From contig JAXLZT010000001.1 in assembly GCA_046350795.1 (NCBI GenBank), positions 181,780 to 245,779 on the forward strand: a stretch of DNA of 64,000 nucleotides. The letters are read 5' to 3'. Below are positions 1 to 64,000 of the stretch, piece by piece (the first letter of the stretch is position 1; each line of letters starts with the position of its first letter). The stretch is from Minisyncoccota bacterium. GTDB taxonomy: Bacteria > Patescibacteriota > Minisyncoccia > Phycocordibacterales > CALRHW01. The position numbers were made by a program, and so were the translations under genes. The notes under the pieces were generated by a model that worked only from the letters and a program-made list of their open reading frames with translations, had not been told where the DNA came from and searched no databases.

Positions 1-940
1 CCTCCATCATTTCTTGCATTTTGTAGTCTAGTGTTGTGATTACTTTAAAACCGCCCTCTTCTAGCACCCCAACACCATATTTTTTTTCAAGCAAATCTTT
101 TACAAACATTACAAAGTGTGGAGCTTTTATTTTGCCGTCTTCTTGTGGTTTAAATATTACCACCTCATTTTTTGCCTTTTCATATTCTTCTTGTGTAATA
201 TATTTATCTTCAAGCATTTCTTTTAACACAAGATTTTTTCTTTCGTCCAACGCGGGTCTGTTGCGGTATGGTGAATAATACGTCGGTGCTTTTGGTAGGG
301 AGGCTAGATATGCTGATTCAGCTATGGTAACGTCAGAAGCTTTCTTACCAAAAAAAGCGTTACTTGCTTCTTCTACACCATAAATACTTCCGCCGTATGG
401 GATTTCATTTAGATACATAGAGAAAATCTGATCTTTTGTCAGTATTTTTTCTAGTTTTATAGCAAGCACCCATTCTTTTACTTTTCTAGTAATACTTTTT
501 TCTCCAGTCAAAAGAGAGTTTTTTACTACTTGTTGTGTAATGGTGGATCCTCCTTGGCTAAACTGTTGGGTTTTTAGGTTTGCAAATACCGCTCGCAGAA
601 AAGAAGATGGTTTTACACCGCTGTGAGTATAAAAATCTTTGTCTTCTATAGAAAGGGTTGCGTTTTTTATGTGTTTTGAGATTTGATCAAACGGTACGAC
701 TGTTCTTTTTATGTTTTGAAATACGTCATAAAGGAGTATTTCTCCTGTGCGGTCATATATTTTTGTTGATTGAGAAACCCTCCTTTCTTGGAATGAATCA
801 AGTGTTGGGAGTTGAAAAGTAGAGATCCAAAAAATAAATATGGATATTGATATTATACCAATGCAAAAACAAAAAATAATAAAATTTTTTATGCCACTTT
901 TTTTAAGGAAACGTTTTAGTGGCCCGTAGCCCTTTTTCAT
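1..940 (-). CDS. Class A penicillin-binding protein (PBP1A-type), N-terminal part with glycosyltransferase family 51 domain; gene runs off the window start (C-terminus missing)
   Basis: Own translation of minus strand from ATG at 938-940: MKKGYGPLKRFLKKSGIKNFIIFCFCIGIISI(TM)...KIYDRTGEILLYDV...GGSTITQQVVKN...; GGSTITQQ is the GT51 transglycosylase signature; frame open to position 1. Not in ORF track because no stop in window. Confidence 0.7.
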   Translation of the reverse strand, partial: MKKGYGPLKRFLKKSGIKNFIIFCFCIGIISISIFIFWISTFQLPTLDSFQERRVSQSTKIYDRTGEILLYDVFQNIKRTVVPFDQISKHIKNATLSIEDKDFYTHSGVKPSSFLRAVFANLKTQQFSQGGSTITQQVVKNSLLTGEKSITRKVKEWVLAIKLEKILTKDQIFSMYLNEIPYGGSIYGVEEASNAFFGKKASDVTIAESAYLASLPKAPTYYSPYRNRPALDERKNLVLKEMLEDKYITQEEYEKAKNEVVIFKPQEDGKIKAPHFVMFVKDLLEKKYGVGVLEEGGFKVITTLDYKMQEMME

Positions 941-1026
941 AAGACTTAATTTTATCATATTGTGATGAATATTGCGGATAGGGTATACGAATACCAAAAA
1001 CAAAGCAACTGTGGTAAATTAACAGC

Positions 1027-2250
1027 ATGATAATAAATCCATTTAAATCCAAACAAGCATCTGTAGATCCAGAATTAGTGCGTAATGTTATTACCCGTGG
1101 TGTAGAGGATGTTTTTGTAAAAGAGTCTTTGGAAAAGAAGCTTCTTTCCGGTAAACCATTACGAATAAAGCTAGGTTTTGATCCAACTGGTAGCAATATA
1201 CATATAGGTAGGGCAGTAATTTTGCGTAAATTGCGAGCTTTCCAAGACCTTGGGCACAAAATTGTGTTTATTGTTGGTGATTTTACTGCGCAGATAGGTG
1301 ATCCGTCAGACAAGCTCGACAAAAGACCAATGATTTCAAAAGAAACAATAAATAAAAATTTAAAAAACTATAAAAAGCAGGTCGGTAAAATAATAAACCT
1401 ACGAAAAGCAGAGTTTCATTATAATAGTGCATGGCTTGCCAAGCTTCGTTTTCAAGAAATTACAGAACTTGCGGAAAGTTTTTCTGTACAGCAGATGTTG
1501 GCACGGCGCAATTTTAAAGAGCGCTCAGAACGTGGCGAAGAAATATCCTTGCGCGAGTTTATGTATCCTTTGATGCAGGGCTATGATTCTGTTATGGTCA
1601 ATTCTGATGTGGAAATAGGTGGGTTTGACCAACTTTTCAACTTAAAAGCTGGTCGTGCTGTGCAGAGACACTACGGAATGGCAGAGCAAGACGTGCTCAC
1701 CGTGCAAATGCTTGAGGGTACAGATGGTCGCAAGATGTCTACTAGTTGGGGAAACGTCATAAATATAACAGATGAACCAAACGATATGTTTGGCAAGATA
1801 ATGTCTATACGCGACAACCTTATTTCAAAATATTTTCTTCTTTGTACCGACATGCCCGAAGCAGAAATAAATGCAATAGAAAAAAGTTTTGAGATGGGAT
1901 CAAATCCTCGTGATGCAAAAATGAAACTAGCTACAGAAATAGTGACTATATATCATGGAAAAGAAAAAGCAGAAAAAGCCAAGCAGGCCTTTGTAGACAC
2001 TTTTCAGAAGGGTGTTGTACCAGAAGATGTAATGGAAATAGGTCTTGCACCCAACACTGTTTTTGCTGATGCACTTTTATCCAACGGGATTATAAAATCA
2101 AAATCAGAATTTAGGCGTCTGGTAGAGGAGGGGGCTGTACAAGATATGAACGATAACACAAAAGTTGTTGATCCAAATTTTAAAGTATGGAAAGACGCAA
2201 CATTTAAGGTTGGTAAAAGACGTTTTGTAAAAATAAAAATACAAGCCTAG
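1027..2250 (+). CDS. tyrS: Tyrosyl-tRNA synthetase (class I aaRS, KMSKS variant KMSTS, C-terminal S4-like domain)
   Basis: 407 aa; GFDPTGSNIHIGRAV (HIGH-type motif), KMSTSWGN (KMSKS), C-terminal FRRLVEEGAVQDM S4-like tail; length fits TyrS not TrpS. Confidence 0.8.
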   Translation: MIINPFKSKQASVDPELVRNVITRGVEDVFVKESLEKKLLSGKPLRIKLGFDPTGSNIHIGRAVILRKLRAFQDLGHKIVFIVGDFTAQIGDPSDKLDKRPMISKETINKNLKNYKKQVGKIINLRKAEFHYNSAWLAKLRFQEITELAESFSVQQMLARRNFKERSERGEEISLREFMYPLMQGYDSVMVNSDVEIGGFDQLFNLKAGRAVQRHYGMAEQDVLTVQMLEGTDGRKMSTSWGNVINITDEPNDMFGKIMSIRDNLISKYFLLCTDMPEAEINAIEKSFEMGSNPRDAKMKLATEIVTIYHGKEKAEKAKQAFVDTFQKGVVPEDVMEIGLAPNTVFADALLSNGIIKSKSEFRRLVEEGAVQDMNDNTKVVDPNFKVWKDATFKVGKRRFVKIKIQA

Positions 2251-2263
2251 TTGGGGCTAGGTA

Positions 2264-2294
2264 TAAAAAAACGGCCCGTGGCCGTTTTTTTATT
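2264..2294. terminator. Rho-independent terminator hairpin (ACGGCC-CGT-GGCCGT) flanked by A-run and T-run; likely bidirectional between tyrS and a small minus-strand ORF
   Basis: aaaaaacggcccgtggccgttttttta seen directly after tyrS stop. Confidence 0.7.
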
Positions 2295-2296
2295 TA

Positions 2297-2416
2297 TTAC
2301 ATAGCTTCGTCCTCGTCTCCAACCATCTCATCATCTGGCATAGCACCATCCACCGCTTCCTCATCCATTTCTTCATCGTCTACTATTGGCATAACATCAT
2401 CGTTTAAATCGTCCAT
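2297..2416 (-). CDS. Possible 39-aa highly acidic small protein (MDDLNDDVMPIVDDEEMDEEAVDGAMPDDEMVGDEDEAM)
   Basis: Own minus-strand translation, ATG 2414-2416 to TAA 2297-2299; below ORF-track length cutoff; no clear SD; could be non-coding. Confidence 0.25.
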   Translation of the reverse strand: MDDLNDDVMPIVDDEEMDEEAVDGAMPDDEMVGDEDEAM

Positions 2417-2551
2417 GTTTTTATCAAATTATTTTTTAATCAGTCTGGTCGTTTTTATATTTTGACCTTAGACCCACTATTTGTATCAAATACCAAAATT
2501 TTTGCAAACTTTTTCTTTATATTTTGTGGATAACACCTTTATCTGTATATA

Positions 2552-3046
2552 TCAGACAAATCTTTTTGATGCTATATGGGTCAGACCTGTTGCGATAGCG
2601 TCAAACTCATCGTCTATTTTTGTTTTTTCTGGTGTTTTTATTAGTCTTTTTACCATGGCGATAACTTGATTTTTTGTACTCTTTCCATAACCAGTCACAG
2701 CTATTTTTATTTCCACTGGTTTATATTCATATACATTGAGATTTTTTAACGATCCTTCGTATATGATGACACCACGTGCTTCAGACACCTTCATCGCCGT
2801 CTTTTGGTTGCCACTAAAAAAGAGCTCCTCTATAGCCATATCAGTTGGTTCATATTTTTCTATCACTTTTTTTATTTCTTGACCGAGTAGGGCTAGTCTT
2901 TTTTCGTGACTTAGCTTGGCTGATGTCTTAAAGCATTCAGAAAAAACAAGCTCTTCTTTTGCTCCACCACTTTTTTCTATTATTGCTATACCCAAGCGTT
3001 CATATCCTGGGTCGACAGCTATGACACGAATATTTTTATTCTGCAT
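2552..3046 (-). CDS. ruvC: Crossover junction endodeoxyribonuclease RuvC
   Basis: 164 aa; IRVIAVDPGYERLGIAIIE N-terminus typical of RuvC RNase-H fold. Confidence 0.85.
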   Translation of the reverse strand: MQNKNIRVIAVDPGYERLGIAIIEKSGGAKEELVFSECFKTSAKLSHEKRLALLGQEIKKVIEKYEPTDMAIEELFFSGNQKTAMKVSEARGVIIYEGSLKNLNVYEYKPVEIKIAVTGYGKSTKNQVIAMVKRLIKTPEKTKIDDEFDAIATGLTHIASKRFV

Positions 3047-3563
3047 TTGTGTATACTCCCTGCACCTCGTCGTTTTCCTCGAGTTCGTTTATGAGTTTTT
3101 CTAGTAAAGCACCGTCTTCTTCTGAGATGGGCACAGTGGTCTTTGGGATCCATTCTCCGGCGGTTTTTTCAAAAGCCCAGGTTGCTGCACCAATACCTGC
3201 CAACTCAAAACCATTTAGGGAAAGTATGTGTTTTATTTCTTGAGCAGCTTTATTTCTATTGTCTGTGAGCGCGTCTATCACGAGCGCGCATCCGCCGGGA
3301 CCGTAGCTTTCATATGTTATTGATTCTAGATCGGTTGCTTGTGTTGTTGCTTTTTTTATCGCTCGCTCTATATTTTCATTTGGCATATTTTCGGCCTTTG
3401 CTCGATCGATAGCCGCTTTGAGAGCGGGTGAATTTACGTTTCCGCCACTTTTTTTGGCTTCTTGTGTGATTATTTTTGCAAACTTTGAAAAGACCTTACT
3501 TTTTTGAGCATCAGTCTTTGCTTTTTGTCTTTTTATCTGTGACCATTTATTATGTCCTGCCAT
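3036..3563 (-). CDS. YebC/PmpR-family probable transcriptional regulator, short form (175 aa)
   Basis: MAGHNKWSQIKRQKAKTDAQKSKVFSKFAKII... and C-terminal ...DEVQGVYTNAE are YebC hallmarks; about 70 aa shorter than E. coli YebC (one sub-domain apparently absent); 11-bp overlap with ruvC start. Confidence 0.8.
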   Translation of the reverse strand: MAGHNKWSQIKRQKAKTDAQKSKVFSKFAKIITQEAKKSGGNVNSPALKAAIDRAKAENMPNENIERAIKKATTQATDLESITYESYGPGGCALVIDALTDNRNKAAQEIKHILSLNGFELAGIGAATWAFEKTAGEWIPKTTVPISEEDGALLEKLINELEENDEVQGVYTNAE

Positions 3564-3587
3564 TTTTTTCTGTATTATTTGCCCGCC

Positions 3588-4637
3588 TTATAATAATTTC
3601 TTTGTCTTACCCCCTGGACCTTTTGCATCTATATGCAAATATCCCGCATCAGTGAGCATCCTACCACGCGGTGTTCTTTCTAAAAATCCAACCTGCAGTA
3701 GATATGGTTCATTAAACTCTTCTATTGTGGCTTGCTCTTCTGATAGTGCGGCCGCAAGAGTGTTGAGGCCCACCGGTCCACCCTTAAACTTGTTTGCAAT
3801 GATTTCTAGTATAGCTCTATCTGAAGGAGAAAGACCTACTTCGTCTATGCCTAGTAGAGATAAAGCTTTGTCCACCATTTCTTTTGTTAGAGATTGTTTG
3901 TGTACTTGGGCAAAATCACGGCAACGCTTGAGAAAATAGTTTGCTGTACGCGGTGTAAACCTGCTTCTTTTTGCAATTTCTTTTACAGCACCATCTTCTA
4001 TTTTTATACCAAGTATTTTTGCCGATCGGCGTACGATTTCTTCTATTTCTTCTTGGCTGTAATACTCGAGTCGGAAAATTCCTCCGGAAAAACGTGATCG
4101 AAGTGGGGAAGATATGAGAGCTACACGAGTAGTAGCAGATATGAGCGTAAAGAGGGGTAGCTCTAGCTGTATGGTGCGCGCAGACGGACCCTTGCCTATG
4201 ATGATGTCTAGTACGCCAGACTCCATCGCAGGATAGAGCACTTCCTCAATGGTTTTGTTGAGGCGATGTATTTCGTCTATAAAAAGAATGTCGCCATGAG
4301 AAAGATTTGTAAGTATAGATGCAAGGTCGCCTATTTTTTCTATAGCTGGTCCAGAAGTGATCTTTATCTGTGCACCGATCTCTTTTGCAATGAGGTGGGC
4401 GAGAGTGGTTTTGCCGAGACCTGGTGGGCCATAAAAAAGAATGTGTTCCGGTGGGTGATTGCGTTCGCGGGCGGCGGTAAGCAGGATGTGTAGGTTGTCT
4501 TTTATGTTTTTTTGCCCGATGTACTCATGCCACTTTGATGGACGCAGTGTCTGATCTAGGGAAGCGAGATCTTTTTCGCTGTTTTCAGAGTTTTCTTCGG
4601 CTGTTGGGGTATTTTTTTTGGCAGAAGTCTTTTTCAT
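3588..4637 (-). CDS. ruvB: Holliday junction branch-migration helicase RuvB
   Basis: Walker A LFYGPPGLGKTTLAHLIAKE, AAA+ sensor motifs; start placed at MKKTSAKK (ATG 4635-4637) rather than the upstream in-frame Met at 4688. Confidence 0.9.
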   Translation of the reverse strand: MKKTSAKKNTPTAEENSENSEKDLASLDQTLRPSKWHEYIGQKNIKDNLHILLTAARERNHPPEHILFYGPPGLGKTTLAHLIAKEIGAQIKITSGPAIEKIGDLASILTNLSHGDILFIDEIHRLNKTIEEVLYPAMESGVLDIIIGKGPSARTIQLELPLFTLISATTRVALISSPLRSRFSGGIFRLEYYSQEEIEEIVRRSAKILGIKIEDGAVKEIAKRSRFTPRTANYFLKRCRDFAQVHKQSLTKEMVDKALSLLGIDEVGLSPSDRAILEIIANKFKGGPVGLNTLAAALSEEQATIEEFNEPYLLQVGFLERTPRGRMLTDAGYLHIDAKGPGGKTKKLL

Positions 4638-4809
4638 AGCCTCATTATATACAAAAACAACACATAGCCATACACACTTGACACACATACATTTATATGC
4701 TAAGCTATTGTTGTCTTTGAAATAAAAGGGGAATTGGGAAACGCCAAGGCGAAAAGGCCTTGATTTTTATTGCCACTTATATAATATAGGTGGCCTGCGT
4801 TTCTTTGAG

Positions 4810-4978
4810 GATCCAAGATATAAATCTCTAAACAACGAAGCCCTTGTGGCTTAGTAGTATCTCTTCGGAGGACATTCTGGTTATCACCTTGTGTGATTTG
4901 CTGGGGTTATCCTTTGGGAAATATTTAACTTTTGGTACGAATATTAAAAGTGTTGTTTAGAGATTTATGCCTTGGATC
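4810..4978. ncRNA. Candidate structured ncRNA: 169-nt element closed by a 27-bp inverted repeat (2 mismatches) with internal UUCG-type hairpin; class unknown (6S-like?); alternative: MITE-like element
   Basis: gatccaagatataaatctctaaacaac (4810-4836) pairs with gttgtttagagatttatgccttggatc (4952-4978); sits in a 380-bp gene-free gap between pilB and ruvB with no ORF on either strand. Confidence 0.35.
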
Positions 4979-5071
4979 TTTTCGTAACTTTCTTTACATA
5001 ATTATTCACACGGTGGGTCTTTTTACAAGATTGTAAATTTTTAAAACTGTTTCTTAATGTGTGGTCTATGT

Positions 5072-6751
5072 TTATCGTTCCTCTTCTAGATCTATTACGC
5101 GCTGTAATTCGTCCATAGAGGTCATACCTTGAAGTATTTTTATTATTCCATCCTGTTGCATATCTAGTATATGTTGTGGTACAGCTGCTTTTTTTATCTC
5201 GCGCTCGCTAGGATTTTCTTGGACGATTTTTTCTATATTTTGATCTGTAAGGATGGCTTCATATACACCCACGCGCCCTTTGTATCCAGTAAAATTACAC
5301 TTGGTGCATCCTTTTGCCTCCCAAATCATGTTTGGATTTAGGCCTTCTAGGTAGGTTTTGTCTTCAATGCTGTTTACTATCCTATCTAGATTGATTTTTT
5401 CTTGTTCTGTAGGAGCACGCTGTCCTTTGCAGTCTGTGCAGAGCTTGCGCACAAGTCTTTGGGCCATACAGACACTGATCGCTGAGGTAATAACCTTTGG
5501 ATTTACTCCTAGGTCTATTAGGCGAGGGAAAGCGCCCGCTGCGTTGTTGGTATGAAGTGTAGAAAATACCAAATGTCCTGTGAGGGCAGCGTTGATGGCT
5601 ATCTCAGCTGTTTCATTGTCGCGGATTTCTCCCACCATTATCACATCTGGATCTTGGCGTAGAGCAGAGCGTAGACCCTCGAGGAAAGTATAGCCGTCGT
5701 CGTTGGTTTGTGTTTGCACGATGCCGGGTAGGTGATACTCGATCGGATTTTCAATCGTAATTATTTTTATGTCTGGTGAATGAATTTTTTTCAAAAAAGC
5801 ATATAAGGTGGTGGTTTTTCCAGATCCAGTCGGTCCAGTGTTGAGTATCATGCCGTTTGGTTTTGAAATTGCATTTTGTAATACAGTAAGCAGGCGAGGA
5901 TGTATACCCAAATCTTCTAATGGTACAGAGATTGCTTTTGGATTAAGTACGCGAAGCACGATAGAGTCATTGTATGCTCCGGGCAGTAGGGATGTACGAA
6001 TTTCTATTTCATCATCATTTACTTTTATGCTAAATCTTCCGTCTTGAGCTTTTCCTCGGACGTTTAGTTTTAGGTTTGAAAGAAGTTTTAGTCGAGAAAG
6101 GATGAGATTGTAAGTCTCTGTATCAAAACGGACGATGTCTGTGAGCACGCCGTCTAGTCTATATCTTAGGCGTACGTAGTTTTCCTCTGGCTCGAGATGT
6201 ATGTCTGATGCTTTGTTGGAAAGTGCACCAGCGAGCATTGTTTCTAGTATTCTAGAAATACGATAGGCTTTTTTACCACCGATATTTTCTTCTAATATTT
6301 TTTTTAAATCATCTAGTGTGGTTACTTTCTCCAAAAGCTCCAATATTCCTTCATTGGAAATATCAAGCGCACCACCCTTTGTTTCCATAGACATGGAAAG
6401 ATCTTTGTATCTATCCCATACTTTTTTTAAACTCTCTGGAGAGACAAGGTATGTGATCAGTGTATAACCTCTTTTTTGTAGTGATTCTAGCGCTGTTTTT
6501 GTTTTTTCTGTAGAAGGAGAAAGGAGGCCGACATGAATTTTTTTATCTACTATATTAAACACAGCTATTTTTGCATCGAGGGCCTCTGTCTCTTTTATGA
6601 CACGCAATGCGTCTATATTTATAGGTACTACTGAGAGGTCTAGATAGGGAATGCCATATTTTTCTGAGAGAGTTTGGGTGAGAATTTCTGCTTCGCGTCT
6701 TTTTAGCTCTTCGACGCGAGCGTTTTGTTTTTCTTCGTTAAATTCAACCAT
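5072..6751 (-). CDS. pilB: Type IV pilus assembly / type II secretion ATPase (PilB/GspE family)
   Basis: 559 aa; Walker A LNTGPTGSGKTTTLYAFL, GspE N-terminal domain, C-terminal CxxC...CxxC zinc motif (CTDCKGQ...CTKCNFTGY). Confidence 0.85.
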   Translation of the reverse strand: MVEFNEEKQNARVEELKRREAEILTQTLSEKYGIPYLDLSVVPINIDALRVIKETEALDAKIAVFNIVDKKIHVGLLSPSTEKTKTALESLQKRGYTLITYLVSPESLKKVWDRYKDLSMSMETKGGALDISNEGILELLEKVTTLDDLKKILEENIGGKKAYRISRILETMLAGALSNKASDIHLEPEENYVRLRYRLDGVLTDIVRFDTETYNLILSRLKLLSNLKLNVRGKAQDGRFSIKVNDDEIEIRTSLLPGAYNDSIVLRVLNPKAISVPLEDLGIHPRLLTVLQNAISKPNGMILNTGPTGSGKTTTLYAFLKKIHSPDIKIITIENPIEYHLPGIVQTQTNDDGYTFLEGLRSALRQDPDVIMVGEIRDNETAEIAINAALTGHLVFSTLHTNNAAGAFPRLIDLGVNPKVITSAISVCMAQRLVRKLCTDCKGQRAPTEQEKINLDRIVNSIEDKTYLEGLNPNMIWEAKGCTKCNFTGYKGRVGVYEAILTDQNIEKIVQENPSEREIKKAAVPQHILDMQQDGIIKILQGMTSMDELQRVIDLEEER

Positions 6752-6824
6752 ATGTAGACTTTATACTAGCATTTTCAGCATTTTTTAAACATATATCTCT
6801 GGGGAAATGGGGGTCTTGTTAGGG

Positions 6825-6853
6825 TTGACTTGTGGTGTCTGTTGTGATATAAT
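6825..6853 (+). promoter_or_regulatory. Near-consensus sigma70-type promoter TTGACT-N17-TATAAT upstream of the GC-rich lipoprotein gene
   Basis: ttgact (6825-6830), 17-nt spacer, tataat (6848-6853) read directly. Confidence 0.5.
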
Positions 6854-6954
6854 TGTAGTAGATTCAGAGATGACGGGGTGCGGAGCGTTTCCAAACCCCT
6901 TTGCATGTATTCCGTGTCTTGCGCTTTGTTGCGCAAACTTCCGAAAGGCAAGCT

Positions 6955-7764
6955 ATGAACAAGCTCTTTGCAATGTTGTCTGTGGTGGCCGTCGCTGTGA
7001 CGGTCATCGTGCTTGGTGGTTGTGGTACCACACGCGAGGTCTACCTCGTGGATGGTCGGGAGTTCAGTGTTGAGGAGTTCAGGGCTTACCGTCTTGAGCA
7101 TCCCCACATCGCTACGCCGGTGGTCGTGGTCGAGAGGCCTGCATCGCCGGTGTACAACCCCCCCAGCTATCGCTGGAACGATGGATCGGTGCATGATGTG
7201 CCGGAGGTGAGTCTGGCAGATGAGATGGCAAAGATGAAGGATCGTGACCTCAATGGTCCCGGTGTCGACTACTTTGCGGAGACTGTCGTCGTGCAGTCAA
7301 ATGACGGCACCCCCGCAGGCGAGCTCACCTACATCGGCACTGGGCCAAACTTCATTCCGCCGGCGGGCATCGGCTCGGGCTTCAAGTACGTCATTGTGGT
7401 GCCTCGTGGCACTACGGTGGTGCGGGATGTCCGATTCTGTAATCCGCGTCGCCCCCACCTTTTGTCTGGTGTTGTGGGAGTTGGTGAATACCACTTCTAC
7501 GGCACCAACCATGACTACTGGGGACCGGATTGGGGTGGGGGTTACTCCTACTCCAGCCAGGCTCACTTCGGCGTCGGTGGTGGGATCTTGATTGAGTCTG
7601 GACTCAACGATTCGTACTACCGTAACAGGACTTTCTCATGGTCCTACCGCCAGAATGACAATTGCGACAACGATCGCAATGTCGGCGGCAATCGCCGTGG
7701 TGGTGGCCAAAATGGTCCCAGCAACAGCGGCATGCGCCGCTACGGCCCCATCTACAAGAAGTAG
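6955..7764 (+). CDS. Hypothetical lipoprotein (lipobox VLGGC), Gly/Asn/Arg-rich C-terminus; visibly GC-rich gene (foreign composition)
   Basis: Start at MNKLFAMLSVVAVAVTVIVLGGCGTT; GC3-rich codons (e.g. gtggtcgtggtcgagaggcctgcatcgccggtg) contrast with flanks; many overlapping spurious ORFs on other frames typical of GC-rich DNA. Confidence 0.6.
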   Translation: MNKLFAMLSVVAVAVTVIVLGGCGTTREVYLVDGREFSVEEFRAYRLEHPHIATPVVVVERPASPVYNPPSYRWNDGSVHDVPEVSLADEMAKMKDRDLNGPGVDYFAETVVVQSNDGTPAGELTYIGTGPNFIPPAGIGSGFKYVIVVPRGTTVVRDVRFCNPRRPHLLSGVVGVGEYHFYGTNHDYWGPDWGGGYSYSSQAHFGVGGGILIESGLNDSYYRNRTFSWSYRQNDNCDNDRNVGGNRRGGGQNGPSNSGMRRYGPIYKK

Positions 7765-7800
7765 GGGGATACAGAAAGACAGGGAGGAAAGACTCTCGTG

Positions 7801-7838
7801 GGCGCTGGTATCCGAAAGGAGACCAGCGCCTTTTCTTA
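7801..7838 (+). terminator. Rho-independent terminator (GGCGCTGGT...ACCAGCGCC + TTTTCTT)
   Basis: ggcgctggtatccgaaaggagaccagcgccttttctt immediately after lipoprotein stop. Confidence 0.7.
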
Positions 7839-7878
7839 TGCATTAATTTCCCATAAACTTTTGTGATAGTATGGTCGT

Positions 7879-8334
7879 ATGATGGTTACAAAAAGCCTTT
7901 TAGATACATATGCTCTTGCCTCAGATTTTGTAAATAATCTGTTAAAAATCTGTCAGATACCACCAGGAAAAGCGACAGTTGTTGGTCTATATGGTGATCT
8001 CGGCTCCGGCAAGACTGCTTTTGTGCAGGGTATGGCAAAAGCTCTGGGTGTGCACAATCAAGTAGTCAGTCCTACTTTTATATTACAAAAAAGATACGAG
8101 CTTGATCCAAAATTTCAACAGTGTTTTTTAAACTTAATTCATATAGATGCGTACAGGATGGAGTCGCCGGAAGAGCTGGCGCATATAAAATGGGAAGAGC
8201 TTTTAAAAGATCCACACAATCTGATTTGCATAGAATGGCCGGAAAGAGTTTATCAAGGAATGCCAACCGAGCACATACAAGTGGTGTGTACTTTTGTAGA
8301 TAAAGATATTCGTAAGTTTGATATTCATATGTAA
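7879..8334 (+). CDS. tsaE: tRNA threonylcarbamoyladenosine biosynthesis ATPase TsaE (YjeE)
   Basis: 151 aa; P-loop LYGDLGSGKTAFVQGMAKALGV...VSPTF typical of TsaE. Confidence 0.8.
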   Translation: MMVTKSLLDTYALASDFVNNLLKICQIPPGKATVVGLYGDLGSGKTAFVQGMAKALGVHNQVVSPTFILQKRYELDPKFQQCFLNLIHIDAYRMESPEELAHIKWEELLKDPHNLICIEWPERVYQGMPTEHIQVVCTFVDKDIRKFDIHM

Positions 8335-8352
8335 TGTAAAGAGTCGCGCCAA

Positions 8353-10761
8353 ATGCCAGAGAAAAAACAAAATAAAAAAATAGTTTTACTTGATGTGCAC
8401 GCTATCATACATCGCGCATATCACGCTTTGCCTGATTTTGCTTCTACAAAAGGCGAGCCGACTGGTGCTATATATGGACTTTGCACAATGCTTTTAAAAA
8501 TCGTTGCCGACCTTTCTCCTGATTTCATTGTCGCTTGTTATGATCTACCGGAAAAAACCCACAGACATGAAGCATACGAAGCATACAAAGCGACTCGCAA
8601 GAAAATAGACGACGCTCTCGTCGCGCAGATAGTGCGATCAAATGATGTTTTCAAGGCGTTTAGTATTCCGTCATATTCTTTTGCTGGTTTTGAAGCGGAC
8701 GACGTGCTCGGTACTATTGTTGAGACACTGAAACACGACAAGAGTACAGACATAGTGATCGCATCCGGTGATATGGACACGATGCAACTCGTGGATGATA
8801 AAAAGGTGCGAGTATATACTTTGCGAAAGGGAATAAAAGACACGGTAATATATGATGAGGATGCTGTTGTGGAAAGATTTGGTTTTGTGCCAACACTTTT
8901 GCCAGACTACAAGGGTTTGCGTGGCGATCCTTCTGACAATATTATCGGCATTGCTGGTATCGGCGAAAAGACAGCGACTATTTTAATACAAAAGTTTGGC
9001 ACACTAGAAAAAATGTATAAGGTGCTAAAAAAAGATCAGGCACCGTTTAGAGAAGCCGGGATCACTCCGCGTATCATTGATTTACTTTTGAAAGGCGAGG
9101 AAGAAGCCCTATTTTCAAAAACATTAGCAACTATTCGCCGTGACGCGCCGATTGATTTTAAAATGCCGGAAAAGACATGGAAAGAAGCGGTGGATATAAA
9201 AGCAGTCGAGACACTTTTTGCCGAGCTTGAGTTTAAGGCTCTTCTTTCCCGAGTAGAAAATGCACTAGGTATAAAAAAAATGCCCTTGCAGGCAAGCTTG
9301 CTTGGAGGTGACGGTGAGGAGGGCAACGGTAGCGCAGACGCACAAAAAGAAGTATTGCCGGAAAGCGAAATGAAAAAACTATCTCTGGCGCTTTGGATTA
9401 TTGATTCAAATATTACTAGCCCATCTATCGAAGACGTTTTGCGATTTGCGCACACCGAGTCTTTGCTACGCGCGCGAGATTTTATCATGTCCGAGCTTGA
9501 GAAAAGAAATCTGATGAAAGTTTTTCGCGAAATAGAAGAACCACTCATGCGTGTGATAGAGGCAATGGAGAAGCGGGGGATAAAAATAGATGCAAAATAT
9601 TTGCGCCAGCTTTCAAAGCAGTATCATGCCGATCTTGCCGAGCTCGAGAAAAATATTTGGCGTGAAGCTGGTGAGGAATTTAATATAAATTCACCAAAAC
9701 AGCTTGGCGTGATACTTTTTGACAAACTCGGGCTCAGCGTAAAAGGACTCAAAAAAACAGCGGGTGGCGAGCGCTCTACTCGTGAAAGCGAGCTAGAAAA
9801 AATGGAAGGACTTCATCCCATCATTGATTACATATTAAAATACCGCGTGCTACAAAAACTTCTTTCTACATATATAGATACACTACCTACACTTTTGGCA
9901 GAAGACGGCCGACTGCACACTACTTTTTTGCAGACTGGTACGACGACGGGGCGCATGTCTTCCAACAATCCCAACATTCAAAATATTCCCATCAAAACAG
10001 ATGCAGGTAAAAAGATTCGTGATGCTTTTGTCGCGGAAAAAGGCTTTAAGCTAGTAAAGTTTGATTATTCTCAAATAGAGCTACGCATTGCCGCGCTTTT
10101 GTCTGGTGATGAAAAGCTTATAGAAATATTTAAATCGGGTGGAGATATTCATCAGGCTGTGGCATCAGAAGTTTTTAAAGTACCACGCGAAAAAGTCGAT
10201 AGAGAAATGCGTCGCAAAGCCAAAGTGATCAATTTCGGCATCCTTTACGGTATGGGTGTGAACGCTTTGAAGAAAAATCTAGACAGCACTCGCGAAGAAG
10301 CACAGTTTTTCTACGATGAATATTTCAAAAATTTCAGCGGTCTTGCGAGCTATCTAGAGTCAGTAAAAGCCAGTGCAAAAAAGCTCGGATACACAGAAAC
10401 TTTTTTTGGTCGTCGCCGATATTTTCCAAATATAAAATCAAAGCTGCCATATATCGCTGCTGCCAACGAACGCATGGCCATCAACGCGCCGATACAAGGC
10501 ACTTCTGCGGATATCATAAAGATAGCGATGGTGAGGATACATGAATACATTGAGCGAGCGGGTCTTTCTAAAGACGTTTTTCTGCTTTTGCAAGTGCACG
10601 ATGAGCTTGTGTTTGAAATAAAAGAGGAGGTGGTCGCAAAGGTGACGCCAGAGCTAGAGCGCATAATGCAAGAAGTGCTTAAGCCAGAGGAAATGCTCGG
10701 TATCCCTCTTGTGGTCAATGGCGAGGTCGGGGATAATTGGGGGCAAACGGAGGCGCTGTAA
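8353..10761 (+). CDS. polA: DNA polymerase I (5'-3' exonuclease + family A polymerase domain)
   Basis: 802 aa; N-terminal 5'-nuclease/FEN, pol motifs DYSQIELRIAA (motif A), RRKAKVINFGILYG (motif B), QVHDELVFE (motif C). Confidence 0.9.
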   Translation: MPEKKQNKKIVLLDVHAIIHRAYHALPDFASTKGEPTGAIYGLCTMLLKIVADLSPDFIVACYDLPEKTHRHEAYEAYKATRKKIDDALVAQIVRSNDVFKAFSIPSYSFAGFEADDVLGTIVETLKHDKSTDIVIASGDMDTMQLVDDKKVRVYTLRKGIKDTVIYDEDAVVERFGFVPTLLPDYKGLRGDPSDNIIGIAGIGEKTATILIQKFGTLEKMYKVLKKDQAPFREAGITPRIIDLLLKGEEEALFSKTLATIRRDAPIDFKMPEKTWKEAVDIKAVETLFAELEFKALLSRVENALGIKKMPLQASLLGGDGEEGNGSADAQKEVLPESEMKKLSLALWIIDSNITSPSIEDVLRFAHTESLLRARDFIMSELEKRNLMKVFREIEEPLMRVIEAMEKRGIKIDAKYLRQLSKQYHADLAELEKNIWREAGEEFNINSPKQLGVILFDKLGLSVKGLKKTAGGERSTRESELEKMEGLHPIIDYILKYRVLQKLLSTYIDTLPTLLAEDGRLHTTFLQTGTTTGRMSSNNPNIQNIPIKTDAGKKIRDAFVAEKGFKLVKFDYSQIELRIAALLSGDEKLIEIFKSGGDIHQAVASEVFKVPREKVDREMRRKAKVINFGILYGMGVNALKKNLDSTREEAQFFYDEYFKNFSGLASYLESVKASAKKLGYTETFFGRRRYFPNIKSKLPYIAAANERMAINAPIQGTSADIIKIAMVRIHEYIERAGLSKDVFLLLQVHDELVFEIKEEVVAKVTPELERIMQEVLKPEEMLGIPLVVNGEVGDNWGQTEAL

Positions 10762-10779
10762 AGATGCGCGAGAAATATT

Positions 10780-11496
10780 ATGCTCTACTTTCTACACGGC
10801 ACAGATTTAAAAAGATCACGCGAAAAGCTTCATGAGCTACTCGACACTTTGCATAAAAAAAAGCCAGACGCTGAGCTCTTTAAAATAGAAAGTGAGCAGT
10901 GGGACGAAGCGAGGTTTGAAGAATTTTTGAGCGGACAGGGGCTTTTTGAAAATAAATATATTGTGGTGCTTGATAAAGTTTTTGAAAATGTCGATGCAAA
11001 AGAGTCAGTGGTGGAAATGCTTAAAGAAATAGCTGAATCTGACAATGTTTTTATTTTTCTTGAAGGCGCTGTGGACACAGCCACTCTAAAGAAGATAGAA
11101 AAACATGCGCAAAAGACTCAGGAATTTGAAGAAAAAGAAAAAACCGCGCCAAAAACTTTTAATATTTTTTCTTTGACGGACGCTTTTGGTCGTCGCGATA
11201 AAAAACAACTTTGGGTGCTATATGAGCAAGCGCTTGCTAATGGATCAGAGCCGGAGGAAATACACGGTATCCTTTTTTGGCAATTGAAAAGTATTTTGAC
11301 TGCTCTCGGCTCAAAAAGTGCGAGCGAGTCCGGACTCAAGCCGTTTGTTTTTCAAAAGGCTACTGGCTTTGCGCGCAACTACTCTCGCGAAGAATTACAA
11401 AAAATGTCTGCTCAGTTTGTAGATATATATCACAATGCCAGACGTGGAATGGGGGAGATGGATATTGCTTTGGAGAAGTTTATTTTGAGTATATAA
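10780..11496 (+). CDS. holA: DNA polymerase III delta subunit-like (HolA family), short
   Basis: 238 aa; MLYFLHGTD...LFENKYIVVLDKV resembles delta N-domain; position after polA; weak. Confidence 0.5.
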   Translation: MLYFLHGTDLKRSREKLHELLDTLHKKKPDAELFKIESEQWDEARFEEFLSGQGLFENKYIVVLDKVFENVDAKESVVEMLKEIAESDNVFIFLEGAVDTATLKKIEKHAQKTQEFEEKEKTAPKTFNIFSLTDAFGRRDKKQLWVLYEQALANGSEPEEIHGILFWQLKSILTALGSKSASESGLKPFVFQKATGFARNYSREELQKMSAQFVDIYHNARRGMGEMDIALEKFILSI

Positions 11497-11503
11497 AAGT
11501 ATT

Positions 11504-11531
11504 GCGCCCGCCCCTGTGGAGGGGCGGGCGC
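11504..11531. terminator. Strong GC hairpin (GCGCCCGCCCC-TGTGGA-GGGGCGGGCGC), likely terminator for convergent holA / minus-strand membrane gene
   Basis: Perfect 11-bp stem read directly; U-run on minus-strand side (acttttat). Confidence 0.6.
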
Positions 11532-11560
11532 TAAGTGAATGTTGTGTGAAAGGCTGAGTT

Positions 11561-12217
11561 CTAGGGGGTGAATTTATGATGCCCCCAATCGTTGAAGCCA
11601 AGTTTGTAAATAAAGAACATGCTTCGGAATACGAAGCCAATCGCCACCGCCATGCTGTTGACCATGGCAACGATGCAGAAAGTAGCTAGTCCCACAACAC
11701 CCCCGTATGCGATACCGAGCACCACCCCCACAAACAGTGCTGAGAGGAACGAGAAGTACAGTGCTGTACTCGTGCTGGACAAGACGCCAGAGATCATGCA
11801 GATCAGTAGGAGCGATCCGAACAAAATCATGGTTCCAGGCTCGGAAACACCGTTTACAAATCCAGCAACGCTCCCAACAATCAAGCCAAACGCTACCGCG
11901 GCCAGAGTGGCACCTATCCAGTCTTCATTAGCAGCCCAATCGTTCTTTGAAGACAGGTGAATGATCCAGCTAAGCTGGAGTATGAACACCGGAAACAGGA
12001 GGATGTCAGAGAGGCGGGTGAGGTTGAATGGCCAGATTAGCTCGCCCCACACCCGAACGTTTTCTTTGCCCATTCCCACCACCTCCACCTTGTCACAGGA
12101 CAGCATGATGTTGGAGGAGTGTGGTACAGAGCCGGTGCACAGGCACCAGATTGTCCAGAATGCGCCAGCAACGGACGCAACGAAGAGCATCCAGATAAAA
12201 GTTGTACGAGGTCTCAA
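11561..12217 (-). CDS. Hypothetical polytopic membrane protein; GC-rich gene adjacent to tRNA-Lys 3' end
   Basis: 218 aa with multiple hydrophobic helices (…LAAVAFGLIVGSVAGFV…, …FVGVVLGIAYGGVVGLATFCIVAMV…); composition visibly GC-rich vs flanks. Confidence 0.5.
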   Translation of the reverse strand: MRPRTTFIWMLFVASVAGAFWTIWCLCTGSVPHSSNIMLSCDKVEVVGMGKENVRVWGELIWPFNLTRLSDILLFPVFILQLSWIIHLSSKNDWAANEDWIGATLAAVAFGLIVGSVAGFVNGVSEPGTMILFGSLLLICMISGVLSSTSTALYFSFLSALFVGVVLGIAYGGVVGLATFCIVAMVNSMAVAIGFVFRSMFFIYKLGFNDWGHHKFTP

Positions 12218-12388
12218 GTGAAGCTCCTTGGTAAGGGTGATAAACCACCTTTAGTGATGGTTACAGCTATAAAAATCCTATTTCGAATGAGTGAAATTTG
12301 GGTTCTTGTAGCAGTAACCATCAACGTTTTTAATGTTCAGTCTTGCGTTAAATTAGCACATTAAAATAAAAAGTCAAGTGTCGTATGA

Positions 12389-12464
12389 TGGTCCGCCCAC
12401 CAGGACTCGAACCTGGGACCAAGTGCTTAAAAGGCACCTGCTCTACCAACTGAGCTATAGGCGG
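12389..12464 (-). tRNA. tRNA-Lys (anticodon TTT), CCA encoded
   Basis: Minus-strand cloverleaf folded by hand: acceptor CCGCCTA/TGGGCGG, anticodon loop CTTTTAA, T-loop TTCGAGT, 76 nt. Confidence 0.8.
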
Positions 12465-12533
12465 ATGTAAAACTTGCTGTACTCGCGCGCTATGGCTGAA
12501 TTTCTACCAAGACAGCTATAGGCGGATGTAAAA
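12454..12533. repeat. 20-bp direct repeat AGCTATAGGCGGATGTAAAA (12454-12473 and 12514-12533) duplicating the tRNA-Lys 5' end plus 9 nt upstream
   Basis: Seen directly; 60-bp spacing. Confidence 0.6.
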
Positions 12534-12566
12534 TTCGCACAAGCGAATATCAGAAAATATAACAGA

Positions 12567-12929
12567 TTATAGCGGTAAATCAATAGCGTAAAACCCTGCA
12601 CCTGAGAGCATTAGGGAAAAAGAAATCACAATCACAAATACATAAAGCATAATATCTTTTTCCGACAATGATTTCACAACCTTCCATTTATACACAAAGG
12701 TCGCAGTATTTATGAGGAGGGCGATTAGAGCCATTACTTGGGTAAAAAGACCGAGCACAATAAATATTCCAGCTACAATGAGTACGATATTTGAACCACG
12801 AGAAATATTTGAAATTGGCCCACGCAGACTTTTATAAGAAGTGAAAACTAGAAAAATACCCAGCGCTAGGCGAAGCAAAAGTGGTGCAAAGAGTCCGTAG
12901 GTCAAAAGATTTGGAAATGTATTGAGCAT
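12567..12929 (-). CDS. DoxX-family small membrane protein
   Basis: 120 aa, 4 predicted TM helices, LLRLALGIFLVFTSYKSL typical of DoxX. Confidence 0.5.
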   Translation of the reverse strand: MLNTFPNLLTYGLFAPLLLRLALGIFLVFTSYKSLRGPISNISRGSNIVLIVAGIFIVLGLFTQVMALIALLINTATFVYKWKVVKSLSEKDIMLYVFVIVISFSLMLSGAGFYAIDLPL

Positions 12930-12956
12930 GATTGGATTATACCAAAGTATAGGGAA

Positions 12957-13469
12957 ATGTTGTATTGTGTGGGCATGAAAAAGGAAGAAATCTATGTGGT
13001 ATTAAATGACATACGAAGCATACACAATGTAGGCTCTATATTTCGCACGGCTGATGCCGCGGGTGTGTCAAAGATATTTTTGACGGGCTATACACCGACA
13101 CCTCTAGATAGATTTGGCCGGCCAAGAAAAGATCTGGCAAAGGTAGCGCTCGGAGCAGAAAAATCTGTGCCATGGGAATATGAAAAAAGCACGCAGGCTA
13201 TCATAAAAAAAATAAAAAAAGCCGGCGTGTTTGTGGTGGCGATAGAGCAAAGCCCGCGCTCAGTGCATTACAAAAAAATCGCTCTCGATCTAAAAAATCA
13301 CGACATCAGTCACGTCGCTTTTGTATACGGAAATGAGGTGGATGGTATCTCGCCGGATATTTTAAATGAGTGTGATGCTGTAGCAGAAATACCGATGGCC
13401 GGTAAAAAAGAATCACTCAATGTGTCAGTCTCAGCCGGTATTACACTTTTTGGGATGCTTGATAGGTAA
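12957..13469 (+). CDS. SpoU/TrmH-family RNA 2'-O-methyltransferase
   Basis: IRSIHNVGSIFRTADAAGVSKIFLTGYTP... SPOUT motifs; true start may be MKKEEIYVV at 12975. Confidence 0.75.
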   Translation: MLYCVGMKKEEIYVVLNDIRSIHNVGSIFRTADAAGVSKIFLTGYTPTPLDRFGRPRKDLAKVALGAEKSVPWEYEKSTQAIIKKIKKAGVFVVAIEQSPRSVHYKKIALDLKNHDISHVAFVYGNEVDGISPDILNECDAVAEIPMAGKKESLNVSVSAGITLFGMLDR

Positions 13470-13471
13470 GC

Positions 13472-14317
13472 TTAGTAAGTGAAGGTGTCTACGGTGCGTC
13501 CTTGTGCGTCTATAAGTCTCAAGATCTCCTGATCACTTTTTCCATCTTTATCTTTTTTCCAAAAAGGCATGTTGCTTTTCAAAAAAACTCGCCACTCTTT
13601 GCCTAAAAAGTTTTTACTGTTTTTATACATGTTTACACAACCCTGATAAGAAGCTTTTTCTTTTATAAAGTCCTCGCAATATTGAGGCATATTCGGTAGA
13701 TTTTTTGGTGGTACTTCACATACAGAAAGGGAATTTATATAGTTCATGCATGTATCGCTGTCTTCTATTTGATTTGGTAATTTGCCGTTGTCTAAGTCTG
13801 GGCAACGCATTTCTAGTTTTGGATTAAAATTTTCCTTATCTTCTATATAGCCAGTACAAGCGTTTGTTCTAAAAGAAATTCCTATTGGTGATTTGTCAGA
13901 AGAGATGATGACTTTTTGATAGCCGTTTACTACGATTGCCTTTTCTGGATCTATGAGTGGCATATTTGATGCGTTGCCTATTACTGCCTTGCTTCCAGTG
14001 ACATCGCTCACAATACTCCAACCCGTAATATTTATCGGTTCGTCTGTAGAGGTGGTAAGTACTATATATTCTGATCCAGTAAATGTACCAGGCTCTACTA
14101 TATCGTCTATATCTATGTCGCCAGCAAATGGAGAAGTGTTACTCGATCCTTTTATGTGCGCACCCTGTACTTCACCTATATTTTTGTTTGTATTTAGGTT
14201 TTTTGTTGGATTCAATCCACCAGTAACCGGTTTGAATAGCGCGCCGTTATTATGTAAGGCTAATAATATAGCTGCAAATAAAACTAAAGCTACAATGATT
14301 GGACCTATTTCTTTCAT
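13472..14317 (-). CDS. Secreted/membrane-anchored hypothetical protein, possible lamin-tail (LTD)-like domain, Cys-rich C-terminus
   Basis: N-terminal TM MKEIGPIIVALVLFAAILLA; SEYIVLTTSTDEPINITGWSI resembles LTD motif; weak. Confidence 0.4.
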   Translation of the reverse strand: MKEIGPIIVALVLFAAILLALHNNGALFKPVTGGLNPTKNLNTNKNIGEVQGAHIKGSSNTSPFAGDIDIDDIVEPGTFTGSEYIVLTTSTDEPINITGWSIVSDVTGSKAVIGNASNMPLIDPEKAIVVNGYQKVIISSDKSPIGISFRTNACTGYIEDKENFNPKLEMRCPDLDNGKLPNQIEDSDTCMNYINSLSVCEVPPKNLPNMPQYCEDFIKEKASYQGCVNMYKNSKNFLGKEWRVFLKSNMPFWKKDKDGKSDQEILRLIDAQGRTVDTFTY

Positions 14318-14323
14318 ATGTTC

Positions 14324-15238
14324 TTATTGTAGAAGCTTTTGATGAGTAGTGCAAAAATGCGCACTGCGTCCACCAATGATTTTTCTTTGTATGACCCCTC
14401 CACAACCACGCTTTTTACATTTTTCCTTGGCGCGACGATAGACTTGATGTTCGAGCTGAAACCGTCCTTTTTCCCCGTGCACATTGCGGTAGTCTGACAT
14501 TGAGTCTCCACCAAAATCTATTCCTTTTGAAAGTAGTTGGCGTGTCGCGGTATACATTTTTTTTAAAGTAATCTCCGGTATTTTTTCTGGTTTGGATTCG
14601 GGATGTACTGAACATTCCCAAAGTATTTCATCAGAGTAAATATTTCCAATACCCGCCATGACACTCTGGTCCATTAAAACGGTTTTTATTTTTCCCTTTG
14701 GTTTTTTCTCTAAACATTTTTTAAATATTTCAAATGTAAAATTTTTATCTACAGGCTCTGGTCCAAGCTCTCGTAAGTCTGGTGATTCGTGCATTGTTTT
14801 TGTATCTAGTATTGTAACTTTTGCGAATTTTCTAGTGTCAGACATAGCGACGTGTTTGCCGTTTGAAAGAGTCATTACAAAATGTACATACGCATTAAAC
14901 GGATCATCTCTCAGTGGTCCAGCGTGTATAGCTTCCCATTTTTTTCCTTTCATACCATATGTGCCGTATAGTATGTGTCCGGTCATTTTCATGTGAATTA
15001 AAATGGTGTGGTCGTTGGATAGGTGAATTAATACATTTTTTGCGCGTCTATTTACGGATATTATTTTTTTACCGACGCAAAGTGCGCGGAATTTTTTAAA
15101 AAACTCTGCGTCTTTTATGTTATTTTTTCCCTTGTAGTGAGGGCTTTTGTAATCTGTCCATATATCTACGATACTTAGGCCCGGCAATACTTTCTGCAGG
15201 CCTGTAGCTGTAGTATGTACTTCTGGTAGCTCTGGCAT
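14324..15238 (-). CDS. fpg: Formamidopyrimidine-DNA glycosylase (Fpg/MutM, Fpg/Nei family)
   Basis: MPELPEVHTTATGL N-terminal catalytic Pro2-Glu3, H2TH, C-terminal zinc finger CKKRGCGGVIQRKIIGGRSAHFCTTHQ. Confidence 0.85.
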   Translation of the reverse strand: MPELPEVHTTATGLQKVLPGLSIVDIWTDYKSPHYKGKNNIKDAEFFKKFRALCVGKKIISVNRRAKNVLIHLSNDHTILIHMKMTGHILYGTYGMKGKKWEAIHAGPLRDDPFNAYVHFVMTLSNGKHVAMSDTRKFAKVTILDTKTMHESPDLRELGPEPVDKNFTFEIFKKCLEKKPKGKIKTVLMDQSVMAGIGNIYSDEILWECSVHPESKPEKIPEITLKKMYTATRQLLSKGIDFGGDSMSDYRNVHGEKGRFQLEHQVYRRAKEKCKKRGCGGVIQRKIIGGRSAHFCTTHQKLLQ

Positions 15239-15266
15239 GGAGTGATTATAATGCTATACTCTTTTC

Positions 15267-16127
15267 ATGAAAAGACTCGCTCTTATCGCATCTATTGCTG
15301 TATTTGCTATTTGTTATATATATTTTACAAAGCCAATACATACTCCAGCGGTCGTGGCAAATAATCAGCCGGTTAATAAAATAAAAATATTACTTGTTGC
15401 TGGACATGATAATGACACGTGGGGAACTCAATTTTTGGGCGTCAAGGAAGTCGAACTCAACAGACTTCTCGCTGGTTATTTGTTTGATTTTTTAAAAAAT
15501 GATCCACTTTTTGAAGTGACGGTAAATCAAGAAAATGATGATTATATTCCTGAATTGAAAAACTTTTTTGAAGAAAATGAAGAAAAAATAGTGACATATC
15601 GAAAAGAGAGAAGGGATGGTTTTAAAAAAGAAACGGAGGAAAGGGATATAGATGCTGATGTGGTAGAGCACAATAAGGTGACTGATGATGTGGCCAACAA
15701 GCTTTATGGCACAAACATGTGGGCAGAAGAAAAAGATTTCGATTTACTTCTACACACTCACTTTAATGATTATCCTGGTAGACCAAAGAGCGGTGCCGGT
15801 AAATATTTCGGTTTTGTGGTGTATGCACCAGATGATAGTCTGAAAAATCATAATGAAAGTTTACCTGTTGCACACGCTTTATATAATGAGCTTGCAAAAT
15901 ATCAACCAAAGAGCAATTTGCCTGTAGAAAAAGATGGGGTAATAGAAAGTAAGGATCTTATTGCTCTGGGCGCTCGTAATAGTTTGAGTATTCCCGCCGT
16001 GCTAATAGAGTATGCGTATATAGCAGAGCCAAGACTGCAAGGTGAGGGTAGGGATGGTGAAATAAAAAAGATGGCTGAGCAGACTTATGTGGCGCTGAAA
16101 GAGTATTACGGTAAACAACAAAAGTAG
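15267..16127 (+). CDS. N-acetylmuramoyl-L-alanine amidase (Amidase_3 family), secreted
   Basis: Signal/TM N-terminus; KILLVAGHDNDTWG... and LLLHTHFNDYPG match Amidase_3 metal-ligand regions. Confidence 0.6.
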   Translation: MKRLALIASIAVFAICYIYFTKPIHTPAVVANNQPVNKIKILLVAGHDNDTWGTQFLGVKEVELNRLLAGYLFDFLKNDPLFEVTVNQENDDYIPELKNFFEENEEKIVTYRKERRDGFKKETEERDIDADVVEHNKVTDDVANKLYGTNMWAEEKDFDLLLHTHFNDYPGRPKSGAGKYFGFVVYAPDDSLKNHNESLPVAHALYNELAKYQPKSNLPVEKDGVIESKDLIALGARNSLSIPAVLIEYAYIAEPRLQGEGRDGEIKKMAEQTYVALKEYYGKQQK

Positions 16128-16208
16128 TGTTTGAAAAGCACGCGTCAATCGCTACTGCGATTGCTGCTCCGCTCGGCGCCGTCGCGCCTGCGCGAGTCTT
16201 TTCAAACA

Positions 16209-17474
16209 CTACTTTTGTTTATTTACCATCATTTTCTGCAACTCCTCTTTTGCTACCTCACTATCACTCCACGGTTCTTTTTCGCCATTTGCTCGCATGA
16301 TGTATGGATCTGTGCCTTTGCCAGTGATGAGTATTACGTCGCCAGTGTTGGCTTTTGAAATGGCTGTAGCTATGGCTTGTCGTCTGTCCATTATGATTTC
16401 ACATGGCTTGTTTGTAATACCCTTTGTCATGTCCTCGACGATAGATCGCGGATCATCATCATATGGATCTTCGTCAGTTAAGATAATTTCATCACAGTAT
16501 TTATCAGCGACAGCGCCCATCACTTTTCTTTTCCAAGTGTCTCTACCACCGCCAGTGTTTCCTAAGACGCATATTTTTTTCTGATCAGGAAAAGCTTGAT
16601 AAAGTTTTTCTAAAGAGTCTGCTGTGTGTGCGTAGTCTACAATTACTTCAAAATCCTGTCCGGCATTTACTCTCTCTACACGACCCTTTGGCGTTTGTAT
16701 TTTTGCCAAAGCTTTTTTAATAGTCTCAAGTGACACGCCTATGGCCTCGGCACACATCAGTGCGCCAAGCGCATTGTATATATTGAAAAGGCCGGTGAGT
16801 GGCGCATGCATTTTTTCACCTTTATATGTAAATGTAATTGAGTTTTTATCTAAAATGTAAGGTTCGGCTTTTGAAATAGAAAAAGGAACGGTGTGTTGTA
16901 CGGGCAGAGAGAGGTAGAGTTGGGACTCCTCGTCGTCTTTGTTGGCTACAGACCATTTTTCTTTTTTTGATGATTTTACTAGCGACCAGCCGATAGAGCG
17001 TTTTGCATCGCGATACTTTTCAAAAGATCCATGTGACTCTATGTGTTCTGGAGATAGATTTGTAAAAATAAGAGCGTCTAGGTCGATACCACGATTGCGA
17101 TATTGTTTTGCTCCTTCTGATGTGATCTCCATGACAACATGTGTACATCTCGCATTTACTGCATCTCGCAAAAATTTTTGTATGAAAAATCGCCCCGGCA
17201 TGGACATTTTGTAAAGATTTGGCCAGCTTTTATCACCGATTTTAAAACGAATCGTGCCTGTGACAGCAGTCTTGTATCCCGCCTCTTCTAGTATGGCATT
17301 TAATATTTCTACGGTGCTGGATTTTCCTTTTGTGCCGGTGACAGCAACGACAAAAAGTTTGCGGGAAGGGAAGCGGTAGAGGATAGCGCCAGCGTATGCA
17401 AAAATGAAATGATATGCAGGCTGAAAAAATTTAAATATCGGAGCGGGTATTATTTTTTTTAAAATTCTAAGCAT
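16209..17474 (-). CDS. Mur ligase family protein (MurE/MurF-like UDP-N-acetylmuramoyl-peptide ligase)
   Basis: 421 aa; VVAVTGTKGKSSTVEIL P-loop of Mur ligase middle domain; C-terminal domain present. Confidence 0.7.
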   Translation of the reverse strand: MLRILKKIIPAPIFKFFQPAYHFIFAYAGAILYRFPSRKLFVVAVTGTKGKSSTVEILNAILEEAGYKTAVTGTIRFKIGDKSWPNLYKMSMPGRFFIQKFLRDAVNARCTHVVMEITSEGAKQYRNRGIDLDALIFTNLSPEHIESHGSFEKYRDAKRSIGWSLVKSSKKEKWSVANKDDEESQLYLSLPVQHTVPFSISKAEPYILDKNSITFTYKGEKMHAPLTGLFNIYNALGALMCAEAIGVSLETIKKALAKIQTPKGRVERVNAGQDFEVIVDYAHTADSLEKLYQAFPDQKKICVLGNTGGGRDTWKRKVMGAVADKYCDEIILTDEDPYDDDPRSIVEDMTKGITNKPCEIIMDRRQAIATAISKANTGDVILITGKGTDPYIMRANGEKEPWSDSEVAKEELQKMMVNKQK

Positions 17475-17483
17475 TTTTTCTTT

Positions 17484-18056
17484 TTAAATCTTTGAACCAA
17501 GTATTTTTAGCGCTTGTTTTACTTTTTCTCCAGTATTGTCTATATCTTTAGAAACTTTTGTGAGCGCATCTCGAGCTTCGTTTTGAGAATAACCCAGAGA
17601 CTTGAGTGCTTCGATAGCGTCTGAATCTTTTTGCAGGTGGACACCCCCACCTTCGATTCCTTCAAACTTTCCGCGCAGTTCAAGCACTATTTTGTCTGCT
17701 ACTTTTTTGCCGACACCAGAAACTTTTGTTAGATATGCGGTGTCGCCACTAGAAATAGCCAAGCGGATGGTTTCTGGGAGCACCGCATTCATTACGCCGA
17801 GCGCAGTTTTTGGTCCGATGCCAGATACTGTGATGAGCATTTCAAATAAATCGAGATCTTCTTTGTTTGCAAAGCCGTAAAGATCTAAAGAGTTTTCTCG
17901 CACCGCTAAATACGTCCAGACAGATATTTCGGCACCATCGCGCGCTTTGTCTATCATCGCTGAAGTAGCAAAAACCTTGTATCCCACGCCCGCGACATCT
18001 ACGATCAAAAATCGCAAGTCTTTATAGCTAACACTTCCTTTGAGTTGGGAAATCAT
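17484..18056 (-). CDS. ruvA: Holliday junction DNA helicase RuvA
   Basis: 190 aa; MISQLKGSVSYKDLRFLIVDVAGVGYKVF OB-fold N-terminus, HhH motifs GIGPKTA, SGVGKKVADKI. Confidence 0.85.
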   Translation of the reverse strand: MISQLKGSVSYKDLRFLIVDVAGVGYKVFATSAMIDKARDGAEISVWTYLAVRENSLDLYGFANKEDLDLFEMLITVSGIGPKTALGVMNAVLPETIRLAISSGDTAYLTKVSGVGKKVADKIVLELRGKFEGIEGGGVHLQKDSDAIEALKSLGYSQNEARDALTKVSKDIDNTGEKVKQALKILGSKI

Positions 18057-18130
18057 GGCTGTAATGATAGCAGAATTTGCCTTTTTGAGCGATATTTGTT
18101 ACTGTATCCGATACATTTCAATATATAAAT

Positions 18131-18394
18131 ATGCCAATTACAACTTCAGCAAAAAAGGCGCTTAGAAACTCAAATCGAAAACGAGTTTTTAACATGCGAA
18201 AAAAGGAGGGCGTTCAGGCTGTATTAAAGAAGTTTAAAAAGCTTGTTGCAGAAAAGAACGCAAAAGAAGCGTCCAAATACCTATCTACAGTACAAAAAAC
18301 TATAGATAAAGCATCAAAAACAGGACTTTTGAAGAAAAACACAGCTTCAAGAAAAAAGTCTAGACTTGTAGCCATGGTAAAAAAGCTCGGCTAA
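18131..18394 (+). CDS. rpsT: 30S ribosomal protein S20
   Basis: 87 aa; MPITTSAKKALRNSNRKRVFN... classic bS20. Confidence 0.85.
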   Translation: MPITTSAKKALRNSNRKRVFNMRKKEGVQAVLKKFKKLVAEKNAKEASKYLSTVQKTIDKASKTGLLKKNTASRKKSRLVAMVKKLG

Positions 18395-18402
18395 TGTAAA
18401 AC

Positions 18403-18430
18403 AAAACACCCGAAAGGGTGTTTTGTTTTA
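18403..18430 (+). terminator. Rho-independent terminator (AAAACACCC-GAAA-GGGTGTTTTGTTTT)
   Basis: Read directly after rpsT. Confidence 0.75.
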
Positions 18431-18482
18431 TCGAATTACACAATCCCTTTTATTATTCGATTTTACATAATAGAATTAGTAT

Positions 18483-20054
18483 ATGATTCTTAAAAGATTC
18501 ATCTTTTCTTTTACGGTTTTTATTTTCTGTTGGATTTCTGTTACTTCTATCGCAAATGCTTCCGGAGAAGCTTGTTACACTTTTCCTAGAAACCTAAAGA
18601 TGACTGATAGGGGTATAGATGTTTGGTCATTACAAAAATTTTTAAATACAGATCCAAGGACACAGATTTCACAGTACGGGGTAGGATCTCCTGGTAAAGA
18701 AACAGACTACTTTGGACTACTTACCGCTAAAGCAGTCTCTAGGTTTCAAGAGCTTTATTCTAATGAGACACTTTTACCAGCCGGCCTTACGAGCGGAACT
18801 GGTTTTTTTGGTATAGCTTCTCGTTTGAAGGTTTTAAAAATATGTTTAGAGGGATTACTTGGTCAAGGTGCCGCACCCCTAGAGTCTACACAATTACCAG
18901 TAGCTCAAAACACCTCTATACCCACAGCGTCTTCTCAGAGTGTTACTTTAAATAAGGGTGGTTCTGTGAATGATTATGTAAATAAGTTCATAGTCTGGTA
19001 TCAAATTGCTGGTTCTATTCCTAGTACTCCAGAAAATAAATTAATCAGAGAGGTAGGATGGTTTCCTCCAACACCAGAATATTGGAATAATTTTGCGAAT
19101 AGAATTAAAAACAATGAAATGCAGATTGGTGTAAAGAGAATTGTTTTATGGAGCCCGTTTGGTTTTAGCTACGATAGCCCAGAGCCGATTCAATTTGATC
19201 AATACTTAAATGCACAAGTAGATACTCCATGGCTAGTTAATAATTTTGTAAATGCATGGAAACCGATTACTCAATCTGGCGTAGAAGTAATAGCTTATAT
19301 AGGCAGTCCTTATATAGATGAAAAACAAGTTGCTTTAATAAACAATCAAAGTGCGTGGTGGGATAGGGCATGGTCAGCAGTAAAACCATTTAAAGATGCT
19401 GGAATGTCTATTGCTTTTGATGCTGTTGTGGGACAGTCGGAGAGCTCTATGGACTATCAGCTTGCAGAAGCTTTGCGCAATCAGGGTGTGAAAGTGTATG
19501 TTGAGTCTAGACCGCGCTACAACCTTTCTCATTGGAATCAGTCTCATTACGGAGTATTTATTGATAACTATTTCTTTTACAGAAGTGATCCAGAAAGATA
19601 TGCGGATGCTAGCGTATGGCAGGCTGTAAAAAATTCTGATTTGAAAGGTGAGACTATTAGAATGGTCTTATATGAAAATGGACCAAATCTACCAAGCGAT
19701 GTGCCGAGTGATTATATTGGTCAGGCAAAAAGTGTTTTAAAGGATGGTGATTCAGTGGCTATTGGTGGTACTTTAGTAAATGCTTCTACTCCGCTTTCAT
19801 CTTTTTTACCAACTGGTGATTCTTATAAAATAATAACTCTGCAGGGCAGTGATCCTGATGGCGGAACACTCACTTTCTCCATTACAAGCAACCCGCAACA
19901 CGGCACACTCACTCAAACTGGAAGTGGTGGAAAAAAAGTTAAATATAAATTGACATCATCTTCTTTTGTTGGAACGGATTACTTTACATACACAGTAAGT
20001 GACGGGCTACATACCTCTCTACCAGCTACAGTATCTATACAAGTAAAAAATTAG
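18483..20054 (+). CDS. Secreted protein with N-terminal peptidoglycan-binding-like domain and C-terminal Ig/cadherin-like repeat
   Basis: Signal peptide; LQKFLNTD...GSPGKETDYFGLLTAKAVSRFQ (PG_binding_1-like, paralogous to 51311 gene); C-terminal TFSITSNPQHGTLTQ...TDYFTYTVSDG. Confidence 0.5.
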   Translation: MILKRFIFSFTVFIFCWISVTSIANASGEACYTFPRNLKMTDRGIDVWSLQKFLNTDPRTQISQYGVGSPGKETDYFGLLTAKAVSRFQELYSNETLLPAGLTSGTGFFGIASRLKVLKICLEGLLGQGAAPLESTQLPVAQNTSIPTASSQSVTLNKGGSVNDYVNKFIVWYQIAGSIPSTPENKLIREVGWFPPTPEYWNNFANRIKNNEMQIGVKRIVLWSPFGFSYDSPEPIQFDQYLNAQVDTPWLVNNFVNAWKPITQSGVEVIAYIGSPYIDEKQVALINNQSAWWDRAWSAVKPFKDAGMSIAFDAVVGQSESSMDYQLAEALRNQGVKVYVESRPRYNLSHWNQSHYGVFIDNYFFYRSDPERYADASVWQAVKNSDLKGETIRMVLYENGPNLPSDVPSDYIGQAKSVLKDGDSVAIGGTLVNASTPLSSFLPTGDSYKIITLQGSDPDGGTLTFSITSNPQHGTLTQTGSGGKKVKYKLTSSSFVGTDYFTYTVSDGLHTSLPATVSIQVKN

Positions 20055-20055
20055 T

Positions 20056-20127
20056 GCTCTCAGTAGGAATCGAACCTACATCGCAAGCTCCGCAAGCTCG
20101 CATTCTATCCATTGAACTATGAGAGCA
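20056..20127 (-). tRNA. tRNA, anticodon read as GCG (Arg) by hand-folding; isotype uncertain
   Basis: Acceptor GCTCTCA/TGAGAGC, T-arm GTAGG-TTCGATT-CCTAC; anticodon arm CGAGC-TTGCGGA-GCTTG contains a 9-bp tandem duplication (cgcaagctc x2 on + strand). Confidence 0.6.
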
Positions 20128-20153
20128 ATCAAAAGCAGGTTATCACGAAATAG

Positions 20154-20615
20154 TTAAAAACCAAAATACTCAGCCAATTTTTGAAAAAATGGCTCGTGCA
20201 TTTCGTCTTCGTAAAGTACTTCTTGTAAGTATTCGCGTATGTCTTCGGGGTGTACGGTATCAAGGCGTATGACCAAGAGGGGGAGGAAGAATCTTTGTGA
20301 TTTTAAAAGTAGCACAGGAGGATTTTCATTTTCATTTATCCAAAAAGAATCAAGTGATTTATATGGATAATGAAAATTATCTATAGTCACACCTCTGCTA
20401 TCTATTTTTACTTTATGTATTTTTGGTTGTCGCACGGCGTGCAACACCAAAGAGAAGGTTGCTATAAGTATTAGGATACCAAAGAGTAAGTTGCCCCAGA
20501 TAATAGATGCTAGGGCAATTGAAATAGCTATTATACCAACAGCCCAAAACCAATCGTTACTTTTTTCTTCATGATGATGTTCTAGAGCTTCCCACTCCAA
20601 TGGAGAATTTTTCAT
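20154..20615 (-). CDS. Hypothetical membrane protein (two TM helices after acidic/His-rich N-terminus)
   Basis: 153 aa; FWAVGIIAISIALASIIWGNLLFGILILIATFSLVLHAV. Confidence 0.45.
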   Translation of the reverse strand: MKNSPLEWEALEHHHEEKSNDWFWAVGIIAISIALASIIWGNLLFGILILIATFSLVLHAVRQPKIHKVKIDSRGVTIDNFHYPYKSLDSFWINENENPPVLLLKSQRFFLPLLVIRLDTVHPEDIREYLQEVLYEDEMHEPFFQKLAEYFGF

Positions 20616-20663
20616 ACGTAAATTGTATCACAGCACACCGATGACCTCCATATTTTCTGTGAA

Positions 20664-20710
20664 TAGAAAAACCCCGTACCGGCAGCAGTGTGGTGCTGGT
20701 CGGTACGGGG
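20664..20710 (-). terminator. Minus-strand rho-independent terminator (12-bp stem CCCCGTACCGGC/GGTCGGTACGGGG + U-run)
   Basis: Seen downstream (minus sense) of the 20761-21195 gene. Confidence 0.65.
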
Positions 20711-20760
20711 CGCTCTGGGAGGTTGTTTGGATTGGTGTGCGCGAGCGTTGGTGCTCGACG

Positions 20761-21195
20761 CTACTTCTCCGGAAGATCGTTCCACTCACCGATGGTCAAG
20801 CTGTGCTTGGGCATGGTGGTGAAGATGAGGTACTCAGCAAAGCTTGATGAGAAAAACTTGATCTCATCGGTCCCTTCGCTGAAGTCACAGCAGTTGTGGT
20901 CGTGATAGACCGTGCCCCTTGCCACGAAAGATGCTTTGTGGGTTTCTTTGCACCCCACCCAGACGAGTTCCATCTGGATCAGTGTGCAGTCTCCGGCCAT
21001 GAGATCCTTCTCCGTGCCCCCCACAACCCGAAACCCCGTGACCTCGTATGGGGGGAGCTCGGTGCAGATGGCTTTTTCTCCATCTGCCATCTTGCGTTCC
21101 TGGTTCTTCTTGGCGTGTTCCTTGCGGAACAGTTCGTTGGTCTCCTTGAGTAGGCCACTTTTTGTGGCCCCCTCTTTTGCGGTCTCTGTCGGCAT
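20761..21195 (-). CDS. Hypothetical protein, GC-rich gene
   Basis: 144 aa, no recognisable domain; GC3-rich; own terminator. Confidence 0.45.
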   Translation of the reverse strand: MPTETAKEGATKSGLLKETNELFRKEHAKKNQERKMADGEKAICTELPPYEVTGFRVVGGTEKDLMAGDCTLIQMELVWVGCKETHKASFVARGTVYHDHNCCDFSEGTDEIKFFSSSFAEYLIFTTMPKHSLTIGEWNDLPEK

Positions 21196-21325
21196 GTGTG
21201 TATCCTCCTTGGGGATAGTGTTGGTGTGCGTGGATCTAAAGACAATATTACTCAGGCAATCATTTTTTGCAACAAAAAACAGCCCGACACTAGTCTGGCC
21301 GTTTTTGTAATTTTTTAGAGAAAAA

Positions 21326-21580
21326 TTATGAAAGATGCTTTGAAACGAGCTTTGTCATTTCAAACATGTTTACAACACCCTTTCCTCCAAACACTGCCTT
21401 TAGGGCTGCGTCTGCGTTGATGTTTCTTTTGTTAGCTGAATCTTGAAGATTGTTCTTCTTGATGTATGCCCACAAAGCCTTTACAACCTCTGATCGAGGC
21501 ATTGGTCCTTTTCCCACAACAGCTGCCAATTCTGGACTTACGTTGAGGGGTTTCATAAATGCTGAATTTGGTTTTGCCAT
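21326..21580 (-). CDS. SWIB/MDM2-domain protein (stand-alone)
   Basis: 84 aa; MPRSEVVKALWAYIKKNNLQDSANKRNINADAALKAVFGGKGVVNMFEMTKLVSKHL closely matches SWIB consensus. Confidence 0.7.
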   Translation of the reverse strand: MAKPNSAFMKPLNVSPELAAVVGKGPMPRSEVVKALWAYIKKNNLQDSANKRNINADAALKAVFGGKGVVNMFEMTKLVSKHLS

Positions 21581-21728
21581 ATTTTCAAATTAATTATTAA
21601 AACCTAATACGGATATTGTATCAGAAGGGGTTTTTTGCGCCATAGGGTATACACAGGAGCATAAGATAGCTCTTGTTTTAGACATTTATAAAATATTGTG
21701 TTAATTTTTATTTTAGAAAGGAGTAGAA

Positions 21729-22328
21729 ATGAAAAACCAGTGTGTTTTTTATCAAGCAATTGAACTTGCCAACTGGACTCATCGTGAACAAAGGAGGAAG
21801 GTTACCAAAACACCATATGTGGTACACCCACTTCATGGCGTGACCATTCTTCTGACACACGGTGTGAGTTTGGATGATCCAGACGGACTCGACATCTTGG
21901 TTGCCGAGGTGTTGCACGACGGACCGGAGGACAATGTTGTGGATTGTCCCATCAGTCTCATCGAGAGTCTGTTTGGGCGAGAGGTGGCCAGGATTGTGAG
22001 CAATGTCACTCTGGACCACAAAAACCCAGACAAACAGCTGTCGCGTCAAAAGATCCTGGGTTTGGATTGGAAGACGCGTATCGTCAAGACTGCGGACGTG
22101 ATGAGCAACACCGTCTCAACGGTGTGCAACATCGAGAGGTTCGGCCTCAGGGAGGTGCTAAAGCACTCGAAAAAACCAATCGCCAGAAAGATTGCCATGG
22201 AGCGCGAATTCTTGTCTGGCGTGTGTCGAGAAGGAGATCCAGTAACCCTTATCCAATTGCAAAGGAGCGCATTGCGGTTTGTTGACAAGCTGGCAGAACT
22301 CACAAGCACAGCTCATGCCAACACCTGA
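21729..22328 (+). CDS. HD-domain phosphohydrolase resembling RelA/SpoT (p)ppGpp-hydrolase (small alarmone hydrolase-like); GC-rich gene
   Basis: HREQRRK...PYVVHPLHGVTILL...LVAEVLHDGPED matches H-x-x-Q-x-R / PYxxHPL / LHDxxED hydrolase motifs. Confidence 0.6.
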   Translation: MKNQCVFYQAIELANWTHREQRRKVTKTPYVVHPLHGVTILLTHGVSLDDPDGLDILVAEVLHDGPEDNVVDCPISLIESLFGREVARIVSNVTLDHKNPDKQLSRQKILGLDWKTRIVKTADVMSNTVSTVCNIERFGLREVLKHSKKPIARKIAMEREFLSGVCREGDPVTLIQLQRSALRFVDKLAELTSTAHANT

Positions 22329-22346
22329 TTTCGTTTCCGTGTTTTA

Positions 22347-22380
22347 CCGGCTTCCCCATGAAAAGGGAAGCCGTTTCTAT
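22347..22380 (+). terminator. Rho-independent terminator (CCGGCTTCCC-CATGAAAA-GGGAAGCCG + TTTCTATT)
   Basis: Read directly after HD gene. Confidence 0.7.
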
Positions 22381-22395
22381 TGTATAATTTAAACT

Positions 22396-22761
22396 ATGAA
22401 AAAATATAAAATAATTTTTTGGATTACTACGGCGGTGATTTTTTTGTTTGAGGGCGTGATGCCAGCGCTTACTTATCAATCAGAGATGTCCATACAAGGG
22501 ATTACAAGCTTGGGCTATCCTGTGTATTTCGTCACGTTACTCACTGTTTTCAAGGTTTTGGGATCACTCGTGCTTATTATTCCAATCATTCCGTCTCGCG
22601 TAAAAGAGTGGGCTTATGCCGGCTTTGCTTTTGATTTTATTTTCGCGCTTCTAAGTATGTGGATAGTGGTTGGCTTTGGTGTAATGTTGTTGCCTCCAGT
22701 AATAGCTTTGGTAGTGCTCTTGCTTTCATATGTTTCGTATCACAAGGTTATCTTAAAATAG
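22396..22761 (+). CDS. DoxX-like small membrane protein
   Basis: 121 aa, 4 TM helices. Confidence 0.45.
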   Translation: MKKYKIIFWITTAVIFLFEGVMPALTYQSEMSIQGITSLGYPVYFVTLLTVFKVLGSLVLIIPIIPSRVKEWAYAGFAFDFIFALLSMWIVVGFGVMLLPPVIALVVLLLSYVSYHKVILK

Positions 22762-22764
22762 TAG

Positions 22765-23277
22765 GTGATGTTTGTTGTTGTAAATGACAAAATGCAAAAG
22801 GGTTATCAGTACGAACTCTCTGAAAAGATGGGTGAAAATTTTGCGCCGGAATTTAAGCCAGACCTTACACCAAAAGAAATGCTTGAGATGGGCGTGTTTG
22901 GTGGGGTATATATGAGGGATTGTGTAGATGAGTTTCCGTCTGATTGGTTTGTAAAGGCAAAATTTGCACCAAAAGACACAAAAGAACACTTGGCCGAATT
23001 AAACTTTTTCAAAATAAACGCAAGTCAGCCACTGTCTGTCTGGAAAAAGAAGGGCTGGATTTATCATGAAGATCCGCGAGGGTGGTTTCAGTGGTATTGC
23101 CGGTATTATATGGGGCGCAGAATTTCAAAAGAGGATGAGAGGCAGATAAAAAGGTGGAAGGCTATCAGTAGACACATAGCTCAAGTGCAAAAAAACTGTC
23201 GCGCAGGCGATGCAATGTGCCGACCACGCCAACGTCAGGCGATACTACACTGGGCATATGATAGTAGAAGAGTTTAG
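22765..23277 (+). CDS. Hypothetical protein (Trp/Tyr-rich motif GWFQWYCRYYMGRR)
   Basis: 170 aa, no family recognised from memory. Confidence 0.4.
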   Translation: MMFVVVNDKMQKGYQYELSEKMGENFAPEFKPDLTPKEMLEMGVFGGVYMRDCVDEFPSDWFVKAKFAPKDTKEHLAELNFFKINASQPLSVWKKKGWIYHEDPRGWFQWYCRYYMGRRISKEDERQIKRWKAISRHIAQVQKNCRAGDAMCRPRQRQAILHWAYDSRRV

Positions 23278-23380
23278 GAGTAGGAAAAGCGATAGAAATA
23301 ATTGAATCTTGACCCCATTTCTCCGATGCCTTAGTCTAGGGACAGAATCTTTGACATCACCCCCCCACAAGGAGTAAAAA

Positions 23381-24490
23381 TTGAACACAAACAATGTTCC
23401 TACCATTTGCCTGACGGGTGGACCCTGTGCGGGCAAGACCACCATCCTTAGTCGTTTGCAAGAGAGGCTCGATGACCTTGGCTTTGCGGTGGTTGTGGTG
23501 CCTGAGGTGGCGACAGAGTTCATCTCTTCAGGCATCCGGCCTGCTTTGATCGAGCCACACCGCTTTCAGTGCCACATCCTTGAGCACATCATGGCCAAGG
23601 AAGATCGTTTCAAGGCGCTCGCTCAGATCATGTCTGTCGACAAGAAGGTCGTCATATGTGATCGAGGCGCAGTCGATGCTGCTGCATACATGTCGCCCAT
23701 GCATTTTGACTTGATGCTCGGCCAGCTTGGACTCACTGTCGTCGACTTGCGTGACGCTCGATACGACGGCGTGGTGTTCTTGCGTTCTGTTGCGGTGGAC
23801 GCTCCCCATATCTACACCTGCGATAACAACAAAGCTCGCAGGGAGTCAGTAGAGGAGGCTTGTTTGATCGACGAGTGTACGCTCGCTGCGTGGACTGGAC
23901 ATCCGCACTTGCGTGTCATCGACAACAGCACCGATCTCGAAGGCAAATCACATCGGGTACTTCAGGCGATTTGCAGAGTGCTCGGCATCCCCACACCCCT
24001 GGAGATTGAGAAAAAGTACCTGGTGAACCAGTGCGATCTCAGTCGTCTTCCGCTTCCTCATCGGTCTGTGGAAATCGAACAGTACTACCTCAAGACCGAA
24101 GACGGAAAGGGAGTGGAACGTATTCGTCGACGAAGTCAGTGTGGAGGCTTTACTTACTACCACACTGTGAAGCAGGATCTTCGCTCCGGTGTGCGTATTG
24201 AGAATGAAAGTCAGATCACCGAGGCCGAGTTCCTGATCCTCCTGCAAAGAGCAGATCCGGAGTTTGGCAAGATCGGAAAGACCCGGTACTGCTTTCTGTG
24301 GAACAATCAGTACTTTGAGCTCGACGTGTTCCACAACCCCTCCGGCCTGGTTCTGCTCGAGATCGAGCTCACGGAAGAGAACGACTTGGTCATCTTGCCA
24401 GACTTTCTCGTGGGCCATGTGATGGATGTAACTGGCAGCGATAGGTACAGCAATGTTCAAATCGCTCGTCGAATCGTAGCCGGGGTGTGA
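23381..24490 (+). CDS. P-loop nucleoside/nucleotide-kinase-like domain fused to C-terminal CYTH (triphosphate tunnel metalloenzyme) domain; GC-rich gene
   Basis: Walker A ICLTGGPCAGKTT (AAA_28/uridine-kinase-like) then EIEKKYLV...YYLKTEDGKGVERIRRR...LLEIELTEE (CYTH EIERKF-type start and acidic tunnel residues). Confidence 0.6.
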   Translation: MNTNNVPTICLTGGPCAGKTTILSRLQERLDDLGFAVVVVPEVATEFISSGIRPALIEPHRFQCHILEHIMAKEDRFKALAQIMSVDKKVVICDRGAVDAAAYMSPMHFDLMLGQLGLTVVDLRDARYDGVVFLRSVAVDAPHIYTCDNNKARRESVEEACLIDECTLAAWTGHPHLRVIDNSTDLEGKSHRVLQAICRVLGIPTPLEIEKKYLVNQCDLSRLPLPHRSVEIEQYYLKTEDGKGVERIRRRSQCGGFTYYHTVKQDLRSGVRIENESQITEAEFLILLQRADPEFGKIGKTRYCFLWNNQYFELDVFHNPSGLVLLEIELTEENDLVILPDFLVGHVMDVTGSDRYSNVQIARRIVAGV

Positions 24491-24516
24491 TGCTGTTCGT
24501 TCGCCAAATGAAACAA

Positions 24517-24549
24517 GGCCCGCGCTTCCTCAAGCGCGGGCCTTTTGCT
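24517..24549 (+). terminator. Rho-independent terminator (GGCCCGCGC-TTCCTCAA-GCGCGGGCC + TTTTGCT)
   Basis: Read directly. Confidence 0.7.
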
Positions 24550-24587
24550 GTGTAGTTCTCTTTAATAGGCTATATGTACACTCATAG

Positions 24588-24616
24588 CAAGAAAAAGGGC
24601 CGCCAGGTGGCGGCCC
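24588..24616 (-). terminator. Minus-strand terminator (GGGCCGCCAGGTGGCGGCCC hairpin, U-run on minus side) for the 24701-25219 gene
   Basis: Read directly; convergent with the preceding terminator. Confidence 0.6.
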
Positions 24617-24700
24617 TTTGGGGGGGGTGTGTGAACAGTAAATACAACTCTGCTCGTTCACCCAAAACGGTGTCGAGGACTTACTTCTCTTTTACAGCTA

Positions 24701-25219
24701 CTACTCCAGTGTGGCGAGAACGAGGTCGCGATCTGTCAGGACGCGATTCTTGATCTGCCTTGTGCCGTCTTCCTGCACGACGTAGGTCGTGACGTAGTAC
24801 TCGCGATAGGAGAGAGACACCCTCCTACCGTTGTACAGACTCCACTGATTGTAGAGCTGTGGACCGTTGAGGATGAGGTTGAACCCAGGTGCACGGAATG
24901 CTGTCGTGTACACCGGAGACCCCCTCGAGCTCTGTGGACCGTACTGGTGACGGTGGTTGTTCTCACGGTTGACTTCAGCCATGATGGGGAAAGGGAATGA
25001 CCTTACCCTCACCAACGGAAGCACGATCTCTCTCGGGTCATCAGCAGTCTCCACCGTTGCGACACAATTCATGGTGTCGGAGTGTTCATGCACGTAGAGC
25101 AGCTTCTCGCTGGGGAAGTACTTGTCGTTGATGAAGACCGTTCCACAGATCATGAACGTGGCGACCAGAGTGATGGCCATCGTGATTGCATGCGGGTTTC
25201 TCTCAGCCCAGTTGGGCAT
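24701..25219 (-). CDS. Hypothetical N-terminally membrane-anchored protein; GC-rich gene
   Basis: 172 aa; TM MAITLVATFMICGTVFI; no domain recognised. Confidence 0.45.
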   Translation of the reverse strand: MPNWAERNPHAITMAITLVATFMICGTVFINDKYFPSEKLLYVHEHSDTMNCVATVETADDPREIVLPLVRVRSFPFPIMAEVNRENNHRHQYGPQSSRGSPVYTTAFRAPGFNLILNGPQLYNQWSLYNGRRVSLSYREYYVTTYVVQEDGTRQIKNRVLTDRDLVLATLE

Positions 25220-25361
25220 TTTCTCTCCTTTCCGTAAGTGACTCTGCAGAAGAAAGCCTGAACGAGTGTCCAGGAGAACTTTCTAGACCTAATAATATCA
25301 TATTTAATGCGACAAGTCAAGTATGTGGAGCCTCGTAGAGGCTGTTAGAGCGTATTATAAC

Positions 25362-25757
25362 CTAGCTTTTGTAAGAATCCTCTGAAATGAATTCAAGACT
25401 ATTTCCGCTTGGATCTCTGAAATAGATGGATTGAATATTTTCTTCCCACGAAACTTCTTTTTCGATAGACACTCCGTTTTGTTTTAGTCGATCAGACCAG
25501 TAGGGAAATTCTTCATTTGGAATACCAAACGCTATGTGTCCTTGTCCAACAGAACCATGTACAGGAACAACACCTCCAGATATTTTTGTTTTTTCAGGAT
25601 TAAATAAAATAAGAACGCTGTCACCACAGCGTAAAAAAATATTTCTGCCAGGGGTTTCGTCTATTTTTTCAAAATTCAGGATTTCTGTGTAAAATTTTTC
25701 TGCTTTTTCAAGATCATCAACGTAAAGCGAAGTTTCTAAGATTTTTTTAATTTTCAT
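25362..25757 (-). CDS. Glyoxalase/bleomycin-resistance/VOC-family protein
   Basis: IKKILETSLYVDDLEKAEKFYTEILNF...HIAFGIPNEEF...FRDPSGNSLEF; start set at MKIKKI (ATG 25755-25757). Confidence 0.7.
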   Translation of the reverse strand: MKIKKILETSLYVDDLEKAEKFYTEILNFEKIDETPGRNIFLRCGDSVLILFNPEKTKISGGVVPVHGSVGQGHIAFGIPNEEFPYWSDRLKQNGVSIEKEVSWEENIQSIYFRDPSGNSLEFISEDSYKS

Positions 25758-25771
25758 ACGTTGATTATAAC

Positions 25772-25797
25772 AAAACCCGCAGTTTTGCGGGTTTTGT
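25772..25797 (-). terminator. Minus-strand terminator (AAAACCCGCA-GTTT-TGCGGGTTTT) ending the lexA-divergent small-protein operon
   Basis: Read directly. Confidence 0.6.
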
Positions 25798-25981
25798 CTC
25801 AAGCGGGGTAGATATCCTGAGGCTTGAACCGAAAGTACGGCTCAAATTCAAGGATATTGATCAAATTATACAGAAACTAAGGGTTGTCTACAAAGTCCAT
25901 CCCGAGTGATTTGAGGTGCTAAAACCTAAATCAACCAAAGGTAAAAATGTAGCGGATTATAGTATTTCTTAAGTCTGTGCA

Positions 25982-26314
25982 TTAATGAAACCAGTGCATC
26001 ACAATATCTATTGCCAAAATTGCTGTAGCGACAGCAGAGATGGTCGTTGCTACCATTATACACTTGGTTAAGCTTAGGGCCTTTTCAGTTAGCGACTCGG
26101 AAGATTTATTGAATTGATCTAATCTATAGTTTAAATCCGCTATTCGCTTAGTGAGATAACCAACCTGTGTTCCAATTTGACTTCGAGTGTTTGCAATCCC
26201 CGTTGTCATTAATTGCATGGCTCTCGTTAGGCCTTTCATACCACTTGGGGTAGCGCTCTCATGAGCTAAATCCCATTCTGACTTCTCTAACTCTGGAAAT
26301 TGGTTTGTACTCAT
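25982..26314 (-). CDS. Small tail-anchored membrane protein (paralog A), ~111 aa
   Basis: Start taken at MSTNQFPELEKSEWDL; C-terminal TM IMVATTISAVATAILAIDIVMHWFH; N-terminus paralogous to the next gene. Confidence 0.5.
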   Translation of the reverse strand: MSTNQFPELEKSEWDLAHESATPSGMKGLTRAMQLMTTGIANTRSQIGTQVGYLTKRIADLNYRLDQFNKSSESLTEKALSLTKCIMVATTISAVATAILAIDIVMHWFH

Positions 26315-26319
26315 GATTT

Positions 26320-26583
26320 TTATAAAGCTAAAATTATTTGAATAATAAGTCCTACAAGCATCGCTACTGTTAAACCGACAATACACCATGTAAGGCCAAC
26401 TAGTTTATCTGTTTGTTTAGAAGATTGATTATTGAAAGTTTCGATCGTTTCTTGTAGTTTGCTTAATGCACGTCTAGTTAATTCATCAGAAGCGAGTGAG
26501 CCGTAATGTGGGCTTGATTGATTTATCAATTGCCATAATTGTTTGTCTTCCGAATCTTCAAGTTTTGGAGAAAAATTAGTCAT
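26320..26583 (-). CDS. Small tail-anchored membrane protein (paralog B), 87 aa
   Basis: MTNFSPKLEDSEDKQLWQL...; C-terminal TM LVGLTWCIVGLTVAMLVGLIIQIILAL. Confidence 0.5.
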   Translation of the reverse strand: MTNFSPKLEDSEDKQLWQLINQSSPHYGSLASDELTRRALSKLQETIETFNNQSSKQTDKLVGLTWCIVGLTVAMLVGLIIQIILAL

Positions 26584-26600
26584 AATTTTATTAAGAGATG

Positions 26601-26819
26601 TTAGTCGTTTAGTTCTTTGCGTGCTAAGAGCATTATTTTCTTTCTTCCTTCGCTCGGACTTACTTTCTTTGCTGCATCGAATAACGCTTCTTTTATATTA
26701 GCCTTTGTTTTGTCTGGGAACTGTTTTTTCAATTGGTTTATTGCATAATAAACCTCATAGTTTTGCTTGAAGCTGATCAAGTTTTGATCCCCCTGTATTT
26801 TATTTTTACTGTCTGCCAT
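26601..26819 (-). CDS. Small basic hypothetical protein, 72 aa (first gene of lexA-divergent operon)
   Basis: MADSKNKIQGDQNLISFKQNYEVYYAINQLKKQFPDK... Confidence 0.45.
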   Translation of the reverse strand: MADSKNKIQGDQNLISFKQNYEVYYAINQLKKQFPDKTKANIKEALFDAAKKVSPSEGRKKIMLLARKELND

Positions 26820-26852
26820 TTTGATTAAAATTAGTTAATAATTAAACCTTGA

Positions 26853-26899
26853 AATCTGTGGATAAACCACTTGATTAGGTATTTGTAAGGCATTATACT
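26853..26899 (+). promoter_or_regulatory. lexA promoter TTGATT-N17-TATACT with overlapping inverted repeat AATCtGTGG-ATAAA-CCACttGATT (candidate LexA operator) in the lexA/small-protein divergent region
   Basis: -35 at 26871-26876, -10 at 26894-26899, ATG at 26906 (leaderless or near-leaderless); palindrome core GTGG-N5-CCAC at 26858-26870. Confidence 0.4.
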
Positions 26900-26905
26900 T
26901 TAGGT

Positions 26906-27532
26906 ATGGAAAATAAGTCAAGTCTTGGAATAGGCAAACCATCAAAGCGACAGGCCGAAATTCTACAATTCATTACGGAATTTAGGAAAAAGAAAGGATA
27001 TGCCCCCTCTCTTGCAGAAATTGCAGACAATTTTAGTGTATCTGTTCCAACTGTCCACCAACACGTCTCTTATCTAAAAAGAAAGAATTTACTTGCAACA
27101 GAGAAAGGTAAGAGGAGATCTATTCAAGCGATGAATATTAACAAAAGCGGCGTGATAGAAATACCGCTCATGGGTCTGATTGCCGCGGGTGGACCGATTG
27201 AGGCAATTCGGGACCCTCGGCCGATAGAAGTACCTCGTAACATGGTTTCTGTTGGCTCAAATTTCTATGCTCTTAAAGTAGCCGGCGCTAGTATGATCGA
27301 GGATGGTATTTTTGATGGCGACATTGTGATCGTAAAAGATCAACCCACGGTGGACGACGGAGAAAAAGCTGTTGCATACTTGCCCGATAAAGATGTGGTC
27401 ACTTTGAAAAGAATTTACCGCGACAAAAACCGAATCAAGTTAGTTCCTGCCAACAAAAGCATGAAGCCCTTTTACGAAACAAATATTGAAATACAAGGAA
27501 AGGTCGTTGGTGTTCTAAGGAAAGAAAATTAA
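26906..27532 (+). CDS. lexA: LexA repressor (wHTH + S24 peptidase)
   Basis: SKRQAEILQFITEFRKKKGYAPSLAEIADNFSVSVPTVHQHVSYLKRKNLL (LexA DNA-binding), VAGASM...KRIY (Ser/Lys dyad region). Confidence 0.85.
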   Translation: MENKSSLGIGKPSKRQAEILQFITEFRKKKGYAPSLAEIADNFSVSVPTVHQHVSYLKRKNLLATEKGKRRSIQAMNINKSGVIEIPLMGLIAAGGPIEAIRDPRPIEVPRNMVSVGSNFYALKVAGASMIEDGIFDGDIVIVKDQPTVDDGEKAVAYLPDKDVVTLKRIYRDKNRIKLVPANKSMKPFYETNIEIQGKVVGVLRKEN

Positions 27533-27544
27533 GTAATCGCTAGT

Positions 27545-29425
27545 ATGGCATCACAAATTCATGAAGAAATAAATAAATATCTATCAGCCAATGTGGGGGC
27601 TAATTTTGAATGCCTTGAAAGCGCATTAATTAGCGCAGTATTAAATACGTCCAAAAAATACAAAATAAAGAACGAAATAATAAATAAGGTAATTTCACTA
27701 GAAAGTTCCGATAGAGAAATTGCCTATAAATGGATAATCGAGAATATAAAAGAGCCGAGTATCGCACATGTTTTGATACTTTATGAGGTTTGTGTTTCTC
27801 CGGAAAATCGTAAGCTTGATGGTGCGTATTTTACTCCTGACAGTATTGTAGATGCTATCGTTGATTTGACGGTTGGGAATATGGTTGGTTCTATTTGTGA
27901 TCCAGCTTGTGGAAGCGGAGCTTTTTTGCTTGGATCACTAAAAAAACTTCTACTAAACAATGCAGGGTCAATAGATGAAGTGCTTTCTAAATATATATGG
28001 GGTATCGACATTAACGGTCAGAATGTTGAGCATTCTAAAAGAATACTTTCACTTTACGCTGTTCTTGAAGGTGTTGATAAAAAACACTTTGATATTGGGA
28101 TTTTTCAAGGTAACAGCTTAAATTTTTCATGGCAGAATACTCCGAGAAAAAAAGCAGAGTTTGATTTTATAGTCGGTAACCCCCCTTATGTCAGAGGTCG
28201 AAATTTAACTCCAAAACTAAAATCCCAGATCAAATCGTGGTCGTCTGCTAATGGTGGTATTGCAGATTTGTATATTCCTTTTTTCGAGATTGGCCTTACT
28301 TGGGCAGCAGATGATGGAAGGATTGGGTATATTACACCAAATACATACTTCTCATCAATTAATGGTCGTGGGGTCAGGAAAATGATCGTAGGTAAAAAAA
28401 TTCTTGAGAAAATTATTGATTTTGATGGATTTCCCGCATTTGAAGGCTTACTCACCTACACCTGTGTCACGATTCTTGATAAAAGCGGTGTGATCGAGCC
28501 GTTAATTGGAATGGCAAACTCCTTTAATCAACTCCAAGATATTCGGCGAATTAAACTTTCCAAAATAAATTATTCAGAACTTGAAAATAATGACTGGTAC
28601 ATACGTCCTCCAGATATAACACGTAACCTGCGAATGATGGAGAGGGTCGGTACACCACTAGACACTTACGTTCCTAAATTTACTACCGGCGTTGCAACCC
28701 TGCGAAATGACCTGTACATTTTTGATGGCCCAATAAAAAATGGATTTCTCTTTGTAGAAAGAGATGGAAAGCTTTTTAGAATTGAGGCAGATGCTACTGT
28801 GCCAATAATTAAACCAAACAAAATAAAGACAGAAGAGCAATTAAAGAAGAACTCGGAAAGAATTCTTTATCCCTATCGCTTCGTGTCTGGTCGTAAAAGA
28901 CCAGAACTTATACCGGAGGCTGAATTTAGTAAAAGTTTTCCAGGAGCTTACTCCTATTTACTACACTATCGAGCCGATTTAGAGAAACGTTCAATGGATA
29001 AGGGATCTGCTTGGTATGCTTTCGGTCGTTCGCAGGCACTTGATGGATTTGGTAAGAAAATTATTTTCCCAATGATGTCAGATCGTCCAGTTTTCTTACA
29101 TGTTACAGACCCAAATACTTTAATATACTGTGGATATGCACTTTATTCTGATTCAGAAGAAAAGACACAGATTTTACTGAAAATATTAAATTCTTCTGTC
29201 TTTTGGAATTATTTAGCGAATACCAGCAAGAATTATGCTAACGGATACAAGTCGCTAGCAAAAAATTATGTTAAAAAGTTTTCAATCCCCAAGTTTTCTA
29301 ATGTAGAAATTAAAAAATTGATGGCAATATCGGGAAATGATCTAGAATATTTCTTGAAAGAAAAATATTCTAACTCTATCGTGTCGCCCCAGATGCGTCA
29401 GGGGGAGCTACAACTTTTTTCCTAA
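27545..29425 (+). CDS. Gamma-class N6-adenine (Eco57I/TaqI-like) DNA methyltransferase, 626 aa
   Basis: Motif X YFTPDSIVDAIV, motif I DPACGSGAFLL, motif IV VGNPPYV in gamma order; long C-terminal TRD-like region. Confidence 0.75.
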   Translation: MASQIHEEINKYLSANVGANFECLESALISAVLNTSKKYKIKNEIINKVISLESSDREIAYKWIIENIKEPSIAHVLILYEVCVSPENRKLDGAYFTPDSIVDAIVDLTVGNMVGSICDPACGSGAFLLGSLKKLLLNNAGSIDEVLSKYIWGIDINGQNVEHSKRILSLYAVLEGVDKKHFDIGIFQGNSLNFSWQNTPRKKAEFDFIVGNPPYVRGRNLTPKLKSQIKSWSSANGGIADLYIPFFEIGLTWAADDGRIGYITPNTYFSSINGRGVRKMIVGKKILEKIIDFDGFPAFEGLLTYTCVTILDKSGVIEPLIGMANSFNQLQDIRRIKLSKINYSELENNDWYIRPPDITRNLRMMERVGTPLDTYVPKFTTGVATLRNDLYIFDGPIKNGFLFVERDGKLFRIEADATVPIIKPNKIKTEEQLKKNSERILYPYRFVSGRKRPELIPEAEFSKSFPGAYSYLLHYRADLEKRSMDKGSAWYAFGRSQALDGFGKKIIFPMMSDRPVFLHVTDPNTLIYCGYALYSDSEEKTQILLKILNSSVFWNYLANTSKNYANGYKSLAKNYVKKFSIPKFSNVEIKKLMAISGNDLEYFLKEKYSNSIVSPQMRQGELQLFS

Positions 29426-30080
29426 AAGCAGCAACGATATTATCAAAAAAGTTCTCTAGCTTTAGTTCTACTTGGCTTGGGAAAACATCCGAGAGTTCCG
29501 GTGGATTAGCATTAAAGTCAATAACACAATACGCAACATTTTCATATTTTGTAAGCTGAGTATCAGCTCGTCGAATTTTAAAGAATAGTTGGTTAGATGC
29601 AGCCTCATAGTTGAATGAGCCAACCGGCCCAACAGGTTTCTTTGTTGGTAAATCAGATAACGGATGCAGATACACCAATCCAACAGAGCAAGTTGGGAAT
29701 TGCTCGTGTATACTCTCAACTTCACCAGCTTTCATTCTAATGTAGTTATTAAAATTCTTGCCGATTGATGTCATCTGACTACGAACGTCCACGATTAATA
29801 CTGGTTCACCTCGCTCATTTAGAACACCAACATCAGCCTCAACTTTCGTGCCTTCGACTTTAAACTTGGCTTCTTTTTCTATTTTAAATCTAAGATCTTC
29901 AATACCGCGTTTACGTAGTTCATTTTCGCAATAATCTTGAAACAATGTAATAAAAGCTTTGCTTCTAACAGCTTTTGTTGGGTCTTTAATGAAAAGATCC
30001 CTCATTTTAATTAGGGTTTTAGTAAGTTCTGTGGTGTCGATAGCTATATTCTTATTTTGCTTCGGTTTTAACTTGGACAT
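29376..30080 (-). CDS. Putative type II restriction endonuclease partner (hypothetical)
   Basis: 234 aa, convergent with and overlapping the MTase 3' end by ~50 bp; no confident PD-(D/E)xK assignment by eye. Confidence 0.35.
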   Translation of the reverse strand: MSKLKPKQNKNIAIDTTELTKTLIKMRDLFIKDPTKAVRSKAFITLFQDYCENELRKRGIEDLRFKIEKEAKFKVEGTKVEADVGVLNERGEPVLIVDVRSQMTSIGKNFNNYIRMKAGEVESIHEQFPTCSVGLVYLHPLSDLPTKKPVGPVGSFNYEAASNQLFFKIRRADTQLTKYENVAYCVIDFNANPPELSDVFPSQVELKLENFFDNIVAAFRKKVVAPPDASGATR

Positions 30081-30081
30081 T

Positions 30082-30171
30082 TGGCGGAGGAGGTGAGATT
30101 CGAACTCACGGGACCCTTACGAGCCCTCTTGTTTTCAAGACAAGTGCATTCGACCACTCTGCCACTCCTCC
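30082..30171 (-). tRNA. tRNA-Ser (anticodon TGA), long variable arm, CCA encoded
   Basis: Acceptor GGAGGAG/CTCCTCC, anticodon loop CTTGAAA, variable arm AGGGCTCGTAAGGGTCCC; 90 nt. Confidence 0.8.
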
Positions 30172-30225
30172 AGAGATTGTCGCGCTTTTGCCCTACGGCC
30201 ACGCGTCAATCGGTCTATATTTATG

Positions 30226-30468
30226 CTATTTCTCTTCTGTTTCAGACACCACTGTATATTTTTTTGCCACGAAATACAAGTATATGATATCCAGTATTCC
30301 AACGGTATTGATTACCAAAATGGCAATAAACCATTTTTTATGCGACAGCTGAGCTGATCGCCAAAGGGCAAGACCTTTCCAAATAATGCTCCACAGCATT
30401 ATGGCAAATGCCAAAGCGGGGTGATTACTAAAGAAAAGCTCTACATTTTTTATATTTTCTACGAGCAT
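30226..30468 (-). CDS. Small two-TM membrane protein
   Basis: 80 aa; LAFAIMLWSIIWKGLALW / WFIAILVINTVGILDIIYLYFV. Confidence 0.45.
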   Translation of the reverse strand: MLVENIKNVELFFSNHPALAFAIMLWSIIWKGLALWRSAQLSHKKWFIAILVINTVGILDIIYLYFVAKKYTVVSETEEK

Positions 30469-30507
30469 GGGAGATATAATAACAAAAAAGTCTGATATAT
30501 TAAAGAT

Positions 30508-30948
30508 ATGAGATATTTAGGTATAGATTTTGGTAGTAAAAGGGTGGGCGTCGCTCTGTCTGATGAAGGCAACTCTTTTGCCTTACCTTTAAAAGTACTT
30601 CCAAATGACAAAAATCTGCTCGATGAGATACAAAAAATTTGTCAGCAAAATGATGTGGGTTGTGTGGTGATGGGGGAGTCAAAGGACTTTAGCGGAAAAG
30701 ATAATCCAATAATGGAGAGAATAAATGATTTTGTGGCACAGCTATCTCTGACGATGCCTGAAGTGCGCATAGAGCTCGAGCCAGAGTTTCTCACGAGTGC
30801 ACAGGCAGAGCGTCTGGGCAATCGCCGGCCAGATAGAGAAGTAGAGAGGACTAGGCAAAAAAAGGGGAAAAACGAAATGCTCGACGCTTCATCGGCGGCG
30901 TTGATTCTGAAAAGTTTTTTAGAAAAGTGTGCGAATGATAAAAAATAA
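30508..30948 (+). CDS. ruvX: YqgF/RuvX putative pre-16S rRNA nuclease (RuvC-like resolvase fold)
   Basis: MRYLGIDFGSKRVGVALSDEG... hallmark N-terminus. Confidence 0.8.
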   Translation: MRYLGIDFGSKRVGVALSDEGNSFALPLKVLPNDKNLLDEIQKICQQNDVGCVVMGESKDFSGKDNPIMERINDFVAQLSLTMPEVRIELEPEFLTSAQAERLGNRRPDREVERTRQKKGKNEMLDASSAALILKSFLEKCANDKK

Positions 30949-30952
30949 AAAT

Positions 30953-31279
30953 ATGATATCAATAGATGATTTTAAAAAAGTAGAAATAAAAGCAGGAAAA
31001 ATTTTGACTGCAGAAAAGGTGCCTGACACAGACAAGCTTGTGCGACTCACTGTGGATTTTGCAGAAGAGACTCCGCGACAAATAGTGTCTGGTATTGCTA
31101 TGCATTTTCCTGATGTCTCGGCGCTCGTGGGAAAGACTTGTACTTTTATTACAAATCTAGAACCTCGCACCATAAAAGGTTTGGAAAGTAACGGAATGAT
31201 ACTTGCTCTGTCGACAGAAAACGCTTTTTCTCTTTTAGAACCTTCTTCTCCTGTGCCACCCGGTACTTCTGCACACTAG
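30953..31279 (+). CDS. tRNA-binding domain protein (CsaA/Trbp111, EMAP-like OB fold)
   Basis: ISIDDFKKVEIKAGKILTAEKVPDTDKLVRLTVDF...GMILAL. Confidence 0.7.
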   Translation: MISIDDFKKVEIKAGKILTAEKVPDTDKLVRLTVDFAEETPRQIVSGIAMHFPDVSALVGKTCTFITNLEPRTIKGLESNGMILALSTENAFSLLEPSSPVPPGTSAH

Positions 31280-31321
31280 TTTGTCTACATACACAAAAGA
31301 ATAGTATATAATTATTCTTAC

Positions 31322-32299
31322 ATGAGTAAGAATTTCTTTGATTTTTTCCCTCCACCAAAGTTTTTAGAAATGCCTGCAGTGGGTTTTTCTATTTCTGATA
31401 CCAGCCTACGCTTTGTAGAGCTTCGCGATCATGAAGGTACTTTTATTCTCGGTGATTATTCACAAAGAATTATTCCGCCGGGTGCGATAGATGCTGGATA
31501 TATCAACAAGCCAGAGCAAGTCATAGAAATGTTGAAGGAGTTGAAGAAGCAATACGGCCTAAAATTTGTAAAAGCTACGCTACCTGAAGAAAAAGCTTTC
31601 GTCTTTCGTACACAGATTCCAACGACTGTCCCAGAAGAAATGCGAAGTGCTGTGGAGTTTACTATAGAGGAAAATGTACCAATGTCTGTGGCTGACGTAG
31701 AGTTTGATTTTACCGTTATACCCCACGAAGCAACAGAAGATGGCCATACAGATGTGGCTGTATGTGTGGTGCCAAAAAAAGTGATAGATGCATATCTAGC
31801 TCTTTTTACAGAAGTAGATCTTACCGTGGTTTCCTTTGAGCTTGAGTCTCAGGCTATCGCACGGTCTATTGTTTCTGTAGGTGATACTGCATCTTATCTG
31901 ATTTTAAATTTAGAGAAAAATAAAACTGGTTTTTATATCGCTACTGCAGGCGCAGTACATTTTACATCCACAATGTCTATCACAGCCGACACTTTGCCAG
32001 AGCTTTCTGAAGAGATTAGTAAAATATATTGGCATGCTCATGGAGAGAAAAAAGAAAAGGGTGGCACGACTATTGTAAAAATTCTTCTTTGCGGAGAGGG
32101 AGCTGTGAAAGATGGTGTAAAAGAATATATTTTCAATAAGCTTGGTATAGAAGTAGAAGTGGCAAACGTTTGGAAAAATGTTTTTGTTCTTGATAAATAT
32201 GTGCCCGATATTACACAAAAAGATTCTTTTGGATTTGCGGCTGCTATTGGCCTTGCTTTTCCTAGCACCGGAAAGATAATTAAAAAAGAAGAAAAATGA
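31322..32299 (+). CDS. pilM: Type IV pilus assembly protein PilM (actin-like ATPase)
   Basis: 325 aa; FFDFFPPPKFLEMPAVGFSISDTSLRFVEL; context with pilN/pilO. Confidence 0.7.
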   Translation: MSKNFFDFFPPPKFLEMPAVGFSISDTSLRFVELRDHEGTFILGDYSQRIIPPGAIDAGYINKPEQVIEMLKELKKQYGLKFVKATLPEEKAFVFRTQIPTTVPEEMRSAVEFTIEENVPMSVADVEFDFTVIPHEATEDGHTDVAVCVVPKKVIDAYLALFTEVDLTVVSFELESQAIARSIVSVGDTASYLILNLEKNKTGFYIATAGAVHFTSTMSITADTLPELSEEISKIYWHAHGEKKEKGGTTIVKILLCGEGAVKDGVKEYIFNKLGIEVEVANVWKNVFVLDKYVPDITQKDSFGFAAAIGLAFPSTGKIIKKEEK

Positions 32300-32832
32300 C
32301 AAATCTTTTACCACAGCCAGAGCAGATGGCAATAAAAAAAGAATACAAATATCGCCGATCAATCGTATTTGTCCTTATGTTTGTATTTACAATGATCGTT
32401 GGTGCGGGATTTCTTTTGCCATCACTTATCCTTTCAAATATTAAATTGAAGACAGTTAGTTTTGAGGCGGAAAAAGCACGCACAGCAAACGAACAAAGAG
32501 TCAAAGACAACGCTTCAGTCTCAACCCTAAAGGAAACAGAGAGCAAGCTCGCTCTTTTAAATACTTCTGGTGTGGGTGGTTCTGTGGTCTCTGTTGTGGA
32601 TCTTATTACAAAAGAAAAAAGTCCAAATATAAGGATAAGAGAAATATCATATGAGGGTGGTGTATCGGGAAAGATTACAATATCTGGGCTTTCAAAAGAC
32701 AGAGAGAGTCTGACGGATTTTTTACACCAGATGCAGGCGATTAGTATTTTTAAGCTCGTAGATTTGCCAGTATCAAATTTTGCAAAAGATAAAGATATTA
32801 GTTTTTCTATGCAAATATCAGGAACATTTTAA
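32296..32832 (+). CDS. pilN: PilN-like pilus assembly protein
   Basis: 178 aa, N-terminal TM, 4-bp overlap with pilM. Confidence 0.55.
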   Translation: MTNLLPQPEQMAIKKEYKYRRSIVFVLMFVFTMIVGAGFLLPSLILSNIKLKTVSFEAEKARTANEQRVKDNASVSTLKETESKLALLNTSGVGGSVVSVVDLITKEKSPNIRIREISYEGGVSGKITISGLSKDRESLTDFLHQMQAISIFKLVDLPVSNFAKDKDISFSMQISGTF

Positions 32833-32836
32833 AAAT

Positions 32837-33457
32837 ATGAAACTTTCTACCAAACAAACATTGATACTGGTTATACTTTTAGTGTTTTTTGTATTGGGTG
32901 GATATTACTTTCTATTTGTATTGATAAAAAATAAGAATGAAAAGGTCTCTCTTTTTTCTCAGGAAATAGATTTGTATTTAGAGCGTGAGTCTATGCGTAG
33001 GACGACAGAAAAGACAGCAGAAGAGCTTAGTGAAAAAATACAAAAGCTTGAATCATACTTCCTTCACAAAGATGAAGTGGTGCCTTTTATAGAAAGCATA
33101 GAGGATGCCGGTGGAAAAAGTGGGGTAGATGTGTCTATTGCGTCTGTTGGGGTGACCGGCGCTCCACAAATAGTAGAATCTACTGGTGTTGGTAGTGGTG
33201 TAGTAGACGAAAAGAAAGATGAAATGCTCGCGCTACGTCTTGATGTGAAAGGGTCTTGGGGTAATGTTATGAACTTTGTTTCATATATAGAAAATCTGCC
33301 TTATAAAGTGTCGGTGGACAGGGTTTTGTTTCATAAAAATTCTTCTGTCGATATGTTTTTTACTGCAGGTGAAAAAAACACCGCATCTATTGGACAAAAA
33401 TCCAGTATTCCTGCTTGGTCGGCAACAATTGAAATGAGCGTTTTAACTTTAAAATAA
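32837..33457 (+). CDS. pilO: PilO-like pilus assembly protein
   Basis: Start MKLSTKQTLILVILLVFFVLGGYYF (TM) right after pilN stop; coiled coil. Confidence 0.5.
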   Translation: MKLSTKQTLILVILLVFFVLGGYYFLFVLIKNKNEKVSLFSQEIDLYLERESMRRTTEKTAEELSEKIQKLESYFLHKDEVVPFIESIEDAGGKSGVDVSIASVGVTGAPQIVESTGVGSGVVDEKKDEMLALRLDVKGSWGNVMNFVSYIENLPYKVSVDRVLFHKNSSVDMFFTAGEKNTASIGQKSSIPAWSATIEMSVLTLK

Positions 33458-33458
33458 A

Positions 33459-33788
33459 ATGAAACTTTCTTTTAATATAAAATCTTTTAAAAATATTTTT
33501 ACCAAAAAGTCTGTGGTAAAAGAGGAGATGTATAACGCAAAGCGCGATTGGAAGTGGTCATTGTTTTTATTTACTGGAATTTCTCTTTTACTCGCATGCT
33601 TCAGTGGTTATTTATTTTTCAAAATAAATAAAGGAGACCTGTTTAATGTAAAAAAGTCTGCTGACGATTCTTTTGAAGTGGTAAATAAAAAGAACCTCGA
33701 TGAAACAGTGGAGAGGTTTGAAGCAAAAAAAGCAAAACTCATCGAGCTAGAGCAGAGGAATAGTATAATGCCGGATCCTTCTATTTAG
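33459..33788 (+). CDS. Hypothetical single-TM protein, last gene of pilMNO operon (PilP-like position)
   Basis: 109 aa. Confidence 0.4.
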   Translation: MKLSFNIKSFKNIFTKKSVVKEEMYNAKRDWKWSLFLFTGISLLLACFSGYLFFKINKGDLFNVKKSADDSFEVVNKKNLDETVERFEAKKAKLIELEQRNSIMPDPSI

Positions 33789-33829
33789 GCTGGATTATTT
33801 GCGCTGATACGGGTAATATGTCAATTATT

Positions 33830-33901
33830 GCCCTTGTAGTTCAATGGATAGAACACCGGACTTCTAAGCCGGTTATGTAGGTTCGATTCCTACCGAGGGC
33901 A
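33830..33901 (+). tRNA. tRNA-Arg (anticodon TCT)
   Basis: Acceptor GCCCTTG/CGAGGGC, anticodon loop CTTCTAA, T-loop TTCGATT. Confidence 0.8.
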
Positions 33902-33929
33902 CAATCAATAGAACGAAAGTATGTTTGGG

Positions 33930-34002
33930 TGCGCGATGAGGGACTCGAACCCCCGACCTTATCAGTGTAAATGATCTGCTCTACCAACTGAGCTAATCGC
34001 GC
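33930..34002 (-). tRNA. tRNA-Val (anticodon TAC)
   Basis: Acceptor GCGCGAT/ATCGCGC, anticodon loop TTTACAC, T-loop TTCGAGT. Confidence 0.75.
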
Positions 34003-34126
34003 ATACTTGAAGCCAAAGCTCCTTTAGTCGTCTAACAATAAACTATTCCTGTCGTTTTTTCAACTTTTTCATAGAGCAGACCTTTTGTGCTATTATGTCT
34101 TTAAATATTAAATAAACACAAAAAAT

Positions 34127-34450
34127 ATGTCAGATCAAATCTCACAAAAGATTCAACAGCTTACGGCTTCACTACGACAAAAGCAGGCAAATGAAACAGC
34201 CCAAGAGAGACATCTAGAAGAGGTAAAAAGAAAGATTGCTGAGATCGAGGCTGAAATAAAAAGGATTGCAGAAGAGGAAAAAAAGCTTCCAAATCTGAAA
34301 AATCAGTTGCGTGCTGCGGAAAATGAAGAAACTAAAATAGAAAGAGATTTGCAGACAGCGGAAAGAGAGGAATCTACAGTAGAAAGAGAGCTCAATGAGC
34401 TTAAGCGTGAACTAGAAAACATGGAACGCGCAAACCGTAATAAAAAATAA
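34127..34450 (+). CDS. Coiled-coil hypothetical protein (Glu/Lys/Arg-rich)
   Basis: 107 aa. Confidence 0.45.
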   Translation: MSDQISQKIQQLTASLRQKQANETAQERHLEEVKRKIAEIEAEIKRIAEEEKKLPNLKNQLRAAENEETKIERDLQTAEREESTVERELNELKRELENMERANRNKK

Positions 34451-34468
34451 TTTAGCGGGAACATTTAA

Positions 34469-35209
34469 ATGGAAATAGAAGTTTTATTCGAAAATAAAAA
34501 TTATTTAATAATAAACAAGCCCGCAGGGCTTGTTGTGCATTATGATGGCAAGACTGTCGAGTCAAACGTCGCTGACTGGGTTTTGAAAAATTATCCGCAG
34601 ACCGCTGACGTGGGCGAGCCACTCAAACTTTCAAATGGTGAAGTCATAAAGCGTCCCGGCATCGTACATCGCATCGATCGTGATACATCTGGCGCACTAG
34701 TCATTGCTCTCAATCAAGAATCTTTTTTGCATCTAAAAGGAATGTTTCAATCTCGCGAAGTACAAAAAACATATCACGCTTTTGTATATGGCATTGTAAA
34801 AAAAGATGATGGTGTGATCGACAGACCGATAGGTAGAAGCCGAAAGGATTTTCGTCTCTGGTCTGCTCAGCGTTTTGCGCGAGGGGAGATGAGGGAAGCT
34901 GTCACTGATTATAGAGTACTTGCGCGCGGGGGTGATGCAGGCGTTGATGCAACTTTCATAGAAGCCAAACCTCATACCGGACGCACGCACCAGATTCGTG
35001 TGCATTTTAAAGCCATAAATCATCCTGTGGTTTGCGACAAGCTCTATGCGCCAAAGCGAGAGCCGCTCCTTGGTTTTGAAAGACTGGCTTTGCACGCTCG
35101 TTCTATAGAGTTTAGGGATACAGACGGCAGTGTCATATCAGCCACCGCACCTTACCCACAGGATTTTGCTCTGGCTGTTGATTTAATTGCAAAAACTAAG
35201 GCTGTATGA
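34469..35209 (+). CDS. RluA-family pseudouridine synthase
   Basis: NKPAGLVVH...HRIDRDTSGALVIA catalytic Asp motif. Confidence 0.8.
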   Translation: MEIEVLFENKNYLIINKPAGLVVHYDGKTVESNVADWVLKNYPQTADVGEPLKLSNGEVIKRPGIVHRIDRDTSGALVIALNQESFLHLKGMFQSREVQKTYHAFVYGIVKKDDGVIDRPIGRSRKDFRLWSAQRFARGEMREAVTDYRVLARGGDAGVDATFIEAKPHTGRTHQIRVHFKAINHPVVCDKLYAPKREPLLGFERLALHARSIEFRDTDGSVISATAPYPQDFALAVDLIAKTKAV

Positions 35210-35225
35210 TACATTAATCGCTACT

Positions 35226-35663
35226 ATGAATAGTCACAAAATGACAGTTTCTCCGGTGGTTGCTGAGCGAAAAAAGCTAGACATCCGCGCAGGAGACACA
35301 GTAAAAGTTTGGCAAAAGATTCAGGAAAAGGGCAAGACACGCTTGCAGCTTTTTGATGGACTTGTGCTTGCTGTAAAGCACGGTAAAGAAGCCGGCGGTA
35401 CTTTTACAGTACGAAAAGTTGCCAGTGGTGTGGGTGTAGAGAAAATTTTCCCTATATACTCTCCAATGATAGATAAGATAGAAGTAGTAAAAAGATCAAA
35501 AGTGCGTCGAGGCAAGCTATATCACATCAGAGATGAGGCAGCAAAAGAGATCAAGCGACAGATGAGAAACACTCGAATGATCAAGCCTCAAGAAGAGGAG
35601 GAAGTAGTAGAAGTGGCGAGTGTGGAGGCAGTAGAAGAAGCTCCAACTACAGCGCAGGCGTAA
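35226..35663 (+). CDS. rplS: 50S ribosomal protein L19 with acidic C-terminal extension
   Basis: RAGDTVKVWQKIQEKGKTRLQLFDGLVLAVKHG...RRGKLYHIRD. Confidence 0.85.
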   Translation: MNSHKMTVSPVVAERKKLDIRAGDTVKVWQKIQEKGKTRLQLFDGLVLAVKHGKEAGGTFTVRKVASGVGVEKIFPIYSPMIDKIEVVKRSKVRRGKLYHIRDEAAKEIKRQMRNTRMIKPQEEEEVVEVASVEAVEEAPTTAQA

Positions 35664-35680
35664 AAAAAAGAAACAGAAGA

Positions 35681-35702
35681 TAAAACAAAAGACGGCCGAG
35701 CG
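35681..35702 (+). terminator. Rho-independent terminator (ACGGC-CGAGC-GCCGT + TTTTTGTTG)
   Basis: Read directly after rplS. Confidence 0.65.
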
Positions 35703-35771
35703 CCGTTTTTTGTTGAAAGTTGGGGGAATTTTAGGTATAGTGTGCAAACAGTTGTTGTTTGGAATTTAAAT

Positions 35772-35856
35772 GCGCAGGTGGCGAAATTGGTAGACGCACT
35801 ACCTTGAGGTGGTAGCGCCTGTTATGGGCTTGGAGGTTCAAATCCTCTCCTGCGCA
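35772..35856 (+). tRNA. tRNA-Leu (anticodon GAG), long variable arm
   Basis: Acceptor GCGCAGG/CCTGCGC, anticodon loop TTGAGGT. Confidence 0.8.
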
Positions 35857-35886
35857 CAGTGCGAAGCGCTCAATGCGCTTAATAAT

Positions 35887-35961
35887 ATGGTGGCTATAGT
35901 TTAGTGGTAAAACTTCGGTTTGTGGAGCCGATATCGAGAGTTCGATTCTCTCTAGCCACCC
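35887..35961 (+). tRNA. tRNA-His (anticodon GTG) with G-1 and C73, CCA encoded
   Basis: G-1 GTGGCTA.../TAGCCAC-C-CCA, anticodon loop TTGTGGA. Confidence 0.8.
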
Positions 35962-37547
35962 CAAGAAAGAATTAAGTGAGCGAAAGCGGCATTTCGTGCC
36001 TCAGCTGTAAGGTATTTCTGTAGTTCCAACCGACAATATTCAGCTTCAAGCTCTGGATATGCTTTTTCTATTGGAACAAACCAATCGTTGGCTTTAATCC
36101 TCACTATTTGGTCCTTTATTGAAAAGTTCCAACCGAGTGCGGAGAAGATCTCTCGCTTCCTCTCCAAGGTCCCAGAATTAAAGTTTTCTCTGGCATAGCA
36201 GGCAAAGCTAAATGCCTTTTCGGTGAGCTCTAGCCACTTATCGGCTCGGTTCTCAGTGTTTCGGAGATTGCTCTTAAGCTTTGTTATTTTATCTTTCAAT
36301 CCATCACGCTCTTTTACGAAGGTCTCATCATCAATTAATTCTCGGTAACGCATCTTTGTAAGAGCATCAATTTCTTTTTGAGTTTCGGCGACTGCTTTAT
36401 GCTGTGTTTCGTAGACCTTGGTTCGGTCCTCAATCTCTTTATTATTTTCTCTATTCAAAATCTCAAGAGCCCAGTCTTTGAATTTGGGTAAGATGGTATA
36501 TCGTTCAAGTTCAATATCAACCTGGTCCTCTAACTGTTTAAGAGTAACAGGGCTTCTTTGAGTACACTTAGTGCCTTTCTTACGACGGGTACAGTTGTAG
36601 TAAACATATTTCTCAAAGGTGTTTGTTTTCTTAACAAACTTTATCTTTTCACTTGCGGTGTACATCGAACCACATTCTTCACAGTAAATAAGGCCGGTAT
36701 AAGCAAATTCATGGGTCTTTGCTCGAGGCTTACCATTACGACCCATAAGAGCCTGGACCCGATCATACTCCTCAAGGCTAATCATGGGCTTATGGTTGCC
36801 CTTATACAGCTTGCCGGACCACTCAAACATGCCGGTGTAGAAGATATTGGTGAACATCTTATAAATCACGCTGCTGGCGAGTTCACCGCCACCACCTCGT
36901 TTAGTTTTTGCAGTTCTAAAACCCCACTTATCATTCGCAATCTTTAAAATCTGTGGAGGAGTATAGTTGCCGGTAAGCATCATGTCCCATATCTTGCGGA
37001 CCAAATCAAAACGCTCTTTATCCTCGATAATTATATGCTCAAGTTTGTCATTTAAATATCCGATAGGAGCACGAGAGGGTAGCCAACCTCGATCAGCTTT
37101 CCCAACCATTCCACGCATACTGTTTTTCTTAAGATCAATGATGAATTGATTTGCCATTCCGCTTTCAACACTAAAAAGGAGAACGTTATCGTCAGGTAAG
37201 TACTGGCGATCAATCGTCTGAATACATTTTAAAACTCCTTGCTGCAACATCCAACCGAGAGCTCCGCTATCAACTGGGTTTCGAGAAAGTCGATTTAGTT
37301 GCCAACAAAGGATACCGTCAGCTTCGCCTCGCTGAATGCGTTTGAGCATGTCATCGAAGACTGGTCGGCAATAAGGCTTCTTGGCAGATTTAGCTTCTGT
37401 CAGAACTTCTTTAATAGTGATTCCTAGGCTGTTTGCCAGCTCCTTTAGGCGGTTCACTTGATCGTCGATAGACTGAACCTGCCTGTCCTCACTTTCAGAG
37501 GATTTTCTAGCGTATATGAAGAGTGTTCTTGGTGTAGTTTGGTTCAT
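35952..37547 (-). CDS. Large serine recombinase (resolvase catalytic domain + recombinase domain + zinc ribbon/coiled coil)
   Basis: 531 aa; LFIYARKSSESEDRQVQSIDDQ (catalytic Ser region), ...DGILCWQLNRLSRN..., C-terminal CEECGSMY...CTRRKKGTKC zinc ribbon. Confidence 0.85.
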   Translation of the reverse strand: MNQTTPRTLFIYARKSSESEDRQVQSIDDQVNRLKELANSLGITIKEVLTEAKSAKKPYCRPVFDDMLKRIQRGEADGILCWQLNRLSRNPVDSGALGWMLQQGVLKCIQTIDRQYLPDDNVLLFSVESGMANQFIIDLKKNSMRGMVGKADRGWLPSRAPIGYLNDKLEHIIIEDKERFDLVRKIWDMMLTGNYTPPQILKIANDKWGFRTAKTKRGGGGELASSVIYKMFTNIFYTGMFEWSGKLYKGNHKPMISLEEYDRVQALMGRNGKPRAKTHEFAYTGLIYCEECGSMYTASEKIKFVKKTNTFEKYVYYNCTRRKKGTKCTQRSPVTLKQLEDQVDIELERYTILPKFKDWALEILNRENNKEIEDRTKVYETQHKAVAETQKEIDALTKMRYRELIDDETFVKERDGLKDKITKLKSNLRNTENRADKWLELTEKAFSFACYARENFNSGTLERKREIFSALGWNFSIKDQIVRIKANDWFVPIEKAYPELEAEYCRLELQKYLTAEARNAAFAHLILSWGG

Positions 37548-37553
37548 AGTAAT

Positions 37554-38537
37554 TTATCCGGCACTGCCTGCACTTATATCCTCATCCCTAATGTTATTTA
37601 AGTAAAGAGGATTTGTGAGTTCTTCCGCTTTATTCCGCTCTATTTCGTCTAACTCCGTTTTTTCACCGTTTTTTAACGGTTGGATGTTATCAGAATTGAT
37701 ATCATCTCCTGACCGTTTTTCCACCGCTATTTCGGACTCAATGTTATCAAAATTGATATCATTCGTTTCCCGTAATTTACCCGTATTTACGGGAATACTT
37801 GGACCCTGCATTTCACCTGCATAAGCAGGCTCATTTTTGTCCCTATTTGTCCCTAAATTTCCCTCATCCCGTCTCCAGGGTGGTACATACGGTTTATAGT
37901 TCATATTGCCGGAAGGGTTGGGAATAGCAAGCTTCTGCCTTTTACTGATACTCATCTGGTCAGCCAGGGACTTTATTCGGTTATTTAACTCTTTAGGAGA
38001 GTTATTATTTAGGTTAGTTAGAGTATCAATTTCACTACTTTTTACTGAATTATCATCGGGTTTGATATCATTATTTCTTGATTTTTGATATCTTCCTTTC
38101 CAATTTGATAGCTTAATGCGCGGCGAGTGTTCACCCAAAGATTTCCAGTATATTGAACTTTGGAATGCGTAAAGGTTGGACCGGCCAAAACCATGTTGAC
38201 CTCTTTGGACAATAATAATTCCATGGTCTTCAAGAATTTGAATGGCTTTGCTTATGCTGGTCGGATTTTTCTCGCCAGTAAATTTCAACAGACGTTTGAT
38301 GCTCGGAAAAGCTCCTTGAGTTTCAGTGTTGCAGTGTCTTAAGAGGACATTCAAAACGGCACCACATAGTCTTGGGAGCTTTGCTACATACCAACCATCA
38401 ACATACTCGTTATCTACAAAATAACGAGTTGGTTTATCTTTGGGGCGTAGCCGATCGAAGGGAATATCACGCAATAGGTTGGTTGCTCTCATTCTCTTGC
38501 GATCTTTCCATGAGTTGGGGTCTGGATTCCATTTCAT
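37554..38537 (-). CDS. Hypothetical protein with winged-helix region (possible replication-initiator/DnaD-like), Asn/Ser-rich C-terminus
   Basis: 327 aa; ...SIKRLLKFTGEKNPTSISKAIQILEDHGIIIVQRG... Confidence 0.4.
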   Translation of the reverse strand: MKWNPDPNSWKDRKRMRATNLLRDIPFDRLRPKDKPTRYFVDNEYVDGWYVAKLPRLCGAVLNVLLRHCNTETQGAFPSIKRLLKFTGEKNPTSISKAIQILEDHGIIIVQRGQHGFGRSNLYAFQSSIYWKSLGEHSPRIKLSNWKGRYQKSRNNDIKPDDNSVKSSEIDTLTNLNNNSPKELNNRIKSLADQMSISKRQKLAIPNPSGNMNYKPYVPPWRRDEGNLGTNRDKNEPAYAGEMQGPSIPVNTGKLRETNDINFDNIESEIAVEKRSGDDINSDNIQPLKNGEKTELDEIERNKAEELTNPLYLNNIRDEDISAGSAG

Positions 38538-38751
38538 CTTGGGTAATTCTTTTGATTAATAAAGGGAGGGTAGATTCTCGGTGCTTTTGAATCTTTTCAA
38601 ACTGCTCTTTGGTCATCGGCCGATAGACAGCAGACATAAGCCGCACAAGTTTGATACCTTGCTCATAGGCTTGTTCAGCACTTATTTCCTTACCGAATTC
38701 GCTTCGGTAGAGTGCCTGGAACTTTGCAATGTCTGTGTCGGTCAGGACCAT
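38467..38751 (-). CDS. Hypothetical protein (94 aa) within island
   Basis: ORF only. Confidence 0.35.
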   Translation of the reverse strand: MVLTDTDIAKFQALYRSEFGKEISAEQAYEQGIKLVRLMSAVYRPMTKEQFEKIQKHRESTLPLLIKRITQDEMESRPQLMERSQENESNQPIA

Positions 38752-38753
38752 GA

Positions 38754-39026
38754 CTATTCCGAGTAGAGTTTGTTCTTGAGGGCCTTGATACTGTCAAAGA
38801 ACGACCGAGCTTTGACTTTCAGTTGGTCTGAAAAATATTGATTGGCATAATTATCAATTTCTGCCTCTCGTTTGAATACGAAAAGAGCCTTGCGAGGATC
38901 GTCTCGGTCCAAGCGGATAAGCTTGTACCCAAGGCACATGAGTGCCGCCGATACTCCAAGGTCATAGGTTGTGAACACATCAGGTCCATCAGCTTCGGGC
39001 TGGGACCAACTCCGTTTTTTAATCAT
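38754..39026 (-). CDS. Hypothetical protein (90 aa) within island
   Basis: ORF only. Confidence 0.35.
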   Translation of the reverse strand: MIKKRSWSQPEADGPDVFTTYDLGVSAALMCLGYKLIRLDRDDPRKALFVFKREAEIDNYANQYFSDQLKVKARSFFDSIKALKNKLYSE

Positions 39027-39152
39027 GAGTAATATTGTTAGTTATTAATTAATGCTCTAAACAAAAAAGCCAAAGCATTACGCTCTGACTTTATTCGTCC
39101 GAAGGAGAAAGGTGGACGGAATGATTATGGGTTTAGTGTGGGTTCAATGTGA

Positions 39153-39743
39153 TCAGGTAATCAGCTTGTAGCCCAAGCCTTTAATATTCTTGATGATGTC
39201 CTTATTTTTAGCTTTCTTGGCTGGAAGGATACCAAGTACCTCTTTAATATTTCTGATTACAAAAGTGAGGTTACGTTTAGTCGTTTTAGATACAGATTCT
39301 CCAAGGATGTCAGTGTAGGTAACCTGATGGTTCTTGGCAGTGGCGAGCTTGAGAAGGGTCTCGAACTCCTGACTCTTTGGGTTAAAGATAGCCTCAACCT
39401 CATTCAAGCGGACTGCAGCAGTGACTTTGTCGATGGAGAGGGTATTGGTCCCAATTTCGATTGTGATGACATCGGTATCAGTCTTATTTTCATTTAAATA
39501 ATTGGCAAAGGTGCTTATAACCCAGAAACTAACCGCTTTACCAATAATGTTTAGATCACCGATAAGGCCTTCTTGCTCGAGTTTTTTCAAAATAAGAATC
39601 TGTTCTTTTACTGTGAGAGAAGGTTGATCATTGAGCTGTAACTTCAAAATGCCAGCAGGACTTATCAGAGCTCTTTCGTGGATTAAAACCTTGATGAATT
39701 GTATCTTCTGGACCGGCGTCATTGTAATAGTAATTTGATACAA
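39153..39743 (-). CDS. Hypothetical protein with possible OmpR/PhoB-type C-terminal winged-helix DNA-binding domain
   Basis: C-terminal ...NIKEVLGILPAKKAKNKDIIKNIKGLGYKLIT resembles trans_reg_C ending GYRL. Confidence 0.35.
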   Translation of the reverse strand: MYQITITMTPVQKIQFIKVLIHERALISPAGILKLQLNDQPSLTVKEQILILKKLEQEGLIGDLNIIGKAVSFWVISTFANYLNENKTDTDVITIEIGTNTLSIDKVTAAVRLNEVEAIFNPKSQEFETLLKLATAKNHQVTYTDILGESVSKTTKRNLTFVIRNIKEVLGILPAKKAKNKDIIKNIKGLGYKLIT

Positions 39744-39797
39744 ATCTACAACGAATTTGGCTTTTCTCCAATAGCGTGTTTACTGGTTTGACAGTCT

Positions 39798-39814
39798 ATA
39801 CCCCTAGGGGGTAT
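39798..39814 (+). promoter_or_regulatory. Candidate CsoR operator: GC-tract inverted repeat ATACCCCTAGGGGGTAT 6 bp upstream of csoR
   Basis: Seen directly; resembles type-1 CsoR sites (e.g. B. subtilis copZA operator TACCC-N4-GGGTA, recalled from memory). Confidence 0.55.
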
Positions 39815-39819
39815 TATGT

Positions 39820-40092
39820 ATGTATATGAGACAAGATATCAAAACAAAAGCTATTCGTCGATTAAAAATTGTTGAGGGACAGATTAGGGGCCTGCAGAAA
39901 ATGGTTGAGGATGAGAAGTATTGTATCGACATTATTACTCAAGCTTCGGCTATTAAAGAGGCACTTACTGGAATTGAGGGCCTAGTTCTTGAAAATCATC
40001 TTTCTACGCATGTTGTTCACCAAATGAAGCATGGTAGCGAAAAGAAAGCTGTCGATGAGATTCTTAAGGTTTATAAGCTCAAGCGCAAATAA
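39820..40092 (+). CDS. csoR: CsoR/RcnR-family (DUF156) metal-sensing transcriptional repressor
   Basis: 90 aa; ...KIVEGQIRGLQKMVEDEKYCIDIITQASAIKEAL...LENHLSTHVV. Confidence 0.75.
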   Translation: MYMRQDIKTKAIRRLKIVEGQIRGLQKMVEDEKYCIDIITQASAIKEALTGIEGLVLENHLSTHVVHQMKHGSEKKAVDEILKVYKLKRK

Positions 40093-40096
40093 AAAT

Positions 40097-42424
40097 ATGA
40101 ATCATCCCATTAAAACATATAGAGTAAAAGGAATGCATTGCGCTTCTTGCGCTGGCATTATTGAGAAGACCTTCAAGAAGACTGAGGGAGTCCATTCTGC
40201 TGAAGTAAATTATGGGACCGAAAAAGCGAAGGTTGTCTTTGATGAATCAAAAACAAGTGCGCAGGAGCTTTCAAAGAAAATAGAGCCACTTGGCTACTCC
40301 TTGGCTCTGGACCAAGAAATGTCACATGACCATGGTAGTCAATCAGCAGAAGCGATGGGTATGTCGGCAGATGAACATGCGGCACATCTGGGACTCAATC
40401 AGTCCAAGAAAGAGAAGCTTGCTGAAGTTGCTGATATGCGAACAAAATTATTCTCTGCCATTCCTCTCGCAATTTTCGCAGCACTCGTTATGGGATGGGA
40501 TATTCTCGCTCAATACAAGGCGGTTCCTGAAATGAGCTATACGATCAAAGAATTTATCCACCATCTTCTTCCGATACTAGCTACATATATCCTGTTTGTT
40601 GTCGGTAAACCATACCTCATGGGTTTTTATCGATTCCTTAGATACGGCAAGGCAAACATGGATACGCTGATCGGTATTGGAACCACTGCCGCATTTTTAT
40701 ATAGCTTTGCTGTCACTGCTTTTGAAGAAGCTCTACGTCCATTTATAAACGTGGACTACCAATACTATGATGTCACGATTGTGGTTATTACTTTTATAGC
40801 CCTTGGCAAATATCTTGAAGCTCGATCGAAAATTAAGACGGGTGATGCCATAGAAAAACTCCTCAATCTTCAAGCTAAAACAGCTTTGGTCATTCGTGAT
40901 GGAAAGGAAGTAGAAATTTCAGTGAATGAGGTGAAGCACGGCGACCTTATTATCGTTAAGCCAGGCGCAAAGATTCCTGTAGACGGTGTTATTACTGAAG
41001 GTTCCTCATTTATCGATGAGTCCATGGTTACCGGAGAGCCGATGCCTGCTCAGAAGAAAATCGGAGACAGTGTCGTATCCGGAACCATAAACACAAGCGG
41101 TTCATTTACTTTCAAGGCCACCAAGGTTGGGTCCGAAACGCTTCTTGCTCAGATCATCAAGATGGTTGAAGACGCTCAAGGCAGCAAGGCCCCGATTCAG
41201 GCACTAGCAGATAAGATATCAGCAGTCTTCGTGCCTATAGTTTTAGTAATTGCATTTCTCACTCTTGGCGCATGGCTTATCTTTGGCTCACAGTACCTAG
41301 GATTCTCCCAAGCTCTCTCATTCGGTCTGGTTTCATTTGTCGGTATTCTCGTGATCGCATGTCCCTGTGCTCTTGGTCTTGCAACACCTACGGCCATTAT
41401 CGTAGGAGTCGGTAAGGGGGCTAAGGAAGGCATACTTATCAAAGATGCGGCAACTCTGGAGAAGCTCCATAAAGTAAATACTGTTGTTGTTGATAAAACA
41501 GGGACCATCACCAAAGGAAAACCAACTCTTGTTGATATACAAAATCTTTCTGATTTAAAAGATGAGGAATTGGTATCAATTCTTGCTTCACTTGAGAAAA
41601 AATCAGAACATCCAATTGCTCATGCAATTGTAAATTACGCACAAGAGAAAAACATTTCCACATCAGATATTTCAAATTTTGAGGGAATACAAGGCAAAGG
41701 TCTAAAGGGAATAGTGAAAGGTACTGAATACTTTGTCGGCAACGCTAAGCTCGTTAGTGATCTTAAGGTTTCCTTTGACGCAACAAAACTTAATGAATTT
41801 ACTTCCCAAGGTAAAACACCAGTTATCCTTGCTACTAAAGAAAAGGTCCTCGGCTTTGTCATGGTGGCTGATGAAATTAAAGCAGAGTCGGTCGAGGCAG
41901 TAAAAAATCTTCATGCCCTGGGTATAAAAGTGGTTATGCTCACTGGTGATGATGAAAAGGCTGCCAAGTACATTGCCTCTCTTGTGGGAATTGATGATGT
42001 TGTCGCCCACGTTCTGCCACAGGATAAGCTCGAAAAAATAAAAGAGCTACAGTCACAAGGTCGAGTGGTTGCCATGGCAGGTGATGGCGTGAACGACGCT
42101 CCAGCGCTTGCTCAAGCGGATGTAGGTATTGCCATGGGGACTGGAACAGATGTGGCGATTGAGTCGGCTGGTATAACACTTCTCGGCGGAGATATCTCTA
42201 AGCTCGTAAAAGCTATCAAGCTCTCGAAGATCACTATGCGTGGGATTAAGCAGAATCTATTCTGGGCGTTTATCTATAACATCGTTGGTATACCGCTTGC
42301 AGCAGGAGCCCTATATCCAGTCTTCGGTTGGCTTTTAAATCCCGTCTTTGCTGGATTTGCCATGGCCATGTCTTCGGTATCGGTTGTATCAAATTCACTT
42401 CGCATTAAAGCCAAAAAACTATAA
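40097..42424 (+). CDS. copA: Copper-translocating P1B-type ATPase CopA (N-terminal HMA domain)
   Basis: GMHCASCAG (HMA), CPC motif ACPCALGLATP, DKTGT (VVDKTGTITKG), GDGVNDAPALA; start at MNHPIK (40097) 4 bp after csoR stop. Confidence 0.9.
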   Translation: MNHPIKTYRVKGMHCASCAGIIEKTFKKTEGVHSAEVNYGTEKAKVVFDESKTSAQELSKKIEPLGYSLALDQEMSHDHGSQSAEAMGMSADEHAAHLGLNQSKKEKLAEVADMRTKLFSAIPLAIFAALVMGWDILAQYKAVPEMSYTIKEFIHHLLPILATYILFVVGKPYLMGFYRFLRYGKANMDTLIGIGTTAAFLYSFAVTAFEEALRPFINVDYQYYDVTIVVITFIALGKYLEARSKIKTGDAIEKLLNLQAKTALVIRDGKEVEISVNEVKHGDLIIVKPGAKIPVDGVITEGSSFIDESMVTGEPMPAQKKIGDSVVSGTINTSGSFTFKATKVGSETLLAQIIKMVEDAQGSKAPIQALADKISAVFVPIVLVIAFLTLGAWLIFGSQYLGFSQALSFGLVSFVGILVIACPCALGLATPTAIIVGVGKGAKEGILIKDAATLEKLHKVNTVVVDKTGTITKGKPTLVDIQNLSDLKDEELVSILASLEKKSEHPIAHAIVNYAQEKNISTSDISNFEGIQGKGLKGIVKGTEYFVGNAKLVSDLKVSFDATKLNEFTSQGKTPVILATKEKVLGFVMVADEIKAESVEAVKNLHALGIKVVMLTGDDEKAAKYIASLVGIDDVVAHVLPQDKLEKIKELQSQGRVVAMAGDGVNDAPALAQADVGIAMGTGTDVAIESAGITLLGGDISKLVKAIKLSKITMRGIKQNLFWAFIYNIVGIPLAAGALYPVFGWLLNPVFAGFAMAMSSVSVVSNSLRIKAKKL

Positions 42425-43041
42425 TGAAAAAACTCCTCTCATTACTAATAATCACAAGTGTCCTAGTAATAGGGGTGTTTGGTTTTACCTCGATGAATCA
42501 TGGGACCAATCACACTACCGGTTGTATCGCCTCAGCCGTAGACAATACGCCATGTCCGGAAAACATCGCAGCAATGTCGGTCCACCATATACAGGCATTC
42601 GTTTCATTCTTCAGCGTGATCCCGTCAATTCCGTTTATCTTTCTGCTCGCATTTCTTTTGGCAGTATTTCTCAGCATAGGATTCGTTTATATAAAACGAC
42701 AGGATTCGCTCTTAGCTAATCTTGCATTTTGGCGAATTCAGCACGATCCTGAACGTGCTCTCACTCGCCCAAGGGAAATTACTCGCTGGCTTTCTCTATT
42801 TGAAAACAGTCCTTCGATGCATAGAATTTTCATTATCAATTCTAATCTCATAAATCTATGCAAACAAAAAAGTCTAAGGAAAATAAAAAACATAAAACTA
42901 TCGATCAAGAAGTGGCATTCGATCTTGTCTGCGGAATGGAGCTTGATGCAGACGGTATTAAGGCAACTGCAGACTACAAAGGTAAGACCTATTACTTTTG
43001 TGCTATCCACTGCAAGAATCACTTTACAGCCGATCCTGTGA
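42424..43041 (+). CDS. Hypothetical secreted/membrane protein (N-terminal ~100 aa convincing; C-terminal part overlaps YHS ORF and may be spurious read-through)
   Basis: MKKLLSLLIITSVLVIGVFGF...GCIASAVDNTPCPENIAAMSVHH... Confidence 0.3.
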   Translation: MKKLLSLLIITSVLVIGVFGFTSMNHGTNHTTGCIASAVDNTPCPENIAAMSVHHIQAFVSFFSVIPSIPFIFLLAFLLAVFLSIGFVYIKRQDSLLANLAFWRIQHDPERALTRPREITRWLSLFENSPSMHRIFIINSNLINLCKQKSLRKIKNIKLSIKKWHSILSAEWSLMQTVLRQLQTTKVRPITFVLSTARITLQPIL

Positions 43042-43058
43042 AGTATGCCGGAGAGTAA
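42858..43058 (+). CDS. YHS/TRASH-domain metal-binding protein
   Basis: DLVCGMELDADG...YKGKTYYFCAIHCKNHFTADP matches YHS consensus. Confidence 0.6.
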   Translation: MQTKKSKENKKHKTIDQEVAFDLVCGMELDADGIKATADYKGKTYYFCAIHCKNHFTADPVKYAGE

Positions 43059-43081
43059 CTCATTAATCTAACTACAAAAAT

Positions 43082-43723
43082 ATGAACAACCAAAACAACA
43101 AAATATTATACGGAATCGGCGGAATTGTTATCGGAATTCTTCTTGTCTCAGTGCTCACTCCAATGTTTCGATATGGTGGATACGGAATGATGAGCTGGAG
43201 AAGTAACTCCGTATCGGACCAAAGAGTGAGTGGAAACACTCAGGTGGCCGGTACAATCGACAAGCACTTCATCGAGCAGATGATCCCTCACCATGATGGA
43301 GCTATCGCTATGGCAAACCTCGCCCTCCAAAAGGCTAAGCGTCCCGAGATTAAAACCTTGGCTACAGCTATTATTGCAGCTCAGACAGCGGAGATTCAAA
43401 GCATGAACGGCTGGTATCAGGACTGGTTCAGAAGTACTGTTCCGAAGGTAAGTACCGGAATGATGGGTGGAGGCATGATGTCACAGAGCGGAATGCACAT
43501 GGGCGGACAGGAAGATATGACTGCACTAGAAAATGCATCTGATTTTGACAAAGCCTTTATCGAAGAAATGATCCCACATCACCAGTTGGCGATCATGATG
43601 ACAAATATGCTTCAGTCAGGGACCAACCGACCTGAGATGCAGCAGCTCGCAAAGAACATCATCTCATCTCAATCAAAAGAAATTCAGCAAATGCAGGCTT
43701 GGTATACCCAGTGGTACAAATAA
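43082..43723 (+). CDS. DUF305-domain protein (two repeats), family associated with copper-resistance loci
   Basis: FIEQMIPHHDGAIAMANLAL... and FIEEMIPHHQLAIMMTNML repeats. Confidence 0.65.
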   Translation: MNNQNNKILYGIGGIVIGILLVSVLTPMFRYGGYGMMSWRSNSVSDQRVSGNTQVAGTIDKHFIEQMIPHHDGAIAMANLALQKAKRPEIKTLATAIIAAQTAEIQSMNGWYQDWFRSTVPKVSTGMMGGGMMSQSGMHMGGQEDMTALENASDFDKAFIEEMIPHHQLAIMMTNMLQSGTNRPEMQQLAKNIISSQSKEIQQMQAWYTQWYK

Positions 43724-43755
43724 ACTTATTAAAAAATAATTAAACATAAAAATAT

Positions 43756-43977
43756 ATGAAAATATCAAAAGTAATGCATGTAGGAAGTGTTATCACAGGT
43801 TTTGTTGGAGTAATAGTATTTATAGGAACACTCATCGGCGGTGGCGACAATCTAGTGTTTGGAATTACAAAAATGGATGCATTAGCGTGTTCTGCGATTC
43901 TTATCCTTATCGCCACATGGCTTCAGATCGCAACCATCCATCACATGATGCTTGAGAAAAAGGGAGAGATTGTGTAA
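43756..43977 (+). CDS. Small two-TM membrane protein
   Basis: 73 aa. Confidence 0.4.
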   Translation: MKISKVMHVGSVITGFVGVIVFIGTLIGGGDNLVFGITKMDALACSAILILIATWLQIATIHHMMLEKKGEIV

Positions 43978-43998
43978 TTAAGAGAAATATTATCAATC

Positions 43999-45018
43999 AT
44001 GAAAACACTAACCTTCCACGTACATGGCATGCACTGCAACGCTTGTGTGCTCATGACAGAAAGCGAGCTTGGAGACTTGCCCAATATCACTCACGTTAAA
44101 TCGAGCCTTAAGAATCATTCAGTAGAAGTTACCGGAGACTTTGGAAATAAGACACAGGAACAAATTGCTGAAGAACTTACTGTTCCACTGAAGCCTCATG
44201 GCTACACAGTCTCAGTAGAAAAACAACAGCACAATGCTAAATGGGGAGACTTCAAGATTGCAGTACCTATAGCACTCGGCTTTGCGGTGCTCTTTGTGGT
44301 GCTACAGAAAATGGGAATAGTAAATCTTGTTAGCGCTGGCAACGTAACCTACGGCACAGCATTCGTAATCGGTATCATCGCTTCGCTTTCAACTTGTATG
44401 GCAGTCGTTGGGGGACTGGTTCTCTCGATGTCAGCCACATTCGCTAAAGAAGGAGATAAGGTTCGGCCCCAGCTCATGTTCCATGGAGGTCGAATTGTCT
44501 CATTCTTTATTCTCGGTGGAGTAATCGGTGCGATTGGATCAGCGTTCACGCTCAACACCTCGGCAACATTTATCCTAAGCCTGATTATCGGTATCGTCAT
44601 GCTTATTCTCGGTATCAATCTTCTCGATACATTCCACTGGGCCAAGAAACTTCAGCCGTCCATGCCGAAGTTCATTGCCAAGCATGCGCATGGCGTTTCT
44701 AAATTCAATCACACGCTCACTCCGCTCCTTGTAGGGGTCGCAACATTCTTCTTGCCGTGCGGGTTCACTCAATCGATGCAACTCTATACATTGACCACAG
44801 GAAGTTTCCTAACTGGAGGACTCACCATGCTGGCTTTTGCACTGGGTACACTGCCGGTCCTTGCGCTCATTAGCTTCAGCTCATTCAGCATTCAAAAAAG
44901 TTCAAAGGCAGGAGTCTTCTTCAAGACAGCCGGATTGATAGTCATCATGTTCGCACTCTTTAATCTTATTAATAGCTTGGTCGTGATTGGGGTTATACCA
45001 CCAGTCTTTAATTTCTAG
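43999..45018 (+). CDS. HMA (heavy-metal-associated) domain fused to polytopic membrane domain (CcdA/DsbD-like or permease-like)
   Basis: FHVHGMHCNACV (HMA MxCxxC) then ~8 TM helices. Confidence 0.55.
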   Translation: MKTLTFHVHGMHCNACVLMTESELGDLPNITHVKSSLKNHSVEVTGDFGNKTQEQIAEELTVPLKPHGYTVSVEKQQHNAKWGDFKIAVPIALGFAVLFVVLQKMGIVNLVSAGNVTYGTAFVIGIIASLSTCMAVVGGLVLSMSATFAKEGDKVRPQLMFHGGRIVSFFILGGVIGAIGSAFTLNTSATFILSLIIGIVMLILGINLLDTFHWAKKLQPSMPKFIAKHAHGVSKFNHTLTPLLVGVATFFLPCGFTQSMQLYTLTTGSFLTGGLTMLAFALGTLPVLALISFSSFSIQKSSKAGVFFKTAGLIVIMFALFNLINSLVVIGVIPPVFNF

Positions 45019-45031
45019 TATAATCTCAATT

Positions 45032-45421
45032 ATGAAAGCAACTATTATTTCAGTTATCGTGGCAGTGGTCCTAATCGGGGGAGCTTTTATGCTCACTAAA
45101 AGTGGTGGTAATACCGGACAGGTGGCGAACGCAAACAATGTTACCGTCGTTGACGGAAAACAAATCATTGAAATAAGTGCTAAAGGCGGATATCAACCCC
45201 GAAAAAGTATTGCTAAGGCAGGCATACCAACCATCATCCGATTTAACACAAAGGGAACCTTCGATTGTTCATCCTCGATTCGTATTCCAAGTCTCGGTAT
45301 AAGCAAATCACTTCCACAAACGGGATCAACCGATATTGATATTGGAACTCAGAAAGTAGCAACCCTTCAAGGAACTTGCGGAATGGGAATGTATCCTTTT
45401 GAGGTAGAGTTTCAGGGCTAG
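45032..45421 (+). CDS. Hypothetical secreted protein (possible cupredoxin-like/metal-binding), ends ...CGMGMYPFEVEFQG
   Basis: Start MKATIISVIVAVVLIGGAFML. Confidence 0.4.
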   Translation: MKATIISVIVAVVLIGGAFMLTKSGGNTGQVANANNVTVVDGKQIIEISAKGGYQPRKSIAKAGIPTIIRFNTKGTFDCSSSIRIPSLGISKSLPQTGSTDIDIGTQKVATLQGTCGMGMYPFEVEFQG

Positions 45422-45428
45422 TTTTTGA

Positions 45429-46331
45429 TTAAGAAGACTTAGAATGAAACGAGTGTAAATTCTCAATGTGCTGAGAGGGCGTGATGTCTGCGGTTTGGCA
45501 AACATATGAAAGCTTTCCAAGTATCAAATGAAGATTTTCTTCTGACAGTTTTGCGTCGGTATGTTTTTGAATGCATCCCACAATTTCTTCTGAGTGGAGA
45601 ACATTCTCAATTGGCTCTGTCTTGAATTCACATGAGTCAGTAAATACAACTATGCTTTGGAAAGCATTCTCTGGAATAGACGGCATAAGTAACTTGAGAG
45701 ACATAATATGGGACCAGTTTTGTCGTATAGGATTCTGAAATTGGAATTTGTTCTTTCCGCCAGGCAATGACTGGGTCCAGTTATCTTGATCCTTACTACC
45801 GAATATCCACCCCTTATAATCTTTACTTTCAATTACGAAGATACCGAACTTTGATACAACCAGGTGGTCAATCTGAGACGATCCGTTATGGTCCGAAGGA
45901 ATCGTGAGGTTATTAAAAATAAAATAATCCTTGTAGCTCAAACCTTCAGCGAGAATGTGGGCAATTTCTTGCTCTCCGTCAGTAAGTCCGTCCATATAGC
46001 ATTTGCAGCCATGTTTTTCACTGTTGATAGATTTTATTTGGTCCTCACTTGCTCCGGCAGGGATGTAAAGATTATTAGAGATCGGACTTTTAGACTGGTT
46101 TTTAATTTTCCTGATTACCCAAACAATACCGCCAAGTATCAGACCCCATACAAGTATCTTTCCTAGTATTCCTATAAAATTGCCAGATGTGATTGATGAT
46201 ATGGACCCGAGAAGAATAAATGCAGTTCCGATAATAAAGATCCCTTTTAATGGTTCGAAGGGTTGGCTGTAATTCCCGTAACGTCGTCGTCGGTAATAAT
46301 ATGGTTTTCGATAATTGCGGTAGTAGCTCAT
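45429..46331 (-). CDS. Membrane-anchored NERD (nuclease-related domain) protein
   Basis: Arg/Tyr-rich N-terminus, 2 TM, then ...IDHLVVSKFGIFVIESKDYKGWIFGS... NERD signature. Confidence 0.6.
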   Translation of the reverse strand: MSYYRNYRKPYYYRRRRYGNYSQPFEPLKGIFIIGTAFILLGSISSITSGNFIGILGKILVWGLILGGIVWVIRKIKNQSKSPISNNLYIPAGASEDQIKSINSEKHGCKCYMDGLTDGEQEIAHILAEGLSYKDYFIFNNLTIPSDHNGSSQIDHLVVSKFGIFVIESKDYKGWIFGSKDQDNWTQSLPGGKNKFQFQNPIRQNWSHIMSLKLLMPSIPENAFQSIVVFTDSCEFKTEPIENVLHSEEIVGCIQKHTDAKLSEENLHLILGKLSYVCQTADITPSQHIENLHSFHSKSS

Positions 46332-46428
46332 TGATTATTTTTGTTAAGACAATTATAACCGAAATCAGACAAATAGACTTTAATCAAAAACCTTTATATA
46401 AAGGTGAAAAAATGGTAAACAGAGAAGA

Positions 46429-48066
46429 ATGGAATGGTTCGAAAGATTAAAAACAGGCCTTTTGATAACAAGTATCAAAGGTGATATACGTCAGCCATAC
46501 AATGAAGCGATGGGAAACATCGCAAAGGGTTATTCTCGTTGGCACACTGCATCTAGCTATTTTTATGATATGGAAAGAATTTTACTCGAAATGAAGATGA
46601 CTCGCTCTTTTGTAGAACAGCTTCCCGACGATGCCTTTTATATGACGCATGCTATCAACGCCGAAGACTACATCATGTACCATCATGGCTATTTCCTTGA
46701 TCTGGTGCATCAGCTGAAAGATAAGACATGTCAGCTGATAAGTGCGATAACCAATCCAGATAAAAAATATTCAAGTGAGAATGAAAGAGGGGTTAAGCTG
46801 AGTAAGCTGCTAAATAACGAACGTGTTAAACGAATACGAGGCCTCGTAAGAGCTCTCAGTGAGTGGAATGACAGCTCACACAAAGGACCAATTTCTATTG
46901 CGCTCAAGAAACGTACAAATTATCATCATTTTAAAAATCCTCTCACTGGGACGGAATCCTATTTTCAAGCAAAAGCACAGCGTAATCTTCTGCGACCAGA
47001 GATGCAGATTCACTTGAGCGAATATGGTAAGCAGATGGTTGATGAAAAGAGAAAGAAGAATCTGCAGACATGGCACGACGATGCAAAGGATAAGATGCAA
47101 AAAACTTCTGAGGTTATAAACACTAATCTTGAAGCCGTATCAAAATCCATCGTCGAGTATTACAAATTTCCTAAAGCAGATGACCCTACTGGTAAACGAA
47201 TATTTATGCGCTACATGCCTACGCTTGAATCGGTGAAGACGGTAGCAGGCACTCGAACGATTACGGATATCGATTCAATTTCAGCTGCAATGTTAAAAGG
47301 GCTTTCGGAATTACTCCAAGAAGCGTTGAATGATAACTTTGTTGCCCTTTATGTAAACGGAAGTATGGCGCGTGGTGAATTTAACATGGGTTTGTCGGAT
47401 ATAAATATTGTTGTTGTTCTCAAGGATACGACACCAATACCAAAAGATGTTCTAAGAAATATTATAGAAGCTCCTGCTAAGGAATGGGGCATACCGACTG
47501 ATATTCAGATACTTATACAGTCTGAGTTTATGGCCAAAGGAAATGAGAAGATGAAATTTGTTTGTAAGACTGACGGAGTGCGAATTTTTGGTCCAGATCT
47601 ACTTCAATATGACCCATTGCCAAATAAGTCCTATAAACTCGTATGGCTACTTAACAGTGACTTCAAAAATAAGTTGGCTGCATATCGTGCTTGGATTGTA
47701 GCCCAGCCATCGATTCCAATGGGGAGACGTTCGGCAATGATAGCTCGTGATCTTGCAAAGAGAGCATATCGCATGGCCTTTGGGCAAGTAATAGGTAATA
47801 ACACTGTGTATACAGCTAGTTTTAAGGAGATGCGTAGATTGTTTCAGTTTTATACACCTGAAAATAAAAAATTCCTTGATATGACATATCAACTTACTCA
47901 GCGATACCCAGGAGCTGATAAGGAGGGTCTATTGGCGATGGTTGACTCATATCAACGTAATCTTCTTCCTCTCTATGATCGGGTGAATGAGGTCGTTAAT
48001 GGGGTGAAGGAAGAAATACAGGAAGGTCAAAACCCAGGCATTGCTCCGGTTCATGCAGAACAGTAA
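46429..48066 (+). CDS. Nucleotidyltransferase-fold (Pol-beta superfamily) protein with ~290-aa N-terminal extension (possible HEPN-like Rx4H) and C-terminal helical domain
   Basis: NGSMARGEFNMGLSDINIVVV fits hG[GS]x11Dh[DE/N]h; N-terminal KRTNYHH possible Rx4HH. Confidence 0.45.
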   Translation: MEWFERLKTGLLITSIKGDIRQPYNEAMGNIAKGYSRWHTASSYFYDMERILLEMKMTRSFVEQLPDDAFYMTHAINAEDYIMYHHGYFLDLVHQLKDKTCQLISAITNPDKKYSSENERGVKLSKLLNNERVKRIRGLVRALSEWNDSSHKGPISIALKKRTNYHHFKNPLTGTESYFQAKAQRNLLRPEMQIHLSEYGKQMVDEKRKKNLQTWHDDAKDKMQKTSEVINTNLEAVSKSIVEYYKFPKADDPTGKRIFMRYMPTLESVKTVAGTRTITDIDSISAAMLKGLSELLQEALNDNFVALYVNGSMARGEFNMGLSDINIVVVLKDTTPIPKDVLRNIIEAPAKEWGIPTDIQILIQSEFMAKGNEKMKFVCKTDGVRIFGPDLLQYDPLPNKSYKLVWLLNSDFKNKLAAYRAWIVAQPSIPMGRRSAMIARDLAKRAYRMAFGQVIGNNTVYTASFKEMRRLFQFYTPENKKFLDMTYQLTQRYPGADKEGLLAMVDSYQRNLLPLYDRVNEVVNGVKEEIQEGQNPGIAPVHAEQ

Positions 48067-48518
48067 ATATGTGTTCTTTTTCGACCTTTTTTGCCCTATT
48101 TCACCCTATTTGCCCTAACGCTAGGCCAGATTAGGCCGAAAAGAGCCGAAATTATCCAAGAACTGCTATACTTTGCATGTCAGGAATGTAGATCGTCGCA
48201 TCATTCCTTTTCTCAAATATAGTTCTAACTTCCTCTACGACGGCACCCCATTCGAGAATGAGTGTTGCATAAGCAGCTGTTCGTCAATAAAGGCAAGTTA
48301 TGCGATTACAGCAATCAATTTATATGGTAGAATACTTTACAAGGTATTTTATATAAAACTTACCACCATGTTACTCAACGGAAACACACAAACTTGGTCA
48401 AGTTTCGCTAGAACCAACTCTCAGTAAAAGAGAGGAGGTTTTTAGTATCTATTTCAACATTCTAAAAAATCGCCTCTCTGGGCGGTTTTTAATTTTTATT
48501 TTTTTAATCATTTCCATC

Positions 48519-48893
48519 ATGTCAAAATTATCTACACTTTATCTCAACAATCTCGTTTTCTCTGGTGTCCACGGTCAAACTGGTCGCGAGACGACCGATC
48601 CTCAGCATTTTCAAGTCGATATAGAAATGGAACTCGATATATCTAAAGCTCGAGAATCAGATGCACTTATCGATACATATGATTACAAGCATGCTCGAGA
48701 AGTGGCTCGAACGGTTATTGAAGATGAACATTATATTCTTATTGAAAAAATAGCATATCAAATTGCTAAACGTATTTGTGAAGATCCAAAAGTTTTTTTT
48801 ACAACGGTCGCACTTACCAAACTTCATGCATCTCAAAATGGTGTACCAGGAATGAAAGTCACCTACAAACGTACTCCCCAAGAGATGGTCTAA
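48519..48893 (+). CDS. folB: Dihydroneopterin aldolase
   Basis: 124 aa; VFSGVHGQTGRETTDPQHFQVDIEM. Confidence 0.7.
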   Translation: MSKLSTLYLNNLVFSGVHGQTGRETTDPQHFQVDIEMELDISKARESDALIDTYDYKHAREVARTVIEDEHYILIEKIAYQIAKRICEDPKVFFTTVALTKLHASQNGVPGMKVTYKRTPQEMV

Positions 48894-48896
48894 ATC

Positions 48897-49475
48897 ATGA
48901 TTCTTCTTATTGATAACTATGATTCGTTTACATATAACCTCTATCAACTTATTAGTAGTTTGGGTTATGAGGTTTTAGTAAAAACACATGATGAAGTATC
49001 TATAAAAGATATTCAGTCTATTAAACCTGAAAAGATTGTTATTTCACCAGGACCAAAAAGACCAGAAGATGCTGGTATTTCTATGGAATTAATTAAAAAG
49101 TTGTACAGAGAGATTCCTATACTTGGTGTTTGTTTAGGACATCAATGTATTGGAAAAGTATTTGGTGGCGAAGTAGTACATGCAAAGCAGGTTTTCCACG
49201 GTAAAACATCTGTTATTCATCACGATGGGAAGGGGATATTTCAAAATGTTAAAAACCCCATTAACGTTGCTCGTTATCACTCTCTTGCTCTCAAGGAGTG
49301 TCCCAGAGAGTTTGAGGTGAGGGCTACAACAGAAGATATGGAAATAATGGCCATTCAACACAAAGAGTATCCGCTTTACGGTATCCAATTTCACCCCGAA
49401 TCTTTTATGACAGAGTGTGGTGAGGTTCTTATAAAAAATTTTCTAGAAATATCCTATGAAGTCAAAAATTCTTAG
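48897..49475 (+). CDS. pabA: Aminodeoxychorismate/anthranilate synthase glutamine amidotransferase component
   Basis: ILLIDNYDSFTYNLYQLI...GVCLGHQ (class I GATase triad). Confidence 0.8.
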   Translation: MILLIDNYDSFTYNLYQLISSLGYEVLVKTHDEVSIKDIQSIKPEKIVISPGPKRPEDAGISMELIKKLYREIPILGVCLGHQCIGKVFGGEVVHAKQVFHGKTSVIHHDGKGIFQNVKNPINVARYHSLALKECPREFEVRATTEDMEIMAIQHKEYPLYGIQFHPESFMTECGEVLIKNFLEISYEVKNS

Positions 49476-50727
49476 AAACACATCATTTGAAGATATATGG
49501 AAGCGACTTTCAGAAAAAGAAAGGTCGGTTTGCTGTACTTGTGGCTATGGTCCTGACAGTTGGGAGACTTTCATCGCTTGGAATCCAACTAATATATATT
49601 CAGCAGATAAGTCTGATTCACTTGAGCATTTTAGGGAATTTGTGCAAAGACAACAAAAAGAAGACCGTCGAATCTTTGGGTATCTTTCATATGATGTGGG
49701 TTATAAACTTTTAAACATTCAACCCAGGGCAAAACACGATTTAAATTTCCCAGACATATTATTTTATTCTTTTAGTTCATGGATTAGATTTGTTGAAGAC
49801 AGTGCGGAAATATTTTCATCAAATGAAGAAACACTTTTGAGTTATGAGATTGAGATAAAAGATATTCTACAAAGGCCTTTTGTTAAAGATGGTTTTTCAG
49901 AACACAATTCTTCTGAATTAAAAGCACATATGACACCTGATTTGTATGCCGAAGGATATAAAAAGATTAAGAAGTATATATTTGAGGGTGATGTGTATCA
50001 AATGAATTTTACTCACAGGCTTGAGGGTGTAACTAGCAAAAATCCAAGAACTCTTTTTATCGATATGTGTGAGAAAAATAAAGTCGCTCATTTGGCATAT
50101 ATGGAAGGGGATGGATTTGAAATCCTTAGTGCATCACCTGAACGGTTTGTAAAAATATCCGCTGATCGAACAATCGAAACTTTTCCTATTAAAGGCACTC
50201 GGCCAAGAGGTAAGACAGAAATTGATGACAAAAAACAAAAATTGGATCTTATTAATTCTCAAAAAGAAACAGCTGAGCTAAATATGATCACTGATTTACT
50301 TAGAAATGATTTGGGTAGGGTGTCGGAAATTGGGTCGGTCGAAGTGGTGGAAAAAAGAATTGTTTATCCTTATCCAACTGTGTGGCATACACACTCGCAT
50401 ATCAAAGGGAAGCTTTTACCATCCACATCTTCACTCGAAGCTCTACTTTCTATGTTTCCTGGAGGATCAATAACTGGCTGTCCCAAGAAGCGGGCAGTGG
50501 AAATTATTGATGAGGTGGAACCTTTTATGAGAAGTGTTTATACGGGTTCAATTGGTTATATCAATTCGGATGATTCTCTTGATTTTAATATAGCAATTCG
50601 AACTTTTCTTAAAAAAGGAAATAAAGTATATCTATCGGTCGGTGGGGGTATTGTCTATGATTCGCAGGAGAAAGATGAATATAAAGAGACGTTCGACAAG
50701 GCAAGGTCTTTTTTGGATGTGCTTTAA
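49456..50727 (+). CDS. pabB: Aminodeoxychorismate synthase component I (chorismate-binding enzyme)
   Basis: PGGSITGCPKKRAVEIIDEVE...RSVYTGSIGYI. Confidence 0.75.
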   Translation: MKSKILRNTSFEDIWKRLSEKERSVCCTCGYGPDSWETFIAWNPTNIYSADKSDSLEHFREFVQRQQKEDRRIFGYLSYDVGYKLLNIQPRAKHDLNFPDILFYSFSSWIRFVEDSAEIFSSNEETLLSYEIEIKDILQRPFVKDGFSEHNSSELKAHMTPDLYAEGYKKIKKYIFEGDVYQMNFTHRLEGVTSKNPRTLFIDMCEKNKVAHLAYMEGDGFEILSASPERFVKISADRTIETFPIKGTRPRGKTEIDDKKQKLDLINSQKETAELNMITDLLRNDLGRVSEIGSVEVVEKRIVYPYPTVWHTHSHIKGKLLPSTSSLEALLSMFPGGSITGCPKKRAVEIIDEVEPFMRSVYTGSIGYINSDDSLDFNIAIRTFLKKGNKVYLSVGGGIVYDSQEKDEYKETFDKARSFLDVL

Positions 50728-50739
50728 GAAAAAAATATT

Positions 50740-51282
50740 ATGAATAATAAACACACAATTTATTTAGCGTTAGGTACAAATATTGGAGATAGAGAAAAAA
50801 ACATAAAAGAGGCCGTTGTTTTACTTCAAGAAAAAATTGAAGATATGAAAATTGCGCCGTTATACGAAAGCAGGCCACAGGGTTATTCTGAACAGGAAAA
50901 TTTTTTGAATTCTGTATTGGTAGGACAAACCGATCTACCTCCTCAAGATTTATTGTTGTTTGTTAAAAATATCGAGAAAAAGCTCGGCAGGGAGGAGCGC
51001 ATTAGAAATGGTCCCAGAGAAATTGATTTAGACATACTTTTTTACGACGATCTTGTCTTGAATACTCAAAATCTTGTGATTCCGCATCCGCGAATACCAG
51101 AAAGGGATTTTGTATTGTTACCTCTTGTGGATTTAGCTGAATCGTTTATACATCCGCTTTTAAAAATTTCATTAAAGAGCTTGCTAAATAATGTATGTAA
51201 AGAACGCTATGTTGTTGGAAAGTCTAGCTATACCATCACGCCAAATATGGGTTATAATATATACACACGAAATAAATCGTAA
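50740..51282 (+). CDS. folK: 6-hydroxymethyl-7,8-dihydropterin pyrophosphokinase
   Basis: IYLALGTNIGDREKNIKEAV...IDLDILFYDD. Confidence 0.75.
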   Translation: MNNKHTIYLALGTNIGDREKNIKEAVVLLQEKIEDMKIAPLYESRPQGYSEQENFLNSVLVGQTDLPPQDLLLFVKNIEKKLGREERIRNGPREIDLDILFYDDLVLNTQNLVIPHPRIPERDFVLLPLVDLAESFIHPLLKISLKSLLNNVCKERYVVGKSSYTITPNMGYNIYTRNKS

Positions 51283-51310
51283 GTTGTTATTATCAACCAA
51301 TATTTATCAT

Positions 51311-52252
51311 ATGAAAATTAAAAAATTTTTTATCTTTTCTGTTGCTGTCGTTGTCTTGTTTGTAGCAACACTTTCTTTTACAAAAAATGAAGTCTCTGCT
51401 TCTACTGTCCAATGTGATTTTACAAAAGATCTTGAGATTGGATCTGTGGGCGAGGATGTGCGGTGTTTGCAAAGATACCTAAATGCTGAAGGTTTTAAAA
51501 TAGCTGAAAGTGGTATAGGCTCCCCGGGTCAAGAAACCAATACTTTTGGAATGCTTACAAAAGAAGCGGTAATGAGATGGCAAGCAGCTCACAATTTTTC
51601 TCTAAAGACTGGTACTTTTGGTCCAATGTCTCGATCAAAGTATTTGGAAAAAATAGCAGCAGGCCTTACTTCTCAGCTTGCTAGTATGGGCGCTACTCCT
51701 GTTACATCGGCTACACCTTCAGTAAACACACCTGTTGTAGTACAAAACGTAGTAAGTGTTGCGGAAAAGGATGCAAGATCAGCCATTGAAGATGCTTTTG
51801 AGGCATTGAATGATGCAGAAGATGCGGCGGACGATATAGATGATTCAAATGATGAAGAAAATGCAAGAGAAGATATTTCTGATGCAAAAGATGATTTGAT
51901 AGAGGCATTTAAGGCATTTTTAGCAAAGGATTTTGAAAAAGCTAGGACAAAAGCAGAAGATGTATCTGACTCTTTGGGTGATATTGTTGATGAAGTTTTT
52001 GGTGATGAGGATGATGCACAAGAGGCGATAGATGATGCACAAGAGGCGATAGATGATGCCGAAAATGAAATAAATGACGCCGATGATGATGGAGACTCTG
52101 TACATGATGCAAATGACAAGCTTGATGATGCAAAAGATAAACTCGATGACGCAAGAGATGCTTTTGATGACAAAGAATATGATCGAGCTGAAAATCTTGC
52201 AAATCAGGCAGAAGACATGGCTGATGAAGCTGTAGACTTGATAGGAGACTAG
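51311..52252 (+). CDS. Secreted protein: PG-binding-like domain + long acidic (Asp/Glu/Ala) repetitive disordered tail
   Basis: Start MKIKKFFIFSVAVVVLFVA; CLQRYLNAEGFKIAESGIGSPGQETNTFGMLTKEAVMRWQ paralogous to 18483 gene; tail DEDDAQEAIDDAQEAIDDAENE... Confidence 0.55.
   Translation: MKIKKFFIFSVAVVVLFVATLSFTKNEVSASTVQCDFTKDLEIGSVGEDVRCLQRYLNAEGFKIAESGIGSPGQETNTFGMLTKEAVMRWQAAHNFSLKTGTFGPMSRSKYLEKIAAGLTSQLASMGATPVTSATPSVNTPVVVQNVVSVAEKDARSAIEDAFEALNDAEDAADDIDDSNDEENAREDISDAKDDLIEAFKAFLAKDFEKARTKAEDVSDSLGDIVDEVFGDEDDAQEAIDDAQEAIDDAENEINDADDDGDSVHDANDKLDDAKDKLDDARDAFDDKEYDRAENLANQAEDMADEAVDLIGD
52010..52059 (+). repeat. Tandem 21-bp coding repeat (gatgatgcacaagaggcgata x2.3) encoding DDAQEAI units
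   Basis: Read directly inside 51311-52252 CDS. Confidence 0.7.
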
Positions 52253-52316
52253 TTTTTTACTTGCTTTTTCTGCTTACGGTATTATTATCATCTCTGGAAC
52301 CATAAGGAGGTGAACC

Positions 52317-52931
52317 ATGGATCGACTCGAAGCGCTTAAGGTGGTCTTGGAATACCTGACACAAGAAGTGCCAGAGCGGGATCTGCCCGTTGCAGATCTT
52401 ATCTTTGTGCACGGATACAACAACAGGATTGTCGCCGAGCATGCCGCGCATCTTTTCTGTATCGGCAAGGCGTCCCATGTTGTCGTGACGGGTGGTATTG
52501 GTCCCATGACCAGTCTGCCTTCCGGGTACGGATCAGAAGCTGAATACTTCAAGGACATTATGTGCTCTCGAGGCGTCCCAAAAGACGCTGTGGTCACAGA
52601 GTGTCGATCTACCAACACCAAGGAGAACGTGCTCTACGGTATCGATGAAGTCGATCGTTTCGGCATCACAATGAGAAGGATCATTGCCGTAGCGCTACCT
52701 CCTCTTTTGCGTAGATCCTTCGCGACCTTTCAGAAGCATGCCCCCAATTTGGAAGTCTTTGGTAGTGCACCGAGGATTCCAATAAGTGTCATGAGTCAAT
52801 CACAACAAATGAAAAGAATCTGTGGAGAGATAGACCGTCTGGAGCAGTACGCACTCAAGGGTGACATTGCTCCAACCGAGATTCCTCCTCACGTGAAAGA
52901 AGCACACCGTTTTCTCACCAGCCTTCCCTGA
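52317..52931 (+). CDS. DUF218 (YdcF/ElyC/SanA-like) domain protein; GC-rich gene with strong SD (AAGGAGGTG)
   Basis: DLIFVHGYNN...GKASHVVVTGGIG...GYGSEAEYFKDIMCSRGVPKDAVVTECRSTNTKENVLY matches DUF218. Confidence 0.6.
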   Translation: MDRLEALKVVLEYLTQEVPERDLPVADLIFVHGYNNRIVAEHAAHLFCIGKASHVVVTGGIGPMTSLPSGYGSEAEYFKDIMCSRGVPKDAVVTECRSTNTKENVLYGIDEVDRFGITMRRIIAVALPPLLRRSFATFQKHAPNLEVFGSAPRIPISVMSQSQQMKRICGEIDRLEQYALKGDIAPTEIPPHVKEAHRFLTSLP

Positions 52932-52969
52932 AAAGGGGGGGCTGTGTTTTTTATTTTGGGGCTGTTAAA

Positions 52970-53533
52970 ATGATTGCAATGAATAAAAGAAAAAGAAGGC
53001 TTGAGCAAGACGGTGTAATAATTTTGTTTAGTATCGCAATATCTTTTTTCCTTTTAAAAGATGGTCTCGTAGAATCTTTTATTGCCTCTTTTGATGGTTT
53101 CCAGTTTTTGGCTATTTTTGTTGCGGGATTGTTTTTTACTTCTGTATTTACCACCGCACCAGCTATTGCTGTTTTATCTGTGATTGCTCAAAATAACAAT
53201 ATTTTTTTAGTTGCTTTAATCGGTGGATTGGGTGCGATGCTTGGCGACTACATTATTTTTCGTTTTGTAAAAGATAGGATTTCGGATGATTTTAAATATG
53301 TTTTTGGTTTTTCAAAAAAGAAACGTGTGCCACATATTTTTAAGACAAAACTTTTTCACTGGTTTGCACCGTTTTTTGGGGCGCTCATTATCGCATCTCC
53401 TTTTCCTGATGAAATAGGGATAGCGATACTTGGTTTGTCACATACAAACAATAAAATTTTTTTAACAATCTCATATATTTTTAATAGTCTCGGTATCTTG
53501 GTTATAGGAATTTTGGCTAGAACTATTGTTTAG
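52970..53533 (+). CDS. Hypothetical polytopic membrane protein
   Basis: 187 aa, 5-6 TM helices. Confidence 0.45.
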   Translation: MIAMNKRKRRLEQDGVIILFSIAISFFLLKDGLVESFIASFDGFQFLAIFVAGLFFTSVFTTAPAIAVLSVIAQNNNIFLVALIGGLGAMLGDYIIFRFVKDRISDDFKYVFGFSKKKRVPHIFKTKLFHWFAPFFGALIIASPFPDEIGIAILGLSHTNNKIFLTISYIFNSLGILVIGILARTIV

Positions 53534-53544
53534 TCAATTTTTAT

Positions 53545-53973
53545 GTGCTAATTTGTTTTAAGCGCAAGACTTCTTGCAACTGTACCGGCAGTTCCGGCAC
53601 GATCTTTTTGCGAAAGGGCGCACTTATGCCTGCCATTGAAATATGTGACAATCGACTGTTTCTTGCGTTGCACAAACTGTGCGCGCGAGGGCTCGATGGG
53701 GAGATTGTGCGTGCCGATCTAGCCGCCTTCAATCGCCTCGATGTGAATCGAGCGGAGGAGCTGTTTGGTGAACGGCGTATCGTCGAGGGCAATCCTTGGC
53801 CGATGTATTCTGAACTCAAGTGGTTGTTTCAACACCTTGACGGACGTACTCGCTCCCTTTCCCAGCTCGAAGTCATCGCGGAAATGGAGTCCAAGGAGCT
53901 CAGGCTTCGTCTTTCCCCAAACAACAGGATCGTTTCGCACGACGGACTACACGTGCCAAAACGGCACGAGTAG
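53545..53973 (+). CDS. Hypothetical protein; GC-rich gene (start may be M at 53626)
   Basis: 142 aa; followed by hairpin terminator. Confidence 0.4.
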   Translation: MLICFKRKTSCNCTGSSGTIFLRKGALMPAIEICDNRLFLALHKLCARGLDGEIVRADLAAFNRLDVNRAEELFGERRIVEGNPWPMYSELKWLFQHLDGRTRSLSQLEVIAEMESKELRLRLSPNNRIVSHDGLHVPKRHE

Positions 53974-53999
53974 GCGCGAGGGGTGCGCGAGGAAATTTT

Positions 54000-54038
54000 C
54001 CCGGATGACGATAAGTCATCCGGGTTTCATTTTTTACT
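54000..54038 (+). terminator. Rho-independent terminator (CCCGGATGAC-GATAA-GTCATCCGGG + T-run)
   Basis: Read directly. Confidence 0.7.
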
Positions 54039-54051
54039 GTATAATATTCAT

Positions 54052-54939
54052 ATGGAAAAATTAGAAATACTCATTACAGAGAGGCAAAAAGACTATGAAC
54101 TCATAGATTCAGGTAACGGACAAAAACTCGAGCGATACGGGGATTTTTTGCTTGATCGTCCAGATCCGCAGGCTCTTTGGGAAAAATTTTCGCCAAATGA
54201 ATGGATAAAAGCTGATGGCGTATTTATAAGAGACGCACAAAAAGCGTCGTGGAAAATGAAAGATGGTACTCCTGTAGAGTGGCAAATAGAGCTTGCGGGT
54301 TTACATTTTATTATTTCTCCTACAGCTTTTAAACACACGGGCGTGTTTCCAGAGCAGTCAGTCAATTGGAAATGGATTGCAGAGTCAATCAATCAAGTAA
54401 AAAATATATCACCTGAAAGAAAAATCTCCGTTCTCAATCTTTTTGGTTATACCGGCGGAGCTACCCTTGCATCCGCAAAAGCTGGTGCAGATGTCACTCA
54501 TGTGGATGGCTCAAAGAGTGCTATTGATTGGGCAAAAGAAAACGCAAAGGCTTCGGGTCTAGAGCAAGCGTCAATACGTTGGATGCTTGATGATGTGAGG
54601 AAGTTTGTGGCAAGGGAAATAAAACGTGGAAAAAGGTATGACGGAATTATTCTGGATCCACCAGCTTTTGGTCATGGTGCAAAAAAAGAGCTTTGGAAGA
54701 TAGAAGATCATTTGTTGGAACTACTTTCTATGTGTCGGCAGATTCTCAGTGAAGATCCAATATTTTTTCTACTAAACGGTTACTCTTCTGGTTATTCTGC
54801 TATTGCTTATGGAAATAATATAAAAAATTTAATGAAAGATTTTCGCGGTACTATAGAGACAGGGGAGCTTGCTATAAAAGAAAGAGCTGGTGGCCGGCTT
54901 TTGCCTTGCGGTATTTTTGCTAGATGGAAAAAGAATTAA
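54052..54939 (+). CDS. Class I SAM-dependent RNA methyltransferase (RlmI/RlmK-like, no PUA)
   Basis: NLFGYTGGATLASAKAGA (motif I)...IILDPPAFG (motif IV). Confidence 0.65.
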   Translation: MEKLEILITERQKDYELIDSGNGQKLERYGDFLLDRPDPQALWEKFSPNEWIKADGVFIRDAQKASWKMKDGTPVEWQIELAGLHFIISPTAFKHTGVFPEQSVNWKWIAESINQVKNISPERKISVLNLFGYTGGATLASAKAGADVTHVDGSKSAIDWAKENAKASGLEQASIRWMLDDVRKFVAREIKRGKRYDGIILDPPAFGHGAKKELWKIEDHLLELLSMCRQILSEDPIFFLLNGYSSGYSAIAYGNNIKNLMKDFRGTIETGELAIKERAGGRLLPCGIFARWKKN

Positions 54940-54951
54940 GGTGAAAAATAA

Positions 54952-55572
54952 ATGAATAATCTGATCATTGAACAAAATAAGAAGCTTGCATTTATGTCGG
55001 CCTTTTTTCTTGCACTTTGTATTTTTTTAGGCTACGTAGTATCAAGAGGAATTTTTTCTATTGATCAGGCTGTGCAAGACAGCGTGGTGTCTTTGAGAAA
55101 TGATTTTTTGAGCTCTATTTTTATTATCATCACAAATATTGCTAGCCCACTTTTTTTGCAAATTTATTCTATTGCTATGTTTTTGTTTTTAGTTTGTTTC
55201 AACAGACTACATGAAAGTGTAAATTTTGTTGTCTCAATGTTTGCGGGTATGGTTTCTTTTTTCGCAGTAAAGTCACTTTTTGAGATCAGTCGGCCTCTCG
55301 ACAAAATAACAAACGCAACGGGTTGGGGTTTTCCCAGCGGACACACCACACTCGCAACTATTGCCTTCTTGCTCACTATCTATTTTTGTAAAGATTTAAT
55401 AAAAAAAGACGCTTATAGAAAAATTTTTGTTGAATTTTTTGCTTTGATCATTGCGCTGATTGCTGTCAGTCGAATATATCTAGGTGCACATTTTTTAAGC
55501 GATGTTATAGGTGGTTTTTTTCTCGGTCTTGCTATAGTTCTCATTTCTGTTATTTTTGCTAGAACGAAATGA
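54952..55572 (+). CDS. PAP2-family phosphatase (undecaprenyl-diphosphatase-like)
   Basis: KxxxxxxRP...PSGHTTLAT...SRIYLGAHFLSDVIGG. Confidence 0.75.
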   Translation: MNNLIIEQNKKLAFMSAFFLALCIFLGYVVSRGIFSIDQAVQDSVVSLRNDFLSSIFIIITNIASPLFLQIYSIAMFLFLVCFNRLHESVNFVVSMFAGMVSFFAVKSLFEISRPLDKITNATGWGFPSGHTTLATIAFLLTIYFCKDLIKKDAYRKIFVEFFALIIALIAVSRIYLGAHFLSDVIGGFFLGLAIVLISVIFARTK

Positions 55573-56417
55573 AAACACTTTTAGATGGCAGGGTGGCTAG
55601 GAACTCTATTGTTTTGGAGCTTAAAAATTCCATTTCTATTTTAAAAGCTAGATTAAAACTTGCTATTATTCAGGTCGGGGACAAAGAAGAATCAAATAAA
55701 TATATAAATCAGAAAAAACTTTTTGCAGAAAAAATAGGGGCCGAGGTAATACATATAAAACTTCCGGATGATTTTTTGGAAGAATCTGTGTGTGCTCAGA
55801 TTGAAAAATTAAATAAAAATGATTCTGTGCACGGTATTATTGTCCAACTTCCATTACCAAATAGATTAGACAAAAATATTATCATTCAAAAAATAGATCC
55901 GATAAAAGACGTTGATGGTCTCACCTCGATAAACACCAAGCTTCTCTGGAGCAATCAAAAAGGTCATATGCCAGCGACCGCTAGGGGTATCATCACTTTA
56001 CTTGATTACTATAATATTGAAATAAAAGGAAAACGTGTGGTGGTCGTGGGCCGATCAGAATTAGTCGGTAAACCAGCCGCACTCGCTCTATTAAACAGAG
56101 ACGCCACTGTAACAATCTGTCATCTCGCTACGTCAGATATTATGTCGGAGACAAAGAGAGCTGATATTTTGGTTGTAGCTGCTGGTGACCCAGAGTTTGT
56201 TGCCAAGGATTTTGTGAGAGAGGGACAAGTGGTAGTAGATGTGGGTATTAGTGTTTTGCCAGACAAGAGAGTGGTGGGCGATGTTAAGTTTGGTGAAGTA
56301 AGTGAGATAGTGGACGCTATTTCTCCGGTACCAGGAGGTGTGGGACCAATGACAGTGCTTTCTTTATTCCAAAATTTGTTTGATGCGTATATGATGATGG
56401 TAGATAAAGATTATTAA
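55569..56417 (+). CDS. folD: Bifunctional 5,10-methylene-THF dehydrogenase/cyclohydrolase
   Basis: GKRVVVVGRSELVGKPAALALLNRDATVTICH. Confidence 0.85.
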   Translation: MKTLLDGRVARNSIVLELKNSISILKARLKLAIIQVGDKEESNKYINQKKLFAEKIGAEVIHIKLPDDFLEESVCAQIEKLNKNDSVHGIIVQLPLPNRLDKNIIIQKIDPIKDVDGLTSINTKLLWSNQKGHMPATARGIITLLDYYNIEIKGKRVVVVGRSELVGKPAALALLNRDATVTICHLATSDIMSETKRADILVVAAGDPEFVAKDFVREGQVVVDVGISVLPDKRVVGDVKFGEVSEIVDAISPVPGGVGPMTVLSLFQNLFDAYMMMVDKDY

Positions 56418-56432
56418 TTAAAATTTAAAAAT

Positions 56433-57233
56433 ATGTTTAATGAAAATACGGTGATGGGTAAAAGAATGATCAACCTTGCTAGTGTTCTCGCTATTTTTCT
56501 CATAGTTATTTTGGGTATACATATAGTGAAGTCTCTTGGCTCAAGTGGGCACAAGGGTGGATATGGCGAAACAAAAAATACTATTGTTGTGGCTGGAAAA
56601 GGTGAAGTAATAGCTATTCCAGATATTGCAACGATTAATTTTTCTGTAGTAGAGCAGGCTACAACTGTGTCAGAGGCGCAAAATAAAGCCACTGCAAAAA
56701 TGAATAAAGCACTCGACACGCTCAAAGGTCTTGGTGTAGAAGAAAAAGATGTAAAAACTATAGACTATAGTGCATATCCTAGATATGAGTATCTAAGTCA
56801 GGTGTGTACAATGTACAGCTGTCCTCCATCAGGTACACAAAAGCTGATTGGATATGAAGTGCGACAAAGTATAATGGTAAAAATTAGAAATATTGCTGAT
56901 GCAGGTAAGATTCTTGGAAACATAGGTGAGACGGGGGTTTCTGATATTAGCGGACTCAACTTTACAGTTGACGATCAAGATGCAAAAGTACGTGAAGCAA
57001 GAAAGTCTGCTATAGATGATGCAAAAGAGCAGGCAAAACAACTCGCAAAAGATTTGGGCGTGAGACTTGGTGACATTGTAAGCTTTAATGAATCAGGTAA
57101 TTATCCTATGCCCATGTATGCGGTAAAAGATATGGCAATGGGTATGGGTGGATCTGCCGAATCTGCTCCACAACTTCCTGCAGGTGAAAGTAAAATTACA
57201 TCAAACGTAACTATTGTTTACGAGATTAAATAG
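56433..57233 (+). CDS. SIMPL/DUF541-domain secreted protein
   Basis: ...TIVVAGKGEVIAIPDIATINFSVVEQATTVSEAQNKATAKMNKALDTLKGLGV... Confidence 0.65.
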   Translation: MFNENTVMGKRMINLASVLAIFLIVILGIHIVKSLGSSGHKGGYGETKNTIVVAGKGEVIAIPDIATINFSVVEQATTVSEAQNKATAKMNKALDTLKGLGVEEKDVKTIDYSAYPRYEYLSQVCTMYSCPPSGTQKLIGYEVRQSIMVKIRNIADAGKILGNIGETGVSDISGLNFTVDDQDAKVREARKSAIDDAKEQAKQLAKDLGVRLGDIVSFNESGNYPMPMYAVKDMAMGMGGSAESAPQLPAGESKITSNVTIVYEIK

Positions 57234-57361
57234 TTTTCAGTAAATAAAATAGCTCTCTTGCTAAAGCGCTTCGCTTACTCGCTCGAGAGCTATTTTGTTT
57301 GTGTCATTTACATATTCATTGGTAGGTTGTATTCTCAAGTACAGAAAGGAGGTCAAATCCC

Positions 57362-57964
57362 ATGGGAATTGATCATGAAGAAGACATGAGACGCCGGAGG
57401 GATCTCAAGAATCCTATGCATTTGTATGCATACTTGAGAAGTTTCGATGTTCCTACCACGACATGGGGTCGTGGTTCTGCAAAGACGTTTGATCATCTGC
57501 ACAGGGAAATCGTGGCAGGTGAGGCGTTTTTGGTAGAGGACGGCAAAATCCTTGTGCGTGAGATTCGGCTGGTCAAGGTGGCCGTCTTTTACAAAGCCGG
57601 GGACGGGAAGGTCTTGCAACTCTGTGAGGAGAAGCAGGTCTTTAAAAACGGACGAGTGCGTATTCGTGGCTTCAAATATATTGGTGAAAAGATGAAGCCG
57701 GGCGAGCACTCAGGTCTCGCTGCACTTCGCGCCATTGCCGAAGAGCTTGGTGTTGTCGAGGGGATTACACTTCTCGATCACAAGACGAGCAGTCCGTCAC
57801 CAGAGTTTTCAAAGTCCTACCCGGGACTGATGACTCGGATCGTCGAAGAGTCCTTTACAGTGTTTATGCCACACAACCTTTACAAGCCAGAGGGCTACAA
57901 GGAGGAACAAGAAGACAAGACGACTTACTTTGTGTGGCAAGAAGTCGAAACACCCCCGCAGTGA
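57362..57964 (+). CDS. Hypothetical protein; GC-rich gene
   Basis: 200 aa, no domain recognised. Confidence 0.4.
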   Translation: MGIDHEEDMRRRRDLKNPMHLYAYLRSFDVPTTTWGRGSAKTFDHLHREIVAGEAFLVEDGKILVREIRLVKVAVFYKAGDGKVLQLCEEKQVFKNGRVRIRGFKYIGEKMKPGEHSGLAALRAIAEELGVVEGITLLDHKTSSPSPEFSKSYPGLMTRIVEESFTVFMPHNLYKPEGYKEEQEDKTTYFVWQEVETPPQ

Positions 57965-58088
57965 GACTCTCGTCTTTTGGCGGGGGTTCTCATTTGACAC
58001 ATTCATTAAATAGAGTATTATTGTATCTGTAACCGCCTTCGGGCGTTTTTTCTTAGAAAAATTCAGGGCAGTAAAAACAAATAAAATT

Positions 58089-58268
58089 ATGAAAATCATC
58101 GATTATATCAAGGAAACAAAGGGTGAACTCAGACATGTGAGCTGGTCTACAAGACGCCAGACTATTGTTTATACATCTATAGTTATTTTAATTTCAGTCG
58201 GAGTAGCTTTCTTTTTAGGTTTTTTTGATTTTGTTTTTACAAACATTTTAGAAAAGTTTGTCATTTAA
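58089..58268 (+). CDS. secE: Preprotein translocase subunit SecE (59 aa)
   Basis: Own translation MKIIDYIKETKGELRHVSWSTRRQTIVYTSIVILISVGVAFFLGFFDFVFTNILEKFVI; below ORF-track cutoff; immediately upstream of nusG. Confidence 0.75.
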   Translation: MKIIDYIKETKGELRHVSWSTRRQTIVYTSIVILISVGVAFFLGFFDFVFTNILEKFVI

Positions 58269-58272
58269 AAAT

Positions 58273-58818
58273 ATGTCACGACAAAAAATACAAGAAGGGC
58301 GAAATTGGTATGTGATACACACATACGCAGGATATGAAAACGCAGTGATGCGAAATCTAAAACAGCGTATCGAGTCTCTAGGAATGGAGGATAAGATTTT
58401 CAACGTAATCGTACCCACAGAAAAAAAGATAAAAATAAAAGGTGGCAAGCGCGTAGAAGAAGAAGAGAAAATTTATCCAGGATATATTCTCGTAGACATG
58501 CTTGTGACTGATGATTCTTGGTATGTAGTGAGAAACACTCCTCGTGTTACAGGATTTGTCGGCTCTGGCGTGTATCCTGTACCTATTGATAAAAAGGAGG
58601 TGGACGATCTTTTCAAGCGAATGAATGCTGATACAGCAAAGCACAATATAGATCTTGCTCCAGAAGATGCAGTCAAAATCGTTGACGGTCCATTTAAGGA
58701 TCTTGAAGGAAAGGTAAGCCTAGTAGACAACGAGCGTGGCAAGGTAAAGGTGCTGGTGGCTATGTTTGGTCGCGAGACTCCAGTCGAGCTTGATTTCTTG
58801 CAAGTAAAGAAGATTTAA
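58273..58818 (+). CDS. nusG: Transcription termination/antitermination factor NusG
   Basis: RNWYVIHTYAGYENAV (NGN), C-terminal KOW ...KVKVLVAMFGRETPVELDF. Confidence 0.85.
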   Translation: MSRQKIQEGRNWYVIHTYAGYENAVMRNLKQRIESLGMEDKIFNVIVPTEKKIKIKGGKRVEEEEKIYPGYILVDMLVTDDSWYVVRNTPRVTGFVGSGVYPVPIDKKEVDDLFKRMNADTAKHNIDLAPEDAVKIVDGPFKDLEGKVSLVDNERGKVKVLVAMFGRETPVELDFLQVKKI

Positions 58819-58839
58819 TGTAAGGTAATTCACACATAT

Positions 58840-59262
58840 ATGGCAAAGAAAGTAACAAAAAAATTAAAGCTAGTTATCGCAGCGGGTAAAGCAAATCCGG
58901 CTCCACCTATTGGTCCGGCTCTTGGTCAGGCTGGTGTAAACATTGGAGAGTTTGTAAAGCAATTTAACGACAAGACCAAAGAGATGATGGGTGACATCGT
59001 GCCTGTAGAAATCTCTGTTTACGAAGACCGATCATTCTCTTTTGTCTTAAAAACACCTCCAGCTTCAAGTCTTATTCTAAAAGCTATCGGTGCAGAAAGG
59101 GGTAGTGGAACAAACAAGACAAAAAAGGCAGGAAAGATCAGTAAAGCAAAAATACGAGAGATTGCAGAAAAGAAAATGGTAGATCTAAACGCTCACGATC
59201 TAGATGCAGCATCAAAGATTATTGCAGGAAGCGCTAGATCAATGGGAGTAGATGTAGAGTAA
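58840..59262 (+). CDS. rplK: 50S ribosomal protein L11
   Basis: [35 protein letters not shown]. Confidence 0.9.
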
Positions 59263-59271
59263 TATACAAAA

Positions 59272-59294
59272 AACCGCCAGAAGGCGGTTTTTTG
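59272..59294 (+). terminator. Rho-independent terminator (ACCGCC-AGAA-GGCGGT + TTTTTTG)
   Basis: Read directly after rplK. Confidence 0.75.
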
Positions 59295-59318
59295 TTTGGT
59301 ATAATTTAAAAAATAAAT

Positions 59319-59753
59319 ATGGAAATCAATAAACCAAAAGTGGGTGTGGGTGTGATGATACTAAAAGATGGAAAGGTACTTATGACCCGTCGTAAGGGTT
59401 CTCATGGTGCGGGGGAGTATTCTTTTCCTGGGGGGCATTTGGAGTACATGGAATCTTTTGAAGAATGTGCTGTACGCGAGACCTTGGAAGAGTGCGGTCT
59501 AGAGATAAAAAATATAAAGTTTCTTTATCTTACAAACGTAAAAAAATACGCACCAAAGCATTATGTGCACATAGGTCTGGTTGCAGATTGGGCAAGTGGT
59601 GAACCAAAGACGATGGAACCAGAAAAAGCTGAGGATTGGGAGTGGTTTCCTCTAAATAAATTACCGGAAGGGCCTATGTTTGAGTTTTGTAAGCTTGCAT
59701 TTGATTCATACAAGAGTGGCCGTAAATATTACTCTTCTGAGGATGATAAATAA
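59319..59753 (+). CDS. NUDIX hydrolase
   Basis: Nudix box GGHLEYMESFEECAVRETLEECGL. Confidence 0.8.
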   Translation: MEINKPKVGVGVMILKDGKVLMTRRKGSHGAGEYSFPGGHLEYMESFEECAVRETLEECGLEIKNIKFLYLTNVKKYAPKHYVHIGLVADWASGEPKTMEPEKAEDWEWFPLNKLPEGPMFEFCKLAFDSYKSGRKYYSSEDDK

Positions 59754-59830
59754 ACCAAAAACTAAACCACAAAAATTCTATCAGCAATAGTTTTGCCTTT
59801 ATTTTTGCACTTACGTATTATGTATACAAC

Positions 59831-60940
59831 ATGAATGAGAGAAGTAGCGTAAAAAAAATCGGTGCTCTGCCATATAAATCAATTTTAAAATTGGTTAAAG
59901 GTGGTTCGATAAAAAATGTTGTACAAGAAAACATAAAGCCCGCTTCTCTCGATCTATCTATTTCAGACGAAATTTACAAAGTTGAAGGAATATTCCAGCC
60001 AAAACCAACTGAAACTGTGCGTGATGTTTTGGCCCAGATAAAAAAGAGTCGTCACAACATAAAGAAACCTCTTGAGAGGGGAAGTATATATGTTATTAGA
60101 TTAAATGAAACCCTGTCTTTACCAAAAGATATCTATGCTTTTTGCAATCCAAAGTCTACTAGCGGAAGAATAGATACTCACGTGCGTTTGATAGCAGATG
60201 GAATGCCTAGATATGATTCTCTTCAAGCTGGTTTTAGTGGAGAAATTTGGATTTCTATAATGCCACAGTCTTTTCCGATACAGGTGTATCAAGGAGTGTG
60301 TTTAAATCAGCTTAGATTTTTTAATGCTGACACTCGAATATCTGAAAAACAGCTTGTTGAAATAATGGATGAGCATAAACTTTTATGGAGTAGGAAAAAT
60401 CAAAGCCCTTATGAATATTCTGATATAAAAATCCGTGACAATGACGGCTCACTAATACTCACTATAGATTTAGAAAGTGAAGTGCTCGGTTTTGAAAGTA
60501 TATCGTCTCATACGCCTGTCGATCTTTCAAAAATATCTTTTTATAATTCCAAGAAATTTTTTAAACCAGTTAAAAAAAGAAATGGCCACTTGTATTTAAA
60601 GAAAGATTCTTTTTATATTCTCTCGACATATGAGGCTGTGCGTGTGCCTCCTCAGCTAGCGTGTGAAATGTTGCCGATGGACGAGCGCAGTGGTGATTTT
60701 CGCTCACATTATGCTGGCTTTATTGATCCGGGGTGGGGATGGGGTAAAAAAGGAGAGGGAAAGGGTCGCCCGCTTACGCTCGAAGTACGTCCTTTTGAAG
60801 ATCTAGTGGTTCGTCAGGGACAGCCAATAGGTAAGATAAGATTTGAATATATGTCTGAGTTGCCAGAAAAAGCCTACGACAGTATTTCTTCCAACTATGT
60901 AGAACAGTCCGGCCCCAAATTAGCAAAGCATTTTAAATAG
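59831..60940 (+). CDS. dcd: dCTP deaminase, long-form (DCD family, ~370 aa)
   Basis: IKPASLDLSIS, dUTPase-like fold motifs; length matches the long 2'-deoxycytidine 5'-triphosphate deaminase family. Confidence 0.6.
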   Translation: MNERSSVKKIGALPYKSILKLVKGGSIKNVVQENIKPASLDLSISDEIYKVEGIFQPKPTETVRDVLAQIKKSRHNIKKPLERGSIYVIRLNETLSLPKDIYAFCNPKSTSGRIDTHVRLIADGMPRYDSLQAGFSGEIWISIMPQSFPIQVYQGVCLNQLRFFNADTRISEKQLVEIMDEHKLLWSRKNQSPYEYSDIKIRDNDGSLILTIDLESEVLGFESISSHTPVDLSKISFYNSKKFFKPVKKRNGHLYLKKDSFYILSTYEAVRVPPQLACEMLPMDERSGDFRSHYAGFIDPGWGWGKKGEGKGRPLTLEVRPFEDLVVRQGQPIGKIRFEYMSELPEKAYDSISSNYVEQSGPKLAKHFK

Positions 60941-60956
60941 TTTTGTATACGCAAAA

Positions 60957-61445
60957 TTATTTCTCAAAAGTTGTAAATGTGAGTCGGAAAGGAGTTTTTT
61001 CGTCTGCTTCGTGCACGACCTCGTCTGTTTTCTTCCAGTCGGAAAAATCTTGTAATGGAAAATACACATCGCCCTCAAACTCACCATCTATAAAAGTTAG
61101 ATATATTTTATCTGCATGGGGAATAAATTCTCTGTAGATTGTTCGGCCGCCGATTATCATTACTTCTTCATTTTTTGCTAGCTCTAGAACTGGCTCGATG
61201 GAATCAAACACTGTCACATCGTTTGTGTCCAATCCCGGCTTTAGCGGTCCTTTTGAGAGTACTATATTTTTTCTGCCCGGCAATGCTTTTCCTAGGGATT
61301 CAAAAGTCACAGCTCCCATCACTATGGTTTTTCCAAGAGTTTTTTCACGGAAAAAAGCCATATCAGCAGGAAGTTTTGGCCAAGGGAGCATTATTCCATT
61401 TCCTATCAAAAAGTTTTTATCTACTCCGGCGATAAGTGTAATCAT
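60957..61445 (-). CDS. folA: Dihydrofolate reductase
   Basis: MITLIAGVDKNFLIGNGIMLPW...VMGAVTFESLGKALPGRKNIVLS. Confidence 0.85.
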   Translation of the reverse strand: MITLIAGVDKNFLIGNGIMLPWPKLPADMAFFREKTLGKTIVMGAVTFESLGKALPGRKNIVLSKGPLKPGLDTNDVTVFDSIEPVLELAKNEEVMIIGGRTIYREFIPHADKIYLTFIDGEFEGDVYFPLQDFSDWKKTDEVVHEADEKTPFRLTFTTFEK

Positions 61446-61459
61446 TTTATTTCTTATTC

Positions 61460-62293
61460 TTATACAATCATCGGTGCTTTTATCTGCGGATGATGGTTGT
61501 AGTCTACAAGCTTGATGTCGTCCATTGTAAATTTATCTATATCTGTAACCTCGGGATTAAGCCAGAGTCTCGGTAGCTTCATTGGTTCACGAGAGAGCTG
61601 TTCTTTTACTGCGTCAAAATGCTCGTGATATATGTGCGCGTCGTTTAGTGTGAGAATACATTCGTGTGGTGTAAATCCTGTGACCTGAGCAACCATAGCG
61701 AGAAGCAGGGAATACGAAGCAATGTTGAATGGCACGCCAAGAAACATATCACAACTTCTTTGCATCATGTGTAGTGAAAGTTTCTTTTCTTCTGGGTTGG
61801 CAAAAAATTGAAATATAATGTGGCATGGTGGAAGCGCCATCTCATCGAGCTCGCCGGGGTTCCACGCGGTCACTATGAGTCGTCTGTCGTTTGGATCTGT
61901 TTTTAATTTTTCTACAACTCTTTTTATTTGATCAATTGTTGTGCCGTCTGGTTTTCTCCATTTTCTCCATTGAACGCCGTATATTCTACCGAGATCACCG
62001 GGAAATTTTGCTTTCGGTTTCCAGTAATCCGCTTCTGCGTTTGCTGTCCATATGGTTTTGTCTGTGCCGTTGAGTTCTCGTAGTCTGTTTTCGTCAGAGC
62101 TTCCTTCGAGAAACCAAAGTAGTTCACTTTTTACACCATTAAACGCAAGTTTTTTTGTGGTTACGGCAGGGAAACCCTCTTCTAGATTAAAGCGCATTTG
62201 TTTTGCAAAGAGTGCTCTGGTGACAGCGTTGCGCCCCTTTCTATCTACACCTTTTTCCATTATTTCCTTTAAAATGTCATTATAGATTTTCAT
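61460..62293 (-). CDS. thyA: Thymidylate synthase (ThyA)
   Basis: ...KSELLWFLEGSS...LPPCH (catalytic Cys motif LPPCHIIFQF). Confidence 0.9.
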   Translation of the reverse strand: MKIYNDILKEIMEKGVDRKGRNAVTRALFAKQMRFNLEEGFPAVTTKKLAFNGVKSELLWFLEGSSDENRLRELNGTDKTIWTANAEADYWKPKAKFPGDLGRIYGVQWRKWRKPDGTTIDQIKRVVEKLKTDPNDRRLIVTAWNPGELDEMALPPCHIIFQFFANPEEKKLSLHMMQRSCDMFLGVPFNIASYSLLLAMVAQVTGFTPHECILTLNDAHIYHEHFDAVKEQLSREPMKLPRLWLNPEVTDIDKFTMDDIKLVDYNHHPQIKAPMIV

Positions 62294-62319
62294 ATAAAAA
62301 TTATATCATTTATGATAAA

Positions 62320-63501
62320 ATGACCATAATGAAAGACAAACAGATAGAAAAACTCATAAAAGCAGAGGGAAAACGTCAGAAAAGTGTTATCAATCTCATA
62401 GCTTCAGAAAACTATGTTTCCGCTGATGTGCTCACGGCGCTCGGCTCAGAGCTGACCAATAAATACGCCGAAGGATATCCCGGCAAGCGCTACTATGGCG
62501 GGCAAGCTGTAGTAGATGAAATAGAAAATGTTTGTCGCGAGCGCGCGCTCAAGCTTTTCAAACTCGCACCGAAAAATTGGCATGTAAACGTCCAGCCACT
62601 TTCTGGCTCACCGGCCAATGTGGCAGTTTACACAGCTCTCGTATCTCCACATGGAAAAATAATGGGAATGAGTCTAGATCAGGGTGGCCATCTTACGCAT
62701 GGACACAAAGTATCTGTGACAGGAAAGTTTTGGAATCAGGTCGCGTATGGTGTAGATAAAAATACAGAGAAGCTGGATTATGAAGATCTAAAAAAAATCG
62801 CACTTGAACACAAACCAAACATAATCGTCGCTGGCTTTACAGCATATCCACGCACAGTTGATTTCAAAAAGTTTCGTGAGATTGCTGATGCATGTGGCGC
62901 ATATCTCATGGTAGACATGTCACACTTTGCTGGGCTCGTTGCAGGCGGTGCATATCCAAGTCCTTTTAAATACGCAGATGTGGTGACGACAACGGTGCAC
63001 AAGACTCTTCGTGGTCCGCGTAGCGCTATGATTTTTGTGCACAAAGACGATCGCGGTCTCGACAAACTCATAGACAAAGCAGTCTTTCCGGGAATGCAAG
63101 GTGGTCCTCATCTAAATCAGATAGCAGCAGTAGCCGTCGCTCTCAAAGAAGCAGACACACCAGCTTTCAAAAAATATGCAAATCAGGTAGTAAAAAATGC
63201 AAAGATTCTCGCAGATGAATTAAAAAGACTTGGTTGGAAAATAATTTCTGACGGCACAGATAGTCACCTCATACTCGTAGACACATGGATGAACGGAAAG
63301 GGGATTTCAGGTAGCGAGGCGAGCGCGCGATTAGAAAAAGCGGGAATTATTGTAAACAAAAATACTATTCCATACGAAACACGTTCACCATTTGATCCGT
63401 CTGGTATCCGGCTTGGCACAGCGGCGGAAACCACACGAGGAGCAAAAGAAAAAGATATGAAAATTATCGCGCAGAAGATAGATAAGATTTTAAAAAAATA
63501 A
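62320..63501 (+). CDS. glyA: Serine hydroxymethyltransferase
   Basis: LIASENYVSADVLTALGSELTNKYAEGYPGKRYYGG; PLP Lys region TTTVHKTLRGPR. Confidence 0.9.
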   Translation: MTIMKDKQIEKLIKAEGKRQKSVINLIASENYVSADVLTALGSELTNKYAEGYPGKRYYGGQAVVDEIENVCRERALKLFKLAPKNWHVNVQPLSGSPANVAVYTALVSPHGKIMGMSLDQGGHLTHGHKVSVTGKFWNQVAYGVDKNTEKLDYEDLKKIALEHKPNIIVAGFTAYPRTVDFKKFREIADACGAYLMVDMSHFAGLVAGGAYPSPFKYADVVTTTVHKTLRGPRSAMIFVHKDDRGLDKLIDKAVFPGMQGGPHLNQIAAVAVALKEADTPAFKKYANQVVKNAKILADELKRLGWKIISDGTDSHLILVDTWMNGKGISGSEASARLEKAGIIVNKNTIPYETRSPFDPSGIRLGTAAETTRGAKEKDMKIIAQKIDKILKK

Positions 63502-63512
63502 CGCCGGCAAAA

Positions 63513-64000
63513 ATGAAAAAAGGAAAATTTATAGTAATCGACGGAATAGATGGTTCAGGAAAAGCTACCCAGACTAGACTTTTGGTAGAAAGACTAAAAA
63601 AAGAGGGAGTGAAAGTAAAAACTATAGATTTTCCTAGATACGAGACCAACTTTTTTGGGGGACTAATAGGCAAATACCTCTCTGGTATTTATGGAGACTT
63701 TACACAAGTAGATCCGCGCGTGGCATCTGTGCTCTACGCAGGTGACCGTTTTGAATCAAGCAAAGAAATCCGCAAATGGATAGATAGTGGATATACTGTG
63801 GTAGCCGACAGATACGTGAGTGCAAATCAGATTCATCAAGGAGGGAAAATAGACAATCCAAAAGACAGAAAAGAATTTTTGGCTTGGCTCGACAAAATGG
63901 AATATGAAGTTTTCAGAATTCCTCGACCAGATCTGGTGATATATCTAGACGTACCATTTGAGGTCAGCAAAGAGTGGCTCAAAAACAAAATAGCCAAAAG
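63513..64000 (+). CDS. tmk: Thymidylate kinase, 5' part (runs off window end)
   Basis: MKKGKFIVIDGIDGSGKATQTRLLVERLK... P-loop; no stop in window. Confidence 0.8.
   Translation, partial: MKKGKFIVIDGIDGSGKATQTRLLVERLKKEGVKVKTIDFPRYETNFFGGLIGKYLSGIYGDFTQVDPRVASVLYAGDRFESSKEIRKWIDSGYTVVADRYVSANQIHQGGKIDNPKDRKEFLAWLDKMEYEVFRIPRPDLVIYLDVPFEVSKEWLKNKIAK

Follow-up and report, generated by a model that had tools for sequence, protein, structure and literature searches.

A candidate stand-alone structured RNA gene between pilB and ruvB in Patescibacteria

What does a long inverted repeat mean when it lies in a noncoding gap between two conserved protein genes? The question is raised by the pilB-ruvB interval of the 64-kb stretch of Patescibacteria (CPR) DNA analyzed here, which we call the window. 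Both neighbors are on the minus strand: ruvB occupies positions 3588 to 4637 (Pfam RuvB_N, AAA_lid_4, and RuvB_C), and a pilB-type T2SSE ATPase gene occupies 5072 to 6751 (Pfam T2SSE, E = 6.6e-117). The ruvB open reading frame (ORF) is listed as 3588 to 4688, but its likely true start is at 4637, with a GAGG Shine-Dalgarno sequence. The two arms of the repeat, 4810 to 4836 and 4952 to 4978, are 27 nt each and 93% complementary, with a spacer of 115 nt; read on the plus strand, they deviate from perfect pairing at an A-C mismatch and a U-G wobble. The original prediction had described reverse-complementary arms with two imperfections in an ORF-free gap, and both statements hold: the arms close a 169-nt fold, and the ORF search of the window found no ORF of at least 40 amino acids between ruvB and pilB. 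It had read the element as a candidate noncoding RNA, possibly 6S-like, or as a miniature inverted-repeat transposable element (MITE). The reading we favor, at a probability of about 55%, is that positions 4810 to 4978 of the plus strand are the body of a stand-alone small RNA gene, from a so far uncatalogued family of many Patescibacteria, whose RNA would be abundant, trans-acting, and probably protein bound. This RNA would be antisense to both neighbors, ruvB being divergent from it and pilB convergent.

The region from 4805 to 4985 folds far better than expected by chance. On the plus strand, its minimum free energy (MFE) is -72.1 kcal/mol, compared to -39.3 ± 4.3 for dinucleotide shuffles (z = -7.7; 0 of 200 shuffles), while the minus strand reaches only -52.7 (z = -7.6). 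The closing helix, P1, joins the arms 4810 to 4836 and 4952 to 4978. Among 93 distinct homologues, its 24 to 26 modeled pairs are 95 to 96% paired, with compensatory changes in 20 to 22 of them. Across the family, P1 measures 27 to 33 bp, of which the inner 14 bp or so are conserved in sequence while the outer part is variable yet paired. A strain variant (L001) carries a T at C4978, so that a G-C pair becomes a G-U pair on the plus strand.

Three branches follow inside P1 in the MFE folds. P2 (4838 to 4852) is a short variable hairpin, AAGCC-CUUGU-GGCUU, whose region folds better than shuffles (mean z = -2.6); because its length varies, the evidence for it comes from folding statistics and not from column-wise covariation. 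It is absent in five members and thus appears dispensable. An intrinsic terminator called at 4852 to 4838 on the minus strand was discarded, being P2 read backwards. P3 (4856 to 4925) is a long central helix with a conserved core (4869 to 4913) and a variable tip hairpin, which accommodates a 66-nt insertion in one member (L133). The core consists of an AGGA/UCCU helix, an asymmetric C//UA loop, and an 8-bp helix with tandem U-G/G-U pairs (CUGGU/ACUGG), and three pairs joining the two conserved blocks covary (columns 69 to 71 with 112 to 114). The CUC-UUCG-GAG hairpin (4860 to 4869) of the original prediction is only a possible local pairing outside this conserved fold. Indeed, both the MFE fold and the family consensus place bases 4860 to 4869 in the 5' strand of P3, paired with 4914 to 4920, and the UUCG is not conserved among relatives. 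P4 (4928 to 4951) is a 10-bp hairpin with compensatory changes in seven of seven modeled pairs (mean z = -2.5). Since no unpaired base separates it from the 3' strand of P1, P1 and P4 could possibly stack coaxially. About five junction nucleotides are unpaired in the window fold. The loops are either variable or stable tetraloops (CUUG, UUCG), and a non-exhaustive look for pseudoknots or loop-loop contacts revealed no conserved complementarity. We recognized no known motif for protein binding in the RNA.

Covariation among relatives, which had been named as a check, strongly supports this fold. Over the 93 distinct homologues, 94.7% of the cells of a 42-pair model and 91.7% of those of a 50-pair model are paired, with two-sided changes in 30 of 42 and 36 of 50 pairs; the observed values were reached by 0 of 500 shuffles, and slid controls were only 40 to 49% paired. 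Without any constraint, P1 carries three branches, about 15, 70, and 24 nt long, in 81 of the 93 MFE folds, i.e., a four-way junction, in RNAs of 146 to 176 nt. The invariance of the P3 core has to be read with the sampling in mind: members from metagenomes were fetched by the exact P3-core pattern, so that in this set the core is invariant by construction. Independent support comes from six genomes retrieved through P1 alone, in all of which the core is invariant, and from six clusters anchored on RuvB.

A four-way junction adjoining ruvB, yebC, and ruvC brought to mind a Holliday junction. An RNA mimic of such a junction for RuvA or RuvC is nevertheless unsupported: P2 is dispensable, junction bases are unpaired, and the arms would be A-form RNA. 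A multihelix junction around a small invariant internal-loop core with tandem G-U pairs, a common metal-binding site, could also belong to a ribozyme of a new class, catalytic or self-processing, in which P1 would be the substrate or processing helix, and the variable leaders described below imply a 5' end made by processing. However, no Rfam ribozyme family matches at an E value of 10 or less, the element has no association with a mobile or repetitive context, and its conserved positions lie mostly in regular helices rather than in loops. We consider a ribozyme very improbable.

The same alignment indicates which strand carries the RNA. G-U or U-G combinations fill 419 cells and A-C or C-A combinations only 63, a 6.7-fold excess (two pairs fixed by the search pattern being excluded), and the RNA strand is therefore the plus strand. 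Furthermore, reading the alignment as its reverse complement lowers pairing from 94.7% to 80.7%, the covariance model scores 154 bits on the plus strand of the window and 54 on the minus strand, and the MFE is lower on the plus strand in most representatives. These results bear on the idea that the structure is a minus-strand element of a pilB-ruvB transcript, namely, a structured 5' untranslated region (UTR) or intergenic regulator of ruvB. Such an element would fit the location, 50 to 300 nt upstream of ruvB in all loci, and the minus strand also folds well by its z score. Apart from the poorer pairing and the model score some 100 bits lower, it is contradicted by a conserved promoter that faces the opposite way and by L133, in which the element is flipped relative to ruvB along with this promoter. 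The chance that the minus strand is the relevant one appears very slim indeed. Similarly, a riboswitch or other cis-regulatory leader on the plus strand was rejected, as the RNA strand is antisense to both neighbors in all but one lineage and no same-strand gene follows before a terminator or pilB.

We then consider whether the repeat might act as DNA, i.e., as a MITE, another mobile inverted repeat, or a protein-binding palindrome. A terminal inverted repeat of 27 bp around some 115 bp has the right appearance, and L001 does contain foreign DNA about 130 bp away. The distribution argues otherwise. Allowing up to three mismatches, the 27-mer arm does not occur a second time in the 64-kb window, and a search of 185,579 species genomes with the arm pattern matched six genomes, once each; the additional arm copies that would have favored a MITE were thus not found in either search. 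About 115 loci carry one RNA copy each. Wherever pilB and ruvB share a contig, the RNA sits between them, at RuvB identities of 55 to 93%; the recurring neighbors are pilB, ruvB, yebC, and ruvC, with ruvB as the same neighbor in about 105 loci and pilB likewise adjoining in related loci. The RNA was also present in nine of nine loci fetched through RuvB only, and six RuvB clusters picked irrespective of the RNA all carry it. On the basis of these sequence searches, the RNA gene appears to occupy the pilB-ruvB slot in well over a hundred Patescibacteria genomes, whose individual taxon assignments are to be taken loosely, as MAG labels are unreliable.

At the sequence level, the arms diverge yet remain complementary, which together with the G-U excess indicates selection at the RNA level on one strand. 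No target-site duplication is seen, the flanks (...TTTGAG|GATCC and GGATC|TTTTCG) having no direct repeat in common, and phage and plasmid collections contained nothing similar to the RNA. A scan of viral contigs with the core pattern gave one match only (L009), which is unrelated. The proposal of a MITE is refuted, as the element is single copy, constantly syntenic, and found in each relative that was sampled independently of the RNA, and we give next to no credence to any DNA-level element. The foreign DNA in L001 is a 1.19-kb insertion that falls outside the element. It has no terminal repeats, and its 221-amino-acid ORF has no match in Pfam, NCBIfam, or PADLOC.

A stand-alone RNA gene should have its own promoter. 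A predicted, near-consensus sigma-70 promoter with an extended -10 element lies at 4678 to 4706 on the plus strand of the window, with the -35 hexamer TTGACA at 4678 to 4683 (-132 from P1), a 17-nt spacer, and the extended -10 TG-c-TAAGCT at 4698 to 4706, which places the predicted transcription start near 4713. The pattern TTGACA-N16-18-TAnnnT was found upstream on the RNA strand in all 90 members with enough flank, compared to none on the opposite strand and 0.5 expected from shuffles, and 88 of the 90 have TGnTAnnnT at the correct spacing. In L133, promoter and RNA are inverted jointly, as one unit.

Between promoter and body, the window clade has a structured 5' leader domain (4736 to 4805) with a stem of 4736 to 4744 and 4797 to 4805, hairpin A (4745 to 4762), which precedes a U-run and resembles a terminator, and hairpin B (4772 to 4794). 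Its three helices recur in three relatives (L004, L005, and L008) with different, compensating sequences, while other members have leaders of 8 to 178 nt without this domain. A terminator-like hairpin between a strong promoter and the RNA body counts against our best reading. The leader also holds a second, weaker promoter-like site on the plus strand (TTGATT at 4760 to 4765, N16, and TAATAT at 4782 to 4787). At the other end, UUUU at 4979 to 4982, right after P1, is the probable 3' end or termination signal. U-rich sequence occurs at or just past the 3' end of P1 in 50 of 92 members, a perfect-stem terminator lies within 80 nt of P1 in 18 of 92, and bidirectional terminators are found between the RNA and pilB. 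Judged from sequence, the locus thus has the general marks of a stand-alone small RNA gene, i.e., its own promoter, a conserved structure, and a 3' end signal. Overall, the original suggestion of a noncoding RNA has strong support, in that the pairs covary, G-U pairing is strand specific, and both promoter and position are conserved.

The promoter is also what could make the RNA a local regulator. In 71 of the 90 members, the -35 sequence TTGACAT and the ruvB start ATGTCAA are reverse complements of each other; a small RNA -35 box written over a start codon is in itself an unusually compact genome architecture. Together with the near-fixed adjacency to ruvB, this overlap could mean that the main role is in cis, namely, control of ruvB by an antisense or transcriptional-interference mechanism together with insulation of pilB. 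The RNA promoter would then occlude or collide with ruvB transcription, the leader would pair with the ruvB 5' UTR, and the folded body would only stabilize the RNA and terminate both convergent transcripts. Additional features are in agreement with this proposal: ruvB adjoins in every locus, the inverted one included; the bidirectional terminators separate the RNA from pilB; and many members, forming a large subgroup, have a perfect extended -10 (TGCTATAAT) within the leader, on the ruvB strand and opposed to the RNA promoter, so that the two transcripts would overlap at their 5' ends. (A ruvB-strand promoter was considered as the cause of the conserved TTATAGCAT as well and rejected, TGCTATAAT fitting one subgroup only and not the window.)

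However, neither antisense pairing nor interference needs a four-helix junction with an invariant core, kept at RuvB identities of 55 to 93%. The RNA is predicted to begin some 30 nt upstream of the ruvB ATG and would presumably leave the ribosome-binding site uncovered, and leader length ranges widely. Moreover, the -35 box no longer overlaps the start codon in L133 or in the window clade, yet the RNA is unchanged. We therefore regard a mainly local role as unlikely, and under the stand-alone, trans-acting reading, interference with ruvB transcription would be a side effect of the layout, expected because the -35 box usually overlaps the ruvB start codon, and not the reason for the structure.

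Is this RNA a known one? In the window, only tRNAs reach the gathering score of an Rfam 15 family, none of them at the element. The Rfam scan that had been proposed matched no family, at the gathering score or at an E value of 10 or less, for positions 4600 to 5120 of the window or for 20 other members. The best subthreshold matches over the element were to unrelated eukaryotic or other families (E of about 1 to 10), none of them recurrent among members. A full-text literature search returned no description of such an RNA or of 6S RNA in CPR, and no lineage-specific noncoding RNA described for Patescibacteria was found in the literature searched. A retron msr-msd RNA, which would have a reverse-transcriptase gene directly downstream, was rejected, since what follows the element on the RNA strand is the 3' end of the opposite-strand pilB and there is no reverse-transcriptase domain among the neighbors.

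The 6S-like character suggested at the outset deserves separate consideration. A Patescibacteria version of 6S would imitate an open promoter and in this way bind sigma-70 RNA polymerase; P1 would then correspond to the downstream duplex, P3 to the upstream duplex, and the P2/P4 region to the "bubble." Its size of 146 to 176 nt is appropriate, the two ends make a long closing helix, a second long helix contains internal loops, and a small hairpin 3' of the central region is also part of the Escherichia coli 6S fold. The gene would likewise be stand-alone, single copy, lineage-wide, and driven by a very strong predicted promoter, in a phylum with no 6S RNA in the literature searched. In contrast, the Rfam 6S families (RF00013 and related families) gave no match at an E value of 10 or less in the window and 20 members, and with filters off our family model (R1) scored at most 3.2 bits (E > 0.6) on E. 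coli ssrS plus flanks. The center is closed rather than an open bubble: P4, about 10 bp, covaries and is present in nearly every member, leaving about five unpaired nucleotides in the window fold. In at least two of the members without P2 (L006 and L007), only some 3 to 5 nt lie between P1 and P3 on the 5' side, too few for a template strand. Finally, P1 is nearly perfect and has no bulges of the kind reportedly typical of 6S closing stems. A short resemblance between the E. coli 6S termini (AUUUCUCUGAG...CUCGGAGAUUC) and those of P1 is unsupported by the model. Likeness to 6S is thus not supported, and we judge a 6S counterpart decidedly unlikely.

Returning to the stand-alone, trans-acting RNA, we propose that it would be made abundantly and act as a stable protein-bound scaffold or decoy. 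The inner part of P1, the base of P4, and the P3 core form a conserved block that would be its recognition surface, while the outer part of P1 and the variable 5' leader would have no role beyond that of a stem for end protection, processing (RNase III-type), or termination. Because a near-perfect duplex of 27 to 33 bp is an expected RNase III substrate, the modeled RNA is not necessarily the mature one. More tentatively, at slightly worse than even odds, the family might represent a class of structured RNA not described before, abundant and acting in trans, that goes back to the ancestor of a large part of the Patescibacteria and has a housekeeping or global-regulatory function and a conserved block that binds protein. 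A peripheral role seems unlikely, given the near-consensus promoter throughout, the strong covariation, the fixed slot, and the presence in all relatives sampled independently of the RNA.

Patescibacteria make up a large share of bacterial diversity and have tiny genomes with few recognized regulators. If our proposal is correct, the RNA would be comparable in standing to the 6S, Y, or raiA RNAs and, in such minimal genomes, might take over a job done by another RNA or protein in other bacteria. It offers a concrete handle for pulldowns, Tn-seq, and RNA-seq in the few cultivable lineages, as well as a test case for the control of recombination and repair (ruvB), or of transcription globally, in Patescibacteria. 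Genome annotation can include the family, and Rfam can take it up as a new entry.

How does this RNA compare with known systems? Like a MITE, it measures about 170 bp and is bounded by a 27-bp inverted repeat; unlike one, it is single copy and syntenic in more than 100 genomes, its arms covary with a G-U bias, and it lacks a target-site duplication. The RNA-OUT/RNA-IN pair of IS10 similarly sets a strong small RNA promoter against the 5' end of a protein gene, with transcripts that can overlap. Here, however, the ribosome-binding site lies outside the predicted overlap, an antisense stem-loop is far simpler and less conserved than the RNA body, and the layout is broken in some members with the RNA unaltered. 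6S RNA (ssrS; RF00013) has in common with it a length of about 150 to 190 nt, a long closing helix, a second helix with internal loops, a 3'-side hairpin, and a stand-alone, strongly promoted, single-copy, lineage-wide gene, but a large open bubble takes the place of the four-way junction, and the variable or absent P2, the nearly perfect P1, and the absence of covariance-model similarity in either direction set the two apart. Y RNAs and YrlA also carry a multihelix junction module on top of a terminal helix that is formed by both ends and has conserved sequence, and they are noncoding RNAs that serve as protein scaffolds. In contrast to them, the present RNA has no conserved loops resembling T-loops or D-loops, all its hairpin loops being variable, matches no Rfam clan, and neighbors pilB, ruvB, yebC, and ruvC instead of rsr. 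The raiA motif RNA and OLE RNA belong to another phylum and, as judged from the negative Rfam results, have no similarity to it in sequence or structure; OLE RNA is also larger, and the fixed genomic slot is particular to the Patescibacteria RNA. Nevertheless, these two resemble it in being lineage restricted, heavily covarying, of unknown function at discovery, and independently transcribed, as is predicted here.

The 27-nt arms at 4810-4836 and 4952-4978 are 93% complementary across a 115-nt spacer, as originally predicted, and on the + strand their pairing is broken only by an A-C mismatch and a U-G wobble. They lie between two genes of the - strand, pilB (5072-6751), encoding a T2SSE ATPase, and ruvB (3588-4637), which is followed downstream by yebC and ruvC. 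The + strand of 4805-4985 folds with an MFE of -72.1 kcal/mol (z = -7.7, with 0 of 200 shuffles as low), compared to -52.7 for the - strand. This gap of 20 kcal/mol arises because of G-U pairs and was what first pointed to the coding strand. The YebC/TACO1-family protein encoded between ruvB and ruvC (3036-3563) is about 175 aa long, likewise in related loci. Two Pfam stretches were reported for it, the stronger one matching the 160-position "second and third domain" model only over its positions 1-56, and it may be a reduced form typical of these genomes.

Using only the inner arms of this closing helix (P1) as a pattern, we scanned 185,579 genomes, one per species, and recovered six CPR (Patescibacteria) MAGs with a single match each. 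The interiors of all six align with the window and share the invariant core AGGAC-N3-CUGGUU ... CUG-N4-UAUCCU, and in all six the element is immediately upstream of a ruvB-like ORF. A metagenome scan with the exact core pattern alone returned at least 120 loci, with about 110 true members among the matches listed. Their closing helix, which lies outside the search pattern, reads AAAUCUCUAAGCAAU ... AUUGYUUAGAGAUUU. On contigs of sufficient length, tblastn always placed the element, in a single orientation, between pilB and ruvB, and the RuvB proteins of these loci are 55 to 93% identical to that of the window. The latter is itself identical to a RuvB annotated in a MAG named "Candidatus Paceibacterota bacterium", a name leading to the phylum Minisyncoccota, i.e., Patescibacteria.

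To remove selection bias, we picked six protein clusters by RuvB similarity (74 to 80% identity) and contig size only, and found the RNA in 9/9 loci fetched for them. The covariance model of the family, R1, detected a single copy in the window, scoring 154 bits on the + strand and 54 bits on the - strand, with no further match above noise when filters were off, and one copy per locus elsewhere. Even when up to 3 mismatches were allowed, the 27-mer had no second copy in the 64-kb window, and phage and plasmid collections contained no sequence similar to the element. The single syntenic copy, the unbiased presence in the fixed pilB-ruvB slot and the lack of a phage or plasmid match refute the proposal that the inverted repeat is a MITE.

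What is conserved is a four-way junction. In an alignment of 93 distinct sequences, partly retrieved by the exact core pattern, a 42-pair model is 94.7% paired; 30 of its pairs change on both sides (427 compensated cells), which bears out the fold under the covariation check suggested at the outset. Pairing dropped to 40 to 49% when the partners were slid by 1 to 3 columns, and none of 500 column shuffles reached any of five measures. An extended 50-pair structure is 91.7% paired, with 36 compensated pairs. Unconstrained MFE folding produced P1 and a three-branch junction in 81/93 sequences, with branches of about 15, 70, and 24 nt. These correspond on the + strand to P2 (4838-4852), which is short, variable and absent from the individual MFE folds of five members; P3 (4856-4925), with a conserved core at 4869-4913; and P4 (4928-4951), which continues directly into the 3' strand of P1. 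The P2 and P4 segments fold more stably than their own shuffles, with mean z values of -2.6 and -2.5.

Sequence conservation is concentrated in three places, the inner ~14 bp of P1, the basal part of P4 and the core of P3. The last of these combines an AGGA/UCCU helix with a C//UA asymmetric loop and a CUGGU/ACUGG helix that contains tandem U-G/G-U. In its outer half, P1 is free to vary in sequence while keeping its pairing, and even inner P1 shows compensated changes in divergent, GC-richer members, e.g., CCUCCAAACAAC / GUUGUUUGGAGG. The hairpin loops are not conserved among members, one of which (L133) tolerates a 66-nt insertion in the P3 tip, and the CUC-UUCG-GAG hairpin of the original prediction is not among the helices of the conserved fold.

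The alignment contains 419 G-U/U-G cells against 63 A-C/C-A cells, leaving out two G-U pairs fixed by the search pattern, and taking it as its reverse complement reduces pairing from 94.7% to 80.7%. The RNA is thus encoded on the + strand of the window, antisense to pilB and ruvB. On this strand, TTGACA-N16-18-TAnnnT is present upstream in 90/90 members, 88 of them with TGn, while there were no occurrences on the opposite strand and 0.5 was expected by chance. In the window, the -35 is at 4678-4683, the TG of the extended -10 at 4698-4699 and the -10 at 4701-4706, with a predicted transcription start near 4713. In one lineage, that of L133 (1120-1400), promoter and RNA are inverted as a whole unit and run in the same direction as pilB and ruvB, which shows that this promoter is the RNA's own. 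The promoter-to-P1 distance varies (leaders of 8 to 178 nt), an argument for a 5' end that is either trimmed or of no importance. About half of the members have a U-rich stretch directly 3' of P1, and many others have a canonical terminator, often bidirectional, before pilB.

Four loci, the window and the related L004, L005, and L008, carry an extra structured leader domain of ~70 nt (4736-4805) that separates the RNA body from the strong promoter. On the + strand it comprises a closing stem within these limits and two hairpins, one at 4745-4762, which resembles a terminator and has a U-run, and one at 4772-4794. Its three helices are kept through compensatory changes between the window and L004/L005. 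A weaker promoter-like site on the same strand, TTGATT-N16-TAATAT (4760-4787), overlaps it. Possible roles for the domain are attenuation, a signal for processing, or an additional part of a longer RNA of ~270 nt. In L001, a strain variant with identical PilB found in 4 samples, a ~1.19-kb insertion (5075-6270; window ~4655-4679) replaces 18 bp between the -35 of the RNA promoter and the ruvB start. Its GC content is about 60%, against ~38% in the host. It has no detectable terminal repeats and contains a 221-aa ORF on the same strand as the RNA, without a match in Pfam, NCBIfam, or PADLOC.

The -35 and the ruvB start overlap in 71/90 members: TTGACAT on the RNA strand reads on the other strand as ATGTCAA, the start of ruvB (RuvB N terminus MSS...). 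In the window, this overlap (4678-4688) is degraded to TTGACACACAT; an in-frame ATG remains at 4688, to which the ruvB ORF listing extends, and ruvB now appears to start at 4637, behind its own GAGG Shine-Dalgarno. In one subgroup (L013, L128, L020, and about 35 other loci), the leader contains, 5 to 80 nt upstream of P1, a perfect extended -10 of the ruvB strand, TGCTATAAT, which faces the RNA promoter. The two promoters would then oppose each other, and their transcripts would overlap at the 5' ends. No opposed extended -10 of this type is present in the window. We consider it unlikely that the RNA acts mainly in cis, at ruvB.

Neither the window nor 20 other members matched any Rfam 15 family at curated or permissive thresholds, and no prior description was found in Rfam 15 or the full-text literature searched. 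The features checked for a Y RNA, a retron, or a riboswitch were absent, and every specific membership test run, including those for 6S RNA and MITEs, was negative. This is a new RNA family, and the strand-specific four-way junction, near-consensus promoter, 3' U-tract or terminator and single copy in a fixed slot agree with the original proposal of an ncRNA. They are strong evidence that the RNA is real and deeply conserved, in a phylum of which little is understood. Judging from sequence, its broad kind would be that of free-standing structured small RNAs with a long terminal closing helix. We favor, with a probability of roughly 0.55, an RNA that is abundant and stable and acts in trans, with its block of conserved helices as the probable surface for recognition by a protein. 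The leader and the variable outer P1 may provide a stem for end protection, RNase III-type processing or termination, and firing of the promoter would interfere with ruvB incidentally. Any reading beyond this one, the cis role and the 6S-like role is given only a small share.

The 6S-like role initially suggested is, in our view, doubtful. The defining feature of 6S RNA is an open central bubble, which is replaced here by the helices P2 and P4; even L006 and L007, two members lacking P2, leave only ~3 to 5 nt on the would-be template side. In addition to the missing Rfam match, R1 does not recognize E. coli ssrS. The termini of the latter (L139, 384-566; AUUUCUCUGAG ... CUCGGAGAUUC) have in common with inner P1 (4820-4836 / 4952-4968) a UCUCUNAG / CUYRGAGAUU-like string, a resemblance that is probably coincidental and receives zero weight from the covariance model. 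Nevertheless, the RNA is like 6S RNA in its size, its closing helix and its stand-alone gene, and it shares with the E. coli 6S fold a hairpin on the 3' side. Because of this overall likeness, we keep a 6S-like function as a minority alternative.

Follow-up and report, generated by a model that had tools for sequence, protein, structure and literature searches.

Flexible (replacement-type) genomic islands, or hypervariable regions, are a concept that reportedly comes from marine bacteria such as Alteromonas and Pelagibacter. Restriction–modification (R-M) and other defence genes form chromosomal hotspots at fixed loci, among them the "immigration control region" of E. coli and defence hotspots flanked by core genes. 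In certain SOS loci, lexA is divergently linked to genes for small membrane cell-division inhibitors, as in the lexA/yneA pair of B. subtilis. Here we describe a tract from a tiny uncultured bacterium of the Paceibacteria (CPR/Patescibacteria), contained in an analysed stretch of 64,000 nt (the window), which is a genuine gene-swapping hotspot between two tRNA genes. The tract is probably a copy of a class-wide Paceibacteria plasticity zone with layered content, exchange of alleles and a lexA module.

The frame of the tract comprises the following elements:

20054–20126, minus strand: tRNA-Arg(GCG), left frame element (ARAGORN and Rfam)
20154–20615, minus strand: mem153, a 153-aa membrane protein, conserved frame gene (tblastn)
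30082–30171, minus strand: tRNA-Ser(UGA), right frame element (ARAGORN and Rfam)

Both tRNA genes named as boundaries in a preliminary description are real, although its coordinates were off by 1–2 nt. It had both 3′ ends pointing inward; since both genes lie on the minus strand, only the 3′ end of tRNA-Ser faces the tract, and tRNA-Arg turns its 5′ end toward the tract and its 3′ end outward, toward a Big_9 gene. This Big_9 gene (18483–20054), in the left flank, is an insertion relative to the nearest species, L016 (RuvX 77% identical to that of the window), which corrects the statement that core genes resume outside. The view that every gene within is accessory fails for mem153, the partner of tRNA-Arg, and for LexA, which is under purifying selection.

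The stop codon of mem153 lies 31 nt upstream of tRNA-Arg in the window. Matches to mem153 beside tRNA-Arg were found by tblastn in 37 of 80 RuvX-anchored loci of related species, with 73% identity in L016; the protein matched no Pfam family. The frame was compared across 29 GTDB species, L016 and the window (31 loci). In every one of them tRNA-Arg(GCG) is found in the S20–RuvX interval, its median distance from mem153 being 45 nt, and the order S20, tRNA-Arg(GCG), mem153, gap, tRNA-Ser(UGA), RuvX is kept in the 30 other Paceibacteria. Ancestrally, tRNA-Ser(UGA), mem153 and tRNA-Arg(GCG) form a compact array on the minus strand, located between S20/RuvA and DUF5652/RuvX.

The gap between mem153 and tRNA-Ser ranges from 19 nt (L103) to about 7,000 nt across the 29 GTDB species and L016 and measures 9,467 nt in the window, the largest of the 31 loci; RuvX loci were accepted only with both anchors at most 10 kb apart, and larger gaps are undetectable. 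The cargo of the gap in the other 30 loci amounts to 139 ORFs in 136 clusters, 116 of them singletons, with matches to 82 Pfam families. The fill consists almost entirely of genes that are unrelated between species, and these pile up directly downstream of the tRNA-Ser 3′ end. Synteny with relatives, the check proposed earlier, accordingly revealed no conserved gene order. None of the 80 RuvX-anchored GTDB species carries lexA within 10 kb; the gene is thus no fixed component of this hotspot.

The tract is filled by at least three layers of different age. The genes of the two older layers are:

20761–21195, minus strand: orph144, a GC-rich orphan (144 aa, 54.5% GC)
21326–21580, minus strand: SWIB-domain protein (Pfam PF02201, E 1.9e-31; 94% identical in L016)
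21729–22328, plus strand: HD_4 phosphohydrolase (Pfam), species-specific, 50% GC
22396–22761, plus strand: DoxX_2 membrane protein (Pfam; 79% identical in L016)
22765–23277, plus strand: hyp170, a 170-aa hypothetical protein (83% identical in L016)
23381–24490, plus strand: AAA_28 P-loop NTPase with a CYTH-type C-terminal half (AAA_28 E 2.7e-25; 53.6% GC)
24701–25219, minus strand: orph172, a GC-rich orphan (172 aa, 55.3% GC)

The first layer, of genus-level residents, comprises orph144, SWIB, DoxX and hyp170. The last three, together with mem153, are 73–94% identical in L016, and orph144 is only 32% identical to a 128-aa gene at the same position. The second layer comprises the species-specific GC-rich genes HD_4, AAA_28-CYTH and orph172, all absent from the L016 locus, where Cupin_2, DUF948 and an 82-aa gene occupy the HD_4 position. 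orph172 is common to both strain variants. These species-specific genes have a GC content of 50–55%, compared with 33–43% in their neighbours; the early observation of GC-rich genes was borne out, with four tract genes at 50–55% against 41% for the window. The AAA_28-CYTH family is widespread in Patescibacteria (best non-self match 66% identical). Its CYTH domain was not detected by Pfam on the window protein, even at E ≤ 1, and is carried as PF01928 by many AAA_28 homologues 45–66% identical to it; the initial P-loop-CYTH assignment is thereby supported directly for AAA_28 and through homologues for CYTH. The layered ages argue against a single decayed island, as first suggested, and so do the old resident DNA and the lack of an integrase and of a tRNA-derived repeat.

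The third layer is a strain-variable 4.7-kb cassette, whose cargo is a VOC protein, three small genes divergent from lexA, lexA itself and a type II R-M system:

25220–25359: shared intergenic region, with a 6-bp hairpin at 25329–25343
25360–30082: strain-variable cassette, 4,723 bp, 36.9% GC (blastn against contigs of other strains)
25362–25802, minus strand: VOC/glyoxalase/bleomycin-resistance-family protein (Pfam PF00903, E 4.7e-16)
25982–26819, minus strand: sm135/110, sm87 and sm72, three small genes divergent from lexA (ORF list)
26850–26905, plus strand: conserved lexA promoter region (69 distinct upstream sequences aligned by eye)
26906–27532, plus strand: lexA (Pfam LexA_DNA_bind and Peptidase_S24; homologues)
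27545–29425, plus strand: type II gamma-class N6 DNA methyltransferase (MTase), Eco57I-like (Pfam PF07669, PF02384; PADLOC MTase_II, E 3e-110)
29376–30080, minus strand: type II restriction endonuclease (REase), 234 aa (PADLOC REase_II PDLC03558, E 2.5e-9)
30006–30081, minus strand: tRNA-proximal trailer (comparison of LexA-anchored loci)

Across the tract, the earlier gene calls (SWIB, HD_4, DoxX_2, AAA_28, Glyoxalase/VOC, LexA, Eco57I/N6 MTase and its 234-aa REase_II partner) were matched. On the left, the cassette begins at 25360: blastn matches to contigs of the other strain end at 25359, which puts the breakpoint between these two positions; on the right, homology resumes at 30083, breaking exactly at the CCA end of tRNA-Ser, which abuts the cassette. 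The NCBI MAG GCA_964417815.1 is 99.1% identical to the window up to 25359 and again from 30083, and unrelated between. Alternative strains carry, in place of the 4,723 bp, an unrelated 3,450-bp cassette encoding a TrmB regulator, a 273-aa secreted protein, a 267-aa protein and a 94-aa GhoS-like protein. The notion of a variable region at tRNA hotspots holds at both scales: the right-hand 4.7 kb differs between strains with 99% identical flanks, and the middle of the tract differs from L016.

Three contigs (L004, L011 and L014) end exactly at the cassette junctions, L004 at the left breakpoint, and a Logan contig (L191) equals window positions 25330–30111 at 100% identity, i.e., the cassette alone, the pattern expected of an assembly bubble. 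Interstrain SNPs are distributed as a mosaic, with about 1 SNP in 14891–18890 against roughly 1% in other parts, a pattern that speaks for recombination between strains; their density does not rise toward the cassette junctions, and no recombination tract or donor was identified around the cassette. We favour a mechanism in which homologous recombination within the identical flanks would exchange cassette alleles between strains, with no part for a resident integrase.

The trailer bears on the alternative of integration. In the LexA clade of the window, a conserved trailer of about 55 nt and a tRNA gene close the module. Its first 30 nt in the window (30080 down to 30051) show 3 mismatches to the consensus ATGTCCAAGTTCGAACCGAAGTAAAATAAG. 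The motif occurs in 23 LexA-anchored loci and in 0 of 88 RuvX-anchored loci (L016–L103), is absent from the variant-B strain and has no conserved RNA fold. The same trailer abuts Ser-GCU, Ser-UGA, Ser-CGA and Ser-GGA tRNAs in different loci, and in L140 and L141 it abuts a tRNA 3′-half fragment beside tRNA-Asp. Two lineages hold a second copy of the tRNA 3′ end plus trailer 4.7–5.4 kb away, and imperfect direct repeats of about 50 nt (about 9 nt of tRNA end plus trailer) flank the lexA module in L120–122 and L132. The varied tRNAs and the second copies speak for site-specific insertion, at some stage, at the ends of tRNA genes.

The cassette, and perhaps the older layers, could on this basis stem from site-specific integration at the tRNA-Ser 3′ end, as an integrase-less, trans-mobilised island or remnant built up by tandem accretion, which would amount to the "decayed island" layer by layer. 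The recurrence of the trailer and the direct repeats favour such an origin, as do the exact break of strain homology at the tRNA-Ser CCA end, seen likewise at tRNA-Lys and tRNA-His in the window, and a real serine-recombinase element at tRNA-His, 6 kb away. We nevertheless consider it doubtful. The tract matched no integrase family in Pfam, as initially noted, and no recombinase lies within it or between the repeats of L120 and L132. No att-like or tRNA-derived direct repeat of the tract was found; neither the tRNA end nor the trailer has another copy within 20100–30000, where the best local alignments are no better than those of shuffled sequence. IMG/VR viral contigs contain no relatives of LexA. 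Finally, the other strains have at this site, instead of an empty allele, another cassette that starts from the same left boundary, so replacement fits better than insertion.

The LexA of the window (208 aa) has an Ala-Gly cleavage site (IAAGGP) and a Ser129/Lys168 dyad, in invariant columns. It is 78–93% identical across the best 120 homologue clusters listed, and identity at four-fold degenerate sites of lexA is only 0.27–0.47; this conservation therefore reflects purifying selection, not transfer. Its promoter region contains a DnaA-box-like TGTGGATAA at 26857–26865, followed by −35 and −10 elements with a repeated TAGGT, the −10 ending about 12 nt before the ATG. The motif [TG]G[TG]GGATAA lies 44–48 nt before the lexA ATG in 66 of the 69 distinct upstream sequences and has a single occurrence in the window. 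The analysis yielded no defined LexA operator and none shared with the REase side. Two of the three divergent small genes end in a C-terminal hydrophobic helix, and none matched Pfam or PADLOC; homologues lie upstream of lexA in some other species (sm72 81% identical in L115 and L137, sm87 90% identical in L151).

The MTase of the window starts 12 nt after the lexA stop, a spacing from which co-transcription with lexA is predicted. The REase is convergent with it, overlapping by 50 nt; its true start is probably Met26 (ATG at 30005), because 30051–30080 is part of the conserved trailer. lexA and its R-M neighbours are more than chance cargo: lexA, then an MTase within tens of nucleotides and the cognate endonuclease beside it, make up a module found repeatedly across this class. 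In all 87 related loci with enough sequence, lexA is directly followed by a type II R-M system; this sample was made up of the 80 most similar metagenome matches and a handful from look-ups. A co-directional ORF begins at most 51 nt from the lexA stop in 85 of the 87 (median gap 25 nt). DNA methyltransferases, of four classes, account for 53 of the 54 distinct proteins directly downstream, and at least 31 of 41 distinct convergent ORFs match type II REase models of 8 families. Altogether, the module includes at least 11 MTase and at least 14 REase families. Apparent exceptions to the linkage are explained by a co-directional REase, by a second MTase, by a Vsr gene preceding an MTase, or by an overlapping start.

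Relatives with LexA 90–92% identical carry unrelated R-M systems, and in the clade of the window the R-M system in the lexA-to-trailer interval has been replaced repeatedly. The two LexA clades differ on the far side, with tRNA plus trailer in one and, in the other, a conserved Xre-HTH gene that precedes the REase. We infer that the site is a lexA-coupled R-M docking site. No published description of such a site was found in literature that did not cover the likeliest source, and a 2025 review of R-M systems nowhere mentions LexA.

The MTase would be transcribed from the lexA promoter, because the gap between the two genes is too short for a terminator. If so, methylation capacity would rise upon LexA cleavage after DNA damage, including that caused by self-restriction. 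Alternatively, the adjacency may have no regulatory meaning, selfish R-M systems landing and persisting downstream of lexA either because the site next to a tRNA tolerates insertions or because linkage to a strongly selected gene shields them from deletion. Fast turnover of R-M families fits this possibility, as do the tRNA on the far side, a classic insertion target, a strain variant that lacks lexA together with the R-M system at the site, and a separate extended −10-like element at 40 of 65 distinct lexA–MTase junctions, although that of the window lacks it. We hold it to be unlikely, since the linkage spans 87 of 87 loci and both clades despite their different far sides, the MTase is always lexA-proximal and co-directional across so short a gap, and genes other than R-M would be expected in a neutral hotspot too, as they are found in the neighbouring mem153-to-tRNA-Ser gap. 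An assembly or binning chimera is very improbable: the source is metagenomic and several contigs break exactly at the junctions, but both are bridged by contigs assembled independently from other runs, with identities of 100% or 99.97% (L009, 20508–35814; L002, 16177–28056), and the alternative allele is spanned by independent contigs L008 (NCBI), L010 and L003 (Logan).

Like classical tRNA-linked islands, integrative elements and prophage remnants, the tract abuts a tRNA 3′ end, is strain-variable in presence and has some genes of atypical GC content; unlike them, it has no integrase, direct repeat of the tRNA 3′ end or empty-site allele, and is not one unit. A true tRNA-linked element with a serine recombinase is present in the same window, at tRNA-His. 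As in lexA/yneA, the small genes, two with C-terminal hydrophobic helices, diverge from lexA across a common promoter region, but they lack sequence similarity to YneA, SidA or related proteins and are kept next to lexA in only a few loci.

The lexA/R-M unit recalls type II R-M systems regulated by C proteins in that a repressor gene lies directly upstream and could time or buffer expression, and in the Xre-HTH gene of the second clade. In contrast, LexA is an autocleaving S24 repressor conserved independently of R-M type, and precedes the MTase rather than the REase, with no C-box identified. As in chromosomal R-M hotspots, unrelated systems replace one another at a conserved position; here, however, the SOS repressor gene forms one flank, the MTase being placed as in an operon with it, and the other flank is a tRNA with the conserved 55-nt trailer. 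There is also a parallel with flexible islands: position and conserved flanks are common to strains and species, contents are non-homologous between near-identical strains without mobility genes, and exchange plausibly proceeds by flank recombination. The tract differs in that its frame is a tRNA/small gene/tRNA array conserved across a CPR class, its content is layered by age, and its youngest layer carries the core-type regulator lexA rather than surface-polysaccharide genes.

The host is named Candidatus Paceibacterota (CPR/Patescibacteria) in NCBI records of identical proteins. In the window, the ~10-kb tract is delimited by two tRNA genes, each identified by both ARAGORN and Rfam:

20054-20126, minus strand, tRNA-Arg(GCG)
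30082-30171, minus strand, tRNA-Ser(UGA)

Because both genes lie on the minus strand, only the 3′ end of tRNA-Ser is directed into the tract. That of tRNA-Arg faces outward, and the preliminary description, which had both ends pointing inward, needs correction on this point. Its gene calls agree well with profile searches. The SWIB, HD_4, DoxX_2, AAA_28 NTPase and glyoxalase/VOC genes were matched by Pfam or PADLOC, lexA by its LexA_DNA_bind and Peptidase_S24 domains, and the restriction-modification (R-M) pair by an Eco57I-like N6 methyltransferase and a convergent 234-aa protein matching a type II endonuclease profile. For the proposed P-loop-CYTH protein, the AAA_28 P-loop was found on the window protein itself; Pfam detected no CYTH domain there, even at E ≤ 1, and this part of the call holds only through the many Patescibacteria homologues, 45-66% identical to the window protein, in which the domain is present. 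Four genes are GC-rich as described (50-55% GC vs 41% across the whole window), and the 15 tract proteins contain no recombinase family, in agreement with the reported lack of an integrase. GC-rich orphans also occur outside the tract, as a 287-aa orphan ORF with no Pfam family, adjoining tsaE, lies in a GC-rich patch at 6900-7770 (54% GC over 7001-8000); this region is just 96.5% identical to the other strain.

The tract sits in a frame of S20, tRNA-Arg, mem153 (a 153-aa membrane gene, 20154-20615), a gap of variable content, tRNA-Ser and RuvX. In the nearest other species (L016, RuvX 77% identical), tRNA-Arg, mem153 (73%), SWIB (94%), DoxX (79%) and the 170-aa hypothetical protein (83%) are retained. 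The Big_9 gene, the HD gene, the P-loop-CYTH gene and the 172-aa orphan are absent, and L016 instead carries Cupin_2, DUF948, TylF methyltransferase and DUF1653 genes. A RuvX alignment, scanned against the GTDB species representatives, yielded 80 loci, all with RuvX at most 55% identical; close relatives came from exact-protein look-ups. With S20 and RuvX required to be ≤10 kb apart, tRNA-Arg(GCG) and tRNA-Ser(UGA) lie between them in 29 of the 80 GTDB loci, which together with L016 and the window makes 31 loci. Across these, tRNA-Arg and mem153 are a median of 45 nt apart. The gap from mem153 to tRNA-Ser ranges from 19 nt in L103, in which S20 and RuvX are a mere 739 nt apart, to 9,467 nt in the window. 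The 139 ORFs in these intervals include 82 Pfam families and fall into 136 clusters, 116 of them singletons, with cargo spanning pilins, sigma factors, G6PD and malic enzyme.

Gene order is thus not kept across relatives, so the reading of the tract as a variable region stands; its placement at tRNA hotspots is borne out by a frame found in 31 loci with mostly unrelated fill. The suggestion of a single decayed island does not hold, as the fill is layered. Frame and hotspot are established, as is the division of the fill into three layers, and the frame is of ancient origin. By itself the tract is a flexible region of textbook type, of note chiefly because tRNAs frame this hotspot throughout a class of CPR bacteria.

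Variable DNA, at the strain or species level, also begins at the 3′ ends of further tRNAs in the window, namely tRNA-Lys, tRNA-Arg and tRNA-His. The region 11500-12390, which begins exactly at the tRNA-Lys 3′ end (12389), differs between strains: it encodes a 218-aa membrane protein in the window and an unrelated 136-aa protein in the other strain, neither with a Pfam family. Between S20 and the tRNA-Arg 3′ end, the window carries a gene for a 523-aa Big_9/cadherin-like surface protein (18483-20054); L016, without this gene, has only 35 nt between S20 and tRNA-Arg. Across species this gap measures 5-2,553 nt, which makes it a second insertion point. The tRNA-His 3′ end carries a 12.3-kb serine-recombinase element (35964-48243) that is missing from the MAG GCA_964417815.1. 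Its large serine recombinase (35952-37547), the nearest recombinase to the tract, overlaps the tRNA-His end, and a minus-strand gene likewise overlaps this end in the related species L016 and L017. The element carries copper-resistance genes, and its products comprise an HTH_36 protein, DUF5659, a copper P-type ATPase with an HMA domain, DUF305, DsbD_2 with HMA, a cupredoxin, a NERD nuclease and a nucleotidyltransferase. Close relatives also differ in the orientation of one tRNA gene, tRNA-Arg(UCU) (33830-33902), which adjoins tRNA-Val(UAC). The window, L008 and L022 have it on the plus strand, L016 (13252-13324) and L017 on the minus strand, so that this gene alone has undergone a small inversion.

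Within the tract, the 4.7-kb segment at 25360-30082, which holds the VOC gene, three small genes divergent from lexA, lexA itself and the R-M pair, is replaced as a cassette between strains. Independent assemblies from the same species were obtained through exact matches to the RuvA and RuvX proteins encoded in the flanks. Two Logan contigs (L002 and L009) are 99.97-100% identical to the window across the tract. In the NCBI MAG GCA_964417815.1 (L001/L008) and in Logan contigs L003, L010 and L012, the flanks are 99.1-99.4% identical to the window, and homology stops at 25359 and resumes at 30083. Between these positions lies an unrelated stretch of 3,450 bp (variant B) encoding a TrmB-family regulator, a 273-aa secreted protein, a 267-aa protein and a 94-aa GhoS-like protein (L008 9190-9474; Pfam GhoS, E 1.7e-4). 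A 64% identical homologue of the GhoS-like protein lies ~430 nt upstream of lexA in the related metagenome contig L113 (1258-1542). Both alleles have identical junctions. The left one lies directly past a shared intergenic hairpin, 2 nt ahead of the VOC stop codon, and the right one lies within the tRNA-Ser CCA end, which reads CCA in the window and CCT in the other strain. Several contigs terminate precisely at the junctions, and L191 consists of the cassette alone with 30-nt overlaps at either side, as expected of an assembly-graph bubble with coexisting alleles. Nowhere in the window did we find the variant-B cassette, whose presence would have indicated reciprocal translocation. The polymorphism marks lexA as strain-variable in at least one natural population, in which variant-B strains may keep a copy elsewhere; the 90% cluster of the window LexA has one member, in look-ups that covered an incomplete contig index.

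SNPs between the two strains are mosaic, with about one difference in the 4 kb at 14891-18890 against ~1% in neighbouring DNA. This near-identical stretch between the window and L001, which covers the murE-like ligase, ruvA and S20, is a recent recombination tract, and the mosaic pattern indicates that homologous exchange among strains is ongoing. The strain SNP comparison identified no recombination tract tied to the cassette.

The methyltransferase of the window matches Pfam Eco57I and N6_Mtase, and PADLOC MTase_II over its full length (E 3e-110); its NPPY codons lie at about 28177-28188. In two contigs with the same cassette, L192 and L193, 1-nt deletions at 28180-28185 and 27803 frameshift the gene, one of them shortening a run of six C to five in the stretch encoding the NPPY catalytic motif; these frameshifts may reflect assembly error, decay or phase variation. 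The endonuclease is a convergent ORF overlapping the methyltransferase gene and matching PADLOC REase_II (E 2.5e-9), and as it has no Pfam family, its assignment rests on one profile. With a methyltransferase and an adjacent candidate cognate endonuclease, the pair is a predicted type II R-M system.

The position of this pair downstream of lexA is not specific to the window. For all eight of the other LexA proteins looked up, in unrelated neighbourhoods, a DNA methyltransferase gene comes next after lexA, together with a convergent ORF, the pairs including a C5 methyltransferase with a 279-322-aa partner, N6_N4 methyltransferases with a 342-aa partner or a BsoBI-type enzyme, and a C5 methyltransferase with a HindVP-type enzyme. 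A metagenome scan contributed the best 80 LexA loci. In 85 of the 87 loci compared, a co-directional ORF starts within 51 nt of the lexA stop codon (median gap 25 nt). Among the distinct complete downstream proteins, 53 of 54 match DNA-methyltransferase families (34 C5, 8 N6_N4, 8 Eco57I and 3 D12), and at least 31 of 41 distinct convergent ORFs match eight type II endonuclease models. Seeming exceptions consist of a co-directional endonuclease, a second methyltransferase, Vsr followed by a C5 methyltransferase, or an overlapping start. Clustering yielded 11 methyltransferase and 14 endonuclease groups, and relatives with LexA 90-92% identical to that of the window carry R-M systems unrelated to the window's. 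The linkage of lexA to R-M genes is therefore invariant in the 87-locus sample, despite rapid turnover of the R-M genes.

In several further lineages (L110, L124, L126, L152 and L170), the lexA module sits in the same tRNA-Arg/mem153/tRNA-Ser/RuvX hotspot, and it does so in none of the 80 GTDB species located via RuvX. A full-text search of the available library returned no link between lexA and R-M operons, or between lexA and CPR in the context of defence, and LexA goes unmentioned in a 2025 review on R-M biology. The single comparative study devoted to the SOS network of Patescibacteria (Sanchez-Osuna et al. 2017, doi 10.1111/1462-2920.13826; cited in PMC8565304) may report lexA-operon methyltransferases, which limits any claim to novelty.

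LexA itself combines an N-terminal winged-HTH domain (PF01726) with a C-terminal S24 peptidase domain (PF00717), and its invariant residues are present, including the Ala-Gly cleavage site (A93-A94-G95-G96) and the Ser/Lys dyad (S129, K168). Its conservation is unexpectedly high, at 78-93% identity across the best 120 homologue clusters listed; outside the genus, RuvX is at most 58% identical, and S20 and MurE about 40-69%. Horizontal travel with R-M systems does not account for this conservation: synonymous and four-fold degenerate lexA sites show 0.27-0.47 identity, near saturation, which argues for purifying selection and no recent transfer.

The 55 nt upstream of lexA are strongly conserved, and the promoter pattern occurs once in the window. 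The -10 element finishes ~12 nt ahead of the ATG. A DnaA-box-like motif, [TG]G[TG]GGATAA, is present 44-48 nt ahead of the ATG in 66 of 69 distinct upstream sequences, as TGTGGATAA, the reverse complement of TTATCCACA, or as TGGGGATAA; in the window it lies at 26857-26865. Its recurrence across Paceibacteria hints at a DnaA input into lexA transcription. The motifs TTAGGT, AGGTAT and GGATAA are missing from 40 endonuclease upstream regions, which speaks against an operator common to these and the lexA promoter. At the other end of the gene, an extended -10-like TGnTAnnnT occurs in 40 of 65 distinct lexA-methyltransferase junctions and is missing from the 12-nt junction of the window. Since no such gap is long enough for a terminator, the structure points to read-through from the lexA promoter into the methyltransferase gene.

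On the far side, the module in the window's LexA clade (≥79% identity) is bounded by a tRNA and a trailer. The R-M genes are closed by a minus-strand tRNA with its 3′ end towards the endonuclease, usually tRNA-Ser (GCU, UGA, CGA or GGA) and occasionally tRNA-Lys or tRNA-Asp, and a conserved ~55-nt trailer (consensus ATGTCCAAGTTCGAACCGAAGTAAAATAAGGGTTCTTGGGCTAAAATAAAGATT) separates the CCA end from the endonuclease start. We found the trailer in 23 LexA loci, beside at least six unrelated endonuclease families, and in none of the 88 RuvX-anchored loci (L016-L103), nor in the variant-B strain. It showed no consensus fold, covariation or Rfam match, and we rejected the idea of a structured RNA or terminator. 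The window has the first 30 nt (30080 down to 30051, three mismatches); since the ATG at 30080 falls inside the trailer, Met26 (30005) is the probable start of the endonuclease. L120-122 and L132 contain a further, imperfect copy of ~9 nt of tRNA end plus trailer, located beyond lexA at a distance of 4.7-5.4 kb; the genes between the repeats in L120 and L132 encode DUF4238, RmuC and DUF2188, and no recombinase. tRNA 3′ fragments adjoin the trailer in L140, L108 and L118. A LAGLIDADG homing-endonuclease-like gene (L120 8747-9745) overlaps the 5′ side of the closing tRNA-Ser(CGA). In a second clade (LexA 74-79%; L156-L190), a conserved Xre-type HTH gene ends just upstream of endonucleases from different families. 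This gene looks like a common C-protein-like controller that would frame the far side instead of tRNA and trailer, and it was found only in that clade, not in the window's.

The key point is that lexA, methyltransferase and endonuclease are invariably linked in this order, while the R-M genes are continually replaced. We tentatively propose a dedicated docking site in Paceibacteria, made up of lexA, a type II R-M system that can be exchanged, and the 55-nt trailer linked to a tRNA, a reading we consider possible but do not hold as probable. R-M cassettes of any family would be inserted between the lexA 3′ end and the trailer, for which the Xre gene would stand in in the other clade. The methyltransferase would be transcribed from the LexA-controlled promoter, and DNA damage, including self-restriction after under-methylation, would cleave LexA and so raise methylation. 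We infer this SOS coupling from the gene arrangement; if it holds, an SOS-buffered restriction circuit would allow minimal genomes, poor in regulators, to replace their R-M genes often and safely. The arrangement suggests a way in which bacteria with very small genomes couple their chief defence against phages to the DNA-damage response and limit self-restriction. The entire module could also be gained, lost or shifted between tRNA genes, which would explain how a repressor conserved across the class comes to lie inside a strain-variable cassette. The lexA promoter, the lexA-methyltransferase junction and the trailer define a concrete circuit open to heterologous testing, and the gene that follows lexA could serve as an easy genomic marker by which to locate active R-M systems in Patescibacteria. 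It is this lexA-anchored, tRNA-closed docking architecture, not the tract alone, that makes the finding deserve follow-up.

As for how the cassettes move, homologous recombination in the flanks is the route of allele exchange that we favour: the strains visibly recombine, and the other allele is a different cassette whose boundaries are the same. The modules may originally have been delivered by site-specific insertion at tRNA ends, as suggested by the occurrence of the trailer beside different tRNAs and by att-like direct repeats of tRNA end plus trailer in the related loci L120 and L132. In the window, a search of 19500-31000 for direct and inverted repeats found none above chance, and the tRNA-Ser end plus trailer, aligned locally to the tract, scored no better than shuffles. 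Near-empty sites were seen only in distant species, such as L103. A phage origin of the lexA module was rejected, with no LexA relatives among IMG/VR viral contigs.

Known systems resemble this arrangement in part. R-M systems controlled by C proteins have a small (about 80 aa) Xre-type HTH regulator upstream of the endonuclease, together with a C-box, whereas the regulator in the window is a 208-aa LexA upstream of the methyltransferase, and only the trailer lies upstream of the endonuclease. Like integrase-type tRNA-linked islands, the cassette directly adjoins a tRNA 3′ end, here the CCA of tRNA-Ser(UGA) at 30082; unlike them, the tract encodes no tyrosine or serine recombinase (Pfam, 15 proteins), and the alternative allele is another 3.45-kb cassette, not an empty site. 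The likeness to flexible or replacement islands lies in the use of the same locus between conserved syntenic genes, here the frame found in 31 loci, and in the presence of unrelated cassettes in strains with 99% identical flanks.

Follow-up and report, generated by a model that had tools for sequence, protein, structure and literature searches.

The window, a stretch of 64,000 nucleotides, carries four plus-strand genes between positions 21729 and 24490, which an open reading frame check placed in the order HD hydrolase, DoxX_2 membrane protein, 170-aa protein (u170) and P-loop/CYTH fusion. Our main reading, to which we give a probability of about 0.6, is that the first and the last of these are two separately acquired accessory genes for phosphorylated-nucleotide metabolism, an HD enzyme of the Mesh1/small alarmone hydrolase (SAH) type and an AAA_28-CYTH fusion with a NeuTTM-like tunnel, which came by separate horizontal transfers into neighbouring variable slots. 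For the window this is mostly a correction of an earlier note, since the locus represents neither a rare plant-like architecture nor a single acquired module. For bacteria and phages it brings to light a very large, well-conserved family of kinase-then-tunnel proteins whose tunnel is intact, unlike that of the plant proteins.

The HD gene encodes a Mesh1-like hydrolase

The first gene (21729..22328, plus strand) encodes a single-domain protein of 199 aa without a synthetase or regulatory domain. HD_4 (PF13328) was its sole Pfam match, scoring 34 bits against a cut-off of 27.2 and covering profile positions 1-75 of 156, i.e. only the first half. Likewise, the match to the NCBIfam spoT_relA profile was confined to the first 81 of 687 positions. 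The best matches in the PDB were human and Drosophila MESH1 (E 3e-10, residues 8-127). All three motifs quoted in the earlier note were found, namely HREQRRK (residues 18-24), PYVVHPL (29-35) and LHDGPED (62-68), so that its description of a SpoT-like HD hydrolase lacking a synthetase stands. The six motifs of RelA/SpoT hydrolases (HD1-HD6) consist of Arg, His, His-Asp, Glu-Asp, Asp plus Lys/Arg, and Asn (PMC9293644). The set is complete in the window protein (R22/R23, H33, H63-D64, E67-D68, K120/D123, N127), and the enzyme is predicted to bind Mn2+ at a complete site and to retain the catalytic Glu-Asp pair. Its substrate would most likely be (p)ppGpp, (p)ppApp or an NADPH-like compound, from which a 3'-pyrophosphate (or 2'/3'-phosphate) would be removed.

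With MESH1/HDDC3, RelH of C. glutamicum (7qoc/7qod) and the enzyme of L. levettii (7qoe) the protein shares a single HD_4 domain of about 200 aa and the six motifs. Unlike these SAHs, it falls into a small and divergent clade, for which an exhaustive search gave about 13 representatives at E<1e-19; the clade has a C-terminal half of its own and an LHDxPEDN variant. Along some 120 residues, the identity of the protein to other SAHs amounts to only about 30-40%. Directly 3' of the gene, on the plus strand, lies a terminator-like hairpin (22348..22373) with a 9-bp stem of which 7 pairs are GC, followed by the T-tract TTTCTATTGT. This hairpin suggests that the HD gene is transcribed alone, and taken together the data suggest a monocistronic gene for an enzyme of the Mesh1/small-alarmone-hydrolase type.

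The fusion protein joins an AAA_28 kinase domain to a tunnel domain

The fusion gene (23381-24490) encodes 369 aa; its start codon is TTG, preceded at a distance of 6 nt by AGGAG. Residues 1-207 (23381..24001, plus strand) form a P-loop kinase domain with the P-loop GGPCAGKTT at residues 13-21. Pfam searches with the N-terminus returned AAA_28 (E 2.7e-25), Thymidylate_kin, AAA_18 and KTI12. PRK was not matched by the kinase domain; of the two assignments offered before, uridine kinase or AAA_28-like, only the latter holds. The nearest kinases by Foldseek were thymidylate kinases and dCK (target TM 0.6-0.69). Among 29 homologues the residues G13-G14-P15, G18-K19, E42, D94-R95, R153 and E155 were invariant. 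We take E42 to be the dNK-like general base, by analogy with dCK/dNK enzymology. The phosphate acceptor of the domain would most likely be a hydroxyl group on a nucleoside-like or ribosyl compound obtained by salvage. The ribosylnicotinamide kinase domain of NadR is the founding member of AAA_28, and some relatives of the fusion carry an N-terminal HTH as NadR does. However, the fusion has no NMN adenylyltransferase domain, and NadR structures were absent from its top matches by sequence and by Foldseek.

Residues 208-369 (24002..24490, plus strand) were assigned to the CYTH/triphosphate-tunnel fold. Pfam CYTH (PF01928) did not match the window protein, even when the isolated C-terminal 169 residues were searched at E<=10, whereas it matched 19 of the 29 homologues. 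A profile built from these 29 sequences found NeuTTM (2fbl/3typ) with E 1.3e-16 over residues 208-363, and phrog_6660 matched residues 207-365 (E 8e-16). The AlphaFold model (pLDDT 93.4) showed beta strands across 207-349, in keeping with the eight-stranded beta-barrel of tunnel enzymes, and then a C-terminal helix, the last CYTH helix spanning 358-367; Foldseek matched the domain to NeuTTM (E 1e-11), SaTTM and AtTTM3. The Pfam miss is thus due to the limited sensitivity of a single-sequence search and is not counter-evidence, and the C-terminal CYTH domain beginning EIEKK (208-212), as read by the earlier note, is confirmed.

The tunnel domain has its closest solved relatives in NeuTTM (NE1496) and CthTTM, at 29-30% identity. 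It shares with them the ExExK motif, the basic residues of the tunnel, the ExE at the C-terminus and the Tyr/Lys pair proposed as a dyad. Those proteins of about 150 aa stand alone, whereas the window domain is fused behind a P-loop kinase, and the fusion family has an extra invariant Arg (R251). Across the 29 homologues E208, E210, Y236, R247, R249, R251, K264, E274, K300, R302, E313, D315, E327 and E329 were invariant. Within ExExK (E208-I-E210-K-K212) K212 was conserved in at least 90% of them, and it was nearly invariant, as was E276. Tyr-28 and Lys-52, the proposed catalytic dyad of NeuTTM (PMC3440374), align with the invariant Y236 and K264. Two known signatures were lacking. Class IV adenylyl cyclases of the CyaB type carry HFxxxxExExK (PMC8233210), but the fusion reads G-I-P-T-P-L-E-I-E-K-K, with G202-I203 at the HF position. 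Thiamine triphosphatase-type CYTH proteins carry WxRxR, in which the Trp stacks on the thiazolium ring (PMC8233210), but the fusion reads V-E-R247-I-R249, with a non-aromatic residue at the Trp position (E246 or V245, depending on the register). From these sequence features, neither cyclase nor thiamine triphosphatase activity is predicted for the tunnel domain. Judged by residue conservation it may be a catalytically competent, NeuTTM-like hydrolase, rigidly joined to the kinase domain, and most likely uses a metal ion to hydrolyse a tri(poly)phosphate moiety.

The fusion belongs to a large bacterial and phage family

The architecture had been thought uncommon in bacteria, which our searches contradict. 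Full-length fusions number more than 5,500 at the protein level; they occur in at least 552 species genomes of GTDB and in at least 565 stretches of metagenome sequence, the carriers being Patescibacteria, Clostridia, Bacteroidales and 27 viral contigs from IMG/VR, some of them of 268-467 kb. Homologues were 44-66% identical to the window's fusion protein and aligned with 96-100% of its length; among the 29 sequences, 50 alignment columns were invariant. HTH-AAA_28-CYTH fusions also exist (N-terminal HTH in L011 and L117), while CYTH and AAA_28 are separate, permuted genes in the viral loci L110 and L111. JGI labels the bacterial and phage family 'CYTH domain-containing protein/predicted ATPase'. 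Literature searches pairing AAA_28 with CYTH, and SAH with CYTH, returned no study of the fusion, and the Aravind group's reviews of jumbo phages and of NAD/ADPr systems in phages name CYTH only as scattered triphosphatases. The fusion therefore belongs to a family that is large, widespread in bacteria and phages, and biochemically uncharacterised. Since no AAA_28-CYTH protein has been characterised, the substrates, like any coupling between kinase and tunnel or cooperation with the HD enzyme, are inferred from the features described here. Once the biochemistry of the family is assigned, thousands of genes in gut Firmicutes, Bacteroidales and Patescibacteria could be annotated.

One paper presents tandem kinase-TTM proteins as occurring in plants only (PMC9582702), and the earlier note had likened the fusion to Arabidopsis TTM1/TTM2. 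The domain order bears this out: in both, a P-loop kinase is followed by a TTM tunnel in tight interdomain contact, and Foldseek aligned kinase and tunnel alike with 7z67, in matching order (E 1.4e-8). The remaining features differ. The plant kinase is of the uridine-cytidine-kinase type, that of the fusion AAA_28/thymidylate-kinase-like. In AtTTM1/2 the ExExK glutamates are replaced by Gln and the ExE is lost (PMC9582702, PMC8233210), whereas E208/E210 and E327/E329 are invariant in the fusion family. The plant proteins have a C-terminal membrane anchor, whereas the fusion ends at residue 369, right after the last CYTH helix. Against 7z67 the fusion showed 12% identity, TM 0.28 and an rmsd of 20.8 A, and the family profile gave no match to 7z67 at E<=1 among PDB sequences. 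These differences are most simply explained by an independent fusion.

Both genes occupy variable slots and look horizontally acquired

The window comes from a low-GC, reduced CPR genome of the Patescibacteria (Paceibacterota). As previously noted, both genes are GC-rich islands: the HD gene has GC 0.50 and GC3 0.58 and the fusion gene GC 0.54 and GC3 0.63, against a window mean GC of 0.41 and a background GC3 of 0.26-0.43. The pair is not the sole GC anomaly, as nine genes of the window have GC3 above 0.53. Two of them, missed by the earlier note, flank the pair (20761-21195, GC3 0.72; 24701-25219, GC3 0.73), and five further single-gene GC3-rich islands lie elsewhere in the window. GC-richness is not intrinsic to the fusion gene either, as it tracks the host in 80 other genomes (median difference +0.02; only 5 exceed +0.08). 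In the nearest genome relative, L005 (63% identity), the gene lies in a non-syntenic context and likewise forms a GC bump.

Positions 12957-35964 of the window are collinear with the locus L085 of a relative, the encoded proteins being 62-94% identical. In the interval from SWIB to DoxX the window has the HD gene, whereas L085 has Cupin_2, DUF948 and an 82-aa gene. The fusion gene occupies a slot between u170 and a tRNA-Ser, in which L085 has a TylF methyltransferase and DUF1653. It is part of a tRNA-Ser-adjacent variable region (23278..30081) whose gene content differs in L085 and which is bordered by tRNA-Ser(tga) in both genomes. The two slots are separated by a conserved pair of resident genes lying outside both acquisitions. 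The DoxX_2 gene (22396..22761, plus strand; Pfam E 4e-14, GC3 0.43) is 79% identical in protein sequence to its same-position counterpart in L085. The gene for u170 (22765..23277, plus strand) is syntenic there (83% identical), and its highly conserved product has more than 8000 homologues, the best 120 of which are 71-96% identical. Family-profile and PDB searches gave no match for u170, and its predicted structure (mediocre model, pLDDT 73) matched no PDB fold. Both the HD and the fusion gene look horizontally acquired, as each combines atypical GC3 with absence from the same position in collinear L085. A search for direct and inverted repeats gave no convincing insertion scars. The sole candidate, a short inverted repeat (C7/G8) on either side of the fusion gene, may be due to chance.

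Neighbours of the fusion in other loci

Neighbours of the fusion were collected at 187 other loci by our own ORF clustering combined with seed BLAST and HMM searches, and all counts are therefore lower bounds. Most loci were ordinary chromosomal contexts without a conserved partner. The most frequent neighbour, in 12 loci, was an adjoining and co-directional ECF S component. This vitamin-type transporter component points to salvage and recalls the uptake-and-trap logic of PnuC-NadR. Enzymes of ADP-ribose metabolism were neighbours in 7 loci altogether (ARH, i.e. ADP-ribosylglycohydrolase, in 4, Macro in 3 and KptA in 2), including the viral loci L088 and L089. A small SpoT-type HD_4 gene lay beside the fusion in 6 loci, always within 1.6 kb and in three of them (L037, L058, L155) directly upstream, so that the two gene types are indeed linked elsewhere. 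All six fell within 2 kb, although this zone accounts for only 35% of the flanking sequence sampled (p = 0.0018 when counted by locus; 0.015-0.04 if they represent 3-4 lineages). Only an SAH-family profile HMM detected these HD_4 neighbours; when the HD protein and the remaining local genes were searched as single sequences (tblastn) in 80 fusion loci, nothing matched. Three more loci initially clustered as 'HD' contained HTH-only proteins chained via an HTH-HD fusion and were removed, which reduced the count from nine to six. The recurrent neighbours (ECF S, SpoT-type HD, ADP-ribose enzymes) provide testable substrate hypotheses for the fusion.

Alternative explanations

That the HD and fusion genes form one co-selected module turning over (p)ppGpp/(p)ppApp or related polyphosphorylated nucleotides appears unlikely. 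In such a module the tunnel could, for example, trim a 5'-triphosphate, the HD enzyme take off the 3'-pyrophosphate and the kinase recycle the product. The two genes share a strand at a distance of 1,053 bp, HD_4 genes cluster non-randomly near the fusion relative to the outer flanks, and CYTH-HD fusions are on record (PMC8233210, citing Iyer and Aravind). But the six HD_4 neighbours belong to two subfamilies, neither of which is that of the window, 181 of the 187 loci have none, four relatives of the window's HD clade showed no AAA_28/CYTH neighbour in their contexts, and a second HD_4 gene was not found within the 64-kb window. The two variable slots around DoxX-u170 and the HD gene's own terminator-like hairpin argue against one acquired module; the idea of acquisition thus survives for each gene, that of a common module does not. 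Two accessory genes 1 kb apart could nevertheless be co-selected despite separate insertion. Somewhat less probable still is that the fusion family is defence or anti-defence cargo of phages and islands, acting on NAD+/ADP-ribose-derived or signalling nucleotides, with the HD gene as a second cargo gene. The full-length viral relatives fit this, several of which are found about 1 kb or less from a contig end, next to ORFs that appear recombinase-like when read by eye, as do the ADP-ribose enzymes, the split and permuted viral genes, the PHROG families matching both window proteins and the behaviour of the fusion gene as a GC-atypical single-gene island adjoining a tRNA. However, the commonest neighbour suggests salvage, most loci are ordinary chromosomal ones and the cyclase signature is absent. 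PADLOC-DB v2 contained no match for HD, DoxX, u170, u172, u144 or u153, and the fusion had only a P-loop-level match to VakA (E 0.009), so that the anti-defence role raised as a possibility in the earlier note is not supported by direct evidence.

Equally, we doubt, and slightly more so, that the tunnel domain is mainly a ligand-sensing regulator gating the kinase. In AtTTM1 the tunnel domain packs into the acceptor site of the kinase and has been proposed as its regulator (PMC9582702). The same-order Foldseek pairing with 7z67 is consistent with such a role, as is the pTM of 0.90 of the fusion model, which implies a fixed interdomain arrangement. Yet the interdomain geometry differs from that of the plant protein, the domains can be separate genes in phages, and, whereas AtTTM1/2 have lost the ExExK glutamates, every metal-binding and catalytic residue is invariant across phyla in the fusion family, which argues for catalysis. 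A broader idea, which we regard as speculative and about as improbable as a common module, is that the fusion is the core enzyme of a horizontally mobile pathway of bacteria and large phages for an ADP-ribose-, NAD(P)- or alarmone-derived polyphosphorylated ribonucleotide, with HD, ARH, Macro, KptA and the ECF uptake component as variable partners. If so, the pathway could serve the salvage of an imported ribosylated compound or counter nucleotide-based immunity or toxins, and the window would be one of several loci with an independently recruited HD partner.

Downstream of the fusion gene, a GC-rich hairpin pair (24515..24619) separates it from a convergent 172-aa ORF. Its two hairpins (24515-24544, 13 bp; 24594-24619, 11 bp) are terminator-like on the minus strand, and a weaker hairpin lies at 24534-24553 on the plus strand.

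Gene layout and the HD protein

The gene for a 199-aa HD protein (21729-22328, +) is followed by genes for a DoxX_2 membrane protein (22396-22761, +), a 170-aa protein without family, here termed u170 (22765-23277, +), and a 369-aa fusion of a P-loop kinase domain with a CYTH domain (23381-24490, +; TTG start, AGGAG 6 nt 5' of the start). All four ORFs are co-directional, and the gene order is identical on two near-identical metagenome contigs. The gene content resembles that of Patescibacteria. The run is flanked by a 144-aa ORF (20761-21195, -) and a SWIB gene (21326-21580, -) on one side and by a 172-aa ORF (24701-25219, -), convergent with the fusion gene, on the other. A terminator-like hairpin (22348-22373) lies directly 3' of the HD gene; hairpins are also present 3' of the fusion gene.

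The HD protein matched Pfam HD_4 with 34 bits (cut-off 27.2) over the first half of the profile and lacks a synthetase domain. Among solved structures, MESH1 of human and Drosophila came closest (E ~3e-10), ahead of the bacterial small alarmone hydrolases (SAH) 7qoe/7qoc. The hydrolase motifs of SAH comprise Arg in HD1, His in HD2, His-Asp in HD3, Glu-Asp in HD4, Asp and Lys/Arg in HD5, and Asn in HD6 (PMC9293644), and all six were found in the HD protein (R22/R23, H33, H63-D64, E67-D68, K120/D123, and N127). At the sequence level, the motifs and the small alarmone hydrolase proposed in the earlier note were thus read correctly, with an alarmone as the putative substrate. An exhaustive HMMER search revealed 1,638 relatives at E≤1e-3 and only about 13 cluster representatives as full-length close relatives (E<1e-19), so the clade of this HD protein is small.

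Domains and distribution of the fusion protein

AAA_28 matched residues 9-187 of the fusion (Pfam, E 2.7e-25), thymidylate-kinase matches to the N-terminal part were weaker, and no PRK/uridine-kinase match was obtained with Pfam. Of the uridine-kinase or AAA_28-like P-loop suggested previously, only the latter could be retained. The P-loop, an invariant E42 (“VPE” motif), D94-R95 and the LID residues R153/E155 are kept in the kinase domain (29 sequences), and its structural neighbors in Foldseek are thymidylate kinases and deoxycytidine kinase. E42 resembles the general base of deoxynucleoside kinases; as a lead, this likeness would suggest a hydroxyl acceptor.

Pfam CYTH did not match the C-terminal domain of the fusion itself even at E≤10, and the CYTH assignment is carried by other evidence. 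A profile built from 29 homologs matched the inorganic triphosphatase NeuTTM of Nitrosomonas (2fbl/3typ) over residues 208-363 (E 1.3e-16), 19 of the 29 homologs matched Pfam CYTH, and the 157-aa phage family phrog_6660 covered residues 207-365 (E 8e-16). Foldseek with the AlphaFold model of the fusion (pLDDT 93.4, pTM 0.90) retrieved NeuTTM (E 1e-11), then SaTTM, AtTTM3 and other tunnel enzymes. Together, these results establish the CYTH/tunnel domain that had been recognized in the earlier note.

The active-tunnel residues E208 and E210 (ExExK), R247/R249/R251, K264, K300/R302, E313/D315, and E327/E329 are invariant across the 29 sequences. Moreover, the proposed catalytic dyad of NeuTTM, Tyr-28/Lys-52 (PMC3440374), aligns to the invariant Y236 and K264 of the fusion family. 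Neither the class IV cyclase signature HFxxxxExExK nor the thiamine triphosphatase signature WxRxR (PMC8233210) was found in the fusion. Given the conserved tunnel residues, the dyad and the lack of cyclase and thiamine triphosphatase signatures, the predicted activity of the tunnel is tri(poly)phosphate hydrolysis. Most likely, a kinase of nucleoside type is joined in the fusion to an active triphosphatase resembling NeuTTM.

More than 5,544 proteins similar to the fusion were found at E≤1e-3, the best 120 of which have a query coverage of 91-100%, except for one truncated fragment. The fusion is encoded in at least 552 species-representative genomes, those listed including Patescibacteria, Saccharibacteria, Ruminococcus albus and many other Clostridia, Bacteroidales, Eggerthellaceae, Deltaproteobacteria and one Nanoarchaeia MAG, as well as in at least 565 metagenome stretches and on 27 IMG/VR viral contigs. 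These numbers contradict the view that the architecture is uncommon in bacteria. This large bacterial kinase-TTM family is uncharacterized and represents a reasonable biochemical target.

Arabidopsis TTM1 (7z67) was also among the Foldseek matches, aligned over the two domains in the same order (E 1.4e-8; identity 12%, TM 0.28, rmsd 20.8 Å). In AtTTM1, the P-loop and the tunnel lie about 16 Å apart. In plant TTM1/2, the kinase domain is of the uridine-cytidine-kinase type, the ExExK glutamates are replaced by Gln, and a tail anchor is present (PMC9582702; PMC8233210). All three features fail in the fusion, so that of the proposed TTM1/2-like architecture the domain order holds but the defining plant features do not. 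The resemblance is architectural and most simply explained by independent fusion.

Probable independent acquisition of the two genes

The third-codon-position GC (GC3) of the HD gene (0.58), the fusion gene (0.63), the 144-aa ORF (0.72) and the 172-aa ORF (0.73) exceeds that of the surrounding genes (0.26-0.43), including DoxX (0.43) and u170 (0.42) between HD and fusion. The GC content of the fusion gene follows that of its host in 80 other genomes (median difference +0.02), and its anomaly is therefore specific to the window genome. The closest genome relative (L005, 63% identity) also shows a GC bump, at a non-syntenic position. The window contains seven other single-gene GC3-rich islands (0.53-0.73), two beside the HD/fusion pair (20761-21195 and 24701-25219) and five elsewhere (6901-7764, 11561-12217, 52317-52931, 53545-53973, and 57362-57964), among them a DUF218 protein, a weak NUDIX match and four ORFs without family, and GC3 of other genes of this genome is about 0.25-0.45. 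Single genes of high GC3 are thus a genome-wide feature and no mark of the pair; these scattered islands suggest that single genes are often acquired from donors of higher GC.

A relative JGI contig (L085) is collinear with the window over 12957-35964, with protein identities of 62-94%. The gap between SWIB and DoxX is occupied by Cupin_2, DUF948 and an 82-aa gene in L085 and by the HD gene in the window. The gap between u170 and tRNA-Ser(tga), which borders this slot in both, contains a TylF methyltransferase and DUF1653 in L085; in the window (23278-30081, 6.8 kb) it contains the fusion, the 172-aa ORF, a glyoxalase, three small ORFs, a LexA/S24-like protein (26906-27532), an Eco57I/N6_Mtase-type methyltransferase (27545-29425; PADLOC MTase_II, E 3e-110) and a 234-aa ORF. 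DoxX-u170 is a conserved resident pair. The earlier note had interpreted HD and fusion as one acquired module: both genes are indeed GC-rich and look acquired, but they lie in two slots separated by this resident pair, with a hairpin after the HD gene.

In order to assess linkage elsewhere, a SAH-family HMM from 121 sequences was run on all ORFs of 187 fusion-encoding loci (80 genomic, 80 metagenomic, and 27 viral; flank up to 8 kb). A small SpoT-type HD_4 gene was found near the fusion in six of them. It immediately precedes the fusion in L037, L058 and L155, is one gene away from it in L078, and lies downstream at 0.65-1.5 kb in L117 and L011; NCBIfam assigns those of L037 and L058 to the RelA/SpoT hydrolase family. 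Beyond these six, L157 carries a long RSH 3.6 kb from the fusion. The distance to the fusion is at most 2 kb for all six small HD_4 genes, and this zone makes up only 35% of the sampled flank (binomial p 0.0018 by locus, 0.015-0.04 if only 3-4 lineages are independent). The linkage on which the earlier note had made its proposal depend thus does occur elsewhere, but with two other HD subfamilies, and in four contexts of the HD clade to which the window protein belongs, neither an AAA_28 nor a CYTH gene was present. Linkage of the two gene types is therefore real, though weak and infrequent, and is not a property of this clade. A functional connection of SpoT-type HD hydrolases with the AAA_28-CYTH family is possible, whereas a dedicated two-gene module is supported neither by the arrangement in the window nor by the other contexts of the HD clade. 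Most likely, the Mesh1/SAH-type HD hydrolase and the fusion entered a reduced CPR genome independently of each other, at adjacent hot spots.

Neighbors and variants of the fusion family

No widely conserved partner of the fusion was found among the loci compared. The most frequent neighbor, co-directional and adjacent in 12 loci of Clostridia, is an ECF transporter S component (e.g., L036 9096-9659, L046 7093-7719, L066 7057-7752, and nine further loci) scoring below the riboflavin and folate model cut-offs. The other recurrent neighbors besides HD_4 (6 loci), likewise co-directional and adjacent, are Cytidylate_kin2 (5 loci, Bacteroidales), ADP-ribosylglycohydrolase (4, including viral L089), Macro domain (3) and RNA 2'-phosphotransferase KptA (2, including viral L088). 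Genes of the last three types adjoin the fusion in L088 (7189-7773), L089 (7148-7927), L058 (6177-7148) and L078 (3054-5094), so that these NAD/ADP-ribose-related neighbors are represented both on large viral contigs (two) and in genomes of Lachnospiraceae.

Two clostridial proteins (L011 865-2196; L117 520-1851) carry an N-terminal XRE-type HTH_3 before AAA_28-CYTH, a layout resembling NadR in combining regulator and enzyme domains. On viral contigs of 284 and 91 kb (L110 5872-7114; also L111), the fusion is naturally split and permuted, CYTH and AAA_28 being encoded by two separate, adjacent genes with CYTH first. Neighbors and variants fit small-molecule (nucleoside/ribosyl) salvage or housecleaning with NAD/ADP-ribose links and identify no substrate; PADLOC gave no defense-system match for any local gene. 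In the Lachnospiraceae contig L078, the fusion (6856-7950) is divided between two frames (6856-7323 and 7327-7950), owing either to pseudogenization by a frameshift or to faulty assembly.

Further features of the locus

The u170 protein had no match in Pfam, NCBIfam, PHROG, PADLOC or PDB, and its AF2 model (pLDDT 73) had no fold match in PDB. It has more than 8000 homologs in the database, the best 120 of which share 71-96% identity, and about 70 columns are invariant, e.g., WFQWYCRYYMGRR and RPRQRQAxLHWAYD. In relatives, u170 always lies 3' of a small membrane protein, DoxX_2 (window, L085) or TspO_MBR (L086, L087, L184).

The 144-aa ORF (20761-21195, -) corresponds in position to a 128-aa gene of L085 with only 32% identity, while the genes flanking it are 73-94% identical; this looks like replacement by a distant homolog. 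The 172-aa ORF (24701-25219, -), convergent with the fusion, had no match in any family library and has a hydrophobic N-terminal segment. Regions variable relative to L085 abut tRNA-Ser (30082-30171) and tRNA-Arg (20054-20126), the latter adjoined by an inserted Big_9 surface protein (18483-20054). A 15-nt inverted repeat with C7 and G8 runs (23358-23372, CACCCCCCCACAAGG; 24615-24629, CCTTTGGGGGGGGTG) flanks the fusion 9 nt 5' of the start and about 125 nt 3' of the stop, and may be the trace of an insertion or have arisen by chance.
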